Positions 1-64,000 of a stretch of DNA of 64,000 nucleotides are shown here, one piece after another (positions within the stretch are counted from its first letter, which is position 1; every line of letters starts with the position of its first letter). Below the pieces are notes generated by a model that was not told the DNA's origin, did no database searches, and saw only the letters and a program-made list of their open reading frames with translations. The position numbers and the translations under genes are program-made. Source of the stretch: a virus; the IMG/VR virus record IMGVR_UViG_3300026196_000005, one strand, 5' to 3'.

Positions 1-52
1 CAAACGTATTTATCCGTCAATGATTATGAGTTATAGAACAAGGTGAAATGAT

Positions 53-262
53 ATGAATCTAAGAACTGATGAAATTGGGCAGGCTGAAAACACATTAAAA
101 GAATTATATACTTCTCTTGTCAAGAAAAAAGAAAAGATTGACGAAGAATATAGTACTGCTAGGGAAGAAGCTAATCGGCTTAGCCGGGTGCAAAGTCAAA
201 TGCAAAATGAGATTAATTCTATTGTTAAAGCGTATAAAGAAATTACTGGTAAAGAGCTATGA
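53..262 (+). CDS. small coiled-coil protein, function unknown
   Basis: 69-aa charged ORF; its stop overlaps the next start (ATGA at 259-262), suggesting translational coupling. Confidence 0.4.
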   Translation: MNLRTDEIGQAENTLKELYTSLVKKKEKIDEEYSTAREEANRLSRVQSQMQNEINSIVKAYKEITGKEL

Positions 263-1302
263 GCAAAATTGATTTAGTAACAGACGGCGATGCTGCTTTT
301 GTGGCTGGTGGATTGAAGGGGATAAAAATACAACATGATGCTGATACAATAATCAAACATGCTTATACCGGTATTGAAAATATGTTTCTTCAAAATGAAG
401 CTAGATTTTTAAAGGCTTTAGATGGTACTGGATTTACTCCGAAATTTATCAAATTTGATTATAGTGATGCTCCCTCTAGTTTATCTCATTTAATAGTTGA
501 AGATTTAGGTAAGTCCGAACCAGTTACAGATGAAACAATTTTCCGTCGCAATTGCGCTTTACTTCTTTACACTCTCAAAAAACACGGCATCCGTCATGGT
601 GACATCTCAACTAAAAACATCATTGTCAAAAACAATAAGCCAATGCTGATTGACTTTCACCAAAGCAAATTTGATAATGAACCGGGGCCAGATAAAAGAC
701 CGGAGGGTGATGCCTTTAATTTGTGGCAAGCTGCTTTGGAATTATCGCCTGACACATCGCGTCATATTCGTAAGTGGCAGGCAATAAGACCCTGCATACA
801 GGGTAACTCTTTAATAGATTTTGGATGTGCTGAGGGTGACTATTTACTTTTTGCTTTAACTGAAAAAGCATCATGGGATATGGGCAGGTTTTGGGGAATG
901 GATCGAGATGTTAGTATTCCTAAATATGGCAACGATGCTTTAAAAGAAGTATGGTTAAGTGGAGAGGTGGAATCAAGTAATATCGTTTGGCCTATTTGTC
1001 ATGGTAATGTTGTTTCTACTAGTCCGATAAAGTATAAAACTGATACTATATTTTTTATGTCAGTATTTGCCCATATTGCCAGGAATGAAAGTTATAATCG
1101 GGCAGAATACACCCTTATGCGGTTGATTGAAAAATCAGATCAATTATTCTTTGAGACTCAACTTGTCGGAGATGGCCCAGGTGTTCACAAAACAGATGAT
1201 GACGTTTACAATATGCTTAAGCAATATGGCAAGGTTGAGAAATTGGTAACAATTCCCGTACACGGTAGGGATGCAAGTAGGACGGTTTGGCGCATAACAT
1301 GA
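259..1302 (+). CDS. fusion protein: kinase-like N-domain plus class I SAM-methyltransferase-like C-domain
   Basis: Kinase catalytic-loop-like HGIRHGDISTKNIIV followed by LIDF (DFG-like). C-terminal LIDFGCAEGDY resembles SAM-binding motif I. Lies directly upstream of a large glycosyltransferase. Confidence 0.5.
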   Translation: MSKIDLVTDGDAAFVAGGLKGIKIQHDADTIIKHAYTGIENMFLQNEARFLKALDGTGFTPKFIKFDYSDAPSSLSHLIVEDLGKSEPVTDETIFRRNCALLLYTLKKHGIRHGDISTKNIIVKNNKPMLIDFHQSKFDNEPGPDKRPEGDAFNLWQAALELSPDTSRHIRKWQAIRPCIQGNSLIDFGCAEGDYLLFALTEKASWDMGRFWGMDRDVSIPKYGNDALKEVWLSGEVESSNIVWPICHGNVVSTSPIKYKTDTIFFMSVFAHIARNESYNRAEYTLMRLIEKSDQLFFETQLVGDGPGVHKTDDDVYNMLKQYGKVEKLVTIPVHGRDASRTVWRIT

Positions 1303-4300
1303 CAATAAAACTTTACATTTCTCCTGACTATACAGGGCAAGAAGGCGACAAACCAGACGGCGGCATTCGGCGGGTAATAGAAGCCATGCAAAAATACTTG
1401 CCTGAATTTGGTATTGAGATTGTCAATACACCAGAAGAAGCCGATATTATTAATGCACATGGGGCAATGCCGGTTACTAAATTTGACAAGCCAATTGTAA
1501 GCTCATGTCATGGTTTATATTGGGCAGATTATGATTGGGGTGCAACAATGCACCGCGTTAATCAGTTGGTTATCGAATCAATGAAACGGGCAAAAGCAAC
1601 GACTGCACCCTCATACTGGGTACGCAATGCCATTACACGGGGCATGTTAATTGACCCAAAAGTCATCTATCACGGTGTAGACATAGATGAATTTACACCT
1701 GATGACAATCCAGCCGACTGGGTATTGTGGAATAAGGCACGGGTTGACCCTATATCCGATCCAGCTCCATTAAATGAATTGGCGCGTCTTATGCCTGATG
1801 TGCGATTTGTTACCACGTATGGGGGTGAGCGGAAAAATGTAAAGATTTTAGATGCTGTACCATATGAGCGCATGAAAAGCATTGTTGCTAAAGCCGGTGT
1901 TTATTTGGCAACGACGCGGGAAACTTTCGGCATTGGCACATTAGAGGCTATGGCTTGTGGCGTGCCTGTAGTTGGATGGGCATTTGGTGGACAGGTAGAA
2001 ATTATTAAGCAAGGTGTAACGGGTTATCTGGTTCCAGAGGGCGATTATGAGCAGCTAGAAAAAGCTATTCGGCTTGCTCTAAAAAACCGCGATGAACTTG
2101 GCAAAAACGCACGGCAAGATGTTATTGAACGGTGGCAATGGCGGGATAAGATTGAACAATATGCCGATGTTTTTAAGTCGGTTTATGATATTCATTGTCA
2201 GCCAAAAGAGCCAAAAGTAAGTGTTATTGTTACGAATTACAACCTAGAAAAATATCTTGAAAGTTGCTTAGATTCAGTTGTGAATCAAACTTTTACCGAT
2301 TATGAATGTTTAATCGTCGATGACTGTTCAACTGATAGCAGTTTAGACATAATCGAATTGTACAATCCTCACAAGCAAATTACCTATCTAAAAACCCCAC
2401 AAAATACAGGGTTATCAGGTGCAAGAAACCTTGGATTCACCCATGCAAAAGGCAAATACATAATCTATTTAGACGCTGATGATATGCTTGCTCCAAATGC
2501 GCTAGAGGTTTTATCCAACGAATTGGATAAAGATCAAGGCATTCATATTGCCTATGGTCATTTAGATTTAATCAACGATGACGGCACGAACCAGCGGCGT
2601 AATGCTAATAAAGATAAAGACTTTTTCCCGCCTGAACAATATAGTTGGCGTGGGCAATTGGCGCATTTGAATCAGTTACCATATGCCGCTATGATGCGTA
2701 GAGAAGTGCTAGAAAACAGCGGCGGGTATCGTGTGCGAGATTCACGTAATGAGGATGCTATTTTTTGGGCGCGTGTTACCTCTTATGGTTATATTGCCAA
2801 GAAAGTTACGCAGGCATCAACTTTAATTTACCGCCTACGTGGTGACAGTAAATCAGCTAATGAGATGCGTAAGTTTGGCAAGGAACCGAACTGGCTAGCA
2901 TGGTTGCCATTTCGCTTTGCCGATAAAGCTAAAGATGGTGAGAAAATAAGCCAGCGGCATAATGGCGAAATTCCCAATGCTCAGATAGTACCATTCGGGG
3001 CGCAAGGTTTGCCGCCTCGTTCGTGGGCAAGATACGGTAAATATTGGAATGTCAGACACCATCAAAACCCGGTATTGTCGGTGATAATTCCAGTAGGGCC
3101 AAACCATAAAGAATATGTTATTGACGCTTTAGATAGTTTGATAGCTCAAGATTTCCAAGACTGGGAAGCCATTGTAGTAAATGATACTGGCGAAAAGTGG
3201 ACAACCATACCGGGTGCATCATATGCCCGAATTGTGACACCAAAAGAAAAACATCCTGATGCGCGTGGTGCGGGTGAAGCGCGTAATGCTGGTGTAAAAG
3301 CTGCCAAGTCTGGATTGATTGTCTTTTTAGATGCTGATGATTATTTATTGCCGGGTGCATTGTCTACCCTGTATGAAGCGTGGCAATCGACGGATGGCAA
3401 TTGTGTAGTTTATGGCGACTGGCTAGTACCTAAAGGCGATGAATTGCCAGACTATTACAAGTCCTATGATTTTACTTGTGACATAAACAGCGATGATGTA
3501 ATTTTGCGACGGATTATTCACCCGGTAACGGCTTTATATCCCAGATGGGCGCATGAAAAAATAGGTGGTTTTAATATCACAATGCCAGCATGGGAAGATT
3601 GGGATTATCAGATTAAGATGTATGCCCAAATTGGCTTATGTGGTTTGCGAGTTGAGGAAGCCATTTTAGCCTATCGTCCAAATACCGGGTTAAGGCGCAA
3701 ATATGCAGCGTTTGAGGAAGCAAGTCCAGAAAAAAAAGCTGCTGTGAAAGCAGAAAATGACAAGCTAAAGAAAATACTTTATAATGAACATATTGATTAT
3801 TACAAGAGGCGCAAACCAATGGCATGCAAAAAATGCCCACAAGGCAAACCGTATAACAAAGCACTGGCAGAATTGCCACAATCTGATTTTGAGGCACTCG
3901 TAGCTAGAAATGGAGATGGTATGATACTTGAATACAAAGGGCCGATGTCTGGCAAATTTACAGTAAAAGGCGGGGCAAGTGGTAAGTCCTATCGAACAAT
4001 GCTAACGAATGATGGCATGTTGCTTTTTGATGTGCATCCTCAAGATGCTGAATCATTGAAACAACGTACACGAAAAGGTCAACCGCTATGGGTTGAGTTT
4101 AGTTTACCAGAGCGAAATACCACATTAAAAACTGAACCGATTAAAAGTAATGCGCCAAAATTGCCTGTCAATGATATTGTTATGGATGACATTTGGGCAG
4201 ATGTACCAGTTAAAGCTGCTGGCATGGGCATTGATTCAAGCAATGTTGAAGCAGCGTTAAATGTCATGGTTCCAGAATTTGATACCATTGATGATTTTCG

Positions 4301-4421
4301 TATTTGGATGAAAACGAATCCAGAACCAGAGGATTTATTGGTTGTTTTGACAACTGAGAAAAATCAGGATAAGCCGCGCAAGACCATCATTAAAGAAATT
4401 AATCGGGCGTTGAATGGATAA
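1287..4421 (+). CDS. multidomain glycosyltransferase (GT4-like plus two GT2-like domains plus C-terminal extension)
   Basis: GT4 E-x7-E motif ETFGIGTLEAMACGVPVVG. Two GT2 signatures (VSVIVTNYN...LIVDDCSTD...YLDADD and LSVIIPVGPN...IVVNDTG...FLDADD). 1044 aa. Confidence 0.85.
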   Translation: MAHNMTIKLYISPDYTGQEGDKPDGGIRRVIEAMQKYLPEFGIEIVNTPEEADIINAHGAMPVTKFDKPIVSSCHGLYWADYDWGATMHRVNQLVIESMKRAKATTAPSYWVRNAITRGMLIDPKVIYHGVDIDEFTPDDNPADWVLWNKARVDPISDPAPLNELARLMPDVRFVTTYGGERKNVKILDAVPYERMKSIVAKAGVYLATTRETFGIGTLEAMACGVPVVGWAFGGQVEIIKQGVTGYLVPEGDYEQLEKAIRLALKNRDELGKNARQDVIERWQWRDKIEQYADVFKSVYDIHCQPKEPKVSVIVTNYNLEKYLESCLDSVVNQTFTDYECLIVDDCSTDSSLDIIELYNPHKQITYLKTPQNTGLSGARNLGFTHAKGKYIIYLDADDMLAPNALEVLSNELDKDQGIHIAYGHLDLINDDGTNQRRNANKDKDFFPPEQYSWRGQLAHLNQLPYAAMMRREVLENSGGYRVRDSRNEDAIFWARVTSYGYIAKKVTQASTLIYRLRGDSKSANEMRKFGKEPNWLAWLPFRFADKAKDGEKISQRHNGEIPNAQIVPFGAQGLPPRSWARYGKYWNVRHHQNPVLSVIIPVGPNHKEYVIDALDSLIAQDFQDWEAIVVNDTGEKWTTIPGASYARIVTPKEKHPDARGAGEARNAGVKAAKSGLIVFLDADDYLLPGALSTLYEAWQSTDGNCVVYGDWLVPKGDELPDYYKSYDFTCDINSDDVILRRIIHPVTALYPRWAHEKIGGFNITMPAWEDWDYQIKMYAQIGLCGLRVEEAILAYRPNTGLRRKYAAFEEASPEKKAAVKAENDKLKKILYNEHIDYYKRRKPMACKKCPQGKPYNKALAELPQSDFEALVARNGDGMILEYKGPMSGKFTVKGGASGKSYRTMLTNDGMLLFDVHPQDAESLKQRTRKGQPLWVEFSLPERNTTLKTEPIKSNAPKLPVNDIVMDDIWADVPVKAAGMGIDSSNVEAALNVMVPEFDTIDDFRIWMKTNPEPEDLLVVLTTEKNQDKPRKTIIKEINRALNG

Positions 4422-4632
4422 ATTGAGTATTCCTTATACGGCAAAAGATGGCGATCTAACCATCGGGGAACTGAGGAAAATCATTAATATGATACCTCTC
4501 GATCTTGATGACAGAAATGTTTGGATAATAGACAGCAGTAGCGGATTATCAAATTGTATTTACGAAGTATTTCCATTAAACAAATCCGAGCGCGGATTTG
4601 ATGTTGTCTTATGTCCAAAATCTGATGATTAA
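4414..4632 (+). CDS. hypothetical protein
   Basis: 72-aa ORF overlapping the preceding stop; no recognisable motif. Confidence 0.35.
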   Translation: MDKLSIPYTAKDGDLTIGELRKIINMIPLDLDDRNVWIIDSSSGLSNCIYEVFPLNKSERGFDVVLCPKSDD

Positions 4633-4936
4633 ATTACTAATTGCTATCCTCGCCACATGGCGGCTATCTGCCATGCTATCTTATGAAGCGGGGCCATTTG
4701 ATATCTTCATTTGGTTACGCGAATTGGTTGGAATTGTGCATGATGATACAGGCGAAATTGTAACGGATGATGGTTCATTTTTTGCCGAATTGTTTACTTG
4801 CATTTGGTGTTTATCGGTTTGGATAGGTGCGTTTGTGGGGATTGTTTTGTGGTTTTACCCGGTATTGGTTGTGTTGTTTTTACCATTTGCACTTTCCGCA
4901 GGTGCAATTTTGATAGAGAGGTTGGCGCGTGGCTAG
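4598..4936 (+). CDS. DUF1360-like small membrane protein
   Basis: ATWRLSAMLSYEAGPFDIF...FTCIWCLSVWIGAFV resembles the DUF1360 pattern; 2-3 predicted TM helices. Confidence 0.45.
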   Translation: MMLSYVQNLMIKLLIAILATWRLSAMLSYEAGPFDIFIWLRELVGIVHDDTGEIVTDDGSFFAELFTCIWCLSVWIGAFVGIVLWFYPVLVVLFLPFALSAGAILIERLARG

Positions 4937-6143
4937 AGCAAGTACCTACACATGGCTTCCCTTAGACCGGTTTTTCAAAATCTTAGGAGCTGATCCATTT
5001 CATACGAATGGCATTTATACCAGCTTACGACCTACTCGTTCAGGTTGTGATGATATGTGGCTTCAATATGACTGGCAAGATGCGCAGCATGTTAGCCGTG
5101 AAAGTTTAGCTGAAGCTATTCAAGATGCTGAAAGTCAGATTGCTAATTATGTTGGCTATAATCTTTTGCCAACTTGGGAAATTGACGAACGGCACAAAAC
5201 GCAATCCCCAGGCGACCCTACGCTTTTTTCCTCTGGATTCAACATACGGGGCCAATATAAAACAATTAGAACAGATAAATATCATGTTATCTCTGGTGGG
5301 CAACGTGCCAAAACTGTAATTGAAGCAGGTGCATCTATTACACGTTCGGATGCTGATGGTGATGGGTATGATGAATTGTGTACTGTTACAGTAGCAACGA
5401 CAGTTACAGATGAAAATGAAATCAGATTATATTATCCCGGTGAATCTGCTGCTGATGAGTGGGAAATTAGACCGCTTAACAGCGTAGTCATTTCAGGTGG
5501 CAATGCTGTTATCACTTTCAAAATCTGGCAAATACCATTGCCTAATTTGTTAGAGGAATTGGACGCTACAGGAATCGACGGCGATACAGCCGCCAATTTC
5601 CTAACTACCGTTGACGCATACCGGGTTTATAATGACCCTGAAACGCAAGTACAATTTATGTGGGAACCATTCCCAAATTGTACTTGCGATACTGGGACTT
5701 GTACGGTTTGCCAGCATGGAACCCAGTATGGTTGTTTGCTTGCCCGCGATTATCGCCTTGGCAGATTTGCTTATTCACCTGCTACTTATGCTGATGGTGC
5801 ATTTACTGAGTCCACTTTTTCAGAATGTCGCGACCCTGACCAATTGCGATTATGGTATATGGCTGGCTGGCAAGATAAAAGTCAGGATAGACCGTGGCAA
5901 CAGCTTGATCCATTCTGGGAAAAAGCAATTGCTTATTTTGCCGTTGCTTTGCTAGACCGTGAAATCTGCGAGTGTGAGCCGCTTATCGTTTTCTGGCAAC
6001 ATTGGCAGCGTGATTTGTCAATGACGGATGCGAGGTCGTTTAATAAAACGTTTGCTGATTTGGGTAATGAGTTTGGCAGTTGGCAAGGTGCAATGTATGC
6101 TTGGAAACGGGCAAATCAGGAAGGCAGGAAAATACCGCGATGA
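4929..6143 (+). CDS. hypothetical protein, possibly virion-associated (Cys-rich middle region)
   Basis: 404-aa ORF between the glycosylation island and the tail genes; CTCDTGTCTVCQHGTQYGC cluster; no family recognised. Confidence 0.4.
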   Translation: MARASTYTWLPLDRFFKILGADPFHTNGIYTSLRPTRSGCDDMWLQYDWQDAQHVSRESLAEAIQDAESQIANYVGYNLLPTWEIDERHKTQSPGDPTLFSSGFNIRGQYKTIRTDKYHVISGGQRAKTVIEAGASITRSDADGDGYDELCTVTVATTVTDENEIRLYYPGESAADEWEIRPLNSVVISGGNAVITFKIWQIPLPNLLEELDATGIDGDTAANFLTTVDAYRVYNDPETQVQFMWEPFPNCTCDTGTCTVCQHGTQYGCLLARDYRLGRFAYSPATYADGAFTESTFSECRDPDQLRLWYMAGWQDKSQDRPWQQLDPFWEKAIAYFAVALLDREICECEPLIVFWQHWQRDLSMTDARSFNKTFADLGNEFGSWQGAMYAWKRANQEGRKIPR

Positions 6144-6315
6144 AAACTAAATTATTTGAAGCCAATGTGCTTTGTGAAATGTCTTCATGGGGTGTTGGTT
6201 TTCAGATTGCCACGACTAAATATAGTAATTGGCGTTTTTCTGCATCTTTAGATTTTCTCTGTTTTTTCTTTGTTATTTGGTTTGGCAAAAAAACAAAGCG
6301 CAATACCGGGTAACT

Positions 6316-6408
6316 TTACAAATAGCCCTGCTTAATTTATAATCAGATAGACATATAAACATAAATATTTTTAGCCCTTAACTCGTCAGGCGAGTTGAGG
6401 GCTTTTTT
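6316..6408 (+). promoter_or_regulatory. sigma70-like promoter (TTACAA-N16-TATAAT) followed by leader hairpin H1 with CGTCAGGCG apex and a T-run
   Basis: TTACAA 6316-6321, TATAAT 6338-6343. 12-bp stem GCCCTTAACTCG/CGAGTTGAGGGC (6374-6402), loop TCAGG, then TTTTTT. GGAGG RBS and ATG follow. Confidence 0.6.
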
Positions 6409-6423
6409 GTTTTGGAGGCAATA

Positions 6424-7938
6424 ATGGGAATTGACCGCGTAATAAGCAAAAGTAGCGATATTCGCGTATGGTTTATTGAAAATCGTGCGAATCCGGCAAA
6501 CAATGCAACGTATCAGGGATTAATGAAGTTTAATGACCCAAGTCAATCCTTAGGCGATGTAACAAAAATTGAGATACCAGATCCTAATCAAGCGGGACGT
6601 TTTATCGAAATTGACGAAATGCAGGGTAGTGAAGAGCGGGTATCATTTGGCATTATGGGACGTTACCCACGTGCCCAATCAGATATGAAACGTCTTGCAG
6701 AAAAACGATGCCAGCTTGACATTCAAGCGCATCTTGGTCGCTGTCGTGACCCGCAAGATTATAACGGTGGTTGGGAAAAAGTTATCTTTTTTGAAGCTAC
6801 CCGACTGACAAATTACTCAATTGAAAACTTTGGTGCAATTGAATCTGGTGAAGATAATCCAACAAACGAATCTGCTGATACCAATGCCGCACGATGGTAT
6901 GAGCGAGTACGTTTGAATTTTGCCGAACGTGCTACAAGCGACACATTTAACGAAGTGGTCGCTGTTCGTGTTTGTGATAGCAACGAGTGCGGTGATTGCG
7001 ATTCCCCCTCCGATGGTTGCCAACGTGTTTTCTCTGTTCAATTGGCGGCTGGCAATTCCCCCGGTGTATCCCCATCTGTAATTTATAGCGATGATGGCCT
7101 TCAAACAAATGGCCTGACTTTTATTGATACCTTGACAAGTTCTCAGGAACCATCTGACGCAGCTTGCATTGGCGATAATTTAGTAGTCATTTCAAATGAT
7201 GCTGGTTCTCTGAATTATGCCAATACGGGTGACATTTTACTGGGTACTGAAACTTGGGTTGAAGTTGCTACTGGTTTTGCCGTTGGTGGTGAACCGAATG
7301 CCATTTGGTCAATTTCTGCACGAGATACCTGGATCGTCGGAGATGGTGGCTATATTTACTACACGAATGACCCAACGGCGGGAGTATCTGCGCAAGATGA
7401 GGGCGTAGCAACTGCCCAAAATCTAGCAGATGTGCATGCTTATGATTCTCAAAATGTGGTCGCTGTAGGTGCATCAAATGCAGTGGTCTATACGAATGAC
7501 GGCGGCGGAACATGGGCAAGTGTAACTGGGCCTGCTGTCGGTGTAAATCTTACGGCGGTTTGGATGAAAGATGTAGACACATGGCTAGTTGGTGATGCTA
7601 ATGGCGCATTATGGTACACGAATAATGCCGGAACTACTTGGACGCAGCGTAATCTACCAATTTCTACTGATGAAATTGACGATATTGTTTTCCCGACTGA
7701 TTCAGTAGGTTATTTGGCCGCTCGTTTATCTGCTCCCGCTGGACGCATTTTAGCCACAATTGACGGTGGTAAAAGCTGGTACGTCATGCCAGAAGGCAGC
7801 GGCGCAATTCCCGACAACGATTACATTAATAGCATTGGTATCTGTTCAAAATCTTCACCCAGTATCGCGGCTAATACAATTTATGCTGGCGGTCTAGGTG
7901 CTGATGGTTCAGATGGCATTTTGCTGAAATTGAGCTAA
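6424..7938 (+). CDS. putative major tail (tube) protein with C-terminal BNR/Asp-box beta-propeller-like domain
   Basis: Sits immediately upstream of the chaperone pair and tape measure. GGAGG RBS 5 nt before ATG 6424 (the ORF track starts at TTG 6412). Asp-box-like repeats YTNDGGGTW, YTNNAGTTW, IDGGKSW. Confidence 0.5.
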   Translation: MGIDRVISKSSDIRVWFIENRANPANNATYQGLMKFNDPSQSLGDVTKIEIPDPNQAGRFIEIDEMQGSEERVSFGIMGRYPRAQSDMKRLAEKRCQLDIQAHLGRCRDPQDYNGGWEKVIFFEATRLTNYSIENFGAIESGEDNPTNESADTNAARWYERVRLNFAERATSDTFNEVVAVRVCDSNECGDCDSPSDGCQRVFSVQLAAGNSPGVSPSVIYSDDGLQTNGLTFIDTLTSSQEPSDAACIGDNLVVISNDAGSLNYANTGDILLGTETWVEVATGFAVGGEPNAIWSISARDTWIVGDGGYIYYTNDPTAGVSAQDEGVATAQNLADVHAYDSQNVVAVGASNAVVYTNDGGGTWASVTGPAVGVNLTAVWMKDVDTWLVGDANGALWYTNNAGTTWTQRNLPISTDEIDDIVFPTDSVGYLAARLSAPAGRILATIDGGKSWYVMPEGSGAIPDNDYINSIGICSKSSPSIAANTIYAGGLGADGSDGILLKLS

Positions 7939-7940
7939 CT

Positions 7941-8495
7941 ATGGAAAAACAATACGAAATTAGTAATCCTGTAGCGGCGGCTGTTGAAGTTGACCAAATA
8001 CAGGCAAGTAAAAATGGTGTAAGTCCTGACACTTTTACCACATCATACGGGGTTAAGTTACGTCTTAAGGCGGTTAACCGTCAATCGCTCGGCTCCATTT
8101 CTGACAAATATCTGCGTGAAAAACCCAAGCCGCCGATTGTGATGATTGAAAGTAAAGGGCGCAAAGAACCAAATCACGATGATCCTGATTTTCAAGACGC
8201 GCTTACTTCGTGGAATCTATCCATGTCAATGGCAATTAGTAACTTTATTTTGCTGCGTGGTACTGAATTAGTATCGGTTCCAGATGGCATGATGACATAT
8301 GATTCTGATGAGTGGCGTTTTGAGATGGAATTAATGAGCAACCTATCTGACAATCCGCGTGCCTGCTATCTTGAATGGTTGCGTGGCGTGGCGTGTACAG
8401 AAAAGGATTCTACAAAACTTTTCCAAATCATTGGCCGTAAATCCAATATTGCACAGGAGGACGTGGAAAGCGCGGCGGCGCAATTTCGGAGTTAA
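7941..8495 (+). CDS. tail assembly chaperone (gpG-like)
   Basis: 184-aa ORF directly upstream of the tape measure, with an overlapping downstream ORF in another frame (canonical G/GT arrangement). Confidence 0.5.
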   Translation: MEKQYEISNPVAAAVEVDQIQASKNGVSPDTFTTSYGVKLRLKAVNRQSLGSISDKYLREKPKPPIVMIESKGRKEPNHDDPDFQDALTSWNLSMSMAISNFILLRGTELVSVPDGMMTYDSDEWRFEMELMSNLSDNPRACYLEWLRGVACTEKDSTKLFQIIGRKSNIAQEDVESAAAQFRS

Positions 8496-8757
8496 GTGGA
8501 ATGGTTCTGATGTTTTGGCGGTTCCATTAAGGAATCGCCTAAACGCATCTATTCATTTTGGGCTAACCATACCGGGTTTTGTACCAGAATTCGAGGAGTG
8601 GGAAGCTGGGACAGCCGCTGGACTTAATATGTGGCAGTGGGAAAGCAATGAGTATCCGACTGAATTCAAAGCGCGGGTAATAGCATGGCATAGATTGCAC
8701 AACAGCATAGAGGCTCATAAAACGGATGTCAGCATACCAAAGCCTAAAAAGAAATGA
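8359..8757 (+). CDS. downstream frame of a putative G/GT frameshift product (gpT-like extension)
   Basis: +1 frame relative to 7941..8495, with a 137-nt overlap. Candidate shift site CAA UUU CGG at 8481-8489. No good independent RBS. Confidence 0.4.
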   Translation: MPAILNGCVAWRVQKRILQNFSKSLAVNPILHRRTWKARRRNFGVKWNGSDVLAVPLRNRLNASIHFGLTIPGFVPEFEEWEAGTAAGLNMWQWESNEYPTEFKARVIAWHRLHNSIEAHKTDVSIPKPKKK

Positions 8758-8760
8758 TAG

Positions 8761-8792
8761 ATACCCTGTATGTTGGCAGGGTATTTTATTTT
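8761..8792 (+). terminator. hairpin built from an inverted pair of the iterated motif, followed by a T-rich run
   Basis: ATACCCTG (8761-8768) pairs with CAGGGTAT (8777-8784), then TTTTATTTT. Confidence 0.5.
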
Positions 8793-8807
8793 AAGGATTT
8801 ATAAAGA

Positions 8808-11800
8808 ATGGCACTAGAGAAAATAGGGGTTGAAGCCACAATTGAGGGGTTGTCATCTTTCCGGCGCGGCATAGGCCAGATGGATGATGATGTTCGTGGT
8901 TTTGGCCGTTCTGCTGATGGTATTGTCCCTGGCTTAAATAGTATGGGTGATTCGCTGTTAAAAATTGGCGGCATTGCGGCGGGTGCGTTGGTGGCTGGAT
9001 TAGCAGCGGCTACGACTGGCATAATTGCTTTTACTGGTAGTGGTATCAAAGCGGCAATCGACATGGAAGATCAAATGGGCAACATTGCCGCTGTAATGAA
9101 TACCACGAAAGATGATATTCAGCCGCTATCTGATTTGATTGTTGATTTAGGTATTGATCCCGGCTTAAAAGTCACAGCCGAAGAAGCTGCGAATGCTATA
9201 GAACTATTGGCGCGTAATGGTTTGACCATGCAGGAAATCTTAGACGGCGCGGCAAGGTCTACCGTTTTGCTGGCAAATGCGACGGGTGCTGAATTTGGCA
9301 ATGCGGCCAATATTGCTACTGATGCAATGGCTATTTTTAATATCGAAGCTAAGGACATGCAAGGGGCAGTTGACGGCATAGTGTCAGTCACGACTAATTC
9401 AAAGTTTACCATTGACGATTACAGCCTAGCTTTGCGGAATGGTGGAGCCGCAGCGGCTATTATGAATGTGTCAATGGAAGATTTTAATGCTGTAATTGCT
9501 ACTAGTGCTGATGAAATGGGCAGCGGTATGAAGGCGGGTACTGGGTTTAGGAATTTCCTAACCAGATTAACGCCTGCTAGTGACAAAGCAGCAGAGGCCA
9601 TGCAGCAATTGGGGCTAGTTACATCTGCTGGTACTAATATGTTTTTTGATGCCAACGGGCAATTGAAAAGCATGGCGGAAGTAAGCGGCATTTTGGAAAA
9701 TGCACTATTTGGCACCTCCACTGCAATGGTTGAAGTGGGCGGTCGAACGGCAGCGCAAAATGAAGAACTTGCTAGATTACAAGGTATTTATAATCGTACG
9801 CTAATCTCAATTCAGGATTATGAAACAGGGGTAAAAGGTGCTGGTTTATCAGATGAGGCCAGAGCTAATAAATTAGAAGATTTGCAATTACAACTTGCCA
9901 ATACGGCGGCGGTTATGGGGCCATTAAACGCCATACAGGGTGATTTAATCGAAACAACTAATACCCTAACTGATGCCGAAAGAAGCGCGTACTTAGAAAC
10001 CATATTCGGGGCAGACGCTTTAGGTACTGCTATTGCTCTTTCCAAAGAAGGGGCAGATGGTTTTGCAGAATTAGCCGCGTCAATGTCGGAAACAAAGTCA
10101 GCAGCGGCGGCATTGGAACGAATGGATTCTGTTGCTGGTGTAATGGAAATTATTAGCAGTGTTATTGACGGTTTGAAACTACAAATTGGACAAGCATTTT
10201 TACCGCTTATTAGAGATTTGGCAGATAATTTTTTGGTCTTTGTTCAGAATGTCGGGCCAAAGGTGGTAAAAGCATTTGAAAATATATCAGGTGGTATTAG
10301 TGAATTTGTTAGTTTATTGCAAGATGGCGAATCGCCACTAGATGCTTTTTTTGGTGGACTGGAAAAAGGCGGCATATCAAAAGATTTTATTAAGCAATTA
10401 AAAGATGCGGTTAAAGCAATAGATGATTTTGTCACGCCAATTATAGAATTTGTAAAAGACCATGCAAAAGAATTTAAGGGCGCATTAGTTGGTATCGGTG
10501 CTGTTTTGGGAGCTGGTATTATCGTATCCGTTCTCACCACAATTGGCGGTTTAATTGCTGCTTTAATTTCACCTATCGGCTTGCTAATTGTTGGATTTGC
10601 TGCACTTGGTGCGGCAATATCTCATTTTGGCGGTATTCAGCAGATTATTGAAAACATTCGCAATTTTATAACTGAAACTGACTTTGCCGCTTTGGGGCAA
10701 GATTTAATCACAAAATTTTTAGAGGGAATGTCTAATTTAGGCGAGTCTTTTGGAACATGGGCTGGCAACCTTTTAGTATCAATTACTGAATCAATAAATA
10801 ACATAGATTGGATAGCAGTAGGTGAAAGTGTCATTACATTTATTGGCAATGCTATAGCTGGGGCGGTTGGCTTAATTGCATTGGCAGTTACGGGATTATT
10901 TAATTTTTTCAAAGGAACCTCTGACTCGCAAGACTGGGCAAGCATTGGATTAGATTTATTAAACTCAATTTTAGATGCTTTATCTGGTTTTGTTGCTGGT
11001 GTATTGCCTGTCTTACAGGGTTGGTATCAATCATTTATCAGTTGGGTTCAGTCGGTTGATTGGCTGGCAATTGGCAATTCAATTGTCACATTTGTTTTGA
11101 ATGGCTTGAATAACTTTATTTCATTCGTTGGGGAAACACTATCGGGCTGGTGGACTTCGTTTACAACATGGGTGGATAGTGTTGACTGGGTGCAAATTGG
11201 CCTAAATATTGTGATGTTTGTCATCGAAGGTTTAGTAAATTTTGTAGCAAATGTAGCCGAAACTCTAGGCACATGGTATCAGGCATTTGCTGACTGGGTA
11301 GAATCAATCGATTGGAAACAGATCGGCTATGATATTGTCACTTTTATTATTGATGCATTTCAATTCTTTAATGAGGAAGTACCAGCAACACTTGATCAGT
11401 GGGCGCAAAATTTCGTTGACTGGGTAACCGAAACCGACTGGAAACAAATGGCAATCAATCTGATTGTCGATATGGTAGTCGGTTTGGGTGAATTCTGGTT
11501 TTATGCACAGCCTAAAATTCAGGCATGGTGGACTTCAATTAAAGACTGGTTTGATAGTATTGACTGGGCAGCATTGGGACAAACTATTATAGATGGTGTA
11601 GTAAGCGCAATTACTAATGGAGCCGCAGCTATTGCAGGTGCCATTGGCGATATGATACAGGGTGCTATTGATGCCGCAAAAGATGCATTAAATTCCCACT
11701 CTCCATCAAAGGTATTTTATGATATTGGCACAAATATCGGTCTAGGTTTGATTGGTGGCATTAATGCTATTGCGCCATCGGTGCAAGAATCAATCGCTGC

Positions 11801-12602
11801 TTTATTTGATATTGGCGGTGCATTGGGTGGAATTGGCGGCGGTTTTGTTAATCAATTGAAAAATGATATTTTGCCAGAATTAGAAGCGGCGGTTGAAAAT
11901 AGGCAATTCAATCTTGATTCATTGATGTCTAGTTTTACCGATAAATTTGGGATAGAAACCGATCCGACGAGTTTGGTCAATGCGTATTTTGCCGCAATTC
12001 ATAGCGGCAATACTGAAATGCAAAAAGATATTGAGTCCATTTGGCGCGTACAGGGTGAATTAAACGGAGCAACAGCGGAATATGAACAAGCACAAGCCAG
12101 CATTGTGGCATTGCAAAAAGCACAAGCCGACCTTGCATTTTTAGAGCAGCAGCAAAAATTACTTGATTTGATTACCGAAAATGGGCTAAATGCAAAGGAT
12201 ATTTTAGGCGGTTTGGAGCTTGGCTTGGGGGCAGATACACAAGGATTAGTCGAGGCCATGACCCGTGCAATTCAGGCAATTATTGAACAGGCGAATGACC
12301 AATTGCAAATTGCCTCACCATCTGGCGTATTCAAACAAATTGGCAAATACATTACAACTGGTTTGGCGGAGGGCATTGATCAAACCTCTACCAGTCCGGC
12401 ACAGGCTATGGAATCAATGATAAATCGCATGGTACAACCTGTGCAAAGTCAGGCGGCTATGCCATCGGTAATCAATCAGCCATCGACTACTACCGTTACC
12501 AAAACAGCACAAGTTGATATGTCTGGTATGCAAGTTGGGAATGAAATGGATTTACAATTCTTGGGTGACTTCATTTTGCAGAAAGTTTCAGAGGCTATCT
12601 AA
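8808..12602 (+). CDS. tail tape measure protein
   Basis: 1264 aa, Ala/Gly/Ile-rich. N-terminal TP901-type core-like region (AAVMNTTKDDIQPLSDLIVDLG...AANAIELLARNGL), TM-like central segments, W-periodic internal repeats, position after the chaperones. Confidence 0.9.
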   Translation: MALEKIGVEATIEGLSSFRRGIGQMDDDVRGFGRSADGIVPGLNSMGDSLLKIGGIAAGALVAGLAAATTGIIAFTGSGIKAAIDMEDQMGNIAAVMNTTKDDIQPLSDLIVDLGIDPGLKVTAEEAANAIELLARNGLTMQEILDGAARSTVLLANATGAEFGNAANIATDAMAIFNIEAKDMQGAVDGIVSVTTNSKFTIDDYSLALRNGGAAAAIMNVSMEDFNAVIATSADEMGSGMKAGTGFRNFLTRLTPASDKAAEAMQQLGLVTSAGTNMFFDANGQLKSMAEVSGILENALFGTSTAMVEVGGRTAAQNEELARLQGIYNRTLISIQDYETGVKGAGLSDEARANKLEDLQLQLANTAAVMGPLNAIQGDLIETTNTLTDAERSAYLETIFGADALGTAIALSKEGADGFAELAASMSETKSAAAALERMDSVAGVMEIISSVIDGLKLQIGQAFLPLIRDLADNFLVFVQNVGPKVVKAFENISGGISEFVSLLQDGESPLDAFFGGLEKGGISKDFIKQLKDAVKAIDDFVTPIIEFVKDHAKEFKGALVGIGAVLGAGIIVSVLTTIGGLIAALISPIGLLIVGFAALGAAISHFGGIQQIIENIRNFITETDFAALGQDLITKFLEGMSNLGESFGTWAGNLLVSITESINNIDWIAVGESVITFIGNAIAGAVGLIALAVTGLFNFFKGTSDSQDWASIGLDLLNSILDALSGFVAGVLPVLQGWYQSFISWVQSVDWLAIGNSIVTFVLNGLNNFISFVGETLSGWWTSFTTWVDSVDWVQIGLNIVMFVIEGLVNFVANVAETLGTWYQAFADWVESIDWKQIGYDIVTFIIDAFQFFNEEVPATLDQWAQNFVDWVTETDWKQMAINLIVDMVVGLGEFWFYAQPKIQAWWTSIKDWFDSIDWAALGQTIIDGVVSAITNGAAAIAGAIGDMIQGAIDAAKDALNSHSPSKVFYDIGTNIGLGLIGGINAIAPSVQESIAALFDIGGALGGIGGGFVNQLKNDILPELEAAVENRQFNLDSLMSSFTDKFGIETDPTSLVNAYFAAIHSGNTEMQKDIESIWRVQGELNGATAEYEQAQASIVALQKAQADLAFLEQQQKLLDLITENGLNAKDILGGLELGLGADTQGLVEAMTRAIQAIIEQANDQLQIASPSGVFKQIGKYITTGLAEGIDQTSTSPAQAMESMINRMVQPVQSQAAMPSVINQPSTTTVTKTAQVDMSGMQVGNEMDLQFLGDFILQKVSEAI
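10800..11620 (+). repeat. degenerate in-frame tandem repeats (~40 aa period) inside the tape measure
   Basis: Six units of the type xDW-x2-(I/L/M)G-x2-I(V/I)-x-F...(W)...(SF/AF)-x-(S/D)W(V/F)-x-S(V/I)DW: IDWIAVGESVITFI, VDWLAIGNSIVTFV, VDWVQIGLNIVMFV, IDWKQIGYDIVTFI, TDWKQMAINLIVDM, IDWAALGQTIIDGV. Confidence 0.6.
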
Positions 12603-14590
12603 TGACGGATGCAATTTTAAGGATAACAGATGGCACTACCTATATTAGTTTGATTGACGAATCAAGCGGTTTTCATCTGGTTAATTGGGTTCCTGCTATT
12701 ACTGATTATAAAGGCGGCGGTATTTTTCAAGACCCGCCGTTAGCCGACTGGCGGCAATTGCGCGTGGCAAAATGGGCAACAGCACAGGAGCAATTTGGCC
12801 TGACAATTAACGGTCAAAATCCTGACAATGTTGCTTATAATTTGCAAGAGTTGCGGCGGTTGCTGGAAAAGGCAAATGCTTACTGGACAACTGATTGGCA
12901 GAATACACCTGTTTATCTAAAGGCAAAAGCGAAATGTGAGACTAATACCCGGTATTGTTTGGTGGTAAAGGGTCGCTTGGGAAATGACCAAAATTACTAT
13001 CGTCAACCGTTTACAGGCATTAAAACCACTATGCGAGATTTGCCGCTGGCAATTGAGCGGCGCGAGTGGTTGCAAGAGATACCGGGTTCTAGTAATGCAA
13101 TTGCAATTAGTTCTGTTGAGGATTATGAAAGCAATTCGTATGGCAATGTAGATAGTTCTGGTGTAAGGCAAGCTGTTACAACTGCTGATGTTTTTGTTGC
13201 CAACCGTAGAAATGTGGCAAATATTACAACAATTCAACAGTCAACAGCGGCAAATATTTGGGGAAGTGCCTTGCCGTATACTATTGTGGGGACTGGAGGA
13301 AGTAACGAAACCGAGTTCGGAATTGATACCAGCTTAACTGATTCTGGGCCGTTTTCTAATATTGTATTTGATATTTCACAGGCGCAAGTTGGGGGGACTG
13401 GTGGTGTATGGGAATATTGGGATGGTAGTGCATGGACTGCACTTTCTATTATCAGAGATGAGACAGATTCATTTTTGAATACTGGCGTTAGGGTTGTTTC
13501 ATTTCAGCAACCTAACGACTGGGCAACAAATACGCCAATTGGTGTGACAGATGGATATTTTATTCGTTTTAGATATGCGACAACAAATGCAACACAAGCG
13601 GTAATTATCCAAAATAGACAACCGTATAGCGTTGTTTGGCCGTATGTAGAAATTCAAAGCAATATTATCGGTGGTGATATTCCTGCATTGGTTAAAAGCA
13701 TTGTACAAAATCGCTATATTGATATTAACGACCTAAACGGGATTGGCCGTATTCAAAGGGTGATTGTCGGGTTGCGTAGCATGGATCGCGGTGCTGATTT
13801 TACGCCAGTTCTGAATGTAGCAGATGAACAAAATCCAGCAGGCATATCGATAGCATTGGGCGGAGCATCTTTTGTTGACGACTCGGAATCGCCAACCGGA
13901 CGCGCTGCACAATCAACAACGACAGGCACAAAGGTAATCGCATTTACAATAGATGAAACATTGGCTAGTCAGTATTTAGGTTCATATCATGTTTGGCTTA
14001 TTACTGGTACGGGCATTCCTGTAGACACGACATTTTACATTCAATATACTATTGGCAGTACCGGGTCAACTGTTGAATTGCCTTCTGTTGGAAGGGAAGC
14101 CATAACTATTTCTGATAACTTTGCAATTGATTTAGGGCAATTGATTTTAGCTCCCACTGAATTTAATGATCCTGATGAAATAGAAATACGAATAAATATT
14201 GTTTATGCTAGTACCGCTACAATAAATTATTGGCAAGTTTGGTTAATGCCAATTGATGAATACGCTGCTGATTTTTATCCCGCAGGAACATTTAATACTG
14301 ATAGAATTTTAGGCAATGCTAATATAGGATATTTAGATTCAATATCAGTAAGAAAAGGTAGAAATTCGCCATCTGGTATCGTGCGCGAAACTACTAATAA
14401 TGATGTAGCTATGAATTTACAAGTAGTTGCCAATGGTCAATTTATTTTACAGTCTGGAAAGCAGCAAAGGCTATATTTTTTGACTATGCGACGATCTTCT
14501 AATCCGCAATGGCAAATTGGAACCGAGTTAATGATGTCTGTGCAACTTGAAACTGTGCAGCGTTATTTATCCCTCCGAGGCAACCGATGA
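12602..14590 (+). CDS. tail/baseplate structural protein (distal-tail position)
   Basis: 662-aa ORF; its start overlaps the tape measure stop (ATGA). Assigned by position only. Confidence 0.45.
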   Translation: MTDAILRITDGTTYISLIDESSGFHLVNWVPAITDYKGGGIFQDPPLADWRQLRVAKWATAQEQFGLTINGQNPDNVAYNLQELRRLLEKANAYWTTDWQNTPVYLKAKAKCETNTRYCLVVKGRLGNDQNYYRQPFTGIKTTMRDLPLAIERREWLQEIPGSSNAIAISSVEDYESNSYGNVDSSGVRQAVTTADVFVANRRNVANITTIQQSTAANIWGSALPYTIVGTGGSNETEFGIDTSLTDSGPFSNIVFDISQAQVGGTGGVWEYWDGSAWTALSIIRDETDSFLNTGVRVVSFQQPNDWATNTPIGVTDGYFIRFRYATTNATQAVIIQNRQPYSVVWPYVEIQSNIIGGDIPALVKSIVQNRYIDINDLNGIGRIQRVIVGLRSMDRGADFTPVLNVADEQNPAGISIALGGASFVDDSESPTGRAAQSTTTGTKVIAFTIDETLASQYLGSYHVWLITGTGIPVDTTFYIQYTIGSTGSTVELPSVGREAITISDNFAIDLGQLILAPTEFNDPDEIEIRINIVYASTATINYWQVWLMPIDEYAADFYPAGTFNTDRILGNANIGYLDSISVRKGRNSPSGIVRETTNNDVAMNLQVVANGQFILQSGKQQRLYFLTMRRSSNPQWQIGTELMMSVQLETVQRYLSLRGNR

Positions 14591-15810
14591 AAATTGCAAT
14601 ACTGACAGATTTATTAAATTATGACCCGGCATACTCCATTTGTGGAGCCGTGAAAAACCAATTGCTTATGCTGCAAATGCGCGGTTATAACCCTGTATTG
14701 GTTGTCAAAAATGGCTATGATGATTCATTCCGTCAATATGGCAATCCTAAAATAATTGAGATAAATCAGGGCAAATGTGACAATGTTGTCAAAATTGACA
14801 ATGATACAGAATCGGAAATTGAGCATATTTACAACGAACTCATGACCACCATACCGGGTTTTGATGCCATCGTAACGAATGACTTAATTTACCAGCCAGC
14901 AATGTGGAAAATGCACGTAGCAGCGCGGCGGTTTGCTATTGAAAATCCTGATATAAAATGGCTTCATTTGGTTCATTCTGCCACTAAAATGGATGTCATT
15001 AGGCAAGCTGGAAAATATCAGAAAGAATTATTAGGCAAGTTTCCTCATTCAACTTTGGCGGTTTTTGACAATGAGGAAAAGATACGTAAAGCGGGGTTGT
15101 ATGGCTACGAAGTCGATGAAACAGCGATAGTGCCTAATACGCTGGACATTACAGAATATTATGAGCCACTCACAAAAAAAGTAATTGCCGACAATAAATT
15201 ATGGCAAGCCGACATGATAGCAGTTTACCCGTGCCGATTAGACCGGGGGAAACAGCCACACATCGTTATAGAAATTTTTGAGCAACTTAACGAGATGGGT
15301 TTTTATGCGCCTGTCGTTGTGGCAGATTTTCACTCAACAGGCGGTGATAAAAAGACTTACCGTGATGAATTGCGCCAAATGGCCGGAATTAAAACGCCTG
15401 TCATTTTTATGTCAGATTATGCACCTTACCATGTGCCTCATAAGGTTATTCGTGAACTGTTTGAATATGGTGATATTCTGGTACATCCTAGCCGATCCGA
15501 AACTGATTCAATTGTAGCCATTGAAGCGGCATGGGCTAGATGCGGCTTGGTTTTGAATATGGACTTACGTCCGTTTCACCAGTGGCAGGAATTGGTGTGG
15601 GGCAAATTTAGCGCAAATATTGACATCACCACTGGTTTACTCGGCACAACTGAAACGAATTATGCAGATCGCAAAATGTACATGAAAAATATTGCTAATC
15701 AGATTGTTTATCATATGAGCAATAACCCTGTATTGGCGGGGCATGTGCGAGTGCGACAGGTGAAAAGCTTAGAGGCGGTTAGCTGCCAATTAGCAGCCGC
15801 ATTATCATGA
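14587..15810 (+). CDS. GT4-like (GT-B fold) glycosyltransferase
   Basis: ILVHPSRSETDSIVAIEAAWARCGLVLN matches the E-x7-E retaining-GT motif; 407 aa; start overlaps the upstream stop. Confidence 0.6.
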   Translation: MKIAILTDLLNYDPAYSICGAVKNQLLMLQMRGYNPVLVVKNGYDDSFRQYGNPKIIEINQGKCDNVVKIDNDTESEIEHIYNELMTTIPGFDAIVTNDLIYQPAMWKMHVAARRFAIENPDIKWLHLVHSATKMDVIRQAGKYQKELLGKFPHSTLAVFDNEEKIRKAGLYGYEVDETAIVPNTLDITEYYEPLTKKVIADNKLWQADMIAVYPCRLDRGKQPHIVIEIFEQLNEMGFYAPVVVADFHSTGGDKKTYRDELRQMAGIKTPVIFMSDYAPYHVPHKVIRELFEYGDILVHPSRSETDSIVAIEAAWARCGLVLNMDLRPFHQWQELVWGKFSANIDITTGLLGTTETNYADRKMYMKNIANQIVYHMSNNPVLAGHVRVRQVKSLEAVSCQLAAALS

Positions 15811-16310
15811 ACTATTTAGATATAATGCCAACCATACAGGGTTCAAAAATCTTGGTAACAGGGCCGCAAAGAAGCGGTACAACCATATGCGCTAAAATTC
15901 TAGCTCATGATTTGGGCTACAATTTTTACACTGAGGAACATATCAATATTAGCAGTTTTGAAGCTGCCAAAAAGATGGTTGAAACTCAAGATAAATTTGT
16001 TTTGCAATGTCCAGCAATTTGTCATGTCATTCATGAGTTGGATGCAACCATTATTATGGTAAGCAGACCGGTACATGAGATTGTAGCCAGTGAAGCAAGG
16101 ATTGGTTGGCAAGGTGAGCGGCAAAATGAATTGAAAAAATACAATCGCTCAAATGGTATTATTTCGCTGGTGAAATATCAGGCATGGTATACATGGCAAA
16201 AAGCATTGTGTAAGGAATCATATGAGATTGATTATCATTCGCTCGACTCTCATGAGCTTTGGGTGTCGATTGAAAAACGGCATGGTTTTGGCAAAAGGCA
16301 AACATCATGA
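15807..16310 (+). CDS. sulfotransferase-like P-loop protein
   Basis: ILVTGPQRSGTT resembles the 5'-PSB PAPS-binding loop, and SRPVHEIVAS resembles the 3'-PB motif; embedded between two glycosyltransferases. Confidence 0.45.
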   Translation: MNYLDIMPTIQGSKILVTGPQRSGTTICAKILAHDLGYNFYTEEHINISSFEAAKKMVETQDKFVLQCPAICHVIHELDATIIMVSRPVHEIVASEARIGWQGERQNELKKYNRSNGIISLVKYQAWYTWQKALCKESYEIDYHSLDSHELWVSIEKRHGFGKRQTS

Positions 16311-16972
16311 TTCACGTAATTATTCCTTGCTATTTGCTGCCTGATAACAATAATGCTTTGCTTAAGTGGACAGCGCGATGCGTTGAATCATTGCGTGAAA
16401 ATACATCTCAACCATACCGGGTTTTAATTATTGATAACGGTTCTCAAATGGGAACTGGCTATTTGATGGCAATTTCAACCAGTGGCTATTATCGGCGTAA
16501 TCCGTCTAATTATGGTTTTGCAAGGGCAGTCAATCAGGGATTAAAAATATCAATGGATGCTGACTGGATTGTAGTTGCCAACAATGATATAGAATTTTTG
16601 CCTAACTGGTTTGAGTATATGTCAAGCGCGTGGGATGAAAAGACGGGCGTAATATCCTCGCACCTACATGCGCACGATCCTGAACATAAAGCGGGTGTGC
16701 AAGATGCAACAGTTGGTACTATGTTTGGTGCGTTATGGATGACAAAACCCGGTATTGTGGTTGATGTTGGTTTGCTGGATGAAGGTTATAAGTTTGGCTA
16801 TTTTGAAGATCGGGATTATTGGCAACGTGTTTTGGCCGCTGGCTATACGATGAAAAAGGCAGGATGGTGTAACCATGCGGGAAATGCTACCAGTGGCAAA
16901 CTCAAAAACATGAATGAGTTTTTTATGGCAAATAAGAAACGATATGAGGAAAAATGGCAAATAAAATCTTAA
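16307..16972 (+). CDS. GT2-family glycosyltransferase
   Basis: IHVIIPCY...VLIIDNGS...VANNDIEF...YFEDRDYW: typical GT-A/GT2 layout, 221 aa. Confidence 0.75.
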   Translation: MIHVIIPCYLLPDNNNALLKWTARCVESLRENTSQPYRVLIIDNGSQMGTGYLMAISTSGYYRRNPSNYGFARAVNQGLKISMDADWIVVANNDIEFLPNWFEYMSSAWDEKTGVISSHLHAHDPEHKAGVQDATVGTMFGALWMTKPGIVVDVGLLDEGYKFGYFEDRDYWQRVLAAGYTMKKAGWCNHAGNATSGKLKNMNEFFMANKKRYEEKWQIKS

Positions 16973-17628
16973 AATCAATTGGCTTTATTGCTGGTTTGCT
17001 TTTGGCAATCTGGCTGTTTTCATCGGCAAGTGCTGAAAGTTCAACCATTTCATACTGGGTAATTACTGTGCGCGGCTCGTATATGGATGTCTGGGTAGAT
17101 TGTAATAGTGAAATAACCACTATTGAACATCTTGACGGCATGTCTCAGCCGGGTGGCTGGAATAAACATTCTATAGATGTTGACTTGTCTGGTTGTGATG
17201 TTTTGCGAGTGGGTTTTACCAGTGAATTTCCTCAAAATTCGTTGGGCTGGAAAATTAAAGGAATTGCAATAGATGGCGTTGTAATTCCTAATGGTTGTTT
17301 TGAGAATGGCGGTTTGACGGGATGGGAATTGCCCGATGTTGGATGGTCGCTATCTGTGGCAGGTGGTACTAAAAATCTAATACCAGAGGATTGCGAGGGA
17401 CGGTATGCTGCGAAGCATGGGCCAATTTCCACTAATGGCAATGGGACGGCAAATGTACCAGCCACAATTTTCAAAACTATCTATCCTGGTATAAAACCAG
17501 AGCCAACAGCTACCAGTAATGCAACAATGGAACCAACACTACAGCCAACAAATACACCTATGCCAACCGCCACAAATACCGGGTGTTTTTATAATCATTG
17601 CAACTATCTGCCAATATTGGGAAAATAA
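16954..17628 (+). CDS. signal-anchored/secreted beta-rich protein with Pro/Thr linker
   Basis: N-terminal hydrophobic segment ending SSASA. C-terminal PEPTATSNATMEPTLQPTNTPMPTATNT linker. Confidence 0.45.
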   Translation: MANKILKSIGFIAGLLLAIWLFSSASAESSTISYWVITVRGSYMDVWVDCNSEITTIEHLDGMSQPGGWNKHSIDVDLSGCDVLRVGFTSEFPQNSLGWKIKGIAIDGVVIPNGCFENGGLTGWELPDVGWSLSVAGGTKNLIPEDCEGRYAAKHGPISTNGNGTANVPATIFKTIYPGIKPEPTATSNATMEPTLQPTNTPMPTATNTGCFYNHCNYLPILGK

Positions 17629-19641
17629 ATGCCGACATTTGATGCAATAACAGTTGATGCTAGTAGCGCAAATCGCAGTAGTGCGTCATTTTCGCATACT
17701 ACAAGCGGAACTGATAGGACATTAGTTGTTATTGTAAAGTTGTTTTCAACCGTAACAAATCCAGTTACGGCAATTACCTATAATGGAGTGACATTAACGG
17801 CGCGTGTCCAGCGTGAATATAATTACACTGTAAACCGTTATTTAACTACTGAAATCTGGACATTAGATAATCCTGCTAGTGGTTCAAATACTGTTGCTGT
17901 TACACTCACTGGAACGGCAGTTGCTAGTGAAATATCGGCAATTAGTTACACGGGCGCAAATAATGGCGTAGGTGGGAATGTTGGTCAAGCCGATGGGACG
18001 GATACAAATCCAACGTGTACATTTACAACCGGAGCAGCTACTAGTCTAATTGTAGGTGGTGCTAATTTCTTGGGCGGTGATGGTACGCCATTTACACCTG
18101 GAACTAGTACAACTGAACGTAGTGACGGTGCTACTGGCGTTTCAACCTCAACTGATATTAGTTACACAGATGGTGATGAAACCGCAACGGGCGGAAGTGA
18201 CACATTAGATTTTACAGCTTCAACAAATGATGAATGGTCTATCGTTGCTATTGAATTGTTGGCAAGTGGTGGAGCAACGACGACAACGACGACAACGACG
18301 ACAACGACAACGACGACAACGACGACAACGACGACAACGACGACAACGACGACGACGACAACGACGACAACGACGACAACGACGACAACAACGACGACGA
18401 CGACGACTAGCACTACTACCACATCAACAAGCAGTACAACAATACTGCCAACTTTTGCCGCTACTATTGGCACATTTCATCAATCGGTTAGCCTATCAAT
18501 AAGTGCATTTGACCCGCTAGTTGTGGGCAGTTCATTGGTAGATGATTCCCTAGGCGACAAATTAGACAGCGGTACATACTCGCATACGATTAGCGCATTA
18601 GGTGGCTATGATTCAGCACTCATTAAAATAGTCGATTCGCAGATTGATTTAGAGGACTGGCTCGCTAATGGCCTAATGCGACATATTGAAGTTTATAATC
18701 CTTCACTGGTAAAAATTTGGGAAGGATTCGTAAATCAGATTGATATTATTTTAGGCGGATTGTCGGTAACTCGTGGGCCACTTTTGCAAGTTTCAAATAA
18801 TGTCGCCTTGACCTATTCAACAGTAGACACTACTGTCTCCCCTCCTGCCATTGGTATGAGGGCGACTACGGCGTTTAGCGGTGATACTGATAGCCAAGCC
18901 CTGTATGGTGTTTTAGAGTCTGTTTTGAGTGCGGGTGGAGTCAGCACAACAGAAGCAACAACAATACGTGATGTCTTTTTGAATGAGAATAAAGACCCGC
19001 AAACTAGCCAAAAATTAAACATTGGTCAAGGCGGCGGTATTACATTAAGTCTAAATTGTTTGGGTTACTCGCACCTGTTCAAAAAATACATTTACAATCA
19101 AACGGCCAGCACGGGAACTAATGATTTAGATGTTGTTTTAGCGGCTATTATTGCCGCCGATCCTAATAGCATTTTTAGTACGTCAACCAGTAAAATAACA
19201 GCCAATACTTTAGCAGTTAAGCAATATTTGAATGACAATGCCAACGCCTGGAGCCTCATACAGGGTTTAGTGGCGCGTGGTGATAGTTCAGACAATCGTT
19301 ATATTTTTGGTATCTATAATGGTAGAGTGCCAACATACGAAGTCATCCCGACTGATTTTGAATATCAGCAGCGATTAAGCGACCCGGCGCAAAGGGTAGA
19401 AACTTCACAAGGAATCGAGGTCAAGCCGTGGGATGTAACGGCTGGAAAGTGGCTATTTGTACCTGACTTTTTAATTGGAAAAGTGCAACCAACTACATTG
19501 AGACTTGATCCGCGTATGATTTTTATCGAATCGTTGACTTATACAATGCCGTGGGGACTTGCCATACAGGGTGGAAAGACTGATAAATTAAGCCAGAAAT
19601 TAGCTAAGTTGGGATTAGGTGGAATAGGGAGTGGTGTCTAA
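17629..19641 (+). CDS. tail fibre/baseplate protein containing a 44-residue poly-Thr tract
   Basis: 670 aa. N-domain, then T44 followed by STTTTSTSSTT, then a ~400-aa C-domain. Lies in the tail module after the GT cluster. Confidence 0.5.
   Translation: MPTFDAITVDASSANRSSASFSHTTSGTDRTLVVIVKLFSTVTNPVTAITYNGVTLTARVQREYNYTVNRYLTTEIWTLDNPASGSNTVAVTLTGTAVASEISAISYTGANNGVGGNVGQADGTDTNPTCTFTTGAATSLIVGGANFLGGDGTPFTPGTSTTERSDGATGVSTSTDISYTDGDETATGGSDTLDFTASTNDEWSIVAIELLASGGATTTTTTTTTTTTTTTTTTTTTTTTTTTTTTTTTTTTTTTTTTTTSTTTTSTSSTTILPTFAATIGTFHQSVSLSISAFDPLVVGSSLVDDSLGDKLDSGTYSHTISALGGYDSALIKIVDSQIDLEDWLANGLMRHIEVYNPSLVKIWEGFVNQIDIILGGLSVTRGPLLQVSNNVALTYSTVDTTVSPPAIGMRATTAFSGDTDSQALYGVLESVLSAGGVSTTEATTIRDVFLNENKDPQTSQKLNIGQGGGITLSLNCLGYSHLFKKYIYNQTASTGTNDLDVVLAAIIAADPNSIFSTSTSKITANTLAVKQYLNDNANAWSLIQGLVARGDSSDNRYIFGIYNGRVPTYEVIPTDFEYQQRLSDPAQRVETSQGIEVKPWDVTAGKWLFVPDFLIGKVQPTTLRLDPRMIFIESLTYTMPWGLAIQGGKTDKLSQKLAKLGLGGIGSGV
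18277..18447 (+). repeat. imperfect (ACG ACG ACA)n trinucleotide repeat encoding poly-Thr/Ser
   Basis: 44 consecutive Thr codons at 18277-18408 (ACG/ACA/ACT), then Ser/Thr codons to ~18447. Confidence 0.95.
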
Positions 19642-20448
19642 ATGCCAGGATATGCGGTGCAAAATCAGAATGAAGATCAAATATCGCTTTTATCGGCGCA
19701 TTTTAGACTGCTTTATAATCCGACTTATGCAATGGCGGATGCAATTGGCATGTTGCAAATGTTTCCTGGTATTGTGGGAATTTGGCCTGGTAGTTTATCG
19801 GGTGGTGGCAGTGGTAATCAAGACATGCTGGTAGATACATCAGGTAATGGACTACATTTAACTAGAAACGGATCGCCTGTTTTTAACACCGCGCAATTGC
19901 GGAACTTTGTGAGTTTTAATGGTTCCACAGATTACTATACCCATGCCGATGCTGCAATATTTGATATTTTAGGAACGGAGGCGCATATTGCCACAACTAT
20001 TCGAGGTTTAACAATGGGCGCGTGGATATTCCCTGACAACACTCTGCCAGTGGCCACAGAACAGATTATTACTAAGGGTGGGACAAGCGCATATTTAATT
20101 AGCAGAGGAACAACGGGGCTGGTTAATTTGTGGATTAGCGATGGTGTTACGCCAATTAATGTGAGCAGTGCAGCAGTAGGTAGTGGGTGGTCATTTATAG
20201 CTGGTAGATTTGATCCGTCAACAGAGCAGAAATTATGGGTAAACAATACAACATACACAAATACAACCAGTATTCCGGCATCAATTGCTAATGTAGCTAA
20301 TCCATTCTCGATTGGGGCGAATGGCGGCGGTAGTAGTTTTTTTGATGGTAGTATTGCATTAGTGTTTTTAGCACAGGCGGCAATACCAGATCAATTTATC
20401 AATGCTTATTTTCAAATGACCGCTCCGCTATTTGGCATTAGTGTATAA
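19642..20448 (+). CDS. LamG/concanavalin-A-like lectin domain protein (candidate receptor-binding protein)
   Basis: FNGSTDYY...LTMGAWIFPD...LWVNNT...FFDGSIALVFL follows the LamG-jellyroll pattern; start abuts the previous stop. Confidence 0.55.
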   Translation: MPGYAVQNQNEDQISLLSAHFRLLYNPTYAMADAIGMLQMFPGIVGIWPGSLSGGGSGNQDMLVDTSGNGLHLTRNGSPVFNTAQLRNFVSFNGSTDYYTHADAAIFDILGTEAHIATTIRGLTMGAWIFPDNTLPVATEQIITKGGTSAYLISRGTTGLVNLWISDGVTPINVSSAAVGSGWSFIAGRFDPSTEQKLWVNNTTYTNTTSIPASIANVANPFSIGANGGGSSFFDGSIALVFLAQAAIPDQFINAYFQMTAPLFGISV

Positions 20449-20830
20449 TGTTTTTATGGCTATCACTGAAAAGCGCATCGAAGAATTAGAAGTGATGATA
20501 AATGACCTAAGTGAACAGGTGCGGCGCAATCATGTCATCTTAAATGGTGATACAAATATAGCATTTTCATCTGGCGTTTTGTGGCGATTAGAGAGAATAG
20601 AGAATAAGTTTATGCAACAATCAGACCTAATCAAAAATTTAGCTGTTGAGTTACGGCAGCAAAATGAACAGCGTGAAAAAGAGCATGATATTCGTGAGGC
20701 TAGAGAACAAGAGCGCACAGAAATTTTCCAAAGAATGGAAAAATGGGTTAAAATACTAGGGCCGCTGTTAGGCGGTGGGTTAGGTTTTCAAATTATTTTT
20801 GAAATTGTAAAAACATTAAATGGAGGTTAA
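20432..20830 (+). CDS. coiled-coil protein with C-terminal TM helix (lysis-cassette accessory?)
   Basis: Charged heptad-rich sequence then ILGPLLGGGLGFQIIFEIV. An alternative start is ATG ~20456. Confidence 0.4.
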   Translation: MALVYNVFMAITEKRIEELEVMINDLSEQVRRNHVILNGDTNIAFSSGVLWRLERIENKFMQQSDLIKNLAVELRQQNEQREKEHDIREAREQERTEIFQRMEKWVKILGPLLGGGLGFQIIFEIVKTLNGG

Positions 20831-20834
20831 TCGA

Positions 20835-21131
20835 ATGGATAAGTTACAATTAGCAACATTAGCAGGTGCATTGTTATCATTACTTTTTGAATATGTACCG
20901 GGTTTGTCTGGATGGTACGAAGCAAAAGATGAGGCTGTAAAACGGCTAGTTATGTTAGGCGCAATTGTGGCCGTTGCTGCTGGTGTTTATGGTCTATCCT
21001 GTTTTAATACGCCCTGGGTTTATGTTGAGTGTACCACTGACGGATTGTTTGAGCTTTTAGGCGCGGTTGTATTTGCCATTGTTGGCAACCAGACTACTCA
21101 CAAGATTGCCAAAAAGCCAGCAAAGGTATAA
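20835..21131 (+). CDS. holin-like membrane protein
   Basis: ~98 aa with 2-3 TM helices and a basic C-terminus (HKIAKKPAKV). GGAGG lies 8 nt before ATG 20835. Upstream of hydrolases. Confidence 0.45.
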   Translation: MDKLQLATLAGALLSLLFEYVPGLSGWYEAKDEAVKRLVMLGAIVAVAAGVYGLSCFNTPWVYVECTTDGLFELLGAVVFAIVGNQTTHKIAKKPAKV

Positions 21132-21241
21132 TGAGCTTTTCAGATTTAGCTTGGCTTAATGCCATTGGTATAACTATCATTGCAGGGGTTGTAATTATTG
21201 CTTTAGTTACACTCCTGCTTTGGTATTTTAGGCGGAAATAA
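21131..21241 (+). CDS. 36-aa single-TM peptide (not in the ORF track)
   Basis: MSFSDLAWLNAIGITIIAGVVIIALVTLLLWYFRRK; ATG overlaps the previous stop (TAATG). Confidence 0.35.
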   Translation: MSFSDLAWLNAIGITIIAGVVIIALVTLLLWYFRRK

Positions 21242-21244
21242 TCA

Positions 21245-22411
21245 ATGTTCCACTTCTTGACACCTGTAAATGACTGGCCGCGTGCCGTTGCTGTTTTTCC
21301 TGCTGAATACTGGGTTAAAGCTGTTGACAATGTTCAATTGCTAAATGAAGCCAAGGGCGTGAATAGCGGCATCAAGACTGTTTTGCGTCATTGGTACGAT
21401 ACCGGGCAACAATTTGACGGCGGTATCGAAGGCAATAAAGTCAGAGCGCGTCAATTTTTTGCAACATTTATTGACGGTACTTTTGACAATTATGCGCCAA
21501 ATGTGGACGCTATCGAAGAATTTAATGAATATCTAGCCAATTCGCAAAATGCCACAGAGATGCAACAGCGCATCGACTGGGTAACAGCGGCGGCGAGTGT
21601 CTGGAAAAACGAATATCGCAATCAGGCTAAATATGCCCACATCAAATTAGTTATTGCCAATACCGCTATAGGAAATGATATTCCCGTTGAGTTTGCTAAA
21701 GTTGCTGCCCAGTATGATTGTCTAGTTGGCTATCATCCATACGTGCCAACAAAAGATAAAGCAATCTTACCGGGCGAATGGCCTAATTATGCCGGTCGCT
21801 GGACTGAAATGGATAAACGGTTTGTAGCGGCTGGCTACAAGGTGCAATGGCTATTCACTGAGGGTGGCCCGGTTCGTTACGATCAAGATACAGGTGGCGG
21901 CTTTACAAATTCGCTTGACCCTCAAGGCGGCTGGCGTATGGATGGCTGTTGCAATGCCGATCAAGATGCCTATTTAGCTATTATTAAATACTGGCTTGAC
22001 CAAAAAACGGCATGGAATCAAACGCATGAAAACCGCGCTTTGGGTGAAGTTTTATTCACCAGTGGCGGCGGTTGGGAATGGTTCCAAACTCAACAGCCAG
22101 AAATGGACGCAATTGCTAATTTAGCTAAAAATTATGTACCGGGAGTACCGAGTATGACATGGCAAACCGAATTATGGGATAAATCTATTGAGCGACAAAC
22201 AATTAGCCTAAATCCTCAGGCATCATTACAAGCCGCTATTTTTGCAGATGGATTTGTACCTGTTGAATCTGAATTTTGGTATACACCATCTGACGGCATC
22301 CAACGGGCATGTATGGCAGCTGAGAGCCTGACAACTGGCGAACGACGCGTTTATTATGCCGTTGTACCACAATGGAATAGTGTTCAATGGTTTGCTGACC
22401 CAAAATTATAA
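21245..22411 (+). CDS. glycoside-hydrolase-like (TIM-barrel clan-A-like) protein, putative endolysin/depolymerase
   Basis: Candidate acid/base IEEFNEY and nucleophile LFTEGGP spaced ~110 aa apart; position in the lysis cassette. Confidence 0.45.
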   Translation: MFHFLTPVNDWPRAVAVFPAEYWVKAVDNVQLLNEAKGVNSGIKTVLRHWYDTGQQFDGGIEGNKVRARQFFATFIDGTFDNYAPNVDAIEEFNEYLANSQNATEMQQRIDWVTAAASVWKNEYRNQAKYAHIKLVIANTAIGNDIPVEFAKVAAQYDCLVGYHPYVPTKDKAILPGEWPNYAGRWTEMDKRFVAAGYKVQWLFTEGGPVRYDQDTGGGFTNSLDPQGGWRMDGCCNADQDAYLAIIKYWLDQKTAWNQTHENRALGEVLFTSGGGWEWFQTQQPEMDAIANLAKNYVPGVPSMTWQTELWDKSIERQTISLNPQASLQAAIFADGFVPVESEFWYTPSDGIQRACMAAESLTTGERRVYYAVVPQWNSVQWFADPKL

Positions 22412-22467
22412 TCCCCAGTAATCCATTAATTGGGCTGGTACTGGGGCAGCTATTTAATGCGCCTTAT

Positions 22468-22881
22468 GTGATGACATCACCATTTAATGCACCACGTAAT
22501 TATTCTGCTTTTGGTGGCAAAGTGGATGATAAACATGAAGGGGCAGATTTTGATGTTATTGGCGGGAGTGCTGATAATAAAAACCCTGTATTGTGCGCTT
22601 ATGATGGATTGGTTGTAAATGTTGGGTTTAGTTCAGGCTATGGTAATCGTGTTATAATTGAACATGAGAATAACGGTTCACTCTTTTATACATGGTACTG
22701 TCATCTTGACGCAGTGTACGTCGGAGAGTTTGACCAAACAATACAAGGTAACGGCGTAGGCGAAATTGGCAGTACGGGTAATGCGTTTGGTGAACACGTT
22801 CATTTCAATTTACAGGTTCCCAATTATGGATTGTCGGGGTATATCGTGGCAAACGTAGTTGACCCAATGCCCTATTTTTAA
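22468..22881 (+). CDS. M23 (LytM-type) peptidoglycan endopeptidase
   Basis: HEGADFD (HxxxD), GYGNRVIIEH, GEHVHFNL (HxH). Confidence 0.8.
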   Translation: MMTSPFNAPRNYSAFGGKVDDKHEGADFDVIGGSADNKNPVLCAYDGLVVNVGFSSGYGNRVIIEHENNGSLFYTWYCHLDAVYVGEFDQTIQGNGVGEIGSTGNAFGEHVHFNLQVPNYGLSGYIVANVVDPMPYF

Positions 22882-23126
22882 TGCCAACACTAACCCCCCA
22901 TCGGCAAAAGATTTTGCAGTTTGTTGCTGGTGGTTTGAGCAACAGGGAAATAGCTGCTATACTCAAAATCAATCATCAAACTGTGAAAAATAATCTGCAT
23001 TCTATTTATAGGATTTATAATGTACACAACAAAACAGAGGCAGTAATGGAAGGAATTAAACGCGGTCACATTGATCTAGAATTGGCCTATAAGTACATTA
23101 TTGCCCGACAAAGGACAGTTGATTAA
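22881..23126 (+). CDS. LuxR/GerE-type HTH transcriptional regulator
   Basis: LSNREIAAILKINHQTVKNNLHSIYRIYNVHNKTEAV; 81 aa, HTH domain only. Confidence 0.8.
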   Translation: MPTLTPHRQKILQFVAGGLSNREIAAILKINHQTVKNNLHSIYRIYNVHNKTEAVMEGIKRGHIDLELAYKYIIARQRTVD

Positions 23127-23157
23127 GCCTAACAAATAGCACTCTACCCCCTCCCTA

Positions 23158-23203
23158 TAACCCTGTATGGTGTTCGCCCTAATGCCATACAGGGTTTTTT
23201 ATT
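23158..23203 (+). terminator. intrinsic terminator made from an inverted pair of the iterated motif
   Basis: AACCCTGTATGG (23159-23170) pairs with CCATACAGGGTT (23185-23196), followed by TTTTT. Confidence 0.8.
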
Positions 23204-23310
23204 TTCATCCTCTGTCAGTCCGTGTCAAAAAACAACCAATTTTTAACAATTCTAGGCAACCTTAAAAAAATCTACCCTGTATTGTTTGCGGGTGGCTTGT
23301 ATCGTTATCT

Positions 23311-23515
23311 GAATTGCCCCTAGAATGGCCTGTGCTGCGTTTTGCGCTGTTTGCATAGCAAATCATAAATGTATAGTACTGAAAACAATCCTAGTGTTTT
23401 GAGCATACCCCCTTTGTGTTTCCCTATGTAAAAGATAAAAACGCTTACAGCGCATTTTAGAGGCATTACAGGCAATTTTGCCATTTTGCAACATTTTACA
23501 CGGTAACGGGTTGAT
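23311..23515. repeat. conserved noncoding element, copy A (see copy B at 61385-61606)
   Basis: Shares six sequence modules with copy B: TGCCCCTAGAATG, AATTTTGCCATTTT, GGGGGT(A)TGCTCAAAACACTAGG.TT.TTT, TTGTGTTT.CCTATGT, AAAA.CGCTTAC.GCG and TACCGTGTAAAATGTT. Two modules are in opposite orientation. Confidence 0.7.
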
Positions 23516-23557
23516 TTTTATGGTTTTGTTTTGGGAAAAAATTTAAGATTGGTACAC

Positions 23558-23586
23558 TTGTGCCACACGTGCTAAGGTGTTACAAT
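23558..23586 (+). promoter_or_regulatory. sigma70-like promoter for the early/recombination operon
   Basis: TTGTGC-N17-TACAAT with an upstream TGT (extended -10); ~40 nt before the GGAGG RBS of 23626. Confidence 0.5.
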
Positions 23587-23625
23587 GCAATTGTCTAATT
23601 AAAAAAATCTTTATGGAGGTAAAAA

Positions 23626-23826
23626 ATGCGTCAACAAATTACAGTTTATTTATCGGATGAAAATCGGCATTGGCTACGCGCTGAAAGCAAACGCACAGGC
23701 GTTGGAATGTCTGGACTTGTGAATATGTTCGTTGGTCAAAAACGGCAGGCTGATAAAAATTATATTGGCAATGTCAACCGCTCATTAGAAAATGCGCGGC
23801 TGGCAGATTTAGAAAATCAATCATAA
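23626..23826 (+). CDS. ribbon-helix-helix (CopG/Arc-like) DNA-binding protein
   Basis: ITVYLSDENRHWLRAESKRTGVGMSGLVNMFV fits a beta-alpha-alpha RHH pattern; first gene after a long regulatory region. Confidence 0.45.
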   Translation: MRQQITVYLSDENRHWLRAESKRTGVGMSGLVNMFVGQKRQADKNYIGNVNRSLENARLADLENQS

Positions 23827-23842
23827 CAGGAGATAAAACAAG

Positions 23843-24592
23843 ATGACAGATAGTAATGTAGATAATAATGTATTTGGTGCTGGTGGAGTGCCGGAAGATC
23901 AAAAAACTCGGTACTTTGATTTGTTTGAGGTTGACGGATGGCAAGGTGTATGGAATCCTCGCCCAGAGCGATACGACGATCAAAATGATGAACATAAAAA
24001 ATTGGCAGCAAAAGGACTGACAATTTTTTATGAGTATTCCTTTATTCCCGTAGGAACTAAGGGACAGGTTATCACTCGTACATCCTCAAAAAACAGCCGC
24101 GAATGGCGTGAAATTTTTAATAGCCTCAAAGAGTATTGGGGCATGACTGACGATGCGGCTGTCAGCCAAAAAATTGGCGAAACTTTTCATGTCCAGCATG
24201 GCGGCGGCTATATTGCCCGCGAATTAGTTGACATTGGAAAATATACAAGTAAAACAACTGGTGAAGAAAAAACGAAATGGGCGAGTAAAATTGTAGACGT
24301 TTTTACTGATGAAAATGCCGCTGTTTCTGCACATGATGAGTTTTATAATATCACCAGCGATATTCCTGGTTTTGATGATACAGAAAAACCAACTGGTTTC
24401 GATGACAAAAGTTCTGCCATGCTGTTTTTGCCTGAATTTGTGAAGATGGCAATGATGAGTCACGGCAGAGTTGACCGTGACAAATTGGCAGAATTGATTG
24501 AATCTAGCGACGTGCTGAAAGCGCATTTTACAGTGCAAAGTCAAGAAGTTGAGGATGCAATTAATGACGCTGAAACTGAACCGCCGTTTTAA
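23843..24592 (+). CDS. hypothetical protein with SSB-like acidic C-terminal tip
   Basis: 249 aa ending DAINDAETEPPF, reminiscent of the SSB C-terminal D-D-D-I-P-F tip; lies at the start of the recombination module. A possible ssDNA-binding role is speculative. Confidence 0.3.
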   Translation: MTDSNVDNNVFGAGGVPEDQKTRYFDLFEVDGWQGVWNPRPERYDDQNDEHKKLAAKGLTIFYEYSFIPVGTKGQVITRTSSKNSREWREIFNSLKEYWGMTDDAAVSQKIGETFHVQHGGGYIARELVDIGKYTSKTTGEEKTKWASKIVDVFTDENAAVSAHDEFYNITSDIPGFDDTEKPTGFDDKSSAMLFLPEFVKMAMMSHGRVDRDKLAELIESSDVLKAHFTVQSQEVEDAINDAETEPPF

Positions 24593-24660
24593 TTTTTAGT
24601 TCAATATGGGGCAATGCGTTTTAGGCGTGTTGCCCTGTATTGTTTTGACAGGAGATAAAA

Positions 24661-25017
24661 ATGAAACTACAAATAAACCAAAAATTTATAAAAGCAAATA
24701 CAGAATTAAAGGTTGGCAATACAATACTTTCAATTACACCACCTCTTGATGAGGACTATTGGATATTTCGCGTACAACTATCAGAAAATCAATCCATTGT
24801 AGCATTCCCGAAGTTTTTCACTATTGGTATTGGTTTTCAGCATGAGGAAGATTGGAATTGCAATTTACCCTATACGTGTAATACAGAAGAAATACTAAAT
24901 CACATCCTACACAATAAACAGGATGAAACAATTTCTGATGGTTCTTGTTTTGATGCAATAAAGATTATTCAAGAAACTATCAAACAAATGAATTTAACTG
25001 GCGAATTAGAATTATGA
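24661..25017 (+). CDS. hypothetical protein
   Basis: 118-aa ORF with AGGAG RBS; no motif recognised. Confidence 0.35.
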   Translation: MKLQINQKFIKANTELKVGNTILSITPPLDEDYWIFRVQLSENQSIVAFPKFFTIGIGFQHEEDWNCNLPYTCNTEEILNHILHNKQDETISDGSCFDAIKIIQETIKQMNLTGELEL

Positions 25018-25673
25018 CAATTAAGTCAATCATGATGAGCCGAAATGAAAAAATACACCATCCTGAAATATGGGAATATTTCGCACATAAATACCCAATA
25101 TTTGCTATGCAAGATGATATGGGGGATTTTTGGGTAAAGTGCGAAGATGACAACATGATTACAATAGAGCGTAAAGCTCCTAATGATTTACTTGCCAGTA
25201 TTGCCGACAATCGCCTGTTTAATCAAGCTGCCAAAATGCGTCAAGTTAGCAACTGGTGCTATGTCGTTGTCACTGGCAAAATTGATGATTCAAATTTTAT
25301 CGACGATGCGGGGCGCAAATGGACATATGCCTCTATTTGGGGTGCATTGTTATCCGTACAAGAAATGGGTGTCATGATTATTTTTTGCGATGGCGAGGAT
25401 GATTTTGCACCCTGTATTGAGCGTTTAGCGAAGCGCAATCGTGGCGACATTAAAGTTAAGCCAGTTCGCAATGCCTATGTATTTGGTGGACAAGAAGCTG
25501 TGCTGGCATCTTTACCCGGTATTGGCGTGAAAAAAGCAGTGGATTATTTGAAGCTATTTGACAACAATTTGGGCGAATCAATCATGATGCTATGCAGCCC
25601 AGAAAGTGCCAAGACAATACCGGGCTGGGGTGAAAAATCAGCACAAAATCTAAAAGACTTTTTTCAGTGGTAA
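25014..25673 (+). CDS. ERCC4/XPF-Mus81-type structure-specific nuclease with HhH
   Basis: GDFWV...ITIERKAPNDLLASI matches GDx(n)ERKx3D; C-terminal LASLPGIGVKKAVDYL is a helix-hairpin-helix. Confidence 0.7.
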   Translation: MTIKSIMMSRNEKIHHPEIWEYFAHKYPIFAMQDDMGDFWVKCEDDNMITIERKAPNDLLASIADNRLFNQAAKMRQVSNWCYVVVTGKIDDSNFIDDAGRKWTYASIWGALLSVQEMGVMIIFCDGEDDFAPCIERLAKRNRGDIKVKPVRNAYVFGGQEAVLASLPGIGVKKAVDYLKLFDNNLGESIMMLCSPESAKTIPGWGEKSAQNLKDFFQW

Positions 25674-25687
25674 CAGGAGAATAATAA

Positions 25688-26407
25688 ATGAACGATAAAG
25701 CATTAGAAATCACGCAGCAAAAATTAACGCCAGATGTTTATGAGATGCTAGAAAAGATCGCACTTGCCAGTTATGACAGCCGCAAATTTGGCATTACCAA
25801 ACCTGGGGAAGCGACTATTAAACTGCTGTTTTGCCTTGAAGCTGGTTTGCATCTTTCAACAGCCAATACAGGGTTATACATTGTAAATGGCAAATTGGCC
25901 GTTCAGTCAAATACAATCGCGGCAAAATTGCGTCAACATCCGAATTACGATTATGAGATTAAAGAACATACTGACAAGATTTGCACAATTGAGATTTGGC
26001 GACTAGGACGCAGTGGTGAATGGGGCGTGGCTGGTGTGTCCACATTTACAATTGATGATGCCAAAAGTGCGGGATTGCTAGGTAAGGATGTGTGGAAACA
26101 ATATCCTAAAAATATGCTTTTTGGCCGTGCAATTACGAATGGTTATCGGTTTTATGCACCTGATGTTTTTGGAATGCCGCTTTACATTCCTGAGGAACTA
26201 GGAATGAAAGTTGACAGTGAAGGCAGTCCGATTATTGAAGGTAGTTTTTCAGTACATGAGCCGCAAGAAATGACCCTAAATGACTTAACGGGAAAATACG
26301 GGTTTACTCTCAAACAAATCTTAGATGCAAATAATGGGAGTGTTCCTAAACCAGAAGAAATGGCAGCGGTTTATGAAAAGTTGAGTGAGGGCGAATCTAA
26401 TGTGTAA
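25688..26407 (+). CDS. RecT/Red-beta-like single-strand annealing protein
   Basis: DVWKQYPKNMLFGRAITNGYRFYAPDVF resembles the conserved RecT C-terminal block; adjacent to a PD-(D/E)XK exonuclease. Confidence 0.55.
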   Translation: MNDKALEITQQKLTPDVYEMLEKIALASYDSRKFGITKPGEATIKLLFCLEAGLHLSTANTGLYIVNGKLAVQSNTIAAKLRQHPNYDYEIKEHTDKICTIEIWRLGRSGEWGVAGVSTFTIDDAKSAGLLGKDVWKQYPKNMLFGRAITNGYRFYAPDVFGMPLYIPEELGMKVDSEGSPIIEGSFSVHEPQEMTLNDLTGKYGFTLKQILDANNGSVPKPEEMAAVYEKLSEGESNV

Positions 26408-26621
26408 ATGTATTGAACAATTTAATAAACAAATGGCAGAACATAATACCCGTATTGTTATACCATTTATGGTCAATATGGACACTGGGGAAAAAAGTAG
26501 ACCAGATCAACCGCTTGTTACTACAGAGAAAATAGACAGTAGTAAGCGCGGCAGTGCAAAAAAGGTAATGGCTTCATTTTGCCCATTTTGCGGTGAAAAA
26601 TATGGTGAATCCAATGATTGA
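26385..26621 (+). CDS. small zinc-ribbon-like protein
   Basis: CKC near the N-terminus and CPFCGEKYG near the C-terminus; 78 aa (start may be ATG ~26403). Confidence 0.35.
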   Translation: MRANLMCKCIEQFNKQMAEHNTRIVIPFMVNMDTGEKSRPDQPLVTTEKIDSSKRGSAKKVMASFCPFCGEKYGESND

Positions 26622-27339
26622 CCATTTATCATACTCATCTATCAGTAAATATCTAAAATGCGGCAAACAATGGAAATATCGTTATTTGGATAAGCTGCAA
26701 GAGGAAAGCAGCGATGCGCTTTTGTTTGGCAGCGCGTGGCATAAATTAATCAGGCAACATTTAGAGCATGATGTTACATTGGCAGATACTTGGCAAGAAA
26801 ATGCGCTAGAAAATGGTCTAACTGAGGAAATGAATCTGCTAGGTCAAAAAATGCTTACCTCACCCGATATTGTGCAAACCATACAGGGTTTAAGCATCAA
26901 TCCAGAATCATTGGAAATGAAAACAGAGCTACATATACCAGGCGTATCGGTTCCTATTGTTGGCTACATTGACATGATTCAAAAAGACGGCATTCCAATT
27001 GATATTAAAACCAGCGGCAAAAAATGGTCACAAGAGCAAGCCGATGCCAGTTTGCAACCAACATTTTACCTAGCAGCTTTAGAACAATTACAAATGATTA
27101 AATTGCCTGCCACATTTCGCTATATCGTATTCACCAAAACGAAAAATCCAGCCGTGCAAATTCTGGAAACAACACGAACGCATGAGGATGTTTTTGCCCT
27201 GTATGGATTGGTTAATGAAGTGTGGCAAGCAATCCAAAAAGAAGTATTCACACCGACCGATCCGGCTAATTGGTGGTGTCATCATAAATATTGTGGATTT
27301 TGGGATATTTGCGAATATGGAGGAAAGAATGGACGATAA
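26593..27339 (+). CDS. PD-(D/E)XK exonuclease, Cas4/RecB-like with C-terminal Cys cluster
   Basis: YSSISKYLKCGKQWKYRY (N-terminal Cys), GYIDMI...IDIKTS (D...D/ExK), C-terminal WWCHHKYCGFWDIC (Fe-S-type Cys triad). Confidence 0.7.
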   Translation: MKNMVNPMIDHLSYSSISKYLKCGKQWKYRYLDKLQEESSDALLFGSAWHKLIRQHLEHDVTLADTWQENALENGLTEEMNLLGQKMLTSPDIVQTIQGLSINPESLEMKTELHIPGVSVPIVGYIDMIQKDGIPIDIKTSGKKWSQEQADASLQPTFYLAALEQLQMIKLPATFRYIVFTKTKNPAVQILETTRTHEDVFALYGLVNEVWQAIQKEVFTPTDPANWWCHHKYCGFWDICEYGGKNGR

Positions 27340-27613
27340 ACCACAATACCGGACTACGCATTACAATTATAAAGCGTGGCAAATTGAGCAACTTGTTATT
27401 CCTAGTGAAGATGCGAAAAATCAGGAACAATACTGGCGAATTATTAAGTATCCTGGCAGCTTGCAGAATGCCGTTAGGGGCATGTTAGACTTACATGCGG
27501 ATGGTTTTACCATTCAGGCGGTTAACGATGTAGAAGCGGCTCTAAACAGCGCAGAGAAGCGAATTATGAATGCTTTGGATGAGTTGTTTCAGGCCAGAGA
27601 CAATAGCGGGTAA
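27329..27613 (+). CDS. hypothetical protein
   Basis: GGAGG lies 5 nt before ATG 27329. The longer ORF-track start (27182) lies inside the previous gene. Confidence 0.35.
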   Translation: MDDKPQYRTTHYNYKAWQIEQLVIPSEDAKNQEQYWRIIKYPGSLQNAVRGMLDLHADGFTIQAVNDVEAALNSAEKRIMNALDELFQARDNSG

Positions 27614-27695
27614 TGCGTAGAGCGGTTTTTGTGGCCTATGGGTGGTATCTATCCTGTTTGCCATTAAAACCGCTCTAATCATCACAGGAGATGCA

Positions 27696-27878
27696 ATGAA
27701 GATAAATAATTGCCCATTTTGCAATGAACCAAAAGACGGAAATGACGTGTTAGATATTGGACATTTGGCCTTTTGTGTTCACTGCTCAAAATGCCGATGC
27801 TATGGGCCAAATGCGGAAAGCCAGGAAATGGCGATTGAAAAATGGAATGAAGCGGGAAAAGATGAAACTAGAAATTAG
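27696..27878 (+). CDS. Lar-family restriction-alleviation-like zinc protein
   Basis: NNCPFCN...CVHCSKCRCYGPN...EMAIEKWN matches the Lar pattern (CPFCG...C..C...gp...eAi..WN); AGGAG RBS before ATG 27696. Confidence 0.5.
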   Translation: MKINNCPFCNEPKDGNDVLDIGHLAFCVHCSKCRCYGPNAESQEMAIEKWNEAGKDETRN

Positions 27879-28707
27879 ACACACTATACAGGGTATAGAA
27901 TACTACTCGCCTTATGACAAGGGATTAGTTGCCGGCCTGAAAAGCAAAATACCGCAAAATGAAAGGCAACCTGCATATGTCAATGGTAAATTTAGTCATT
28001 GGCTGGTTCACAACCGCCATAAGAAACTTTTGGATGATTTGAGCATGGTTCATTTCGGCAATTATCCTGATGTTATCGGAGTGCCAAAACCGGAAAACAC
28101 AGGGCCGATTGTTAAGCTTTTACGAGTGAAATACATAGGCGCACCAAAAGATCGCGGCGGTGGTAACAATCTATCATTTGCTTTAGATTTTGATGGCAAT
28201 TGGAATACTGTATTTTCAGAGGATGTTTTGCGAGATTGGTTTGATTGTGGCATTGGTGGTCAAACTGGAAAATCTAATTACGAAACCCTGTATGGTTTGT
28301 TGGTTGTTTCCCGCAATGCAACGGATGATGAAATTAAAAAAGGTTATCGGCGCATGGCTAAACGATTCCATCCCGACGTATGCAAAGATGATGATGCTGA
28401 TGAAATGTTTCGTAAAGTGCAAGATGCCTATGAAACTTTATCTAATCCAATGATGCGCCGTAAATATGATGCTGGCTTGACATTGACTGCCAGTCTTGAA
28501 AATCAGCCTGATTATGGTTGGCAAAAAAATGATAACTTTTACCGTCCGCCGTTGCGCTGTGGCTTAATTATGGCAACGGGGAAAGAGGAAGTTGGACGTT
28601 TTGTAATCGAGAAGATTATGAAATGGGAGCCAATTAAGCGCGGCTATATGGAGCTTGTTACGTCATTCGACAAGACAACAAAGTCAATTGTTGAAGAATG
28701 GATTTAG
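27862..28707 (+). CDS. J-domain (DnaJ-like) protein
   Basis: YGLLVVSRNATDDEIKKGYRRMAKRFHPDVCKDDDADEMFRKVQDAYETLSNPMMRRKYD carries the HPD motif. Likely start is ATG 27862. Confidence 0.8.
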   Translation: MKLEIRHTIQGIEYYSPYDKGLVAGLKSKIPQNERQPAYVNGKFSHWLVHNRHKKLLDDLSMVHFGNYPDVIGVPKPENTGPIVKLLRVKYIGAPKDRGGGNNLSFALDFDGNWNTVFSEDVLRDWFDCGIGGQTGKSNYETLYGLLVVSRNATDDEIKKGYRRMAKRFHPDVCKDDDADEMFRKVQDAYETLSNPMMRRKYDAGLTLTASLENQPDYGWQKNDNFYRPPLRCGLIMATGKEEVGRFVIEKIMKWEPIKRGYMELVTSFDKTTKSIVEEWI

Positions 28708-28715
28708 GTATTGCA

Positions 28716-28890
28716 ATGGCTTACCAGTGGTGCTATAATGGCACAATACCGCCAAGTTAACAGACTTTTTAATTTACTAAACCAAAATCAAAGATTATAA
28801 AGTTTGTTGTACAACCGCATACGCCTAAACAGCGGGGCAATATGTAAGACTTGGCGGTCTAAAAAACATATTGTCCCGCTTGTTTTTTAT
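28716..28890 (+). promoter_or_regulatory. promoter (TTGCAA-N17-TATAAT, extended TGC) plus structured leader/small RNA ending in a terminator hairpin
   Basis: GCGGGGCAATATGT (28832-28845) pairs with ACATATTGTCCCGC (28866-28879), then TTGTTTTTT. ACCGCCAAGT (28748-28757) is perfectly complementary to ACTTGGCGGT (28849-28858) in the terminator loop. Confidence 0.45.
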
Positions 28891-28903
28891 ACAGGAGAAT
28901 GAA

Positions 28904-29458
28904 ATGAGTAAAGCAATCATACCGGGTAGCCTCTCACACATAGCAAAACGAGAAAATCAATCATTGGCCGAATCGTTTTTGAGTGCGGAAATTGTTATCC
29001 TGTTAGATGATTCTGGAAGCATGACAACAAAAGACGCGCCAAACGACATGTCAAGAAAAGAAGCTGCAAAAGCAGAACTTAAGCGATTGCAAAAACAACA
29101 TCCCGGCAAAATTGCATTGATTTGTTTTGCTGATGATGTTGTTTTTTGTCCACATGGCGACGTGCAATATTGCGGTGGCAGTACCGATATGGCTAAGGCA
29201 TTGCAATTTGTAAAAGTAGCTGATGATTGTGGTTTAAAAATCATTCTAGTGTCAGATGGTGCGCCAAATGATGAACGGGAAACATTGAAAGTGGCGGCTA
29301 CTTTTACAAGCCGGATTGATTGTATTTACATTGGCCGTGAAGGTGGCAGTGGTCAAGAGTTTTTAGACAAACTTATGAGTGTTACGGGTGGGAAGCGGTT
29401 TGAAGCGGATGCGCCCGGTATGTTGGGGGCAGGCGTAGAATTGTTGTTAAAAGGTTAA
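28904..29458 (+). CDS. von Willebrand factor A (vWA) domain protein
   Basis: MIDAS motif VILLDDSGSMT; later ILVSDGAPND; AGGAG RBS before ATG 28904. Confidence 0.7.
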   Translation: MSKAIIPGSLSHIAKRENQSLAESFLSAEIVILLDDSGSMTTKDAPNDMSRKEAAKAELKRLQKQHPGKIALICFADDVVFCPHGDVQYCGGSTDMAKALQFVKVADDCGLKIILVSDGAPNDERETLKVAATFTSRIDCIYIGREGGSGQEFLDKLMSVTGGKRFEADAPGMLGAGVELLLKG

Positions 29459-29459
29459 A

Positions 29460-30308
29460 ATGCTAATTAGAGATCATTTTCAAAACTTCAAAGGCTACCA
29501 AATACCACGCGCTCAACTGGTAATTGCTGACATTCCGTACAACATAGGGATTGACGCCTACGGCTCTAACCCACAATGGTATGTCGATGGCGACAATAGC
29601 AATGGGCAATCCGAGCTTGCGGGTAAAAAGTTTTTTGCAACGGATGACAACTTTAACTCAAATGAGTTCATGCACTTTTGTAGTAAGCTGATGAAGAAGG
29701 AGCCAAAAGAACGAGGGCAAGCCCCCTGCATGATTGTTTTTTGTTCCTTTGAGCAACAGCCGGGAATTATAGAGCTAGCCAAAAAGTACGACATTAATAA
29801 TTATATTAATCTTGTTTTTCGCAAAAACTTTAGTGCGCAGGTGCTGAAGGCGAATATGCGGGTAGTGGGTAATGCAGAGTACGCGCTAATCCTTTATCGT
29901 GACAAGCTGCCAAAGTTTAACAATAACGGCAAGATGGTTTTTAATGTTATGAACTGGATTAGTGACGATACGAAAAGTCCGTTATACCGCAAGATACATC
30001 CGACCCAAAAGCCTGTAAAACTGTTAGAGCGGTTGATTGAAATCTTTACAGACGAAGGCGACGTAGTGATCGATCCGGTTGCTGGAAGTGGGTCTACCAT
30101 TATTGCGGCTGAAAATTTAGGACGTAAGGGATATGGTTTTGAAATAGATAAAAATTTATATGCCGATGGGAAAAAGTGGGTTGATGACTACACCAAATAC
30201 CGTGAAGAAATTAAGGCATATGGGTTTTCTCCCACATTAATGAAAGAGCAAAATCCAGGTCAACAAAACTTATTTGATGTGTTGCTTACAAAAAATAATA
30301 CAGAATAG
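29460..30308 (+). CDS. DNA N6-adenine/N4-cytosine methyltransferase (beta-class, N6_N4_Mtase-like)
   Basis: Motif IV-like IADIPYN precedes motif I VIDPVAGSGSTIIAAENLGRKGYGFEID. Confidence 0.85.
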   Translation: MLIRDHFQNFKGYQIPRAQLVIADIPYNIGIDAYGSNPQWYVDGDNSNGQSELAGKKFFATDDNFNSNEFMHFCSKLMKKEPKERGQAPCMIVFCSFEQQPGIIELAKKYDINNYINLVFRKNFSAQVLKANMRVVGNAEYALILYRDKLPKFNNNGKMVFNVMNWISDDTKSPLYRKIHPTQKPVKLLERLIEIFTDEGDVVIDPVAGSGSTIIAAENLGRKGYGFEIDKNLYADGKKWVDDYTKYREEIKAYGFSPTLMKEQNPGQQNLFDVLLTKNNTE

Positions 30309-30348
30309 ATTTATTGTCTTGAATTGGCAAATATGATAAAATATTAAG

Positions 30349-30894
30349 ATGGTATGGAAACCGGAATACGCAAAAAGTAGACGAGAAAAATATCAATCCG
30401 ATCCAGAGGAACGCGCTAGGCGAAAGGCTCAAAGTCGCTTGCCAGAAGAAAACAAGAAATACATGCGCCAATACTATCAAGAAAACAAAGAACGATGGGT
30501 AGAATGGCAAGAAGATTACAAAGAAGAGAAAAATAGGCGCAGAAGGGAACGATATGCAAACGATCCTGAATATCGTGAAAAGTGCCTAGAAGCCTCAAAA
30601 AACAGAAGCAAACGTAGCCGAATAAACACTAGACTTAAATCGGCATTTGGAATTGACATAGAAGATTATGAAAAAATGCTTGAAAAACAAAATGGCACAT
30701 GTGCTATTTGTGGAGCTACACAAGCTGATGCAAGAAAACACAGATTACATGTAGATCACTGTCATGATACTGGCAAGGTAAGAGGATTGCTTTGCTCAAA
30801 TTGCAATATGGGATTAGGTAAATTTCAAGATGATTTACAACTTCTGAAAAATGCCGTTAGCTATTTAGAAAACCCAACATGGAATGGAAAATGA
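30349..30894 (+). CDS. endonuclease VII-family (His-Me finger) nuclease with basic repeat N-domain
   Basis: HVDHCHDTGKVRGLLCSNCNMGLGKF plus an upstream CAICG; the N-terminus is rich in K/R/E/Y repeats. Confidence 0.75.
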   Translation: MVWKPEYAKSRREKYQSDPEERARRKAQSRLPEENKKYMRQYYQENKERWVEWQEDYKEEKNRRRRERYANDPEYREKCLEASKNRSKRSRINTRLKSAFGIDIEDYEKMLEKQNGTCAICGATQADARKHRLHVDHCHDTGKVRGLLCSNCNMGLGKFQDDLQLLKNAVSYLENPTWNGK

Positions 30895-31193
30895 ATCAAC
30901 CAGACAAATACCAAAAAAGATGCCTAACAACGTGGTTTGATGACAAAATACCAATGAAAGATCATATGTTGCATGTAGCCATCGGCATGGCAAGCGAGGC
31001 GGGTGAGTTTGCCTCATTAGTGGATAAGCAAGCCTATAAACCATCTAAGAAAATCACTAGGGAGCAAATGATTGATGAGTTAGGAGATTTGTTTTACAAC
31101 GTGGTTATTGCGGCTTATTTGTTGGGCATTACAGTAGATGAGCTTGATGCGGCCAATGCAGAGAAATTAAAGGACGGTCACGGCTGGATTTAG
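30879..31193 (+). CDS. mazG: MazG-like nucleotide pyrophosphohydrolase
   Basis: GMASEAGEFASLVDK...ELGDLFYNVV...ELDAANAEKL; ~100 aa single MazG domain. Confidence 0.75.
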   Translation: MEWKMNQPDKYQKRCLTTWFDDKIPMKDHMLHVAIGMASEAGEFASLVDKQAYKPSKKITREQMIDELGDLFYNVVIAAYLLGITVDELDAANAEKLKDGHGWI

Positions 31194-31234
31194 AAAATAA
31201 CGAGAAATAAGCAAAATAAAACGGAATTATATAC

Positions 31235-31263
31235 TTGACAAAACCAAGCTAAAATGCTAAAAT
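31235..31263 (+). promoter_or_regulatory. near-consensus sigma70 promoter
   Basis: TTGACA (31235-31240)-N17-TAAAAT (31258-31263). Confidence 0.6.
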
Positions 31264-31269
31264 AGGTGC

Positions 31270-31570
31270 ATATTAGTTAAAGGGTGTAAATCCTAGCCCT
31301 TACCGTTTGTTCCCCCACTAGCCAAAAATCAACCAGTGGGGGTTAGCGACGATATGACCGCAATAATTACGGCCGTTGGTGTGATAATCACGAGGATTAA
31401 CACGGTGGCACCTCCGTTTGGAGGATTAAAACCGCGTGGCACTGTCAACAGTTTACAAACTATTGACAATGGTGATGCACTTCCATATACTTTGTGTGAC
31501 CAGCAAAAAGCATATGGTGATTTTAATCACCCCGCTATAAGAGTCTCGCCCTGTGCGAGGCTTTTGTTTT
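31270..31570 (+). ncRNA. candidate ~300-nt structured noncoding RNA (unknown class)
   Basis: Strong promoter upstream. Hairpins CCCCCACT...AGTGGGGG (31313-31343) and GGTGATTTTAATCACC (~31516-31531). Ends in a weak hairpin plus CTTTTGTTTT (31544-31570). The only ORF (31336..31572) lacks an RBS. Confidence 0.4.
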
Positions 31571-31618
31571 GACACCTCAATTGTACTTCCCAAAGTTTTG
31601 ATGTAAAGGGTCAACACA

Positions 31619-31735
31619 GATCATTGACAGATCGTTTCTTTTTTGATTTGAAAGGATCGGAAATGATCAGTGTCAATAACTAAATGATCTAAATTGATCA
31701 GAAATGATCAAAAAATCCCTCGATCATTTCTGATC
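31619..31735. repeat. GATC cluster with AAATGATC iterations
   Basis: 9 GATC sites in 117 bp (31619, 31630, 31655, 31665, 31686, 31696, 31706, 31722, 31732). AAATGATC-type units x4 direct plus inverted copies. The last part forms a 10-bp hairpin, AGAAATGATC/GATCATTTCT. Confidence 0.9.
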
Positions 31736-31755
31736 GTTTTTGTCTAAAATAGCAT

Positions 31756-32025
31756 TCATGGCTTTTTCATTTTCACAAAGCTATGAAGGAACGCTTCTAC
31801 TTGAAAGCCGACCACCTCTTTTGTATCGGGTCGATATAAAAGAGCTACATGATCATCGATGTAATGAACAACTGTTTCAATCGTATTCGGTACAAAGGTC
31901 AACATTAAGTTATCACTATATGCATCATAGCGCATAAACGTAAACTGACCTTGCTCAACATATTTTGCGAGTTTTGTTGTCTTCAAGGATGCGGTATCAA
32001 CTAATCGCTCTTGGGCCATATCCAA
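31756..32025 (-). CDS. DUF2283-like small protein (candidate antitoxin)
   Basis: YDAYSDNLMLTFVPN...VVGFQVEAF resembles the YDxExD...GiEi pattern of DUF2283; overlaps the upstream gene by 25 nt. Confidence 0.4.
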   Translation of the reverse strand: MDMAQERLVDTASLKTTKLAKYVEQGQFTFMRYDAYSDNLMLTFVPNTIETVVHYIDDHVALLYRPDTKEVVGFQVEAFLHSFVKMKKP

Positions 32026-32342
32026 ACCTCCCCTTCTTTTGTCGAATCTGTCGGGAATGCAGTTATCACTTGATCTGGTTCGGTATCTGAAACCTTAACT
32101 ACAACTTTTAGCAAACGTCCTTTCTTTGTTTGCCGTTTATAATAAACATGCCGATCTTCAAAATCGGGGTCTTGAAATATACCATACGTGGGGGCTTTAA
32201 TTACTGCAATAATCCTTTGTTCCCAGTTCTCCATCCAAGCTCTACTAGCTAAGATATGTTCATACCAGCAACGCTTTGTGCAAATTACTGTACGCCCTCT
32301 AGGGTCTATTGTTTCAAATAAAGTATCATTGCGTACAGACAC
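32001..32342 (-). CDS. DUF4258/RelE-barnase-fold-like small protein (candidate toxin)
   Basis: 113-aa protein paired and overlapping with a DUF2283-like gene. The assignment rests mainly on gene-pair architecture. Confidence 0.35.
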   Translation of the reverse strand: MSVRNDTLFETIDPRGRTVICTKRCWYEHILASRAWMENWEQRIIAVIKAPTYGIFQDPDFEDRHVYYKRQTKKGRLLKVVVKVSDTEPDQVITAFPTDSTKEGEVWIWPKSD

Positions 32343-32497
32343 TCATCCTACCCCTGTTACATTAAATAAACGATTAAGATTCGACTTTTACTGCATTTTG
32401 AGGACGCAACAGAACATATAATCACTTTACATTATACAATAGGTGTTGTCAACATTTCCACAACTGGCCTTAATGTGGGTTTGCGAAGTATATAAAT

Positions 32498-32530
32498 CCG
32501 AAATAAAAACCCTCTTAATCGAGGGTTTTT
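32498..32530. terminator. bidirectional hairpin terminator
   Basis: AAAAACCCTC TTAATC GAGGGTTTTTTT, with A-run and T-run flanks, at the 3' end of 32531..32968. Confidence 0.6.
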
Positions 32531-32968
32531 TTATTCGTTCAAAAATTCTATTCTTGATTTTGGGTAATCGTCTGGCATCTCCGAAAGTTTTACTTGTTTC
32601 ACAAGTAATCCCCCTGCAATCCATGTTAATGTTTTCTGCTCAATTTCTGCACGTTTTCTAAAACGGTTTAGTGCTGCGTGTACAATTTCGCCATTACCAT
32701 CTAATCCGACTGTCACGGTACGGCCATTCACGCCTGAGGCGTGTCCCTGGACTGGTTGACGGCCATCTGAGACAACAATGGGTATAACCTCCATAATTGC
32801 CACATAACGCAGCGTGTCCGATAGATACAAATCAACAGCACGGTCAAAACTTTCAACACTGCGAGGTTGCAAATGGCCGGAGCCATCTTTTGACCAAACA
32901 ACAAATGGGCCTTCACATTCAGGGTATAAGGTAGGCATTGCTTGATTATACCTTATTTGTGCGCTCAT
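32531..32968 (-). CDS. hypothetical protein
   Basis: 145-aa ORF with protein-like composition; no motif recognised. Confidence 0.4.
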   Translation of the reverse strand: MSAQIRYNQAMPTLYPECEGPFVVWSKDGSGHLQPRSVESFDRAVDLYLSDTLRYVAIMEVIPIVVSDGRQPVQGHASGVNGRTVTVGLDGNGEIVHAALNRFRKRAEIEQKTLTWIAGGLLVKQVKLSEMPDDYPKSRIEFLNE

Positions 32969-33154
32969 AGGGAAATTGACATTGATACGTAATAGCGACC
33001 GGGGCGCATTTGTGAAGGCGTGAATACTGTTGCAACGGTTAATCCGATAGCGTCTAAGAAGCAGCTAAAATCCTCAAACCATACCGGGTTATAGGTATAG
33101 GTGCGGGATGTTAGTTTTTTGCCCTGTATGAGGGGTAAAAGAAAAGCAAATAGC

Positions 33155-33925
33155 TTATGCAAGTTCTTTAGTATGACCATTTGAATACACCTCTACCTTT
33201 GTACCCTTACACCAAGCCTTGTGACCATTCAAGCCCTTGATCCCATTTACCATTTTGCCGCAATCTGGGCAAGCAATTTGTTCTGTCTTTTGCTTTGCCT
33301 CTGCTTTGCTTTTGCTTGTCGGTTTGCTCTCCGGTTTGTTTGTCGCTTGCACTGGTTTTGCTTGCTTATTTTGCTCTTCAATCTGCTGCTGTAAACCCTG
33401 TATTGTTTTGGCTAATTCAGTATTCTTTTGCTTAAGTTCATTATATCTCTTTGTTAATGCGCCTAGTTTGCCCTGTGCTGTTTTTTCTGCTTTGTATTCA
33501 GCTTCACTTGCTAGGCGCATTTTGTGCATTTGTCGGATGGATAAAGTAACAGCGGCAGGAATGCTAACCAGAGATAAAAGAGCTTTTGCAATAATAACTT
33601 TGTGTTGGATTTCCAGGTCTAAAATGATGTTAACCATAACAACAATAATTAAGTAAAGCAAAGCCATGCAAACCATAATTATTGATTCTGTTTTGGGTTG
33701 ATTTTGCTTGTGAGTTTTTGTATATTCAATTAAGCTCAAAGCGGTATGAACGGATGCAAGCCCTAATCCTTCTACAACAGCAGCAACCAACAAAGCAAAA
33801 TACCATTTGTCTGTTAGATAAACTAGCGAATTAATATAAGCAAACATAGCCGGAATACCAGGCGCAAGCCAAGGGACAAACCGAGCTACATTGTCAATTA
33901 GATTTTGTTCTGAATACCATTTCAT
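33155..33925 (-). CDS. multi-TM membrane protein with coiled coil and C-terminal zinc-finger
   Basis: 4 TM helices, a KQK/E-rich coiled coil, and CPDCGKMVNGIKGLNGHKAWC. Start set at MKWY, preceded by AGGAGTGATTTT. Confidence 0.45.
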   Translation of the reverse strand: MKWYSEQNLIDNVARFVPWLAPGIPAMFAYINSLVYLTDKWYFALLVAAVVEGLGLASVHTALSLIEYTKTHKQNQPKTESIIMVCMALLYLIIVVMVNIILDLEIQHKVIIAKALLSLVSIPAAVTLSIRQMHKMRLASEAEYKAEKTAQGKLGALTKRYNELKQKNTELAKTIQGLQQQIEEQNKQAKPVQATNKPESKPTSKSKAEAKQKTEQIACPDCGKMVNGIKGLNGHKAWCKGTKVEVYSNGHTKELA

Positions 33926-33935
33926 AAAATCACTC

Positions 33936-34340
33936 CTAAACAAGATAAAAACCAGCTTTTTCTAATCTTTCACCAGTTGCATATGGAATTAAAAACGGCC
34001 ATTCGTAAATCGAGTAATCAGTATGATTTTCAAATCCCGTAATATCACAAAGTGGCTCAGGATACATTTCATCCCACACATTAGAATCATTGCCATCGTA
34101 TAAAGCTCCCCAATGCAAATCCCACCCTTCGCCAGTATAATAAGCAATTGGTACGATTTTTTTGTATTCTTTTGGTAAATCAATTTTAGGCGGCTTATTA
34201 CGTCGCCAAAATCCAGGTTTTATCGGATTAAACCGATTGCCAATTTTCTCATAAATAATTCCCCATTTTCCTTCGCCATATCGAATATCAAATACCAATC
34301 TGTATTTGATATAAAAATAAAAACGTCTTAACTTTTTCAT
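33936..34340 (-). CDS. hypothetical protein
   Basis: Start set at MKKLRRF, preceded by the same 20-nt initiation region (TTTAGGAGTGATTTTATGAA) as the downstream gene. Confidence 0.4.
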   Translation of the reverse strand: MKKLRRFYFYIKYRLVFDIRYGEGKWGIIYEKIGNRFNPIKPGFWRRNKPPKIDLPKEYKKIVPIAYYTGEGWDLHWGALYDGNDSNVWDEMYPEPLCDITGFENHTDYSIYEWPFLIPYATGERLEKAGFYLV

Positions 34341-34422
34341 AAAATCACTCCTAAAATAAAAGCAACAGCCAACCAAAAAATAATGCTAAAAAATAATGCC
34401 CATAAACATCCTGTTCTGTTCA

Positions 34423-34785
34423 TTACTGGTTTTTGTCCCATGTCCAGCTCCTAAATAAGATTTTCAAAACATTGCGCCAAAAACGCGGCGGCAATTGATA
34501 ATATCCTCTTGGTAATCGCAGCTTGGTTCCTTTTGCCATATTGCACGGTATGCAGGCTACAACTAGATTTTGCTCATCATTGATATACGGCCAGTTTTTT
34601 GCGGCTGAATAGGGCAATATATGCTCTATGTGCCATCCGTGATTAGGTTCAACTTCTTTATTGCAATATTGACATCTGCCCTTATCTCTGCACCAAAGAT
34701 AGTACCTGAATCGTTTACTGAAAATAAGCCGCTCGGCCGGCTGGCTAGTGGTATCTAAGTACCATCTGCAAAATTTAGCTATCAT
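34423..34785 (-). CDS. HNH endonuclease
   Basis: CQYCNKEV...HIEHILPYS...NLVVACIPCNMAKG. Confidence 0.7.
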   Translation of the reverse strand: MIAKFCRWYLDTTSQPAERLIFSKRFRYYLWCRDKGRCQYCNKEVEPNHGWHIEHILPYSAAKNWPYINDEQNLVVACIPCNMAKGTKLRLPRGYYQLPPRFWRNVLKILFRSWTWDKNQ

Positions 34786-35023
34786 CTGCTGTAATGTGCC
34801 ATTTCCCGCAATATTTTATGCAATGATAAACTCTGCAGTGTACACCGCGCTCCCGTTTCACATGAGCAGCGGCATTTTCAGCAGCTTTTTTTGTAGTGTA
34901 TTTCAGCTTTTTGCCACACTCCTGCCAATACTCAGAGCGATTGCCAGTTCGTTTTTTTGTTTTCTCTTGTTTCCTATGCTTTACCGCCATTCCAGACTCC
35001 AATCGTAAATCATCGTTCCCCAA
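34775..35023 (-). CDS. small basic Cys/His-containing protein
   Basis: 82 aa, K/R-rich, with HCRVYHCIKYCGKWH; function unknown. Confidence 0.3.
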   Translation of the reverse strand: MGNDDLRLESGMAVKHRKQEKTKKRTGNRSEYWQECGKKLKYTTKKAAENAAAHVKRERGVHCRVYHCIKYCGKWHITADDS

Positions 35024-35919
35024 GGCGCATTGGGTAATGGTTCATGCAAAAGCAGATCAATATAAATATAGTCAGGATGTTCAATAATTGCCCCGCCTGT
35101 ATCTAAGCACTTGAATTCGCCAATACCGGGTATTACAACCGTCTGGCCTATCCATTCGCGTAAACACGCTGCCGTATTGCCATACCTATCCTCAGTGACC
35201 TTTACACCACTTGCCATTGTGGTGCAATCTGAATCACAATTAATGCCGCCTAAAAGTGGATCGTACCAGCTAATTTTAAGCGGTTTGTCGCTTGTAGTGA
35301 TAATGGCAAGGTGCCTGTCTTGTTTTTGTTCATTTTGCCAGTCCAAAAAGTTGAGAGTTTGGCCGTTTTGTTTCAAAATGACATGCGAATGACAACCTGT
35401 TGACCATCCGTGACTGGCTTCTTTGCCAATTTGTTGACCTGTTGCTATTTCACTGCCAATTTGTGCAGAATAATCGCCATGTAACAATGTCAATTCTAGG
35501 TCATTATTACCCTGTATTGTGAGCATGGTTGCTTGCTCCCAAACTACGCCGCGATCATCTACATGATTGTAGCCATCTAAGCCTACATAGGTCACAGTCC
35601 CACTAAATGGCGCATAAATCGGACTGCCACAACCGGCAGTAATATCTACGCCTTGCCAACCTGTAAGACCGTGTAATTGCTGCTGTGATACCCGGTATTG
35701 TGCGCTGTAAATAGATGCTAATTGCACATTGCTATTCATTTCTTGTCTATCGGCAATAGTTCCAGCGGCAATATAGGCCATAGGTGCAATAGCAAGCAAC
35801 TGCACAGCGAAGATACCGGCAAAAGAAAATAGCCTAAATCGCAACCTATGCCGCAATGCAAAAAAGGCCACAATCCAGGGTAGAAAAATGATTAAAATTA
35901 GCTTTATAACCGGAGTCAA
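34981..35919 (-). CDS. membrane-anchored peptidoglycan hydrolase (M23 peptidase plus 3D domain)
   Basis: N-terminal TM helices. GSPIYAPFSGTVTYVG...GCHSHVIL (M23 HxH). C-terminal YDPLLGGINCD...CLDTGGAI (3D-domain-like). Confidence 0.75.
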   Translation of the reverse strand: MTPVIKLILIIFLPWIVAFFALRHRLRFRLFSFAGIFAVQLLAIAPMAYIAAGTIADRQEMNSNVQLASIYSAQYRVSQQQLHGLTGWQGVDITAGCGSPIYAPFSGTVTYVGLDGYNHVDDRGVVWEQATMLTIQGNNDLELTLLHGDYSAQIGSEIATGQQIGKEASHGWSTGCHSHVILKQNGQTLNFLDWQNEQKQDRHLAIITTSDKPLKISWYDPLLGGINCDSDCTTMASGVKVTEDRYGNTAACLREWIGQTVVIPGIGEFKCLDTGGAIIEHPDYIYIDLLLHEPLPNAPWGTMIYDWSLEWR

Positions 35920-36051
35920 GAGTCACCTATTTTTTGTAAAATGCCGTTGTAAAAACTAAAATTTATGGGACTTTTTGTAAAATGCCAGTCGAGTTGAGTC
36001 CCATACGTCCAAATTACAAAAGCCTAGCGCATTACGCACTAGGCTAATTGA

Positions 36052-36294
36052 TTAATATTCTTTTCGCAGAGCCAAAACTTCCCCGTCGCAAATATAATCT
36101 GTGATGGCCTGCTGCAAAAGCAACCGCCATATTTCGGCCATCGGCACCTTGTATGCCTTCGCCAGTTTGTCTAGCCATTCACGCTCGGTGTTGCTGAGGC
36201 GAATGGTCGAGGGGTTGCCCGTCGCGGGTTCGTTGGCGATTTTTAGCTTGATTTCCAGGACTCGCGTCCGCGATTTGGTATTACCATCCGCCAC
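36052..36294 (-). CDS. ribbon-helix-helix-like DNA-binding protein
   Basis: IRLSNTEREWLDKLAKAYKVPMAEIWRLLLQQAI fits an RHH beta-alpha-alpha pattern. Confidence 0.4.
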   Translation of the reverse strand: MADGNTKSRTRVLEIKLKIANEPATGNPSTIRLSNTEREWLDKLAKAYKVPMAEIWRLLLQQAITDYICDGEVLALRKEY

Positions 36295-36514
36295 GATTGC
36301 ACCAATCCTGCGCCGCTTTTTTTGAGGTGCGCCGACATGACTGAGTTAGTTTTCCGTTATAGTATAGTGATGCTCCCCATAGGTCTGGAGCCGATGTAGG
36401 ATCGGAGTCGATGTCCTCATGAATCCCAAATACGTGCGCTTCGTTTGTATCATTTTCGTTTTCTGGATGTGTTCCTACATATCTCTGAATACCATCGCGT
36501 TTGTAAGTAAACAT
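36281..36514 (-). CDS. hypothetical protein
   Basis: 77-aa ORF in an operon with overlapping stop/start codons. Confidence 0.3.
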   Translation of the reverse strand: MFTYKRDGIQRYVGTHPENENDTNEAHVFGIHEDIDSDPTSAPDLWGASLYYNGKLTQSCRRTSKKAAQDWCNRGGW

Positions 36515-36720
36515 TTTTCAATTTCCTTTGGCTCTCGGCCTATTGGCTTGCTCAATTGCTTGCCACTTGAAGAAGTATAGCATAGTTGTATATCAGTGTC
36601 AAGCGTTTGGGGTACTAATTCCCAAAACTCAACCTTAAAACTTTCTACCTCTGGTAAAATGTCATCTTTCTTGCCATAAGCGCGGAATCCAGTTGTAATA
36701 AGTTCCCTGGCTTTTATCAA
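36475..36720 (-). CDS. hypothetical protein
   Basis: 81-aa ORF overlapping both neighbours; start uncertain. Confidence 0.3.
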   Translation of the reverse strand: MIKARELITTGFRAYGKKDDILPEVESFKVEFWELVPQTLDTDIQLCYTSSSGKQLSKPIGREPKEIEKCLLTNAMVFRDM

Positions 36721-37912
36721 ATTTTTCTTGAAATTCTGCCAAAGTTGGCATCGAATCGAATCCAGTGAACCAACTTGTAATCATGGCCGTTTTTTCATCG
36801 TCCGATCCTTGCCACAATACCGGGTTTTGGTTTGCCGTTTTCATCTGCTTTTTGGGCCATTCTGGTTCAGTTCTATTTTCAGACCATTGCCGCGCCGTTT
36901 CCTCTAATTCCCGCTTTGCCACATAAAGTGATTGGATGATATTTATCTCACCTGCAATATCGGCAATGAAGCGGCCTCTGATTTTGCCATTGGCGTGGAA
37001 TGGTTCCCAGTATTCCTTAGCAATTTCCATTATTTTATAATAGTGGCTAGGATTCTTTAGGTAAGCGCAAAAAATACTGCTCATCTGCGATTTTAGCGCA
37101 GTTGGAACCGCTGCCACGTTGCCAAGCTGGGTAGCTGGAATTAATGAGATACCAAAAGCGCGGCCTTCTTTTGCCAATTTGACCATACCGTTTAATGCCT
37201 GTTCGGATTCGTTTGTGATGTTTTGGAATTCGTCAACAATCATCACAATGCGCGGCAAGCGGGGCAAACCAAGCGCATTACCAAGCCGATGATAGTCATC
37301 TAAATTATTGCAAATGCGATCTTGCGGAATTGCCTTAAATAGTTGAGCGCGTTCTGTCATCTCCAATAATAGATGATTAATTTGCTCATTGGCCTGGCTG
37401 GCAGATGTGGCAACGGGTAAAAGTAAATGGGGAAGCCGCTTATAAATACGAAAATCCAATCCCTCTTTCAAATCGGCAATGACAAGGCGCAAATCTTGCG
37501 GTGTACTATTAAGAAGCAACTGGTGAATGATACTATGCACGAATGAAGTTTTGCCGCTGCCAGTGATACCGACAACCATAAAGCTGCCAAGCTCCTGTAA
37601 ATCAGTCATCAGATATTGGCGGGACTCTATATCCTGGCCGGGACAAATAACATAAGGCTCTGTTTTAGTTGCTTCTTGTTCGGGCAATCGCCAATCTCTG
37701 AGCGCATAATACAGGGTTTTAAGCCATGAAAAAATAGGCAATAAAATCAGGTTATATCGTTCCTCGTGAGCAATCCAAATAGCAACAGCGCAAACAGCCG
37801 CAAAAATAATGCCAGTTCCAATGGATTCTGATTGCCAAAATCCAATTAGACCCGCTATTAATGCGTAAATATAAATTGCTTGGTTTGGTTGCCCTGTATC
37901 GGTTTGATTCAT
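36662..37912 (-). CDS. FtsK/SpoIIIE/TraB-like DNA-translocase ATPase with N-terminal TM segments
   Basis: Walker A VVGITGSGKTSF, Walker B IVMIVDEFQNI, two N-terminal TM helices. Confidence 0.75.
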   Translation of the reverse strand: MNQTDTGQPNQAIYIYALIAGLIGFWQSESIGTGIIFAAVCAVAIWIAHEERYNLILLPIFSWLKTLYYALRDWRLPEQEATKTEPYVICPGQDIESRQYLMTDLQELGSFMVVGITGSGKTSFVHSIIHQLLLNSTPQDLRLVIADLKEGLDFRIYKRLPHLLLPVATSASQANEQINHLLLEMTERAQLFKAIPQDRICNNLDDYHRLGNALGLPRLPRIVMIVDEFQNITNESEQALNGMVKLAKEGRAFGISLIPATQLGNVAAVPTALKSQMSSIFCAYLKNPSHYYKIMEIAKEYWEPFHANGKIRGRFIADIAGEINIIQSLYVAKRELEETARQWSENRTEPEWPKKQMKTANQNPVLWQGSDDEKTAMITSWFTGFDSMPTLAEFQEKFDKSQGTYYNWIPRLWQER

Positions 37913-38106
37913 TTTACGCTTTTAAGATATTTTATTAACCATTTTGGCATTTGCGATTTATGGTATTTTGTATTTAATTTACAATCTGGACATTCTATTT
38001 CATAGGAAATTACTGTAGGATCGCCATCATGTACTCCACCATCACATATTTCAGAATACAATATCTGCTTAATTCTGACGGCAATATTTTTATGAGCGCA
38101 TTTCAT
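37909..38106 (-). CDS. small zinc-ribbon-like protein
   Basis: 65 aa with CAH...CDGG...CPDCK. RBS AGAGGGGATGTGAATAATG is nearly identical to another just upstream (~38300). Confidence 0.3.
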   Translation of the reverse strand: MKCAHKNIAVRIKQILYSEICDGGVHDGDPTVISYEIECPDCKLNTKYHKSQMPKWLIKYLKSVK

Positions 38107-38300
38107 TATTCACATCCCCTCTAATTTATTCTATAAATTATCTAAAAATTATCTAATTACTTGCTGTAAAATTTGATATGTTTCTTTTTGGTCTATTAGT
38201 TGTTGCTGAATATATAGATACATAGCATGTTCTATATATGGCAATGCAATCATTAAAACAAGAATTACAAAAACAAAAATAATAAATCTCTGTTTATCGG

Positions 38301-38762
38301 TCATTGTTCGCATCCCCTCTGATTTATTTTATAAGCCAGCGAAACTAATCTAATTTTCTCATCCTCTGCCATCGGTTGATTATTTGCCACAAAACAGGCG
38401 AGATCGTCTAATTCGGGCCACTTTTGCCGTAGCTGCAAAACCGCTGGGCTGTTTTGGTCATAGGCATTTAGGTCACTGGCGATTTGAACCAGTACGCCTT
38501 TGTCTTCTGGTGTCAAATCGGCATAGCTGCCACCTGTCCACTCAACTGGAAAAACATACCATCCTAAAAACACTAATCCAAAAACTGCACCGACAAGAAA
38601 AGCCAATGATAGTTTTTCATATTCCTTTAGTAGGTTCCAATAGTTTTTACCCGGTATTGGTGGCGACGTGACAACGGTCATTTGTTCAGTCTGTTGCACC
38701 TGTTTTCTAGGTTCAGTAATTTGCATTACTGGATTTGTTCTGAATTGGTTTACTCGCTTCAT
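38301..38762 (-). CDS. single-pass membrane protein
   Basis: 153 aa, central TM LSLAFLVGAVFGLVFLGWYVF. My base-by-base reading near 38340 disagreed by 1 nt with the ORF track, so the track coordinates are kept. Confidence 0.4.
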   Translation of the reverse strand: MKRVNQFRTNPVMQITEPRKQVQQTEQMTVVTSPPIPGKNYWNLLKEYEKLSLAFLVGAVFGLVFLGWYVFPVEWTGGSYADLTPEDKGVLVQIASDLNAYDQNSPAVLQLRQKWPELDDLACFVANNQPMAEDEKIRLVSLAYKINQRGCEQ

Positions 38763-38764
38763 AA

Positions 38765-39337
38765 TTAGTTACCCGGTATTGGCGTGGGGGGTGCGCATCC
38801 CCGCGCATAATCCTCAGAAGTTGCATTTTTGCATACAAAAACAGTCGGCAATGATACAGGCGTTTGTGTTGGCTGAATCATCGGACGCGGTGTTTCAGTT
38901 GGCTGCGCTGGCAATGCTGTAGCAAAAAATACCGTAGCCGTGGCTTCAAACATACTGGGTGTAGGTGTCACAGATATGGCCGTTGGGAATCCGCCGTCTG
39001 GTGTAGAAATAATGACAGGAGCATCGTCATTATTGCTATTCCACTTATTAGATGACTCATTAATAATTTCAGTTGTAATGGCTTCAATATCGCCAGACCT
39101 GCCCCAAATGGATGAAAATGCGTCGATAAAGGCATCAGTGAGCATTGGTGGATATTCACGAATACCGACAGGAATGAGCAGCAAAATGAGGATGACAACT
39201 GCCACTGAAACAAGGTCAATCTTTTTTGCCTCTAGCATGGTTTTACCAGCCAGATAAATGAGCAACATGCCCATGCCAAGCAATGCCAACATTAAAAGAG
39301 GAAGGGCAACAGCTAGGAGTTTAGTTAGTGCGTCCAT
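38765..39337 (-). CDS. membrane protein with Pro/Thr-rich extracellular tail
   Basis: Two N-terminal TM helices; C-terminal PTPSMF...PAQPTETPRPMIQPTQTPVSLP. Confidence 0.4.
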   Translation of the reverse strand: MDALTKLLAVALPLLMLALLGMGMLLIYLAGKTMLEAKKIDLVSVAVVILILLLIPVGIREYPPMLTDAFIDAFSSIWGRSGDIEAITTEIINESSNKWNSNNDDAPVIISTPDGGFPTAISVTPTPSMFEATATVFFATALPAQPTETPRPMIQPTQTPVSLPTVFVCKNATSEDYARGCAPPTPIPGN

Positions 39338-39339
39338 GT

Positions 39340-39564
39340 TTATTTCCCCATTGGAACAGGTATGGAAATTGCTTCAATCTCTTTTTGAAGTTGCTCAAAT
39401 CGTTGCAATCTGATTTTTTCAACTTCATCAGCAGGAATAAACCATGCGTCTTTTTCCCCTTCACCTTTCCTACCTTTTACAATTCCCTTATCTAGCCATT
39501 TAAGCCAAGTCGGGTAGCTGTAACCTGCATATTCTTTTGCTTGAATTATTGTGAGTTCGTTCAT
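39340..39564 (-). CDS. excisionase/MerR-like HTH DNA-binding protein
   Basis: LTIIQAKEYAGYSYPTWLKWLDKGIVKG. First gene of the leftward operon, at a divergent promoter region. Start set at MNELT. Confidence 0.5.
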   Translation of the reverse strand: MNELTIIQAKEYAGYSYPTWLKWLDKGIVKGRKGEGEKDAWFIPADEVEKIRLQRFEQLQKEIEAISIPVPMGK

Positions 39565-39620
39565 AATAATATAGTACATTAGTATGATTATCATGTCAAC
39601 TTGAAAATTGTCTATATAAA

Positions 39621-39666
39621 CACTTGACAAGTAGTTTATAATCTGCTAAGATAAGGGCAGTTGAGA
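39621..39666 (+). promoter_or_regulatory. promoter/leader cassette copy 1 (TAGTTTATAAT ... CAGTTGAGA)
   Basis: TTGACA, TAGTTTATAAT (39632-39642) and CAGTTGAGA (39658-39666). The same blocks recur at 51004-51047 and 63339-63381. Confidence 0.5.
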
Positions 39667-39693
39667 AAAACATAGCAAAACAGGAGATACAAA

Positions 39694-39885
39694 ATGAAAA
39701 AGACAACCAACCAATTAATCAATGAATTTATGAGAAATTTAGAGGGCACGGGTAATTTTAACCAGGATGAGTTATCTATCATTTATGACAACGTGTCTGA
39801 CATTGTGACATCAGCTCAAGAAAAAGTTATAGCAGACGCAGAAGATAAAATTGCATCCTTAAGAATTTTCACATTAGGTAAATAG
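39694..39885 (+). CDS. hypothetical protein
   Basis: 63-aa ORF with AGGAG RBS. Confidence 0.4.
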   Translation: MKKTTNQLINEFMRNLEGTGNFNQDELSIIYDNVSDIVTSAQEKVIADAEDKIASLRIFTLGK

Positions 39886-39910
39886 AACTAACAAAACAGG
39901 AGATTCAAAA

Positions 39911-40231
39911 ATGACATTTTTACCAGTATGCGAATTAAAACCCGGTATGGTTGTAGAAACTCGCGCAGGAATGCCAGCTTATTTGGTAGTTGAAAATAAT
40001 GGCGGCATGGTTACATTTCAGAATGAAAAAGAAACTTACAGCGACAATGACGGCTATGCCAAACTAATCAACAAAATGTTACCAGTGACTTTTATGCGAA
40101 ACTTGGAAAGCGGCATCATTCACGCCACAATCAGCGGACGGGCATTGTGCAACGTTCGCAACTCTCAGAACGAAGAAACAACCGAACATTTCGCAACTTG
40201 CGAGAAGTGCATCAAACTATTTGAAAATTAA
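39911..40231 (+). CDS. hypothetical protein
   Basis: 106-aa ORF with AGGAG RBS. Confidence 0.4.
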   Translation: MTFLPVCELKPGMVVETRAGMPAYLVVENNGGMVTFQNEKETYSDNDGYAKLINKMLPVTFMRNLESGIIHATISGRALCNVRNSQNEETTEHFATCEKCIKLFEN

Positions 40232-40276
40232 ATCCTTATAGGGGCCGCGCATCTCACACGCGGAAAGGAAAATAAA

Positions 40277-40543
40277 ATGAATTGGCATATTACAAGAGAT
40301 GGTTTTGGTATTAGCACCGTTAAAAATAGAATGAATCCAGATGTGGCAAAAGTCATCGATACTGGACTGGAGTCAGAGATGTTAGCCAATGCCCGCCTTA
40401 TTGCGGCAGCTCCACAGATGTTGGCAGCGTTAGAAAAAGTGTCAGAAGAAATGGAAGCGGCTTCAGTGTATGCCGCAACCCCGATTATAAATATGGAATT
40501 AGCAGACATCATACAAAACGCACTTGATGCGGCAAAGATATGA
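40277..40543 (+). CDS. hypothetical protein
   Basis: 88-aa ORF with GGAAAGGAA RBS region. Confidence 0.35.
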   Translation: MNWHITRDGFGISTVKNRMNPDVAKVIDTGLESEMLANARLIAAAPQMLAALEKVSEEMEAASVYAATPIINMELADIIQNALDAAKI

Positions 40544-40718
40544 GCGCACAAATAATAAATATGATGTTTGAAGATGCTCAATTGGCAGATTTGGAACCAG
40601 TGCCAGATTTTACAAATGATTTTGTTGACGCTTATTTTCAAATGTATTCAAGAATATCAATATTTTAGGAGGTGATTGCCAAACATACAGCTTATCAGCT
40701 TTGGTTGGTAGGCTGTAG

Positions 40719-41136
40719 TTTGTAAATCATTTTAGTTAAATCAAAGGAGATTTAAAATGCAAGACCATGTATTAACTCAAGACCAAGCACGACGCTTAAA
40801 TGTACCGGAATTGGCCGGAAAAACAGTTCAGGTAACTTTGAAAACAGATACAGAAAAACATCCTGATGATGTCAATGTTCCAATTGCAAAAGATGTTTTT
40901 TATAAAGAAGAACGAATCGGAGGGGTATTGAGCTTAGATGAATAGTGATTGATAGATTTTTGCTTCATATTGCACAATTGATATGGAGCAAAGATTTGTA
41001 AATCATTTTAACAATTTTGCCGCTCGAATAAATAAACAATTACGGACTAAAAGACGGGTAGATTGGGAAAATGCCCACTAAAATCCCTGAATTGGCTAGA
41101 ATGCCACCGTAGCGGCAAATTTTGTAAATCATTTTA
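40719..41136 (+). repeat. three copies of the 15-mer TTGTAAATCATTTTA
   Basis: Copies at 40719-40733, 40996-41010 and 41122-41136. Each follows a hairpin-like sequence, and two of them lie 15-25 nt before an RBS/start. Confidence 0.8.
40757..40945 (+). CDS. hypothetical protein
   Basis: 62-aa ORF with AAGGAG RBS. Confidence 0.35.
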   Translation: MQDHVLTQDQARRLNVPELAGKTVQVTLKTDTEKHPDDVNVPIAKDVFYKEERIGGVLSLDE

Positions 41137-41156
41137 TTAAAAATAGGAGAATCAAA

Positions 41157-41369
41157 ATGAAACAACGTAAAATTACCTTTATCAGTATTACAGAATCAAT
41201 GCGGTTTTATGCTCATTATCCGATTGGCCACACAGAGCGATTGCAAATTGTTCATGAGGCTTGTATTCAAGAGCGAATAGGGCTTGATATATCAGTACGC
41301 GTGTATTCTGGCATCTCAGAAGCCAGCATTTTACGACTGGCAAAGATTCAGGAGAAATTGGCGAAATGA
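41157..41369 (+). CDS. hypothetical protein
   Basis: 70-aa ORF with AGGAG RBS. Confidence 0.35.
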   Translation: MKQRKITFISITESMRFYAHYPIGHTERLQIVHEACIQERIGLDISVRVYSGISEASILRLAKIQEKLAK

Positions 41370-41492
41370 CCGTCAATGATATTGTCACTATCACGAAAAT
41401 GGTATATGAAAAATATACCGAACTTGAAAGCAAGATTGGCAGGGAGAATGCGGCTAATGTTTCTCTTGAACTGCTGAAAGTGGAATTGAAAA

Positions 41493-41969
41493 ATGTCAAA
41501 GATAACAGTTAAAAAATTGGGAAAAATGAACGCTTGTCAAGACGCAATCCAATGGCTCAACAAACAAAGTACAAATGATTTCTATGAGCTTTTCGAGCTT
41601 GCTAAAAACGAAAATCATCTCGATTGGGCCAATTGGTACATTGCTCAAATTATGACCAAAGAGCAAAGAATGAAATATGCCATTTTCGCCGCAGAGTTGG
41701 TATTACATATTTTTACGGAAAAATATCCTGATGATAAACGGCCAGAAAATGGAATTAAAGCAATAAGAGCCTATCTTGAAAACCCAACTGCGGGAAACAA
41801 ACGCGCTGCTGCTTATGCTGCTGTTGTTAATGCTGCTGCTTATGGTGCTGCTTATGCTGCTGCTTGTGCTGCTTATGATGCTTGTGCTGCTTATGCTGCT
41901 GATGCCAAAAAAGAAACGTTGATCAAAATTATTGAACATGGCATATCTTTGGTAATGGAAAATGAGTGA
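41493..41969 (+). CDS. helical protein with Ala/Tyr-rich tandem repeat
   Basis: AAAYAAVVNAAAYGAAYAAACAAYDACAAYAADA, encoded by GCTGCTTATG-type DNA repeats at ~41806-41905. Confidence 0.45.
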   Translation: MSKITVKKLGKMNACQDAIQWLNKQSTNDFYELFELAKNENHLDWANWYIAQIMTKEQRMKYAIFAAELVLHIFTEKYPDDKRPENGIKAIRAYLENPTAGNKRAAAYAAVVNAAAYGAAYAAACAAYDACAAYAADAKKETLIKIIEHGISLVMENE

Positions 41970-42189
41970 TTACAAAATCATAATCTACAATGTCGAATTG
42001 CCAGAATTAGAATTGGCAATTGAAAAAGCAACCAACGCATACCGGGTAAAGTTTGGCAATGAGCCAAAAACATTAACAGTTGCACCCGGTATGGTTGTTG
42101 AAGCAAGTGAATTAATCGAAAGTAAAGACCTCCAACTCGCAATTGATAGGTTTTTTGCCAGTGGCGGAACAATTCAAATAGGAGAATAA
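41962..42189 (+). CDS. hypothetical protein
   Basis: 75-aa ORF overlapping the previous stop. Confidence 0.35.
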   Translation: MSDYKIIIYNVELPELELAIEKATNAYRVKFGNEPKTLTVAPGMVVEASELIESKDLQLAIDRFFASGGTIQIGE

Positions 42190-42193
42190 AACA

Positions 42194-42538
42194 ATGGGCA
42201 GTTATTATTATCATACAAATGACAAAGATTATCAGTTGGCGCATTCGCATTACAGCGACCCGGCATTCAAAAAAGAAGCCGTGATTTTTGGTAAAAAAGA
42301 AGATGGATTGCAATGGGAGTATGCCGATAGGTTGCAACAATGGGACAGAGAAAAAGCCGCTGCTTCTTTTGCCATAGCCAAAGAAAAATATGGTGAAAAA
42401 AATACGGCGCGTCGAATCGAATGTTATTTACGCCAGTATTTTGAAAATCCTTCTTTAGAGTTGATTTGTATCTTAAGTGGTACTCAGCCGTTTAATGGCT
42501 ATCCCTGGTACGCTTACGGATTCAAAGCGGGAGAATAA
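42194..42538 (+). CDS. hypothetical protein
   Basis: 114-aa ORF with AGGAG RBS. Confidence 0.4.
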   Translation: MGSYYYHTNDKDYQLAHSHYSDPAFKKEAVIFGKKEDGLQWEYADRLQQWDREKAAASFAIAKEKYGEKNTARRIECYLRQYFENPSLELICILSGTQPFNGYPWYAYGFKAGE

Positions 42539-42542
42539 AACA

Positions 42543-42755
42543 ATGCAACTTACACCGCAATTAAGCCAGTTTGACCCGCTTTGTATGCTGGCTATTCAGG
42601 TCATTGTACGCGCTAAATTGGATGCTGAAAAAGGCGACAAAAAAGCGCGGCAATGGTTTGGTAGCAAAGATTATCATTGGTATTTAGATTTTATTTCAGT
42701 GCATACCGGGTGCAACTTGCCTTATGATTTTATACCTAGTTTTGGAGGTGATTGA
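42543..42755 (+). CDS. hypothetical protein
   Basis: Start set at ATG 42543 (MQLTPQ), after a GGGAGAA RBS. Confidence 0.35.
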   Translation: MQLTPQLSQFDPLCMLAIQVIVRAKLDAEKGDKKARQWFGSKDYHWYLDFISVHTGCNLPYDFIPSFGGD

Positions 42756-42756
42756 G

Positions 42757-42966
42757 ATGTGGATTAAAGATACGTATGGAAACTTAGTCAACATATTAAA
42801 TCTTATTTCTATTATTGAGCGAGGAAATTTTGTCGAGGGAATTTCTGCATATCGGGATCGGCTCGTGCCAGTCTTGCTTTATGAGGGTGATAATTGCGAG
42901 GCCTACATGACTGAACTTGAAAAAGAATTGGCCGCATTTGGGAAGTTGATTAGGGTGGAAATTTAG
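42757..42966 (+). CDS. hypothetical protein
   Basis: Start set at ATG 42757 (MWIKD), after a GGAGGTG RBS. Confidence 0.35.
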   Translation: MWIKDTYGNLVNILNLISIIERGNFVEGISAYRDRLVPVLLYEGDNCEAYMTELEKELAAFGKLIRVEI

Positions 42967-43177
42967 TTGTGTTGGGATATGGGCTGTGCTATAATGAAGG
43001 GACAAGTAAGCAATTACACACCTTTGGCCGGGCGGTGTAACAAGCTAGATAATACAACCAAATACGTTTTTATCAGGAATACCCTGTCTGTAGTGCCTAT
43101 CTAGGCACTTATCTAGCTCGAAGCCCGGCCAAATAGCTTCTTTTTAGGTAGGCACTACAAACGGGGTATTTTTTTAT
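42967..43177 (+). promoter_or_regulatory. promoter (TTGTGT-N17-TATAAT, extended TGC) plus structured leader/small RNA with nested long-range helices and a long terminator hairpin
   Basis: TTGGCCGGGC (43024-43033) pairs with GCCCGGCCAA (43123-43132). GCTAGATAA (43044-43052) pairs with TTATCTAGC (43109-43117). The 26-nt arms 43078-43103 and 43145-43170 are followed by TTTTTTT, and the helices interdigitate. Confidence 0.45.
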
Positions 43178-43205
43178 TTACATACTATGTTTAGGAGTTT
43201 TTGCC

Positions 43206-43847
43206 TTGACCTCAAAAGACAGGCTTCCATGTAAAAGCTGTAAAACAAGCGCATGGTATAAAACTGGAAAATGCAAAGAATGCCAGCGTATTTCTCAAAG
43301 AAAATGGGATAGAAACAATCGGGAAAAATTACATGAAATAAAAAGGCAGTGGCATAAAAATAATCCTGATAAACAAAAAGAATATACTCAAAGGTGGAGG
43401 TCTAAAAATCGGGAATTAGTCAGGGAACTAAGTAGGAAATGGAAAAAAGACAATCCAGAAAAAGTAAAAATATACAAACATAATTATTATGTGCGTAATA
43501 AAGAAAAGATTTACCAATACAAAATAAAGTGGAATGAAGATAATAAAGAAAGACGTGCTAAAAAAAGAAGGCAATGGGCAAATGGCAATAGAGATATTTT
43601 AAATGCATTACGCCAAAAAAGACGCGCCAAAAAAGCAAAAAATGGCGGGAGTTATACTCCAGATGAATGGAGTAGTTTATGCAAAAAATATGACAATAAA
43701 TGTTTGTGCTGCAAAAAAAGTAAAAAACTAACTGCTGACCATATTATTCCAATATCAAAGGGCGGCAGTTCTAATATATCAAATATTCAACCATTATGTC
43801 GGAGTTGCAATTGTAGAAAAAAAGACAGGACAATTGACTACAGATGA
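43206..43847 (+). CDS. HNH endonuclease with basic repeat N-domain
   Basis: LTADHIIPISKGGSSNISNIQPLCRSCNCRKKD. The N-terminal K/R/N/E/W repeats are similar in style to 30349..30894. Confidence 0.75.
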   Translation: MTSKDRLPCKSCKTSAWYKTGKCKECQRISQRKWDRNNREKLHEIKRQWHKNNPDKQKEYTQRWRSKNRELVRELSRKWKKDNPEKVKIYKHNYYVRNKEKIYQYKIKWNEDNKERRAKKRRQWANGNRDILNALRQKRRAKKAKNGGSYTPDEWSSLCKKYDNKCLCCKKSKKLTADHIIPISKGGSSNISNIQPLCRSCNCRKKDRTIDYR

Positions 43848-44743
43848 ACAATATAGACATTGCAAAACATTGGTATAGCTTAGGTGTGGCAACGATCCCC
43901 TTACAATACAGAGGAAAACGACCAAATTTTCAAGCGTTTAAAAATACAAATGATTTAGATGAACATGGACGTGTTAGTTGGAAAAAGTACCAAGATCAAT
44001 TACCTGCTGAAGAAAAATTAAAGATATGGTTCCAGTCAAAATTCACAAATTTAGCAGTTATCACGAATTACAACGGATTAACAATATGTGATTTTGATAA
44101 TCTAGATATTTGGAGTTTGTGGAAAAGTTGGATTACTGCTAAATATCCAGATATGCTAAAAAAAACCTATTTAGTACAAACTCGCAGAGGTTTTCATGCT
44201 TATTTTTTTATTAAAAATCCACCTGAACGAACCCTAAAAATAGGCAATATTGATATAAAGTCAGCCGGAGGATATTGCGCCGCTCCTATTTCGATTCATC
44301 CAACAGGGCATGTATACACGTCCTTAGGCAAGCCATCTGACATTATGACAGTTGAGTCTTTAGAATGCGTTTTACCAAAAAGTCTACTTGAAAAAGCATC
44401 AAAAGAGGTTGAGATACCCTGTATCAATGGCAATGGTCACAGGGAATTAGACCCCTGGCAAGTCACTCCCACAATACAGGGTGAAGACCCAATCAAATGG
44501 ATAAAACAAAATCGCTCAATTACTGAATTTTTCCCGCATGCACAGCCAAGCGGCGGGAATCGCTGGTTTAAGGTTTTATGTCCGTTTCATCAGGATAATT
44601 CAGAGAGCGGTTGGCTTGACGTGCAGCGTAATCGGTTCGGTTGTCAGGCTGGATGCGTGGGAAGCGGAATTGATATTATTGATTTTTACGCACTATTAAA
44701 AAATGTGGACAGAAGTGCAGCAGTTAGGGAGTTAGCCAGATAA
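43844..44743 (+). CDS. bifunctional primase-polymerase (prim-pol) with CHC2-like zinc finger
   Basis: WYSLGVATIPLQYRGKRPN...NLAVIT...ICDFD (prim-pol N-domain-like); C-terminal CPFHQDNSESG...CQAGC. Confidence 0.75.
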   Translation: MNNIDIAKHWYSLGVATIPLQYRGKRPNFQAFKNTNDLDEHGRVSWKKYQDQLPAEEKLKIWFQSKFTNLAVITNYNGLTICDFDNLDIWSLWKSWITAKYPDMLKKTYLVQTRRGFHAYFFIKNPPERTLKIGNIDIKSAGGYCAAPISIHPTGHVYTSLGKPSDIMTVESLECVLPKSLLEKASKEVEIPCINGNGHRELDPWQVTPTIQGEDPIKWIKQNRSITEFFPHAQPSGGNRWFKVLCPFHQDNSESGWLDVQRNRFGCQAGCVGSGIDIIDFYALLKNVDRSAAVRELAR

Positions 44744-46293
44744 TGTCAATCCCAACCATCATACAGGGTATCCCACAATCAGGCGACGATATAGCAAAAG
44801 CAACATATCTTTTTGACAATAAAACACTGCTTAAAGGTCAGGCATTAAAGGATAACGAATTACCCATAATTGATGCTGCATTGCGACCACATTACGCAGC
44901 TAGTCAGATTAGAACTTGGATTAGCCAGGTCAAAAAACTAAAAAAGCAGCAAAGCGCATCTTCTGCCAGTATATTGACCCATATTGAGATTGCAAAAAAA
45001 TACCTGCTGAATCATCCTGATGATACCCTGTATGCTAGGTCAGACTATCACAGATACGAAAATGGCAAATGGTGCATTTGGCCTGAATTAGAATTTCTAG
45101 GCGATTTAGGCAATCTGCTAGAACAATTGGAAAAGTCAGACGGATACGCATTTACGCATGGTCAACAGAAAAGCATAGCTGAAATGGTAAAGCAGCGAGT
45201 GGTCATAGATGACAAGCTGCTAGACATGAATCCCACTTTAATCAATATGAAAAATGGTACTTTCTGCATTGAACAACAGCGATTATTGCCACATGATCCA
45301 ACGGATTATATTACTACTCAATTGCCATTCGATTATGACCCATACGCCATTTGCCCGACTTGGGTATGGTATCTGCGAACTTCATTAGTTGAGCCTGGGC
45401 CTAATGTTTTTGGCAAGTGGGATCATGATGAAAAGTTAATCGACTTCATTCAAGAAGCTATTGGGTATTCACTCACTGCTGATATGAGCCATCATAAGAT
45501 GTTTTGGTGTTTAGGTGAAGGTTCAAATGGTAAAGGCGTATTGTTTCACATTTTACAAGAATTAGGTGGGAGCGCGGCCACTGCTTTTAATTTGGATATG
45601 TTGAACCAGAATTACAACACTTACCACTTGGCAGAATTGGCAGGGAAACGGCTAATCTATTGTACAGAGGTCAAGCGTGATTTTGATTTTAGTGGCGATG
45701 CCATGCTTAAAGCCGTTACGGGTGGCGACAATATCCAGGTAAGGAGGATTAGGGAACAGCCATTCGTTTTGAATAGTATCGGCAAAGTTTGGATTAGTTT
45801 GAATGATTTTCCGCATGTGAAAGATACCTCGCATGGGTTTTGGCGACGGGTATCAATCATTCCCTTCAATCGTGTTTTTGATGAAACTGAAGCTGACCCT
45901 GATTTGAAAGATAAGTTGATAGAGGAGCTGCCGGGTATTTTCAATTGGGCAATGGCTGGGCTTAAACGGCTTTATAAAGATGAAAAGTTTACTGAATCCA
46001 GACAGGTAACAGAATTCACGGCAAAATACAAATTGGAATCAAATACCGTTGCCATGTTTGTTGAAGACGAATGCACAGTTGACCCGAATGACGATCAATG
46101 TTTCACAACTATCATGCCTCTGTATGCTGCTTATAAAAAGTGGGCAAATGATAGTGGGTACAAACCATTTAGCCGCAAGAACTTCAAACGGGAAATTGAG
46201 CGTCTGGGATTTAAAGAAGAACGGAAAATGAATGCACGGGCAATTATGGGAATTAAGGAAGCAAACCCCATATATGGGGGGATGAATCCATGA
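44743..46293 (+). CDS. D5/P4-family primase-helicase (SF3 NTPase)
   Basis: D5_N-like NMKNGTF...DPTDYIT...YDPYAICPTW; Walker A GEGSNGKGV; 516 aa. Confidence 0.85.
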   Translation: MSIPTIIQGIPQSGDDIAKATYLFDNKTLLKGQALKDNELPIIDAALRPHYAASQIRTWISQVKKLKKQQSASSASILTHIEIAKKYLLNHPDDTLYARSDYHRYENGKWCIWPELEFLGDLGNLLEQLEKSDGYAFTHGQQKSIAEMVKQRVVIDDKLLDMNPTLINMKNGTFCIEQQRLLPHDPTDYITTQLPFDYDPYAICPTWVWYLRTSLVEPGPNVFGKWDHDEKLIDFIQEAIGYSLTADMSHHKMFWCLGEGSNGKGVLFHILQELGGSAATAFNLDMLNQNYNTYHLAELAGKRLIYCTEVKRDFDFSGDAMLKAVTGGDNIQVRRIREQPFVLNSIGKVWISLNDFPHVKDTSHGFWRRVSIIPFNRVFDETEADPDLKDKLIEELPGIFNWAMAGLKRLYKDEKFTESRQVTEFTAKYKLESNTVAMFVEDECTVDPNDDQCFTTIMPLYAAYKKWANDSGYKPFSRKNFKREIERLGFKEERKMNARAIMGIKEANPIYGGMNP

Positions 46294-46685
46294 CAAAAAT
46301 TTTTCAGTTTTGTCATAATTTGGGGTGTTTTTGTCATGGTTTTTGTCATTTTGCTGTTATTGATATTTTGTATCAAAAGAATGTCACCGAAATGTCACCA
46401 AGTCAAAATTGGCAAAAAGTAGACATAACTACCAAAAATAAGCGAATCCATGACAAAAACAGCGTTTTATGACAAAAACATGACAAAAATAAAATCATTT
46501 TGTCATGGGTTTTTCGTGATAGTAATGTATCTTTTACTCTGGTAGAAAGTTTTAACAAATGTCTCATGACAAATATGACAAAAATTCCTTATATACGTAT
46601 GGGAAACGATTTAAACATTACTTTTTTCAATGTTTATAAATTTTCATATAAAGTTATATAGAAAAAACTGTCATTTTTGTCATCA
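46290..46685. repeat. iteron array (ATGACAAAAA / TTTTTGTCAT), putative replication origin with an AT-rich unwinding region
   Basis: At least 12 copies in both orientations (~46290, 46307, 46328, 46340, 46450, 46469, 46480, 46498, 46566, 46575, 46669, 46674). AATGTCACC x2 at 46381/46392. AT-rich segment 46590-46660. Lies immediately downstream of the helicase. Confidence 0.7.
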
Positions 46686-46740
46686 GTAAAAAACATAGGG
46701 TAAAACTTGCCCATATATAGAGATGGGAAAGGACAGCAGA

Positions 46741-46980
46741 ATGACCTTTTACGAATATATGCAGCAACAATTAAAACGCCGTGATGACATTGGCAATCTG
46801 GCATTTGAGATGAGTATGATTGTTAAGTTGTTTCCGTCGTTTGGTCTTGAAGGTGCCGACACGGATAACTGGCAAGCCTATTTAGCTAACAAGTGGAGCG
46901 AGGCAGGCAGGGATGAAGTTTTTGGAGCTGCCGTGAAAGAATATCAAAATAGAGAGGTGGAAAATGATTCAGAAAATTAA
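46741..46980 (+). CDS. YozE/SAM-like small protein
   Basis: MTFYEYMQQQLKRRDDIGNLAFEM resembles the YozE-type N-terminus (sFY.yl...r...d.i..fA). Confidence 0.4.
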   Translation: MTFYEYMQQQLKRRDDIGNLAFEMSMIVKLFPSFGLEGADTDNWQAYLANKWSEAGRDEVFGAAVKEYQNREVENDSEN

Positions 46981-47311
46981 AATATTGACGCAAGATAATA
47001 GAATAGGTCCAATTGAAACCGAAAGTGTAAATGCTGTAGGTGATAATTTAGTAATTCACCGAACGCCTATTTGCAAAGATGGCAGCGATTCAGAATTTCA
47101 ATTTACCTATACAATTACACACCGGGCAACAGGTAAACGAATGATTGTTTGCCGTAGCTTATTACAGGCAAAAAAGGTAAAAGAACAAATAGAAAATCTG
47201 GGTATTGATTGGAGTCTTGAGGATGTTGCTGAACTAAAAGTAGCAGCTTCAAAAACAAACTTCTTTGAGATTTATAAAGCTAATGATATTTGGTATTTAG
47301 AAGCTAGATAG
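46964..47311 (+). CDS. hypothetical protein
   Basis: 115-aa ORF with GGAGGTGG RBS region. Confidence 0.35.
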   Translation: MIQKIKILTQDNRIGPIETESVNAVGDNLVIHRTPICKDGSDSEFQFTYTITHRATGKRMIVCRSLLQAKKVKEQIENLGIDWSLEDVAELKVAASKTNFFEIYKANDIWYLEAR

Positions 47312-47331
47312 CGATTTGATATATAAAACCA

Positions 47332-47562
47332 ATGAATCACAAAACGAAAACATCGGAACTGATTAGGACTGTTAGATTGGTTGCTGAGTGTGGTGTGAAG
47401 GGCGCGGCATTGACTTTGCGTCTTACGTCATGTGCCACAACATACCGGGTTCAAAGATTGGAAAAGCAGCTAGACTTTAGAATCTTTGCGCCGTATGATT
47501 ATGATAGGTTGACTTGGCAGGGTAGAGAGTATTTGAAAAATGAAAATATTGATTGCTTGTGA
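47332..47562 (+). CDS. LysR-type HTH-only protein
   Basis: VKGAALTLRLTSCATTYRVQRLEKQLDFRIF matches the LysR N-terminal HTH pattern; 76 aa. Confidence 0.45.
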   Translation: MNHKTKTSELIRTVRLVAECGVKGAALTLRLTSCATTYRVQRLEKQLDFRIFAPYDYDRLTWQGREYLKNENIDCL

Positions 47563-48100
47563 GTTTTCAGGAATAGTAAGAGAAGCATTTGCAGCAAAAG
47601 GGCATGATGCTTGGTCATGTGATTTATTGCCAACTGAGCAACTGGGGCAACACATACAGGGTGATGTGTTGGAAATTCTGAATGATGACTGGGATATGAT
47701 GATAGCTCACCCGCCATGTACCCGGCTTGCTAATAGTGGCGTAAGATGGTTGCATGAGCGTGGTTTATGGAATGAACTAGATAAAGCGGCTGAATTTTTT
47801 AGGCAGTTTCTTTATGCCGATATTCCTTTAATTTGTGTGGAAAATCCGATACCGCATAAATATGCAGTTGAAAGAATAGGCAAGAAATATACTCAAAAAA
47901 TTCAACCTTGGCAATTTGGACATGGCGAGTCAAAAGCTACTTGTTTATGGCTAAAAGGATTGTCAGAATTACAGCCTACAAATATTGTAAATGAAAGAAA
48001 ACAGATTATGTGGAAATTGCCTCCAAATAAAGATAGATGGAAGTTAAGATCAATGACATATCAGGGAATTGCAAATGCAATGGCCGATCAATGGGGGTAG
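47540..48100 (+). CDS. short C5-cytosine-methyltransferase-like protein (no obvious target-recognition domain)
   Basis: Motif I-like ACEFSG, motif IV-like AHPPCT, motif VI-like VENP; only 186 aa. Confidence 0.45.
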   Translation: MKILIACEFSGIVREAFAAKGHDAWSCDLLPTEQLGQHIQGDVLEILNDDWDMMIAHPPCTRLANSGVRWLHERGLWNELDKAAEFFRQFLYADIPLICVENPIPHKYAVERIGKKYTQKIQPWQFGHGESKATCLWLKGLSELQPTNIVNERKQIMWKLPPNKDRWKLRSMTYQGIANAMADQWG

Positions 48101-48136
48101 TTGATTAAACCCTGTATTTTGTGGTAAGGTGGCATA

Positions 48137-48700
48137 ATGAAACCAAGTGATTTTGATACACCAAAACATGCTGATTTTGTAGCTAATTACTTTAAGCTCA
48201 ATATGAATGGGACACGGGCTTATAAGGCTACTTATGATGAAAGTATGGGGGATAATTCAGCAGCGGCAAGTGCATCCGCTCTTCTAAGAAATCCTAAGAT
48301 TGCGGCTGCAATCAAATCGACACTTAAGGCTAGAATCTTAAGCACAGAAGAAATACTTGCTAGACTTGCTGAAATGGGACAATCTGCCCATGCTGATTAT
48401 GTAAAAGAAGATGGGACGGTTGACATTAAAAAAATGGTAAATGATGGCAATGCTCATTTGATTAAAGGCATTAAAGAAACGAAGTATGGGCGAGTGTATG
48501 AATTTCATGATGCTAAATCAGCACTTGAATTGCACGGCAAATATTACGCCATGTGGAAGGATAAATTTGAGATTCAACAATCCCCGCTTGAAAGTGAAGT
48601 TTTGCAGTTTCTTAAGAATGGCGACATAACGGCCGAACAGGTGTTGAAAACTTTAGGCGACAATGACAGGACGCGCCAATTGATTGCTAGTATAAAATGA
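48137..48700 (+). CDS. terS: terminase small subunit
   Basis: FVANYFKLNMNGTRAYKATY...AAASASALLRNPKIAAAI is a Terminase_2-like N-terminus; directly upstream of and overlapping TerL. Confidence 0.75.
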   Translation: MKPSDFDTPKHADFVANYFKLNMNGTRAYKATYDESMGDNSAAASASALLRNPKIAAAIKSTLKARILSTEEILARLAEMGQSAHADYVKEDGTVDIKKMVNDGNAHLIKGIKETKYGRVYEFHDAKSALELHGKYYAMWKDKFEIQQSPLESEVLQFLKNGDITAEQVLKTLGDNDRTRQLIASIK

Positions 48701-50208
48701 TTGCTTTAGAAGATTTGTTGTCCCCAGAAGCTAAAGAAGAATTGCAACTTAGGCAACTGCGCGAAATAGTGCGGCAAAACAAACATGCCGAATTGTTAGA
48801 CCCTGTATTGTGGATAGAAAAGAATTTCTACATCCCAGAACTGAAAGGGCCAATTGAGTTCCAGCCTTATCAAAAAGCAGTCTTACGCGAATCCCAACGA
48901 AAAGACAAAGATGGTAAATTTATCTATAGCATTGTGGTTTGGTCTGACATTAAGAAGTCGGCAAAGTCTACAATAGCAGCGGCAATGGCTTTATACATCG
49001 CACATCTGCGCGAGTGGGCAAGCATTAAAATAATCGCTAATGACCTAAAGCAAGCTGATAGTCGGGTAGCTTATTATTTGCGCCGTGCTATCGAACTTAA
49101 TCCCCGCATGGTAGACACCGTAAAGCAGGTACGATACAAAACCACAATACAGGGTAACAACTCAGTAGTTGAGGCCATTCCTGTTGACCCTGGCGGGGAA
49201 GCTGGCGGCAATGATGACTTGCTCGTGTTCTCTGAGATGTGGGCAGCAAAGCATAAAGCGATGGAACAGTTCTGGACAGAAATGACACTTTCACCAACGA
49301 AGTTTGGCTACTCGCAAAGGTGGATTGAAACTTACGCCGGGAATCAGGGCGAGGCTAGAATATTGGAGCAACTCTACATACAGGGTGTAAAAGAGGGCAA
49401 GCCATTAGATTTAAGCTATACCGACAAACAAGGCAAGTATCATGACTTAAGCGATTTAGAAGTTTATGCTAATGGGCCGTTACTTTGCTTGTGGAATACT
49501 AGGCCACGATGCCCCTGGCAAACGTCCGAATATTATGCCAGTGAAGCGGCGGTATTGACACCTAACGAATTTAACCGCGTGCATCGCAATCAGTGGACAA
49601 GCTCAACAGACACATTCGTCCCTCCCGAATGGTGGCATAGTTGCCAAGCCGATTTGCCAACCTTGGACAAGAGTCAAACAATTGTACTGGCCTTAGATGC
49701 TGGTGTAAGCAATGACTCATTTGCCATGTGTGGCGTAAGGAAATGGGGAACGGATGGTGTTGACGTGGTGTACAGCCGTCGATGGTTGCCCCCTAAAGGC
49801 GGTAAAATCAGTTTTACGAATCCAGACAACCCAAACGACAGGGATACGCCTGAGGGAGAGATTAGGCACCTCTGCGAGGCGTATAACGTTGTTATGGTAG
49901 CTTATGACCCTTACCAGCTTGAGGACATGGCTAACAGGCTAGGGCGAGAGGGTGTGGCGTGGTTTTTTGCCTTTAGCCAAGGTAGCCAACGGCTAACGGC
50001 CGATTCTGGTTTACGAATACTTATTCGTGAAAAACGTTTGAGGCATGATGGTAACCCGGTATTGACTGAACACGTCTTAAATGCAGGTGCAAAAATCGAC
50101 AGTGAAGATAGCAAAATCCGCATTGTAAAACGCGCTGCTCATTTGAAAGTCGATCTTTGTGTGGCTTTGTCAATGGCTTCAAATGAAGTACTTCGACTCA
50201 ATTTATGA
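48697..50208 (+). CDS. terL: terminase large subunit
   Basis: 503 aa. Deviant Walker A region SDIKKSAKST, Walker B-like DDLLVFSEMW, C-terminal nuclease-like VMVAYDPYQ. Position after TerS. Confidence 0.85.
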   Translation: MIALEDLLSPEAKEELQLRQLREIVRQNKHAELLDPVLWIEKNFYIPELKGPIEFQPYQKAVLRESQRKDKDGKFIYSIVVWSDIKKSAKSTIAAAMALYIAHLREWASIKIIANDLKQADSRVAYYLRRAIELNPRMVDTVKQVRYKTTIQGNNSVVEAIPVDPGGEAGGNDDLLVFSEMWAAKHKAMEQFWTEMTLSPTKFGYSQRWIETYAGNQGEARILEQLYIQGVKEGKPLDLSYTDKQGKYHDLSDLEVYANGPLLCLWNTRPRCPWQTSEYYASEAAVLTPNEFNRVHRNQWTSSTDTFVPPEWWHSCQADLPTLDKSQTIVLALDAGVSNDSFAMCGVRKWGTDGVDVVYSRRWLPPKGGKISFTNPDNPNDRDTPEGEIRHLCEAYNVVMVAYDPYQLEDMANRLGREGVAWFFAFSQGSQRLTADSGLRILIREKRLRHDGNPVLTEHVLNAGAKIDSEDSKIRIVKRAAHLKVDLCVALSMASNEVLRLNL

Positions 50209-50248
50209 TATAGCAGTGTAAACAATATGGTAATGGCGAGGTGCAAAT

Positions 50249-50629
50249 GTGAGGCTAAAGTGGAATAAAATTGAGATTGTGATAGAGGTCAATGGTAGAA
50301 AAATGCCCCTATATCTATATTCGCCTAGAATCGATGGGGTGACGTGGGGGGATGCGGTTGGGTTGATTCTATTTTGCTCTTTTTTCGCCCTAGTTAGTTT
50401 AGAATTTTATAGTTATGCCGTTGTTATCCATTTGATTGGTTGGGTTATTTATGCCCTGACTATACGCCATTTCATTGAGGAAATTAAGAAAGACGGCGAT
50501 TATAGAAGCCAATGGGAAGATGCCATGTTTTTCATTGGCGATCAGATACTTGTTGAAGTTTTATTGATTGTTATAGCATCTTGCTTGTGGCAGATAATGT
50601 TTATACTACTCTTATTTATTGATGGCTGA
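50249..50629 (+). CDS. membrane protein
   Basis: 126 aa with 3-4 hydrophobic helices; non-ATG start, so the start is uncertain. Confidence 0.35.
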   Translation: MRLKWNKIEIVIEVNGRKMPLYLYSPRIDGVTWGDAVGLILFCSFFALVSLEFYSYAVVIHLIGWVIYALTIRHFIEEIKKDGDYRSQWEDAMFFIGDQILVEVLLIVIASCLWQIMFILLLFIDG

Positions 50630-50732
50630 TGGTGTTGAGCTTTTTATTGTCTACCTAATTCATGACAAACGTCACCTATCAAAACCCTGTATAGTTTGCT
50701 ACAATCAAACAAACTTAACAGGAGGTGCTAAT

Positions 50733-50801
50733 ATGTTCGATTGGATTTTGTACTATCTCGGTTTAATCCCAGATGTAAATGGCAATTACTGGGCAGGCTA
50801 A
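50733..50801 (+). CDS. 22-aa micro-ORF with strong RBS
   Basis: AGGAGG 7 nt before ATG 50733. MFDWILYYLGLIPDVNGNYWAG, followed by a terminator at ~50806-50842. Confidence 0.3.
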   Translation: MFDWILYYLGLIPDVNGNYWAG

Positions 50802-50846
50802 AAATTAAAGGGCTGTTATCCAAATGGGTAACGGTCTTTTTTTTTA

Positions 50847-50990
50847 TTGCATCCCATACCTGGTTTATGCTACAATGACCTTGCAAGGATACTTCTCAAC
50901 ACTCCCCCTTTTAACTCCCCCCTCAACTGGCACGACATACGACTGGCAAGAAAATGATCATCTATCCCCAGATGGTCATTTTCGCGTATA
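50847..50990 (+). ncRNA. promoter (TTGCAT-N18-TACAAT) plus candidate C-rich small RNA
   Basis: The transcript would contain CUCCCCCUUUUAACUCCCCCCUC (anti-SD-like) and a 13-bp hairpin AAAATGATCATCT/AGATGGTCATTTT (~50954-50985). No ORF. Confidence 0.35.
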
Positions 50991-51003
50991 GTACCTTTTG
51001 GTG

Positions 51004-51047
51004 TTGACAGTTTGCATTCTAATAGTTTATAATCTTATCAGTTGAGA
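51004..51047 (+). promoter_or_regulatory. promoter/leader cassette copy 2
   Basis: TTGACA (51004-51009)-N17/18-TATAAT within TAGTTTATAAT (51023-51033), then CAGTTGAGA (51039-51047). Confidence 0.55.
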
Positions 51048-51074
51048 CAATAAACCAGACAAAAGGAACTAGAA

Positions 51075-51227
51075 ATGAAAAAGCAACATATGGGAATCAG
51101 CTACACAGTTTTACAGAATGGCAATGGTCAATACGAAGTTGTTATCGGCAAAGCTTATTACATCGTTGAGGATGCTGAACTGGTTAGCTTAGTTGCTCAA
51201 CAAATTATTGAAAGTGGCGAGTTTTAA
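51075..51227 (+). CDS. hypothetical 50-aa protein (not in the ORF track)
   Basis: AAGGAA RBS; MKKQHMGISYTVLQNGNGQYEVVIGKAYYIVEDAELVSLVAQQIIESGEF. Confidence 0.35.
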   Translation: MKKQHMGISYTVLQNGNGQYEVVIGKAYYIVEDAELVSLVAQQIIESGEF

Positions 51228-51254
51228 TCAAATTAGAAAACAGGAGAAATAACA

Positions 51255-51482
51255 ATGAAAATCATCACGCAGGAACATTTAGCAAGTAATCTGATTAAAA
51301 ATATGCTTGACCAGCTCTATCTAGAATATGAAATGAGCGGTTTGGCATTTGACCACGAAAATGGTAGTAGCTTTGATGAATATGTCTGGAATCGTTTGCA
51401 GGATTTGGGTCAAGCTACATACGAGGCCATCGGCGAAATGTACGGCGACCTAGACAGCGCAATTAATGAGGTGATGGAATGA
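51255..51482 (+). CDS. hypothetical acidic protein
   Basis: 75-aa ORF with AGGAGA RBS. Confidence 0.4.
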   Translation: MKIITQEHLASNLIKNMLDQLYLEYEMSGLAFDHENGSSFDEYVWNRLQDLGQATYEAIGEMYGDLDSAINEVME

Positions 51483-51694
51483 GCAAAGTTTGTAACTGTC
51501 CAGCATACCCGTTCCCGCATCGGCCAAACGGAGGCAAATGTGCGGGAAGTATTCAAAACTACTGGCTGAATCATTGTGATGATTGTGCTAATGGTACATG
51601 CGAGAATGAAGCGCATGAAAACGTAAAGACATATGCCTATTGGCAACGATGGCTTAATGACCCGTCACTGACAGCGGCGGAAAGGAATTTATAA
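51479..51694 (+). CDS. Cys-rich small protein
   Basis: CNCPAYPFPHRPNGGKCAG...HCDDCANGTCENEAHE; start overlaps the previous stop. Confidence 0.35.
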   Translation: MSKVCNCPAYPFPHRPNGGKCAGSIQNYWLNHCDDCANGTCENEAHENVKTYAYWQRWLNDPSLTAAERNL

Positions 51695-51894
51695 TGCCTC
51701 CACAAACAATGAGCGAAAAAAACAAAATCGGAATGCAACGAAAAACAGCCGCTTATGACCTGCTCAAAGAATTGGCGCAAAAGTGCGGCATTATGCAACA
51801 TGGCCGGGATGGTCATGGGTATGATGAAATGATCGGAATGTTGGAAAGTGGGGATTTTGAATTAGAATTTGTGAGTAAAAATGACCCGCATTAA
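51694..51894 (+). CDS. hypothetical protein
   Basis: 66-aa ORF coupled to its neighbours. Confidence 0.35.
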   Translation: MPPQTMSEKNKIGMQRKTAAYDLLKELAQKCGIMQHGRDGHGYDEMIGMLESGDFELEFVSKNDPH

Positions 51895-52231
51895 CTGCAT
51901 TGAACCAAGCCGCTTAACATCCAAGCATTTACTTGCCGAATACCGCGAGATGTTACGTCTGCGCCATGCGCGGCCACGTCAGACGGGTGTAAGTAGCTAT
52001 AGGCTAGGTAAAGGTCATGTTTTGTTCTTTTACGATAAGGGCAGCTACCTACTGCAACGGCATGGGCAACTGCGTGATGAAATGAAACGGCGCGGCATGT
52101 CGCCAAACTTTGAGCTTGACCTTTCCTCATGGCCGCAATGGGCAATGGGAGATTGGATACCCGGTATTGATGCTCAGTTGCAAAACGTGGCAAGAATTAT
52201 TAATAGATTAGCTAATGGGCAGGAGAAATGA
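51881..52231 (+). CDS. denV: pyrimidine-dimer DNA glycosylase (T4 endonuclease V-like)
   Basis: The N-terminus MTRINCIEPSRLTSKHLLAEYREMLRL closely parallels T4 DenV [27 protein letters not shown]; also GHVLFFYDKGSYL. Confidence 0.85.
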   Translation: MTRINCIEPSRLTSKHLLAEYREMLRLRHARPRQTGVSSYRLGKGHVLFFYDKGSYLLQRHGQLRDEMKRRGMSPNFELDLSSWPQWAMGDWIPGIDAQLQNVARIINRLANGQEK

Positions 52232-52605
52232 AAATGTTAGAAAAATTTGAAGATTTGAAAGGGGAAGTTTTAGCAAGTGTTAAGAATAAAGAGAATGGGG
52301 AATTGGTTTTTACGCTTGTTAATGGTGATATTTATAAATTGTATCATGAGCAAGATTGCTGTGAATATGTCTATATTGAAGATATTATCGGAGATTTAGA
52401 CGATTTGGTAAATAGTCCTATTCTAATGGCAGAAGAAATTAGTAATGCAGATGAGCCAGAAAATGCAGAAATTCAATATCGTGATTATAGTGAAACTTGG
52501 ACTTTTTACAAGTTGGCAACTGTAAAAGGGTATGTAACTATCCGTTGGTATGGCAGTTCAAATGGTTATTACTCTGAAAGTGTTGATTGGCGTAAAGTTA
52601 ATTAG
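52228..52605 (+). CDS. hypothetical protein
   Basis: 125-aa ORF, followed by a clear terminator. Confidence 0.4.
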   Translation: MKMLEKFEDLKGEVLASVKNKENGELVFTLVNGDIYKLYHEQDCCEYVYIEDIIGDLDDLVNSPILMAEEISNADEPENAEIQYRDYSETWTFYKLATVKGYVTIRWYGSSNGYYSESVDWRKVN

Positions 52606-52612
52606 TTAAATT

Positions 52613-52640
52613 AGCCCTTCTTTACCGAAGGGCTTTTTTG
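52613..52640 (+). terminator. intrinsic terminator
   Basis: AGCCCTTC TTTACC GAAGGGCT followed by TTTTTT. Confidence 0.8.
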
Positions 52641-52731
52641 TGTTTTACTGTGTTGTTTGTTATAATAATAGAAATTGCTAGTCGCGACGCGGTAACGTCC
52701 ACTAGCCCTCCGATTGAAAAGGAATCGAAGC

Positions 52732-53910
52732 ATGATAAATCATATCACGATTTTAAAAGCCTACAAGACAAAACTTAGACCAACCGCAAAGCAGCGGCGT
52801 TATTTTGGCGGCTGTTGTGGAGCTGCTCGGTATGTTTTTAATTGGGCGTTGGCCGATAGGATCGCCACTTATGAAGCTGGCGGTAAACCAAACAAGTTTG
52901 AGCAAAAGAGGCGTTTTAATGCTACCAAAGATGAGATTTGTCCATGGATTCGTGAATACCCATATTGCATAATGCAAGAAGAGTTTGACCATGTGGACAT
53001 TGCTTATCAAAACTTTTTCCGTCGCATTAAACAGGGTAAAGGCGGCAAAGAAACAGGATTTCCGAAATTCAAAAGCAGATACAAAGACAAGCAATCATTT
53101 GTTTTACGTGGTTCTATTCGTGTTGAAAATGGGCGTGTTAAGTTACCCCGTATTGGTTGGGTAAATTTAGCTGAATCTAATTATATTCCAGAGGATGTAA
53201 AAATAAACTTTGTGACACTTTCGGAAAGTGCCGGGGAATGGTTTATTAGCTTTCAAGTCGAACAAGAAACAGACGAACCCGTACCGGCAATGGGTGAACC
53301 GCTAGGCGTTGACGTTGGCATTAAATCATTGGCGGTTTGCTCAGATGGGAAAGAGTTTCCTAATGACAAGGTGCTGAAAACATACGAGAAAAAGTTAGCC
53401 CGTTTACAGCGCGAATTATCACGACGTGAAAAAGGCAGTTCTAACCGGACCAAAACAAAAGCTAAGATTGCCAAGCTTCACCAAAAGATAGCTAACAAAC
53501 GGGCGCATAACCTGCACAATGTAAGCAAGTATGTAACCGAACATAAACGGCCTTCGGTGGTAGTCATTGAAGATTTGAACGTTAAGGGCATGGTTAAAAA
53601 TCACAATCTGGCTAAAGCCGTTAGTGATGCTTCAATGTCTGAATTGCACCGACAAATTGAATATAAAGCAGCATGGAATGGGATTGAGGTTTTGAAAGCG
53701 GATAGATGGTTTGCATCTTCCAAAACATGCAGCTCCTGTGGCTGTATCAATTCTGAATTGACATTAGCCATGCGGATTTATAAATGCCCTGATTGCGGGG
53801 CAGAAATGGATAGAGACCTTAATGCTGCTATGAATTTAGCGGCTTTAGCTGAACCTGTGAAGCGCGGGGAATTGCCTGTGGAGTTGGGCGGTAGTGAACG
53901 CTCACTGTGA
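52732..53910 (+). CDS. TnpB-like / miniature type V (Cas12-like) RuvC nuclease
   Basis: 392 aa from ATG 52732 (the track starts at TTG 52714). N-terminal KAYKTKLRPTAKQRRYFGGCCGAARYVFNWAL is typical of the OrfB/TnpB family. RuvC-I LGVDVGIKSLAV, RuvC-II VVVIEDLNVKGM, zinc finger CSSCGC...CPDCG, RuvC-III DRDLNAAMNL. No TnpA nearby. Confidence 0.85.
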   Translation: MINHITILKAYKTKLRPTAKQRRYFGGCCGAARYVFNWALADRIATYEAGGKPNKFEQKRRFNATKDEICPWIREYPYCIMQEEFDHVDIAYQNFFRRIKQGKGGKETGFPKFKSRYKDKQSFVLRGSIRVENGRVKLPRIGWVNLAESNYIPEDVKINFVTLSESAGEWFISFQVEQETDEPVPAMGEPLGVDVGIKSLAVCSDGKEFPNDKVLKTYEKKLARLQRELSRREKGSSNRTKTKAKIAKLHQKIANKRAHNLHNVSKYVTEHKRPSVVVIEDLNVKGMVKNHNLAKAVSDASMSELHRQIEYKAAWNGIEVLKADRWFASSKTCSSCGCINSELTLAMRIYKCPDCGAEMDRDLNAAMNLAALAEPVKRGELPVELGGSERSL

Positions 53911-54011
53911 ATCAGGAAGGTGGCATACTTCGGTATTAAGACCACCAGCACATATGGGGTAACTCATATGTACACCCACTTAACAACTGTATATAGGGGT
54001 AATACTCAAGG
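53911..54011 (+). other. structured gene-array spacer region (candidate leader / tracr- or omega-RNA-like scaffold)
   Basis: Hairpin GGTGG..ATAC-TTCG-GTAT..CCACC (53919-53946, UUCG tetraloop). Hairpin ACATATG/CATATGT (53950-53971). AAGACCACC (53938-53946) is complementary to the repeat 3' end GGTGGTTT with one G-U pair. Confidence 0.35.
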
Positions 54012-54225
54012 GTTTATCCTACAGGCGCGTGGGTGGTTTGAAAAGTTGTCACATTTTCCATTTCTCACTCCTCGTTTATCCTACAGGCGCGTGGGTGGTT
54101 TGGAATCATCATGAGCTATTGTAGCACGAAATCACGTTTATCCTACAGGCGCGTGGGTGGTTTGCTACTTCACAAGCGGCTAACTTTCAACGCCAAGTTT
54201 ATCCTACAGGCGCGTGGGTAGTTTG
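54012..54225 (+). CRISPR. mini CRISPR array: 4 x 29-bp repeat GTTTATCCTACAGGCGCGTGGGTGGTTTG, 3 spacers (33, 33, 32 bp)
   Basis: Repeats at 54012-54040, 54074-54102, 54136-54164 and 54197-54225 (last repeat has G>A at 54220). Spacers are unique. The repeat can form CCUAC-AGGCGC-GUGGG. Starts 101 nt after the TnpB-like stop. Confidence 0.85.
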
Positions 54226-54320
54226 TACGATCCAAAACTCTAATTAATATTTACAGGCTCTGTCTTTACGATGGAGCTTTTTTTGTGTTATCATATATTA
54301 ATTATATTGGATTAAATTAA

Positions 54321-54350
54321 TAGCCTACTCCGTCAGGCGGGGTTAGGCTA
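54321..54350 (+). promoter_or_regulatory. leader hairpin H2 with CGTCAGGCG apex upstream of the portal gene
   Basis: TAGCCTACTCCG-TCAGG-CGGGGTTAGGCTA (one bulge); only TTT follows. Confidence 0.5.
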
Positions 54351-54351
54351 T

Positions 54352-56871
54352 TTGCGCTTACTGGTAAAGTTTATGACCAAAAATGGTACGCAAGAAAAAG
54401 CACTCATAGATGATCGGATATTGGATCGTACGGTTCAAAAGATACCAGACCAACAAACAATACCGGGTAGTGATGTTTTTGTTATCAATGTTTCGTCATT
54501 TGCTGATGACTTGCCAGCCTGGGGACGCAATGTCAGATTACGTGATAGGAAGCTGCGGGGGTTTTGGCCTACTGAACCGATTATAGCAAGTGCCATTCAA
54601 ACGATTGTGGCAGCGCGTGCCAATATGTCATGGTCGCTTGACGGGCCTCCTCGCACGGTTGGCATTTTGCAGCGTATGCTACAGTCATCCAACTTGGGCA
54701 AAGGCTGGCTTGACCTAAGAATTAAAGTACTTACTGACCAACTAACACAAGACAATGGCGCATTTGTAGAAGTCATTCGGCAAGAAGACGCGCCAAATAG
54801 CCCGGTATTGAATCTAGCGCATTTGGACGCAGGTAGATGCGTAAGAACTGGCATCCCCGAAACCCCTGTCATTTACTGGGATCGTGATGGCATAGAGCAT
54901 AAATTAGCATGGTATCAGGTATTGACTTTTGAGGATATGCCGTCGCCAATTGAGGAAATGAATAGTTTGCAGGTTTGCTTCTTAAGTCGCGTCTTAAGAG
55001 CAGCCCAAATTATAAAAGACTTTGGAATCTATAAACGGGAAAAAATAGCAGGGCGTAATCCTGGCGAGATACATTTTGTTTCAGGTGTTCAGACTAAACT
55101 AATCAACGACAAATTAGCCGATGACCAAATGAGTGCCGACAATCAAGGCTATAGCCGTTTCATGTTGCCAACGATTATTGGTAGTCTTGACCCTAATTCG
55201 ACTGTTAGCACGGCTTCAATCGACTTGCGTAGTGTTCCTGATGGATTCGACGAGGATACTACATTGCGCTGGTACATTGCCCAAATTGCAATGGCCGCTG
55301 GTGCTGATTATCAGGATTTTGCGCCATTATCATCTGGCAGCTTGGGCAGCGGTCAACAAAGTGACGTGCTAGACCGTAAGTCACGCGGCAAAGGGCGCGA
55401 AACTGATGTCAAGCTATGGGAACATAAACTAAATTTTAATGGCATCATGCCGCAATCGGTGACATTTGCTTTTGATGAAAAAGACATTGAGTCAGATATT
55501 CAAGCTGCTGAATTAGAAGATAAACAGGCAAAAACATTTTCAACTTATTATGATAAGGGTCAAGGCATTTTGTCGTTGCCAGTTATCCATCAAATGATGG
55601 CAGACCAAGGCATCTTAAAGCCTGAGTACATGGCACTTTTGAATACTACAGATGTGACACCCGATATTGTGGCAACGGATGATGAGCAAGCCGCAACTGA
55701 ATCAGAACTAAATGAGGCAAACAATACGCCGTCAACCGATACGGCAGAAATGCAACCGGAACAGATACCAGCGGAAATTAGAGCGAAGGAAAATGAAGAA
55801 TATGGATGCTTAATGTTAATGATGCCTGATCATATTAGACATGCCGCTTCGTTAATTGCTGCTAATTTAGATAGTGATGATTTGTTTCAGCCACCAGAAT
55901 CATGGTCAAGTTCACCAATTGTGACAGATTCCCATGTAACAGTTAAGTATGGATTTTTGGATAGTGTGACACCAAAGCAAATTACTTCACAGATTCAAAA
56001 ACTATTGCCACTTACTATAAAAATTGGCAATTTGGCATTATTCCAGAATGATGATTTTGATGTATTGAAGTTGAATGTTGACGGGGCAGAATTACGGCAA
56101 ATGAATGCAATTGTTAGTCAGTTGCCAAACGAGGATACACATCCAACCTACAATCCACATATGACTATTGCATATCTTAAACCCGGTATGGGTAAGAAAT
56201 ACCTAAAACTTGACAATCCTCTTAATGGTATGCGCGTATCTGGCGAGTTGGTTTATTCTGACAAGGGGGAGAGCCACACCACCATACAGGGTTCCATAAA
56301 AAAAAAGACAACCAAACAAATTGATACAGCGGATTATGAATCAGAATTAGCTGACTTAATGGCGGAAGCTGCCAATGGTACAATTACAGAAGATGAGTTC
56401 AGAATTGAAGCTGAATCATTGGTTGCTGCTGAAATTATTAATACGTATCTTTTGGCAAGCGGCAAAACCATAGCGCAATTGACAGATGAGGATCGGCAAA
56501 TCATATCAGACCAAACAGAAGTGAACCTTGACGCTATACCGGGTTTATATTTATCGGCTGTTGCTTTTGGTGGTGATGAGGATACGCCTACTGATGAACT
56601 GATTGATAATCGTGTAACGCTTTGGGGAGTTGGTTTACTGGCTGTTTACGCGCTTGGGTTTTTACGTGGTGGAGATGATGAAGATCATATTGGTTGGGCT
56701 TTAGGGCCAACCGATCATTGTAACTCTTGCCTAGATAATAGCCAGCGTGTTCTCACCCGTAGTCAATGGCGAGCTTTAGGAACATATCCAAAAAGTCACG
56801 AATTAGATTGCGGCGGCTGGCTGTGCCAATGTAGTTGGGTAGAAACTGATGAACCGCTCACAGGTGTTTAA
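54352..56871 (+). CDS. portal protein fused to a 2H-phosphoesterase (LigT/Acb1-like) domain and an SPP1 gp7/Mu F-like minor head domain
   Basis: 839 aa in the position after the terminase (start may be ATG 54373). Two HxTx motifs, HVTV (aa 528; nt 55933) and HMTI (aa 603; nt 56158). The C-terminal HCNSC...ELDCGGWLCQCSW resembles the gp7-family end motif. Confidence 0.65.
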   Translation: MRLLVKFMTKNGTQEKALIDDRILDRTVQKIPDQQTIPGSDVFVINVSSFADDLPAWGRNVRLRDRKLRGFWPTEPIIASAIQTIVAARANMSWSLDGPPRTVGILQRMLQSSNLGKGWLDLRIKVLTDQLTQDNGAFVEVIRQEDAPNSPVLNLAHLDAGRCVRTGIPETPVIYWDRDGIEHKLAWYQVLTFEDMPSPIEEMNSLQVCFLSRVLRAAQIIKDFGIYKREKIAGRNPGEIHFVSGVQTKLINDKLADDQMSADNQGYSRFMLPTIIGSLDPNSTVSTASIDLRSVPDGFDEDTTLRWYIAQIAMAAGADYQDFAPLSSGSLGSGQQSDVLDRKSRGKGRETDVKLWEHKLNFNGIMPQSVTFAFDEKDIESDIQAAELEDKQAKTFSTYYDKGQGILSLPVIHQMMADQGILKPEYMALLNTTDVTPDIVATDDEQAATESELNEANNTPSTDTAEMQPEQIPAEIRAKENEEYGCLMLMMPDHIRHAASLIAANLDSDDLFQPPESWSSSPIVTDSHVTVKYGFLDSVTPKQITSQIQKLLPLTIKIGNLALFQNDDFDVLKLNVDGAELRQMNAIVSQLPNEDTHPTYNPHMTIAYLKPGMGKKYLKLDNPLNGMRVSGELVYSDKGESHTTIQGSIKKKTTKQIDTADYESELADLMAEAANGTITEDEFRIEAESLVAAEIINTYLLASGKTIAQLTDEDRQIISDQTEVNLDAIPGLYLSAVAFGGDEDTPTDELIDNRVTLWGVGLLAVYALGFLRGGDDEDHIGWALGPTDHCNSCLDNSQRVLTRSQWRALGTYPKSHELDCGGWLCQCSWVETDEPLTGV

Positions 56872-57356
56872 TGGCACAAATAATCCTACGCTCAATTACA
56901 CCAAAAGGTAAAATATTCGACCTAGATAAATTTGATAGGGAGTCTGCCAAAACCCTAAACGATATTATCAAAAAAGCAGAGCGTGAATTTGGCAAAACAG
57001 TAGCCACTTGGAAACGAAAGCCAGACTTTAAGGTTGACAGGGCAACGTCAAGTAAATTGGTAGCTGTCGTTTCGACGATGGATGAGATTTATGGCTATGT
57101 TGTGAGAGGTACTAAGCCGCATGTTATTACGCCTAAACGCGCTCCTGCTTTACGTTTTCAAACTGGCTTTACTTCTAAAACGACACCGCGTAAAATTGGA
57201 TCGAGGCGTGGAGGAAGTTCGGGCAGAATGGTAAGTGCAAAAATAGTACATCATCCCGGTACAACGGCGCGTGAATTTGACATTGTAATAGCAGAGCAAT
57301 TACAACCTGAATTAGTAAAAGAAGTTCGCAAAGCAATCAAAAAGGCATCCTCATAA
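56871..57356 (+). CDS. hypothetical basic protein in the head module
   Basis: 161-aa ORF; start overlaps the portal stop (TAATG). Confidence 0.35.
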   Translation: MAQIILRSITPKGKIFDLDKFDRESAKTLNDIIKKAEREFGKTVATWKRKPDFKVDRATSSKLVAVVSTMDEIYGYVVRGTKPHVITPKRAPALRFQTGFTSKTTPRKIGSRRGGSSGRMVSAKIVHHPGTTAREFDIVIAEQLQPELVKEVRKAIKKASS

Positions 57357-57551
57357 ATGAGCAATACCCAAATAAGCCAAAAAGAATTTGAAGACATTTT
57401 GAAAGCGTGGCGACAATGCCGCAAAGAACATAGCAGCGGACGGCCGTTTTTTATGTTGGTACAATGGGTTCCAGTTGGGGCAAATGGTGGAGGGCGTGTC
57501 GTTTGTCGGGAGGTTAATTCGCCAGTGAGGATAAAAGAAAATGGGCAATAA
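57357..57551 (+). CDS. hypothetical protein
   Basis: 64-aa ORF, followed by a bidirectional hairpin GCCACTC TTGC GAGTGGC (~57553-57575). Confidence 0.3.
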   Translation: MSNTQISQKEFEDILKAWRQCRKEHSSGRPFFMLVQWVPVGANGGGRVVCREVNSPVRIKENGQ

Positions 57552-57581
57552 AAAAGCCACTCTTGCGAGTGGCTAATTGTT

Positions 57582-57785
57582 TTATTGATTTGCTTTCCAG
57601 ATTAAAAACTTTTTAGCTAATTTGGTAGCTTGTCCCATTTCGCCGTACATTGTGCTATTGATTCGTTTTCCTTCAAACTCTGGAGCCCAGAATGTTCTTT
57701 TTGTACCTACTTTCTTAAACTTTACAATTTCAATTGTTCCTACTTCATTTGATACTGTTTTGGATACCGTGATTTTTTCGTACAT
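57582..57785 (-). CDS. hypothetical protein, reverse-oriented moron in the head module
   Basis: 67-aa ORF on the opposite strand with AGGAGA RBS; isolated between + strand structural genes. Confidence 0.4.
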   Translation of the reverse strand: MYEKITVSKTVSNEVGTIEIVKFKKVGTKRTFWAPEFEGKRINSTMYGEMGQATKLAKKFLIWKANQ

Positions 57786-57924
57786 TTTTTATCTCCTGTT
57801 AGTTATCTCTGAATTGCCTTAATATTATCACAGTTTACAAACTATGTCAATAGTCTACGGTACTAATTTTCAAGATTGCTTAGTATTGTTGACGCATAAC
57901 CAGATATTATGTTATTATCGTAAT

Positions 57925-58061
57925 GGCAATCTGACTAGCTACGACAGTGTGAAACGCAGACAAGAGCCTTAAGGCGCGGTGGCAGTAGCGGGATTGCCAG
58001 GACTAATTGAATACCAATTATTTATTGCACCTAATTCGTCAGGCGAATAGGTGCTTTTTTT
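57925..58061 (+). promoter_or_regulatory. structured leader ending in hairpin H3 (CGTCAGGCG apex) plus T7 run, upstream of the protease/scaffold gene
   Basis: TGGCAATC...GATTGCCA long-range helix. GCACCTAATTCG-TCAGG-CGAATAGGTGC (58027-58054), then TTTTTTT. A possible promoter TTGACG lies at ~57890. Confidence 0.55.
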
Positions 58062-58067
58062 GTTTAT

Positions 58068-59732
58068 ATGCCATATTCAGGAATACCGGCAGGTTCAGCC
58101 GCAGAGGCCAAAATAGATAGATGCGTAGAGCGCGTTATGGCAGGTGGTGAAACAGACAAAAGCGCAGCTATCGCTATATGCCGTTCTTCAATTGGAAAAG
58201 CTATGGATACTGAAAACGAAAAGCAAACAGAAGATTCTGCTAATTTTGTTCAAGTTGGAAAACAAACAGCAAAGGTTGAATCTGTGACAACAACAAATGC
58301 TGGAATGGCGTATGTTGACGCTTCAAAAATGGAACATGGCATAGGTGAAAGCATGGACTATTACGATCCTGTCATGGGCGCAATGTCTTTTTCTGAATTA
58401 GACACTATTGAACAGGCGCAAGAACAACATGGCAAGCTGCGCCGAATTGTTGACAACTTCATGCGACTGGCGCGTAACATTACTCAGAATCCAGCCATTG
58501 ACCCGACAGACCGCTCGGCGGCATTGCGAAATTTAACAGAAGAGATGCGTATGCGCCTTGATGCTGATTTTGAACGTGGGGAGCGTACCATCAGCATTCC
58601 AACGATTAACGGGAAATTAGACCCGGTATATTTGCAGAAATTGCAAGACTCAAAAGAAACGGCAGACGTTTCCCGCAATGAGTCTGTTTTTGATTCACCT
58701 CACAATACCGGGTTCAAAGTATTAAAAGCTGTTGACGGCTCATTTCGTTGGCTAGGTTGGGTATCAAATAAGTTTATGGATCGGGAAGGGGAGATTCTTA
58801 CCGATGAAGCGCACAAAGATTATATCGCATGGCTTGACGCACATCCTAAAGCCGCGCCGCAACTATGGACTTATCATACACCAGGGACGCAGAGGGAAAG
58901 CAAAGCAGACTTCTGGGCATATCTAAATGGCTTCTTAATTCTTGGGGGGAAACTGACAGAACAAGAGGCAAAGGTATTTGATAACGTAAGCGATGATTTG
59001 GGGATGTCGCATGGTTTTTACGTTTTGGGCAAGCAACAAAATTTGATTAATAAGTACAGAACTTTTGAGGCTACGGTTTTACCTCGCAGGGCAGCGGCTA
59101 ATCCGTGGACTGAATTTAATGTTAAGGAGCTAGGAAATATGGCACTCACAAATGACCAGCGTCAAATGCTGGCACAATTGCATGGCGAGGATTTTGCCAA
59201 TGCGCTGGAAGATGGAACCAAGCAACGCGCAGAAGTTCTCGAAAGTGCAGGAATTCAAAGTAAGCAAAAAGAAGATGGCGCAATTGGTGGTGGTAAAGCT
59301 GATGGTTCGATTGCTGGCAGTAAGGAAATTCCCGCCGATGCTGTTTTGGTAGAGGAAATTCAGGCTACTGAATCAGAAGTTGAAGCTGTTCTTAATACCG
59401 CAGATTTAGCAAAAAGCGTAGCCGATTTGGTAACAAAGCAGCTTAATCCCGCTGGACTGCATGAGGCAATTAAAACGCTTAATGAGTCTAATTCTGCCAA
59501 TGCAACGGCAATTGAAAATGTGGTTAAGCGGTTGGAAGCCTTAGAACTTTCTGACGATCAAAAGATGGCTAATGAACTTGCACCAAAAGTACCCGGTATT
59601 GACTGGATGGGTGGTTTTCGGGCAAGTGCTGAAAAAGCAACCGTTGTAACTGAAAAAGAAAAAGAAACATTTAAGAATTCTAAACCAGATGAAAGCTGGG
59701 CAAGTAACCTATTTAATTTGGGTGGAGGATAA
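58068..59732 (+). CDS. prohead protease / scaffolding fusion (putative)
   Basis: Position between portal and capsid. FRWLGWVSNKFMDREGEILTDEAH resembles the prohead-protease N-block. C-terminal coiled-coil, acidic scaffold-like region. Confidence 0.5.
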   Translation: MPYSGIPAGSAAEAKIDRCVERVMAGGETDKSAAIAICRSSIGKAMDTENEKQTEDSANFVQVGKQTAKVESVTTTNAGMAYVDASKMEHGIGESMDYYDPVMGAMSFSELDTIEQAQEQHGKLRRIVDNFMRLARNITQNPAIDPTDRSAALRNLTEEMRMRLDADFERGERTISIPTINGKLDPVYLQKLQDSKETADVSRNESVFDSPHNTGFKVLKAVDGSFRWLGWVSNKFMDREGEILTDEAHKDYIAWLDAHPKAAPQLWTYHTPGTQRESKADFWAYLNGFLILGGKLTEQEAKVFDNVSDDLGMSHGFYVLGKQQNLINKYRTFEATVLPRRAAANPWTEFNVKELGNMALTNDQRQMLAQLHGEDFANALEDGTKQRAEVLESAGIQSKQKEDGAIGGGKADGSIAGSKEIPADAVLVEEIQATESEVEAVLNTADLAKSVADLVTKQLNPAGLHEAIKTLNESNSANATAIENVVKRLEALELSDDQKMANELAPKVPGIDWMGGFRASAEKATVVTEKEKETFKNSKPDESWASNLFNLGGG

Positions 59733-59734
59733 AT

Positions 59735-61216
59735 ATGAGCAATATGATTGATGTAAATCAGTTGGCTACTGCCCTGGCTAGTATGGCAGGCGGTAATCAA
59801 CAAAAATGGGGCAGCTTTCCGCAGGGGTATAAGGCCGCTCCATCTACTCCCGGTGTGCCATTTTTGCATGGCCCTGGCGGTTTGTTTGGCGTATCTGGTT
59901 TAGAGCGTGACATTTTCTCTAGCCATATCAATGGCGATGGGATTGCTTCAATGTTGCCTGTTAGTTTGTCTGTAAAGACTAATCCTCTTTATGGCTACAT
60001 TACAGGGTTTCAAGCGTCTAATGGTTCACAGCCAGACCCAACAACCGATCCATGTGGAGCTTTTCCGGTAGCTGGTGCAATCAAAAACTGTATTCAGACG
60101 GCACAATTTGGCCGTTACGGTTTTGAGACACGCGCCATTGATTTGAATCGGCTAGGTGAAGTAATTGATCGTGGCGAGTTTATGGATTTGCGTATCGTAA
60201 ATAGCCCATTGGTAAATGATTTTGCTACTGGTTTGTTTGGCGGTTTGCCAAGTGGACAGGCTAATGTTTTGGCAATGGACTTTATGTCACGACTGATTGA
60301 AGTTGGTGTAAGTTTCCAGCGCGAATTAGGCGAACAGGTTTATGCCGGAACGGGAACGGGTAACGAATTCCCTGGCCTAGATTTGCTGGTTGGTACTAGC
60401 AAAGTTGACGCATTGACTGGCACTGATTGTCCTGCGCTTGACTCCGACATTAAGAACTTCAATTATGGTTGTGTGGATGATACCACGTTAAGCAGCGGCA
60501 TCGTTCGTACACTTCATGCGATATATCGTTATGTCCGTTATAATGCAAGGACAATGAATTTCGGGCAGGTTAGCTGGGTTTTCACAATGAACCCAAACTT
60601 GTTTACTGAATTAACCGACGTTTGGCCTTGCCAATACAATACCGACCGTTGCGAGGTCATTGGCGACAATGCGCGGGTATTTGTTGACGGTGATGCACAG
60701 CGTCGATTTAGTGATGAAATGCGTAACGGTTCATTCTTGCTAATTGACGGGCAGCGCATTCCGGTTATTCAGGATTCATTTATCGTTGAAGAATCTAGCG
60801 GCACTCCTGGCGCGAATTTGGTAGATGGTCAATTTGCAAGTGACATCTATCTTATTCCGATGACCGTACGGGGTGGCACTCCTGTGACCTTCTGGGAAGT
60901 GTTCAACTACGGCAATGATGCGCTTCAATCTGCCATTTCTGGCGGTCGCCTAAGCCAAGATTTTTGGTCTGACGCTGGCCGTTTCTTATGGCATAAAGAG
61001 CCGCCTACGCAGTCCTGTGTACAATGGAATGCTCAGATTCGTCCTCGTGTGATTTTGAGAACGCCTCAACTCGCAGGACGTTTGCAGAATGTTTGCTACG
61101 AACCTCTCCAGCATTTCCGTGACGCGGTTCCGGATGATTACTATTTTGTAAATGGTGGCATAACTACAGAGAGAGCAGCTCCAAGCTATTTCTCAGACTG
61201 GAATCTACCGGCGTAA
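59735..61216 (+). CDS. major capsid protein (HK97-fold family, putative)
   Basis: 493 aa immediately after the scaffold gene and followed by a strong terminator. The N-terminal FLHGPGGLFGVSGLERDIFSSHI...MLP block is common in actinophage-type MCPs, as I recall. Confidence 0.65.
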   Translation: MSNMIDVNQLATALASMAGGNQQKWGSFPQGYKAAPSTPGVPFLHGPGGLFGVSGLERDIFSSHINGDGIASMLPVSLSVKTNPLYGYITGFQASNGSQPDPTTDPCGAFPVAGAIKNCIQTAQFGRYGFETRAIDLNRLGEVIDRGEFMDLRIVNSPLVNDFATGLFGGLPSGQANVLAMDFMSRLIEVGVSFQRELGEQVYAGTGTGNEFPGLDLLVGTSKVDALTGTDCPALDSDIKNFNYGCVDDTTLSSGIVRTLHAIYRYVRYNARTMNFGQVSWVFTMNPNLFTELTDVWPCQYNTDRCEVIGDNARVFVDGDAQRRFSDEMRNGSFLLIDGQRIPVIQDSFIVEESSGTPGANLVDGQFASDIYLIPMTVRGGTPVTFWEVFNYGNDALQSAISGGRLSQDFWSDAGRFLWHKEPPTQSCVQWNAQIRPRVILRTPQLAGRLQNVCYEPLQHFRDAVPDDYYFVNGGITTERAAPSYFSDWNLPA

Positions 61217-61240
61217 TAGTATTCAAGTTTCAAATATTAA

Positions 61241-61268
61241 GAGTACCCTTCGGGGTACTCTTTTTTTA
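61241..61268 (+). terminator. intrinsic terminator after the capsid gene
   Basis: GAGTACCC TTCG GGGTACTC followed by TTTTTTT. Confidence 0.9.
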
Positions 61269-61384
61269 TTCCCATTGTCCTAATTTGTTTCTAGTTCTCT
61301 TTTGTGATTTAGCCCAATTAAAGGGGATTATTCTTTTGCGTTCCATCTAAAATGACCTTTACCAAAAGTCCTAATTCAACACTA

Positions 61385-61606
61385 TACCGTGTAAAATGTT
61401 AAAACCCTCTCAAATGCCCCTAGAATGCGCTGTAACGAATTTTGCCATTTTTAGGTAAGAACACACATGGGGGGTGCTCAAAACACTAGGGTTATTTCTA
61501 GCACTACATGCTTGTGTTTTCCTATGTGATATGCTTAAAATCGCTTACGCGGCGAATTTGGGGCAATCTATGCCGTGTCTCATTACTTCCACAAATCATA
61601 CAGGGT
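61385..61606. repeat. conserved noncoding element, copy B (see copy A at 23311-23515)
   Basis: Contains the same six modules as copy A in a different order and orientation. The core GGGGGGTGCTCAAAACACTAGGGTTATTT (61469-61497) is the reverse complement of A 23382-23412 (~27/31 identical). Confidence 0.7.
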
Positions 61607-61669
61607 TCCATTTTTATTTTTGCTTAAAATGATTTATGATATAAGAAAAGTTGACACAATAGGTGACTT

Positions 61670-62557
61670 ATGGCAAAAGATTTACTAGACAAAGTTTTAC
61701 AACAGGCACAAACTTCCGTCAATATTCGCTCCATTAAAGATGGTGTGACCTTTGCCACTTCTCCATTAAATTCAATTGATAGTGACCCGCTTATTGCCGA
61801 TGCGCTTAATCGCATATTGGCAGATTATGGCGATTCGGTATCGGTAAAAAATAAAGCAAAATCATTATTAAAGTTTGGTCTAAATCCGAACGTTGGAACA
61901 TCTCGTGCTACCATCTGGTACACCGGGCAAGATCAAGCAAATGAAACATATGTTGCTGATAATGTAAATTCAATTGATACAGTTAGCTCTAATAGTGGAA
62001 GCGATACGGAAGTTGTAACCGTTGAAGGCCATACAATGACGGGTGGCAATCGTACTTTTGTTGTTCAAAATATTACACTATTAGGTCAAAACAAAGCTAC
62101 ACTTGCTACGCCATTGAATAGATGTTCGCGGCTATATCATGCGGGACAATCTGCTACAAATTTAGTGGGCGAGATTTATGTATATGAAGATACGGCAATT
62201 GTAAGTGGAAAGCCATCCGATACTACTAAGATACATTTAACGGTAGCTGCTGGAAGAAATCAATCAGAAAAAGCCAGTACATCATTGGCTAGTACAGATT
62301 ATTGGATAGTGACCGGATTTAGGGGTTCGGTAATTGAAAAGACGGCGGCATTTGCAGATGTGGCCTTGGAAGTTAGACCAGTTGGTGGGGTTTTTCGGGA
62401 AGTGGAAGATGTAACCGCAAGTAATAATGCCGCTGGTATTTTGCAATTTGCACCTTATTTAATTATTCCTAAAAATTCAGATGTTAGGCTTGTTGCTGTG
62501 GCTGATGGCGCGGGTACAGAAGTATCAGGCTCTACTCAGGGTTTTTTAGCTAGTTGA
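61670..62557 (+). CDS. hypothetical beta-rich protein (possible virion protein)
   Basis: 295-aa ORF downstream of the capsid gene; no motif recognised. Confidence 0.4.
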   Translation: MAKDLLDKVLQQAQTSVNIRSIKDGVTFATSPLNSIDSDPLIADALNRILADYGDSVSVKNKAKSLLKFGLNPNVGTSRATIWYTGQDQANETYVADNVNSIDTVSSNSGSDTEVVTVEGHTMTGGNRTFVVQNITLLGQNKATLATPLNRCSRLYHAGQSATNLVGEIYVYEDTAIVSGKPSDTTKIHLTVAAGRNQSEKASTSLASTDYWIVTGFRGSVIEKTAAFADVALEVRPVGGVFREVEDVTASNNAAGILQFAPYLIIPKNSDVRLVAVADGAGTEVSGSTQGFLAS

Positions 62558-62717
62558 CACGCAATACCGGGTTATGTTACCCTATTAACATTCTGATACA
62601 TTTTTATCTCCTGTTTTTTGAGGGCATCCCAAACCGCTGAAAGGGGTGTCCTCTTTTTTTGTCTTAAAGAACGTGCTATTAACGCACAATGTAAGGTTGC
62701 TATTCTATTCTGTTTTT

Positions 62718-62906
62718 ATGGATACAATAGCAAAACACAATGAGACATGCCGCACTTGCGGCAAACAATTTAGTCAGGATGAAACAATCAGAATAACGGC
62801 GCATGGTAAAGAATGCAAAGATACGCATAATTGCATCATGCGATTTTTGCGGAAAAAGGGGGTAAGTTTGCCAGGGCGTAATTATAGATTTGCATGGGAA
62901 TCTTGA
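62718..62906 (+). CDS. small zinc-ribbon-like protein
   Basis: MDTIAKHNETCRTCGKQF...HGKECKDTHNC; start set at ATG 62718. Confidence 0.3.
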   Translation: MDTIAKHNETCRTCGKQFSQDETIRITAHGKECKDTHNCIMRFLRKKGVSLPGRNYRFAWES

Positions 62907-63003
62907 CCTTATATAGGGTTGTATGTTATCTTATTGGTACACAAAAATTCTCCTGTTTTTGTAATTTGAAAGGCACTAGCGTTCTTGCAGTGCCTTTCTT
63001 TTT

Positions 63004-63316
63004 GTCAGATTGATTGTCAGAATTAGATTGTATACTGTTTTTAGTTGAGTAATTAACAACTGAATATGAGTAACACCAGCACCCGCGATCCTAAACAGGT
63101 CGCCAGTGGGCGAGTCTAGTCCACTGCTGATATTGTCCAGGGAAATCAAATTCACAATGCCCTGGGCTTGCATCCTAACAAACGTAATAGTTTGGGTATA
63201 CCGAGCGAAAGGCCAAGCGTAAGAGGGGGGCCGAATAGCCGAGCCTGGTGAGCTATGATTGAAGGGGTGAGCGGTCATAACTAGAATTAAGCATATCCAA
63301 ATGGGTATGCTTTTTT
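63004..63316 (+). ncRNA. candidate ~300-nt structured noncoding RNA (unknown class)
   Basis: Bounded by terminator hairpins (62968-63003 and 63288-63316). Locally GC-rich with several 6-bp hairpins (CAGTGG/CCACTG, CCAGGG/CCCTGG). No + strand ORF, and the - strand ORF lacks an RBS. Confidence 0.3.
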
Positions 63317-63338
63317 TGTTGCATGGTACTTTTGGGTA

Positions 63339-63381
63339 TTGACATAGTTTATAAACTAGTATATACTAAGGGCAGTTGAGA
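63339..63381 (+). promoter_or_regulatory. promoter/leader cassette copy 3
   Basis: TTGACA (63339-63344)-N17-TATACT, overlapping TAGTTTATAA (63345-63354), then CAGTTGAGA (63373-63381). Confidence 0.55.
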
Positions 63382-63405
63382 GATAAAAATATCAGATAAA
63401 AGGAA

Positions 63406-63612
63406 ATGAAAATGAATCAGCAAATTAAAGATAATCAAGAATACGTTCAAACAATCGTTAATCAATTTCAGTCTGGTCTGCTAAACTCAGGAAAAGCAGC
63501 AGAATTTTTGCAAAACGCAGAAGATTTTATTCTACGTCATAACGGCGGCTCAGATTACGATTCTCTTTGTAGTCAAGTTATCAAAGCAAAGATTATGTTT
63601 TTGGAGGCATAA
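63406..63612 (+). CDS. hypothetical protein
   Basis: 68-aa ORF with AAGGAA RBS, downstream of promoter cassette 3. Confidence 0.4.
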   Translation: MKMNQQIKDNQEYVQTIVNQFQSGLLNSGKAAEFLQNAEDFILRHNGGSDYDSLCSQVIKAKIMFLEA

Positions 63613-63614
63613 AC

Positions 63615-63866
63615 GTGAGCAATTTATACGAAAAAGCATTGGTAGTAATGCCAGACAAAAGCGAAATTCCTATTCAAAAATTAATTGACGTTGTAACCCT
63701 TGACACACTCACTCCATATAAACTTCAATGGATAGAACTAATGGTAAAGGCACAACTAGAAAACGACAATGCAATAGACTGCTTAATAGTAAAACCAGGA
63801 ATGAGCGAATACGTTTATCGACAAATTATCTACTATGCCATTGATGCAATGATGGGAGATCAATAA
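63615..63866 (+). CDS. hypothetical protein
   Basis: 83-aa ORF (GTG start) following GGAGG; a terminator lies at 63899-63925. Confidence 0.35.
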   Translation: MSNLYEKALVVMPDKSEIPIQKLIDVVTLDTLTPYKLQWIELMVKAQLENDNAIDCLIVKPGMSEYVYRQIIYYAIDAMMGDQ

Positions 63867-63926
63867 GTCGATTTTTCTTTTGAAATCTTATGATCAAATA
63901 AGCCACCAATACATGGTGGCTTTTTT

Positions 63927-63956
63927 GTTGCAATCTACAATATACCTGTGCTACAA
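63927..63956 (+). promoter_or_regulatory. promoter of the TTGCAA-N18-(TGC)TACAAT family
   Basis: TTGCAA...TGCTACAATGGCAC. The same -10 context (TGCTAYAATG) occurs at 28735, 42990 and 50870. Confidence 0.5.
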
Positions 63957-64000
63957 TGGCACTATGGAAACAGTACGTCATAATTTATACATCCCCCAAG

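Follow-up and report, generated by a model that had tools for sequence, protein, structure and literature searches.

A phage-borne tnpB gene with an omega-RNA-type scaffold and a four-repeat array: a probable minimal CRISPR system of the TranC and type V-U kind

The window analysed in this study is a stretch of 64,000 nt of viral DNA (IMG/VR record IMGVR_UViG_3300026196_000005), which carries on its + strand a tnpB gene followed by a short array of repeats and spacers. From its left boundary to the terminator that closes it, the module comprises the following features.

52613..52640, + strand: intrinsic terminator of the upstream gene, an 8-bp stem and then a T-run; left boundary of the module
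52658..52666, + strand: promoter-like extended -10 element, TGtTATAAT, read from the sequence
52677..52706, + strand: 5’-UTR hairpin, GCTAGT...ACTAGC, with stem covariation
52732..53910, + strand: tnpB, 392 aa, RuvC D-E-D intact and zinc finger present (ORF, profiles, motif alignment)
53851..53980, + strand: scaffold of the omega-RNA type, sharing its first 60 nt with the end of tnpB (covariance model R1)
53972..53979, + strand: anti-repeat ACACCCAC, predicted partner of repeat positions -5 to -12 (anchored alignment A2)
53980..54011, + strand: linker or leader, with AGG at the repeat junction (AGG/GTT kept among lineages)
54012..54040, + strand: repeat 1, GTTTATCCTACAGGCGCGTGGGTGGTTTG, its anti-repeat-pairing part at 54029-54036
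54041..54073, + strand: spacer 1, 33 nt
54074..54102, + strand: repeat 2
54103..54135, + strand: spacer 2, 33 nt
54136..54164, + strand: repeat 3
54165..54196, + strand: spacer 3, 32 nt
54197..54225, + strand: repeat 4, a degenerate copy whose G>A change at position -6 disrupts one pair with the anti-repeat
54255..54287, + strand: intrinsic terminator, a 10-bp stem and then a T-run, closing the transcription unit

The element at 52658..52666 was missed by a consensus promoter scan because its -35 region is weak. Its putative promoter role is consistent with the presence of TG-N-TAYAAT at the equivalent place 5’ of tnpB in related lineages (L003, L105, L110, L027, L122, L004 and L123). The stem of the hairpin downstream of it covaries, reading GCCGGT/ACCGGC in L003 and GCTGGC/GCCAGC in both L105 and L110. 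We considered this hairpin as the left end of an insertion sequence (IS) and rejected it: it is kept in four lineages only, a small RHH gene occupying its place in others, and it sits after the promoter-like box. The left side of the module is made up of this promoter-like element and the UTR, with no recognisable IS end.

The sequence-only reading of this DNA had reported neither adaptation genes nor TnpA in the window, and the Pfam matches listed for the other 91 ORFs agree, with no Cas1, Cas2, Cas4 or Y1 transposase among them. No serine transposase appeared among the Pfam matches listed for the window, and no adaptation gene among the best 25 PADLOC families over all 92 window ORFs. The module is single, with one scaffold match and its repeats nowhere else in the window, where we found neither of the marks of a mobile IS (a TnpA partner, or multiple copies with defined ends). 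The downstream gene had been labelled a portal gene, a label we withdraw: the 839-aa ORF has no portal profile match and only an RNA-ligase-like domain. The module had also been taken for a recently acquired foreign island lacking the genome-wide motif ATACMGGGT. That motif is real (70 matches in the window against 0.65 expected), but the motif-free gap of 2.3 kb is only the fourth largest among 69 and the GC content of the module (42.7%) is ordinary for the window; as neither stands out, we rejected the argument for a recent foreign acquisition. The phage itself had no DNA match to a known phage in INPHARED in near or distant mode, its TerL shares only 24% identity with the terminases of actinophages, and the best phage-encoded relative of its TnpB has 42% identity.

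The ORF at 52732-53910 (+) encodes 392 aa; an alternative TTG start at 52714 would yield 398 aa, and an identical database protein has 392 aa. Pfam identified HTH_OrfB_IS605, OrfB_IS605 and Cas12f1-like_TNB domains, and the protein scored 316 bits with NCBIfam NF040570 guided_TnpB (cut-off 100) and 338 bits with NF038281 IS200_TnpB, under the strict cut-off of 425. ISDra2 TnpB (8H1J) aligned over residues 9-370 (220 bits). GVDVG, IEDL and DRDLNAA line up with their counterparts in ISDra2, and a CSSC...CPDC zinc finger is present, bearing out the earlier description of an OrfB/TnpB protein with a RuvC triad and CxxC...CxxC. Profile and structure comparison had been proposed as a check on that assignment, and it returned full-length matches to guided_TnpB and 8H1J, whereas the NCBIfam models of Cas12f2 (88.7 bits, cut-off 450) and C2c8 (81.9 bits, cut-off 350) stayed under their cut-offs. 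PADLOC models of Cas12u4 and Cas12f matched at 287-289 bits, and LaTranC (PDB 9JFO) matched the C-terminal 130 residues only (108 bits). Cas12f proteins range from 400 to 700 aa. By these comparisons the predicted protein is an ordinary-looking, unexpanded TnpB of the ISDra2 type with its catalytic residues intact.

The 3’ end of tnpB and the gap that follows are occupied by a structured element (53851-53980) that scored 132.5 bits with covariance model R1. Its parts are a helix A, a long-range CCUGU/CAGG helix, a helix B, and two hairpins. Hairpin 1 (53919-53946) has the form GGTGG..CCACC with an inner AUAC-UUCG-GUAU, and hairpin 2 (53950-53971) the form ACATATG..CATATGT; both of the clean hairpins announced for the gap, one with a UUCG loop, are present in the sequence. 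In RNAalifold, 31 of 39 scaffold pairs were compensatory, and 28 of 34 pairs showed compensatory changes in relatives, where 95.1% of the scaffold cells were paired, versus 67.5% for shuffled alignments and 34-45% when the register was slid. The scaffold DNA is still conserved where early stops remove the last ~25 codons of tnpB (L111, L112 and L124). Rfam gave no match on the window’s own scaffold; the equivalent region of L111 matched RF03015, the Transposase-2 RNA. The covariation identifies the tnpB 3’ end and gap as a predicted TnpB omega-RNA scaffold.

The suggestion that the gap holds a tracr- or omega-RNA-like scaffold therefore stood by its covariation, but the segment proposed to be complementary to the repeat, AAGACCACC (53938-53946), did not. 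We rejected it as an anti-repeat: the segment forms the 3’ side of hairpin 1, and in L105, L111, L112 and L030 it varies in concert with the 5’ side of that hairpin, the repeat staying unchanged. The candidate anti-repeat is instead ACACCCAC (53972-53979), which lies after the last hairpin of the scaffold. In the hand-anchored alignment of 11 related sequences (A2), 89.8% of the cells of the eight-pair anti-repeat:repeat helix were paired, versus 78.9% in shuffles (0/500 shuffles reached this value), a control that overstates significance for kin; in slid registers 40-60% were paired. Four of the eight pairs were compensatory, with changes from C-G to U-A at s4:-8 and from A-U to C-G at s3:-7, and a further one at s1:-5. 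The minimum-energy fold of the window sequence contains the anti-repeat:repeat stem, an 8-bp duplex in competition with the repeat’s own hairpin. Scaffold and repeats together look like a split omega-RNA, that is, a putative tracr-like scaffold plus crRNA.

The array begins 101 nt 3’ of tnpB, with four 29-nt repeats at 54012, 54074, 54136 and 54197. A repeat search allowing up to 3 mismatches found 4 matches against 0.00 expected, and it agrees with the geometry first claimed (four 29-nt repeats, the last with G>A, and spacers of 33, 33 and 32 nt). The arrangement is that of a CRISPR array as commonly defined, with at least three near-identical repeats of 23-50 nt and unique, uniform spacers. 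It also fits type I-E array geometry, with a 29-nt partly palindromic repeat and 32-33-nt spacers (parameters from 10.64898/2026.04.20.719267). On the + strand the repeat folds as a CCUAC/GUGGG stem with a U.G pair, a hairpin that is weak in the window (-5.4 kcal/mol, with shuffles equally good); the - strand has no fold. Transcription of the + strand from a gene-proximal leader, as the sequence-only reading had supposed, accords with the comparative data on repeat fold, degenerate right-end repeat and side of spacer gain. A type I-E reading of the array on the - strand was rejected because the repeat is unfolded there, the degenerate repeat lies at the right end and spacers are gained at the gene-proximal end.

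Neither the repeat nor the spacers had counterparts in the collections searched. No Rfam CRISPR-DR family matched the repeat, and its exact 25-nt core was absent both from a genome collection holding one genome each of 185,579 species and from IMG/VR, searched for arrays with the same repeat. A degenerate scan of the genomes (TGGTTTG three times with a 59-64-nt period) gave at least 120 matches, in coding sequence and tandem repeats, with none family-like among the matches listed. For spacers 1, 2 and 3, searches of phages, plasmids, IMG/VR and the collected TnpB loci gave no match, and neither did the rest of the phage’s own sequence. The search for targets and a PAM that had been recommended likewise came back empty, with no protospacer for 22 spacers in INPHARED phages, PLSDB plasmids and the collected TnpB loci; five spacer cores searched against IMG/VR found their own array only, or nothing. 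One spacer of L030 matches L010 and L053 at 20/21.

Relatives of the module allowed us to ask how firmly gene and array belong together. Every one of the 14 TnpB lineages with at least 48% identity and readable downstream DNA (L003, L004, L105, L027, L110, L111, L112, L030, L122, L123, L124, L126, L128 and the window) has a same-strand mini-array downstream, 60-170 nt from tnpB. The array-bearing lineages are 48-87% identical to the window TnpB, differ in their flanking genes, and form one clade in a neighbour-joining tree. Arrays were found at 0 of ~80 TnpB loci at or below 46% identity. The linker between scaffold and array varies in length between lineages, with a conserved AGG/GTT junction. 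In L120, which has three scaffold copies, the + strand copy lacks an ORF of its own, yet its own array follows, and after the - strand copy come one repeat and a guide. Repeats thus track scaffolds rather than genes. The first repeat of L124, L126 and L128 occupies the position of the terminal hairpin, and in the orphan L129 this hairpin is unsplit and carries a UUUGG tail. On this comparative evidence, the pairing of tnpB and array does not appear to be a chance neighbourhood. The coupling of a TnpB nuclease to an array in a virus, as first proposed, is borne out at the level of conserved monophyletic linkage, scaffold covariation and predicted anti-repeat pairing. An independent TnpB-to-Cas12 domestication carried by a virus was claimed as well; such a domestication would be older and shared by the whole clade, not specific to this phage.

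Evidence of spacer turnover came from one relative, P0020, represented by eight contigs in which the 1300 nt upstream are 100% identical and the downstream DNA 98.3-100% identical. These contigs share the distal spacer and carry three alternative gene-proximal spacers, or none, which points to ongoing, polarised gain of spacers. The prediction that related phages would vary in spacer content was borne out in P0020 and not in the window’s own lineage, where L001 and L002, the other two contigs read, have the same array as the window. Since the relatives keep the pairing and swap spacers, the module would represent a real, recently described kind of minimal CRISPR system. We consider it probable that ~52,658-54,287 is a single transcription unit that encodes a type V-like CRISPR system, minimal and based on TnpB, of the kind represented by TranC and V-U.

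Alternatively, the array could be a class 1 (I-E-like) mini-array carried by the phage to load host Cascade-Cas3, with tnpB only a linked passenger of the cassette. The repeat does resolve into a 5-nt flank, a 5-6-bp stem, a 4-6-nt loop and a 7-8-nt tail beside spacers of 32-33 nt, with L105 a perfect example of type I-E geometry, but its tails (GGUUUG, GUUUGG and GAUUG) differ from I-E handles and it is best conserved at the 3’ end, beside the spacer, in type V-like fashion. Some repeat variants have what we take to be a resemblance to Thermus and E. coli I-E repeats, and polarised spacer gain requires Cas1-Cas2, absent from the phage. A passenger relationship would not, however, predict a same-strand TnpB omega-RNA scaffold immediately 5’ of every array, ORF-less copies included, or a scaffold anti-repeat that covaries with the repeat; the absence of the exact repeat from the 185,579 species sampled and of any CRISPR-DR match also weighs against it. 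We regard this host-dependent explanation as unlikely.

A second explanation holds that the array is static, consisting of tandem copies of the 3’ module of the omega-RNA with fixed guides for element maintenance or homing and no adaptive gain. P0020, where the gene-proximal spacer has three alternatives and the DNA is otherwise identical, is difficult to reconcile with such an array, as are the uniform 32-33-nt spacers of the crown lineages and the lack of a match to the spacers elsewhere in the phage’s own sequence. The homology of repeats to the scaffold’s terminal hairpin and tail (L124, L126, L128 and L129) speaks for it, together with the irregular short spacers of the early-branching lineages (21 nt in L124, ~19 nt in L120), the invariance of the window array in the contigs read, and the want of a foreign match for any spacer in phages, plasmids and collected loci. 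On balance we give the static array little credence. Least probable of all, and a poor fit to the comparative data, is the insertion of an ordinary IS200/605 tnpB next to a functionally unlinked phage mini-array that was already in place: the protein profile is indistinguishable from transposon TnpB and tnpB is common in phage genomes (matches in 415 INPHARED records), but order, strand and spacing are kept in 14 lineages of one clade in different contexts, and the module has no TnpA, is single in the window, and has its own promoter-like element and terminator.

Our preferred reading, a TnpB-based CRISPR system, starts from what can be seen in the DNA: the gene, the array, the structure of the scaffold, the conserved linkage, the anti-repeat covariation and the spacer polymorphism of a relative. 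From these we infer RNA processing, cleavage, a PAM, an agent of adaptation and targets, as follows. The effector would be the unexpanded 392-aa ISDra2-type TnpB nuclease, and the omega-RNA scaffold (53851-53980) would be retained with its last stem split: the 5’ arm, anti-repeat ACACCCAC, would remain in the scaffold, and the 3’ arm with the guide-adjacent tail (GUGGGUGG-UUUG) would stand at the 3’ end of each repeat. Transcription would run rightwards from the gene-proximal side. A crRNA composed of the 3’ part of a repeat and the first ~16-20 nt of the next spacer would pair with the tracrRNA-like scaffold and load TnpB for RNA-guided cutting of matching DNA, with rival mobile elements or phages as the likely targets. 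New 32-33-nt spacers would be inserted at the gene-proximal repeat. Adaptation in trans is suggested for the window phage because adaptation genes are absent; host Cas1-Cas2 is the probable agent for the same reason, most likely of type I-E because of the 29-nt repeat and the spacer length. At 32-33 nt the spacers are longer than TnpB requires of a guide, and class 1 systems would accommodate them just as well. That spacer gain should need no Cas1-Cas2 whatever seems to us very improbable.

Tentatively, and with less confidence than for the module itself, we suggest that all the stages in the birth of CRISPR from a transposon nuclease may survive within this one phage-borne clade of TnpB, the crown of which would be a cross-class hybrid. 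The steps would run from an unsplit omega-RNA with one guide (L129, and the - strand copy of L120) through duplications of the whole scaffold (L120) and arrays in which the terminal hairpin still serves as the repeat (L124, L126 and L128) to the crown lineages, among them the window, in which the stem is divided between anti-repeat and repeat and both repeats and spacers have type I-E size. In the hybrid, a class 1 Cas1-Cas2 of the host would extend the array in trans and the effector would be an unexpanded 392-aa TnpB. The clade would then provide, in nature, a graded series that begins with an omega-RNA carrying one guide and ends with an array able to acquire spacers. Should the module work as we suppose, its 392-residue TnpB would rank with the smallest nucleases associated with CRISPR (the mean of TranC clade 9 is 414 aa), a size of direct relevance to compact genome editors. 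Alongside Cas12r, the clade would add a second and independent instance of phage type V-like arrays with type I-E dimensions, a pair that makes cross-class adaptation in trans a testable idea, and phages would repeatedly have turned transposon nucleases into programmable weapons.

Systems of this kind are already known, namely TranC and type V-U systems, the phage CauTranC9 and the Thermus-phage Cas12r. ISDra2-type TnpB (8H1J, 8EXA, RF03015) resembles the window module in its architecture and catalytic residues over the full length, in a scaffold that overlaps the 3’ end of the gene and has the same core motif, and in a guide 3’ of the scaffold. The window differs in having no TnpA, no recognisable transposon ends and one copy, multiple guides in an array rather than one guide fixed by the insertion site, and a split terminal stem. 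Type V-U, Cas12f and Cas12n systems comprise small, TnpB-derived RuvC effectors followed by arrays and often lack an adaptation module (PMC10691335, PMC6293099). They too occur in phages, as in the V-U2 locus of cyanophage CL131 (PMC10691335, PMC6293099), whose repeats are 36 nt long against 29 nt in the window; from Cas12f2 and C2c8 the window protein is set apart by scores far from the curated cut-offs and by the lack of REC/WED expansions.

Cas12r of the Thermus Lalka phages accompanies a short array with degenerate 29-bp repeats and 31-33-nt spacers; new spacers lie beside the gene for the nuclease. Adaptation genes are missing from the phage, and use of a host type I-E adaptation module is proposed by the authors (bioRxiv 10.64898/2026.04.20.719267). 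Its crRNA consists of the 3’ part of the repeat and the first 18 nt of the spacer, and the 564-aa protein, 15 bp from the first repeat, needs no tracrRNA (bioRxiv 10.64898/2026.04.20.719267). Compared by description, the two share a phage-borne TnpB-like nuclease and a short array with 29-bp repeats; the window protein has 392 aa rather than 564, and a 130-nt covarying scaffold with an anti-repeat precedes its array. Experimental precedent for the module, which we know from its sequence, is provided by Cas12r together with TranC systems and the phage CauTranC9 (bioRxiv 10.64898/2026.03.27.714800).

TranC (Jin et al., Cell 2025, cited in PMC13565253) combines a TnpB-derived effector with a downstream array and no cas1/2, and has the transposon right-end or omega RNA split into a tracr-like scaffold and a crRNA. 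TranC arrays are short, with a median of ~5 repeats; effectors of clade 9 average 414 aa without added domains, CauTranC9 comes from a Caudoviricetes genome, and repeats are 32-38 bp in clades 3, 9, 11 and 20 (bioRxiv 10.64898/2026.03.27.714800). The window repeats, at 29 nt, are shorter than in these clades, and LaTranC matches the window protein in part (108 bits) while ISDra2 TnpB matches it over its full length (220 bits). By description, the window nonetheless has the same combination as TranC: a TnpB-type effector, a downstream array, no cas1/2 and a putative split omega-RNA.

The module occupies the following window positions:

52613-52634: terminator of the upstream gene
52658-52666: TGtTATAAT box, promoter-like
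52677-52706: hairpin after the promoter-like box
52732-53910, + strand: tnpB, 392 aa by ORF translation
53972-53979: candidate anti-repeat ACACCCAC, 8 nt, directly after hairpin 2, the complement of repeat positions -5 to -12
54012, 54074, 54136 and 54197: repeats 1 to 4, 29 nt each, repeat 4 with one G>A change
54255-54279: terminator 3' of the array, followed by a T-run

Pfam, NCBIfam and an alignment with ISDra2 TnpB agree with the sequence-only reading that the 392-aa product is an OrfB/TnpB protein with an intact RuvC triad and a zinc finger. Its Pfam matches were HTH_OrfB_IS605, OrfB_IS605 and Cas12f1-like_TNB, and NCBIfam guided_TnpB scored 316 bits (cut-off 100), with the named type V models of NCBIfam far under threshold (Cas12f2, 89 bits vs 450; C2c8, 82 vs 350). 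Among solved structures, ISDra2 TnpB (8H1J, 8EXA) was the top natural match at 220 bits over residues 9-370; the LaTranC match (108 bits) was confined to the C-terminal third, and Cas12f reached about 54 bits. In the ISDra2 alignment the catalytic motifs correspond to GVDVG, IEDL and DRDLNAA, and CSSC...CPDC forms the zinc finger. PADLOC Cas12u4 and Cas12f models gave 287-289 bits, which we read as the known cross-matching of both models with TnpB.

Scanning the window for the repeat with up to three mismatches returned four matches (0 expected) and reproduced the array as originally described, with four 29-bp repeats, spacers of 33, 33 and 32 nt and a G>A change in the last repeat. The exact repeat was found neither in IMG/VR nor in a set of 185,579 species represented by a single genome apiece. 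Cas1, Cas2, Cas4 and Y1 transposase were absent from the listed Pfam matches of the window's other 91 ORFs, in line with the earlier statement that the adaptation module and TnpA are missing. The hoped-for spacer matches in phage and plasmid sequences were not obtained: no protospacer was found for 22 spacers in phages, plasmids or the relatives' loci, or for five spacer cores in IMG/VR. Two spacers from different phages (L003:1788-1820 and L105:3997-4028) have an 11-nt core, AACGGCTCGCC, in common, where about 0.03 such cases would be expected by chance among 22 spacers by our estimate; both may derive from one target region.

Relatives were gathered from the protein database, metagenome and IMG/VR scans, and contig look-ups. 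All lineages with at least 48% identity for which downstream DNA was available carried a same-strand mini-array 60-170 nt past the stop codon, compared with 0 of about 80 TnpB loci at 46% identity or less.

Table. Lineages with a mini-array: identity to the window TnpB, and repeats
L003: 87%, 2 repeats
L004: 85%, 3 repeats, decayed
L105: 80%, 6 repeats
L110: 72%, 2 repeats, decayed
L027: 70%, 2 repeats
L111: 68%, 5 repeats
L112 family: 66%, 2-3 repeats
L122: 62%, 2 repeats
L030: 59-61%, 3 repeats
L123: 56%, 3 repeats
L124: 56%, 2 repeats
L128: 50%, 2 repeats
L126: 48%, 7 repeats

Neighbour joining placed the lineages with arrays in a single clade, with the arrayless L005 as sister. Neighbouring genes vary from lineage to lineage and look phage-like in all. 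Because the pairing is conserved, the array lineages are one clade and the flanking genes differ, chance adjacency of tnpB and array is excluded on these comparative grounds. The comparative evidence supports the central proposal of a TnpB-type nuclease coupled to a downstream array, and TnpB probably uses that array. The accompanying suggestion of a recent foreign origin for the module was rejected. On the L123 contig (>109 kb) tRNA genes, 17 in all, form a block around the module (L123:3048-8202).

Alignments of 11-12 lineages, starting about 60 nt inside the ORF and ending at repeat 1 (A1) or at the anti-repeat (A6), yielded six helices. Compensatory changes were seen in 31 of 39 RNAalifold pairs, and 28 of 34 scaffold pairs change at both sides; 95.1% of cells were paired, vs 67.5% after shuffling (0/500) and 34-45% when the register was slid. 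The covariance model of this scaffold, R1, had a single window match, 53851-53980, at 132.5 bits. In three lineages early stops remove the last ~25 TnpB codons, and the DNA there, still alignable with the relatives' coding sequence (L111:6078-6170, L112:4078-4170, L124:5051-5170), is nevertheless conserved, so what is constrained there is the RNA and not the protein. Rfam Transposase-2 RNA, a motif 3' of IS605 orfB, scored 42.6 bits on the L111 stretch (gathering score 42.7) and less on L124; Rfam returned no match on the window scaffold. By this covariation, the 3' end of the gene plus the gap is the predicted TnpB omega-RNA scaffold. The scaffold-like RNA envisaged for the gap stood, and the anti-repeat first proposed there, AAGACCACC, did not: in hairpin 1 it makes up the 3' arm, which covaries with the 5' arm.

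In the crown lineages, the group to which the window belongs, the segment directly after hairpin 2 is complementary to the repeat at positions -5 to -12. Its helix had 89.8% of cells paired, vs 78.9% for shuffled alignments (0/500) and 40-60% when the register was slid, and 4 of 8 pairs were compensatory, for example C-G in the window, L003, L004, L105 and L122 and U-A in L027, L111, L112 and L123. The minimum-energy fold of the window sequence also contains this stem. The evidence that ACACCCAC pairs with the repeat is good but not conclusive, since the sequences are few and related and the alignment was anchored by hand at the hairpin 2 end and the repeat 3' end.

In the early-branching L124, L126 and L128, repeat 1 adjoins the scaffold and its hairpin stands where the terminal stem would be. 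On L129, the terminal hairpin of the orphan scaffold, CUCCA...UGGAG, is not split, and UUUGG follows it. This scaffold (L129:3871-4040) scored 104 bits to R1, and no TnpB ORF was detectable on the L129 and L130 contigs. Locus L120 has three scaffold copies, two of them extra:

2629-2750, + strand: scaffold copy without its own ORF, upstream of tnpB, followed by its own four-repeat array
2428-2317, - strand: scaffold copy followed by one repeat and a guide

L120 is an independent argument: both extra scaffold copies carry their own repeats, so repeats track scaffold RNA, a pattern not easily explained if the array worked for a host class 1 effector. We favor the reading in which the repeats are the split-off end of the predicted omega-RNA scaffold. 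Both extra scaffolds lie upstream of tnpB (region L120:2317-2960), and an 'Arc' ORF overlapping them may be a spurious gene call.

Eight contigs encode an identical TnpB (P0020), with 1300 nt upstream 100% identical and downstream DNA 98.3-100% identical. They have the distal spacer in common, and the gene-proximal spacer is one of three alternatives or is missing. This is the signature of polarized spacer acquisition and points to at least one lineage with live arrays. Spacer variation in relatives was thus found in the P0020 lineage and not in the window's own, where two other contigs (metagenome contigs L001 and L002) carry an identical protein and an identical array. The changing gene-proximal spacers place the leader at the gene end of the array and transcription on the + strand, as proposed earlier, and G.U pairs that are possible in + strand repeat RNA alone agree. 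Spacers are uniform in crown lineages (32-33 nt) and irregular in early-branching ones (19-21 nt). Together with 29-nt repeats, 32-33-nt spacers have type I-E dimensions, and the repeats may resemble the I-E repeat sequences of E. coli and T. thermophilus. Since adaptation genes were found neither in the listed window matches nor among called genes in the P0020 flanks fetched, we infer that adaptation is supplied in trans. The repeat tail TGGATGGTTTG is duplicated directly 3' of the terminal repeat at L112:4296-4306, and likewise in L113-L119.

The window module is probably a separate transcription unit, with the TGtTATAAT box as putative promoter. Box and hairpin also occur in L003, L105 and L110, with covarying stems; other lineages have, in place of the box and 5'-UTR hairpin of the window lineage, a small ORF, apparently of the ribbon-helix-helix type, that overlaps the start of tnpB. 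Such ORFs end at or overlap the start at L004:241-408, L122:3871-4038 and L124:3785-4000, and lie upstream in L027 and L111; ribbon-helix-helix (CopG/Arc-type) by eye, they could be regulators.

The window is a phage genome (GC 40.9%) with small and large terminase, tail tape-measure-like, primase-helicase and HNH genes; no tRNA genes were found in it and no relatives in INPHARED. The portal gene placed downstream of the array was not confirmed: the 839-aa ORF (54352-56871) had no portal profile match in Pfam or PHROGs, and its residues 525-611 form a 2H-phosphoesterase/RNA-ligase-like domain. An FtsK/HerA-type ATPase (36665-37912, - strand) partially matches the SspH, mad8 and DndH defence models. 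Counting both strands, the window has 70 copies of the 9-mer ATACMGGGT (0.65 expected), spaced about 900 nt on average (e.g. 796, 2404, 62564); the 9-mer is possibly a modification, recognition or regulatory site. In its place, the related phage contigs L003, L004, L027, L105 and L110 have the palindrome ACGGCCGT (4-8 copies per 2-12 kb vs <0.2 expected, some within tnpB; two copies only in the window), and the over-represented motif seems to be particular to each group of phages.

Published work puts the number of independent associations of TnpB with arrays at about 50, by inference (PMC12669027, PMC10691335). A split right-end RNA is described for TranC systems (Jin 2025, cited in PMC13565253); a phage-derived, TnpB-sized TranC9 is active (10.64898/2026.03.27.714800), and a V-U2 locus is found in cyanophage CL131 (PMC6293099). 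Thermus-phage Cas12r has 29-bp repeats and gains gene-proximal spacers without adaptation genes, and there too adaptation in trans was inferred (bioRxiv 10.64898/2026.04.20.719267). Judged by published descriptions, the window clade resembles TranC in its unexpanded ISDra2-like effector and kept scaffold, and Cas12r in its I-E-sized arrays. By analogy, it would operate as the published TnpB, TranC and Cas12r array systems do, a kind already known, and would be one more member beside TranC, Cas12r and V-U.

Follow-up and report, generated by a model that had tools for sequence, protein, structure and literature searches.

A 2H phosphoesterase domain embedded in the portal protein of an uncultured tailed phage

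In an uncultured tailed phage, whose genome is ~65-70 kb, the portal protein contains a 2H phosphoesterase domain between its portal fold and a second, cysteine-rich module. We analyzed a window of 64,000 nucleotides, the whole stretch taken from IMG/VR record IMGVR_UViG_3300026196_000005. Within it, a single gene (54352..56871, + strand) encodes all three parts as one polypeptide of 839 amino acids; this reading frame had been proposed in the original prediction and is present in the ORF list. From its sequence and predicted structure, the 2H domain is complete, catalytically intact, and apparently active, and its distribution among relatives marks it as optional cargo in the portal linker of this lineage. 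We propose that this portal-borne phosphodiesterase would hydrolyze a host nucleotide-based defense signal or an RNA cyclic end, an explanation that we regard as evenly balanced between right and wrong. Fusions of this type, and the proposal that they act against defense, have been known since 2017 (Iyer et al. 2017, PMC5512222), and the protein described here adds an example to a known kind rather than opening a new one. Its value lies in being a well-delimited example with a clean experimental handle, rather than in a new concept.

Three modules in one polypeptide

The length of 839 residues is counted from a TTG at 54352. The real start is probably the ATG at 54373, which would give 832 residues, because homologs begin M-x-x-N-G. 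The large terminase subunit is encoded at 48697..50208 (+ strand; Pfam TerL_nuclease, E 1e-15; PHROG 9, E 4e-45), which places the fusion gene in the head and packaging module, and the same terminase-portal gene order is repeated in four related loci (L001-L004). Its TerL is at most 29% identical to that of any deposited phage, and no relative of the carrier portal family was found among 50,697 deposited phage genomes. Directly 3' of the portal gene is a conserved ORF of 161 amino acids (56871..57356, + strand), with ORFs of 160-162 amino acids at the same position in L001-L004. It travels with the portal gene in all related loci and has no family match in Pfam, PHROG, or NCBIfam.

The N-terminal ~440 residues have a portal fold (clip, stem, wing, and crown), as seen in a full-length AF2 model compared with the PDB by Foldseek. 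The portal domain spans residues ~50-436 (54499..55659, + strand), and its best 50 matches are all portals, including those of phage 812, RcGTA, HK97, Mu, T4, and G20c (best E 4e-9). The 2H domain is thus embedded in frame behind a portal domain, as had been claimed for a portal-sized N-terminal region. A Pfam search of the 839-residue protein gave no portal match, and PHROG 146 matched it weakly (E 0.007). Homologs that are 35-38% identical overall, and 46-50% identical over the portal part, match PHROG portal families with E values down to 1.6e-18. In many relatives, too, the portal C terminus is extended by a disordered linker followed by another head-associated module, and inteins (PF14890) are present in other homologs of the portal protein.

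The 2H phosphoesterase domain itself is genuine, as judged from its sequence, its predicted structure, and its conserved catalytic tetrad; the match to this superfamily far exceeds chance. We place it at residues 484-645 (55801..56286, + strand), from YGCLML to the last strand, using PF13563, standalone homologs, AF2, Foldseek, and dN/dS; these boundaries agree with the span of 55795-56300 first assigned to it. Pfam PF13563 (2_5_RNA_ligase2) gives 33.4-36.9 bits, above its gathering score of 27, with an E value of 5e-9 on the isolated domain, and PHROG 755 matches at E 5e-10. Thirty standalone homologs of ~180 amino acids align with the domain end to end (E 1e-14 to 5e-27). The AF2 model of the domain (pLDDT 93.4, pTM 0.87) has the bilobed alpha+beta 2H fold that the original prediction led us to expect. 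Its best 31 Foldseek matches in the PDB are all 2H enzymes with a probability of 1.00, led by the Burkholderia phage BCSR5 phosphodiesterase/Acb1 (E 8e-6, TM 0.58-0.60).

Both catalytic motifs, one per lobe, are where they had been reported, with their histidines 75 residues apart. The first, H528-V-T530-V (55933..55944, + strand), lies within DSHVTVKYGF, with its histidine at nucleotide 55933, and is invariant in the 30 standalone homologs and in all nine fused proteins. The second, H603-M-T605-I (56158..56169, + strand), lies within NPHMTIAYLKPG, with its histidine at nucleotide 56158, and is followed by the family signature AYLKPGMGKKY; it is invariant in the standalone homologs and in eight of the nine fused proteins. 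The exception, P0017, carries H603Y and K610L and so has lost the second catalytic histidine. In the other eight, the catalytic tetrad and the family-specific residues are kept. The dN/dS of the domain is about 0.2, similar to that of the C-terminal module, which indicates that the 2H domain is under purifying selection.

The C-terminal module (residues 658-839; 56323..56868, + strand) is helical, cysteine-rich (HCxxC...CxGWxCxC), and folded in the AF2 model. Its proposed resemblance to SPP1 gp7/Mu F was undetectable by every route that we took. A Pfam search of the module matched nothing, and PF04233 matched none of 21 close relatives even at E<=1. A jackhmmer search started from the module never reached the PF04233-bearing homologs, and the reverse hmmsearch, from MuF-bearing homologs against the module, gave E>1. 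Alignment of the module to MuF by hhalign returned a probability of 0.9% (E 0.06), pairing the C..C and C.C motifs. A MuF identity for this module is unsupported. Distant homologs of the 839-residue protein are portal fusions with PF04233 at the C terminus, and among 92 long portal homologs the Cys-rich module is found in 32 and a PF04233-type C terminus in 49. We describe the module as a positional analog of the MuF/gp7 of distant homologs; the two share a loose C..C...C.C motif, which does not imply membership in that family.

A presence/absence polymorphism in the portal linker

The 2H domain is flanked by two linkers. Linker 1 (residues 437-483; 55660..55800, + strand) is acidic and disordered, with pLDDT <50 over residues 439-449 and 457-480 in the full-length AF2 model, and alignment to insert-less relatives puts the 5' edge of the insertion at about residues 478-483. 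Linker 2 (residues 646-657; 56287..56322, + strand), also delimited from the AF2 model, has pLDDT <50 over residues 648-655 and contains the 3' edge of the insertion and a run of nine adenines (A9) at 56298-56306. The domain is a clean in-frame indel of ~160 codons inside a disordered linker, present in nine related metagenomic phages and missing from about 12 relatives. Some carriers and noncarriers are otherwise very similar: the flanks of P0004 (with the insert) and P0014 (without it) are 91% and 93% identical, and those of P0003 (with) and P0006 (without) are 95% identical. Many close relatives lack the 2H domain, and assembly can therefore proceed without it. Natural pairs such as these, with portal flanks >90% identical, with and without the insert, are ready-made test material.

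Between P0004 and P0014, dS is 0.83 over the portal and 0.29 over the C-terminal module, a drop that points to recombination adjoining the insert. The DNA flanking the insert in this pair shares only 5 nt of microhomology (AAACA). We also considered an intein or a self-mobile insertion and rejected both, as the insert carries no signal of an intein or a homing endonuclease.

The A9 run deserves separate comment because it lies exactly at the junction between the 2H domain and the C-terminal module, where a homopolymer sequencing error could have joined separate genes. The original prediction itself named such a frameshift as a way in which it could be wrong. However, the same in-frame architecture occurs in eight other independent assemblies, at 52-79% identity, and the insert-less relatives, too, are in frame. 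The run of lysines is absent from P0010, P0017, and P0020-22, which are still in frame, the 5' junction has no homopolymer, and each of the three modules shows purifying selection in a single shared frame. We reject an assembly or sequencing artifact, the probability of which we consider negligible. The A9 run is kept in all five genes with DNA examined, with a stop in the -1 frame within 2-6 codons after it, and programmed -1 frameshifting at this site is a weak lead only; against it, AAA is the preferred lysine codon and the lysine run is absent from several homologs.

Relationship to Acb1, LigT, and known portal fusions

The 2H domain belongs to a large, phage-specific clade of >6,000 clusters, whose members are either standalone or embedded in polyvalent virion proteins. 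Long multidomain proteins make up about a third of the best 150 clade representatives, with fusion partners that include ART-PolyVal, ADP-ribosyl exotoxin, GNAT, DUF5661, and polyA polymerase domains, and the matches in BFVD include an 883-residue "putative structural protein" of Gordonia phage GMA2. Standalone homologs are common in phages, outside head modules, so the fusion to a head protein looks like a specific adaptation.

Acb1 (phage T4 gp57B and Erwinia phage FBB1; PDB 7t26/7t27 and 9q2g) uses an HxT/HxT tetrad to cleave CBASS signals, with base-stacking aromatics (Y12, W74, F107, and W147) and a lid (residues 145-152) over the cyclic dinucleotide (Hobbs et al. 2022, PMC9117128). The domain described here resembles Acb1 in being a phage 2H fold with the same tetrad, and Acb1 is its best match in both sequence and fold among solved structures; a profile search of PDB sequences found 9q2g at E 1e-5 and 7t26 at E 0.005. 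The sequence leading up to the second histidine is also similar, with a clade consensus of DYPDY.PH.T compared to YDYPDYRPHIT in Acb1. However, the Pfam Acb1 family (PF23474) scores only 15.3 bits on the full protein and 18.4 bits on the domain against a threshold of 27, and all nine fused proteins match it below threshold (best E 7.6e-5). Solved Acb1 structures align with the domain at TM 0.52-0.60, and predicted Acb1 proteins in BFVD at TM 0.55-0.67, compared to 0.72-0.78 within the domain's own clade. The signature AYLKPGMGKKY is particular to that clade, and Acb1 is a free protein of ~150 residues with a C-terminal lid, whereas here the chain runs on into linker 2. Conserved aromatic residues of the 2H domain (Y484, F564, Y600, and Y635) have no established equivalence to those of Acb1.

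LigT/ThpR, the RNA 2',3'-cyclic phosphodiesterase, shares the superfamily and the catalytic motifs, at TM 0.50-0.57. We reject orthology to LigT, as TIGR02258 scores 15.6 bits against an equivalog cut-off of 65.7; no RNA repair partners were found among 10 ORFs sampled. Taken as folds, the plant or bacterial cyclic phosphodiesterases, Usb1, and LigT all match at TM 0.5-0.6, and Acb1 is structurally no nearer. By these profile and structure comparisons, the clade appears to be sister or related to anti-CBASS Acb1 yet distinct from it, and it is not LigT.

Domains of the 2H type fused to portal or MuF proteins have been described before, together with the proposal that they are packaged, injected, and degrade nucleotide signals (Iyer et al. 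2017, J Bacteriol, PMC5512222; Iyer et al. 2022, Viruses, PMC9503650). As in those polyvalent proteins (PMC5512222), an enzymatic 2H domain is here fused to a portal in a terminase-portal head module, and its clade also occurs solo or in multidomain proteins with ART and other effectors. In contrast to them, the 2H domain is internal, between the portal and a second module, rather than terminal, and the second module is not a recognizable MuF. A further difference in our alignments is the presence/absence polymorphism between near-identical portals. Microbacterium phages of clusters EA3/EA5/EA8 and EB encode portal-MuF fusion proteins (Jacobs-Sera et al. 2020, PMC7302621). These proteins of cultured actinophages likewise combine a portal and a minor-head module in one polypeptide, but they have no enzyme insert, and the C-terminal module here has no PF04233 signal.

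Proposed function and its alternatives

How might a portal-borne phosphodiesterase act? In portals the C-terminal crown faces into the capsid. The 2H domain would be located there, and therefore up to 12 enzyme copies would be built into each virion. The substrate would most likely be a cyclic oligonucleotide or a 2'-5'/3'-5' linked defense signal, or else an RNA 2',3'-cyclic end, hydrolyzed via an HxT/HxT acid-base mechanism. The enzyme could reach its substrate by proteolytic release from the portal followed by ejection with the DNA, or it could act in the cytoplasm of the producing cell, where the portal would be made late in infection. We infer the substrate, the capsid-internal location, the cleavage, and the ejection; the idea of a phosphodiesterase that lies within the capsid, may be ejected, and acts against nucleotide signaling is plausible. 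Counting against the proposal are the sub-threshold Pfam Acb1 scores, a fold no closer to Acb1 than to other 2H families, which leaves several substrate classes in play, the loss of H603 in P0017, and the many close relatives that lack the domain. A further difficulty is that, being covalently linked to the portal, the domain would need to be cut free before it could leave the capsid. No head protease was recognized in the head module: searches of Pfam, PHROG, NCBIfam, and PDB sequences with the ORFs at 56871-57356, 58068-59732, and 59735-61216 gave no informative matches.

This difficulty lends some weight to the view that the domain is not delivered at all. It might instead be tethered under the portal crown or act only on unassembled portal monomers. 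In that case the fusion would be no more than a means of expressing a cytoplasmic phosphodiesterase late, together with the portal; alternatively, the domain might have a structural or packaging role in the head. The portal stays in the capsid, no protease is apparent to free the domain, and long flexible linkers flank it, as expected of a tethered module. However, retention of the tetrad in eight of nine proteins argues against a purely structural role, the abundance of standalone homologs outside head modules makes the head fusion look like a specific adaptation, and comparable head-fused effectors (T4 Alt and MuF fusions) have been described as packaged or injected (PMC5512222). We consider the absence of delivery somewhat unlikely.

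The remaining alternatives concern the substrate. A LigT/ThpR-like 2',3'-cyclic phosphodiesterase might open 2',3'-cyclic phosphate ends produced by anticodon nucleases of the host or by other RNases that work without metal, and so take part in tRNA or RNA repair. The domain's fold is about as close to LigT, PH0099, and the plant and Deinococcus CPDases as it is to Acb1, Pfam LigT_PEase matches weakly (E 0.04), and in Maribacter phage Molly a standalone homolog lies ~4 kb from a gene annotated "HAD domain in Swiss Army Knife RNA repair proteins." The low TIGR02258 score speaks against RNA-end healing; in addition, the 10 non-structural ORFs sampled included no RNA ligase and no polynucleotide kinase, and the window has no tRNA genes. 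According to Iyer et al. (2017, PMC5512222), neither the 2H versions in polyvalent proteins nor the solo relatives of these are ever associated with RNA ligases. A repair enzyme would gain little from a portal tether, and we regard this role as unlikely. An injected toxin has also been raised as an option, from the parallel fusions of 2H and PBECR domains to MuF and portal proteins (Iyer et al. 2017, PMC5512222). By analogy with the PBECR RNase domains, the 2H domain might be a Usb1/Mpn1-like 3'-5' exoribonuclease or other RNase that attacks the RNAs of the host at an early stage of infection. Human Usb1 is indeed among the fold matches (TM 0.57-0.60), and the same clade is fused to ADP-ribosyltransferase toxin domains, but sequence identity to Usb1 is 7% and, among proteins of solved structure, its closest relatives by sequence are Acb1-type phosphodiesterases. 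Such an effector would share the release problem of the preferred explanation, and we hold it to be quite improbable.

If the phosphodiesterase is both active and delivered, then Acb1-type anti-signaling enzymes can be pre-loaded in capsids and not just expressed after entry, and the timing argument for phage escape from CBASS-like abortive infection would change. In its boldest form, 12 portal-tethered Acb1-like phosphodiesterases per virion would be clipped in the linkers, leave with the DNA, and destroy the cyclic-oligonucleotide signals of CBASS or type III CRISPR within the first seconds of infection, before phage expression. Closely related phages would use the portal linker as an exchangeable slot for cargo, filling and emptying it by recombination. 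We offer this version tentatively and think it rather doubtful; if it is true, this phosphodiesterase would be the first enzyme shown to be delivered by virions against nucleotide signaling.

Two minor observations concern other features of this phage. No exact match to its CRISPR-like repeat was found in genome, viral, or metagenome collections. The relatives of its TnpB are at most 47% identical and taxonomically scattered, with many in filamentous cyanobacteria at ~35%.

A 2H phosphoesterase domain within a portal protein

The original prediction placed a 2H phosphoesterase domain behind a portal-sized N-terminal region in an 839-aa ORF of the window (54352..56871, + strand). Both of its HxTx motifs were located on the + strand within this ORF, DSHVTVKYGF (H528, nt 55933) and NPHMTIAYLKPG (H603, nt 56158), at the claimed spacing of 75 residues. 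The true start is probably ATG 54373, giving 832 aa, since homologues open with M-x-x-N-G and a hairpin followed by a T run ends at 54352; residue numbers here nevertheless follow the 839-aa ORF. A full-length AlphaFold2 model, based on an alignment of 88 homologues, has three folded modules (aa ~50-436, 484-645 and 658-835) with disordered linkers between them (aa 439-480 and 648-655). The portal assignment held: the best 50 Foldseek matches in the PDB are all portal proteins (best E 4e-9), including those of phage 812, RcGTA, HK97, Mu, T4, and G20c.

The second module is a genuine 2H domain. It scores 33-37 bits against PF13563 (2'-5' RNA ligase superfamily; Pfam gathering score, 27) and matches PHROG 755 (E 5e-10). 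Searching with aa 478-650 returned thirty standalone proteins of 160-200 aa (E 1e-14 to 5e-27) that align with the window domain from YGCLML through the last strand. All thirty keep H528, T530, H603, and T605, along with G534, F564, V571, P602, Y608, K610, and S636. The segment is thus a complete family member and no fragment. An AlphaFold2 model built from this alignment has pLDDT 93.4 and pTM 0.87, and its best 31 Foldseek matches in the PDB are all 2H enzymes. Burkholderia phage BCSR5 phosphodiesterase/Acb1 ranks highest (E 8e-6, TM 0.58-0.60), followed in rank order by, among others, Arabidopsis and Deinococcus cyclic phosphodiesterases, phage FBB1 Acb1, Usb1, LigT, AKAP18, and viral 2',5'-phosphodiesterases. 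Against PDB sequences, the 2H profile matched Acb1 (9q2g, E 1e-5; 7t26, E 0.005) and Pyrococcus PH0099 (E 0.045).

Which 2H family this is can be narrowed down. Orthology with LigT/ThpR is ruled out by a TIGR02258 score of 15.6 bits, far under the cut-off of 65.7, and the Pfam Acb1 model gives 15-18 bits, below its threshold of 27, whereas many standalone relatives have precomputed PF23474 matches. Among predicted viral structures, the nearest (TM 0.64-0.78) belong to a 1030-aa protein from an uncultured Caudovirales member and to Maribacter, Tenacibaculum, and Microbacterium phage proteins named "2'-5' RNA ligase superfamily", in contrast to 0.55-0.67 for Acb1-named proteins. When 1.84 billion representatives were searched with a profile, 6,425 clusters matched at E<=1e-3, 2,370 of them at E<=1e-30. 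About one third of the best 150 representatives are long multidomain proteins with the 2H domain embedded; partners include ART-PolyVal, ADP-ribosyl exotoxin, GNAT, DUF5661, and polyA-polymerase-type nucleotidyltransferase domains. From these scores, predicted structures, counts, and partners, we therefore place the domain in a large phage-centred clade that is related to Acb1 yet distinct from it and recurs in polyvalent or virion proteins. Our searches found no characterised member of this clade.

The third module (aa 658-839, HCxxC...CxGWxCxC) was originally likened to SPP1 gp7/MuF. Many of the 569 homologues are indeed portal-MuF fusions (670-730 aa, portal followed by PF04233, Phage_Mu_F), an arrangement also present in cultured Microbacterium phages (PMC7302621), and the module occupies the MuF position. 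Unlike in those fusions, PF04233 is not detectable here: neither the window protein nor 21 close relatives have a Pfam match in this module at E<=1, jackhmmer converges on 32 proteins, none with PF04233, and a MuF-type profile from 37 homologues matches 49 proteins, none of the window type. An hhalign comparison gave a probability of 0.9%, with the Cys motifs nonetheless paired. We therefore regard the module as a positional analogue of MuF, with homology unproven.

Presence and absence of the insert among relatives

In an alignment of 21 close relatives, the 2H domain is a single clean block of ~160 residues between conserved flanks, ...IPAE(V/I)R and (T)IQG...KQID. It is found in 9 proteins (816-852 aa) and missing from 12 (657-684 aa). 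Its presence does not track overall relatedness. P0004 (with insert) and P0014 (without) share 91% identity in the N-terminal part and 93% in the C-terminal part; for P0003 (with) and P0006 (without) the values are 95% and 66%. The window protein is itself more similar to P0005, which lacks the insert (89%), than it is to most proteins that have it. Identities inside the insert (49-75%) parallel those of the portal part, consistent with early acquisition and later, repeated loss or exchange. The P0004/P0014 pair has a synonymous divergence of 0.83 in the portal part and of 0.29 in the C-terminal module, suggesting that recombination had a breakpoint close to the insert.

A sequencing frameshift that artificially joined separate genes is excluded by the clean in-frame block in 9 of 21 relatives, a dN/dS of ~0.2 (equal to that of the C-terminal module, with dS close to saturation), and conservation of the tetrad. 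The catalytic tetrad and family signature are intact in eight of the nine insert-bearing proteins, the exception being P0017 (H603Y and K610L). By the same evidence, the 2H domain is an optional module under selection.

An A9 homopolymer (A AAA AAA AAG, 56298-56306) marks the exact junction of the 2H domain and C-terminal module. All five related genes compared at the DNA level have an A9 run there, even though synonymous sites are close to saturation, and the -1 frame meets a stop within 2-6 codons, at a conserved CAA ATT GA. A -1 slip, if it occurs, would yield a portal(+2H) product without the C-terminal module; this is a weak lead, because Lys is preferentially encoded by AAA and the Lys run is missing from several homologues. 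Inteins (PF14890) are present in 1000-1150-aa portal homologues (P0048, P0050, P0053, P0075, P0101, and P0118), one of them also with LAGLIDADG PF03161; in P0050 the intein follows the MuF domain. These portal genes have thus been repeatedly invaded by different insertions.

Proposed function and delivery

Behind its crown, the portal polypeptide incorporates an intact 2H catalytic module. Portal structures have their C-terminal crown turned towards the inside of the capsid, so up to twelve copies of the domain would lie inside each head. The HxT/HxT tetrad works by acid-base catalysis and cuts phosphodiester or cyclic phosphate bonds. The tetrad of Acb1 opens CBASS signals into linear molecules (PMC9117128). 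We consider hydrolysis of a nucleotide-based defence signal the most likely function, because Acb1-type enzymes are the closest relatives that have been characterised, the clade accompanies injected-effector domains, 10 sampled non-structural ORFs include no RNA ligase or kinase partner, and so patchy a distribution is typically seen for counter-defence cargo.

Delivery is the weak point of this proposal. The portal remains with the capsid, so the domain would have to be excised from its linkers to leave with the DNA, and searches of the head-module ORFs (Pfam, PHROG, NCBIfam, PDB sequences) identified no head protease; nor was a cleavage site recognised. Alternatively, with the portal made late, the domain may act in the producing cell.

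For 2H domains fused to portal or MuF, Iyer et al. 2017 (PMC5512222, section 20) proposed that they act as RNases or break down the nucleotides of defence systems that are nucleotide-activated, and Iyer et al. 2022 (PMC9503650) took such fusions to suggest head packaging and injection against oligonucleotide signalling. The functional idea in the original prediction is plausible but is thus an existing hypothesis, and the prediction as a whole is partly supported, with the 2H domain and portal confirmed and gp7/MuF identity undemonstrated. In contrast to those fusions, the 2H domain here is internal, between a portal and a non-MuF module. Our analysis adds this internal position, the exact bounds of one portal-2H case, pairs of near-identical phages with and without the insert, and a 2H clade set apart from Acb1 and LigT.

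Phage lineage and a TnpB-associated mini-array

The phage belongs to an uncultured lineage. No portal relative is detectable among deposited phage genomes, and its large terminase (48697-50208, upstream of the portal gene) shares no more than 29% identity with any deposited phage. Four related contigs keep the gene order TerS, TerL, small ORFs, portal gene, 161-aa ORF, ~550-aa ORF, ~490-aa ORF. The two large head-module ORFs (58068-59732, 554 aa; 59735-61216, 493 aa) have no significant Pfam, PHROG, or PDB-sequence match, the sole hint being NCBIfam capsid_maj_Podo (E 0.02); the 493-aa product is probably the major capsid protein. As judged from these searches, the head proteins are very divergent. 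Between terminase and portal, 51881-52231 encodes a pyrimidine dimer glycosylase resembling T4 endonuclease V (Pfam Pyr_excise, E 2e-14; PHROG 1183) and 52228-52605 a DUF7448 protein; in the related locus L004, a gene with a weak Pyr_excise match likewise lies upstream of the portal gene. Non-structural genes at 26593-44743 include those for a PD-(D/E)XK nuclease, DnaJ-domain protein, N6/N4 DNA methylase, M23 peptidase, FtsK/SpoIIIE-type ATPase, and a Prim-Pol that carries a DnaG zinc ribbon. No tRNA genes are present in the window.

A TnpB-like gene (52714-53910, +; 398 aa; Pfam OrfB_IS605, Cas12f1-like TNB, HTH) is followed 100 nt downstream, in the same orientation, by a CRISPR-like mini-array (54012-54225, +) of four copies of the 29-nt repeat GTTTATCCTACAGGCGCGTGGGTGGTTTG, the last with 1 mismatch, and unique spacers of 32-33 nt. 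No cas genes were seen nearby, there is no Rfam match or obvious anti-repeat, and the repeat core has no exact match in genome, viral, or metagenome collections. The related phages L001-L004 lack the TnpB-plus-array block at this position. In the loci of the two closest TnpB homologues (L005, 47% identity; L006, 41%), short direct repeats spaced at a period of 60-63 nt also lie 200-300 nt beyond the TnpB gene on its downstream side. TnpB and array together may form a phage-borne miniature TnpB/type V-like RNA-guided system.
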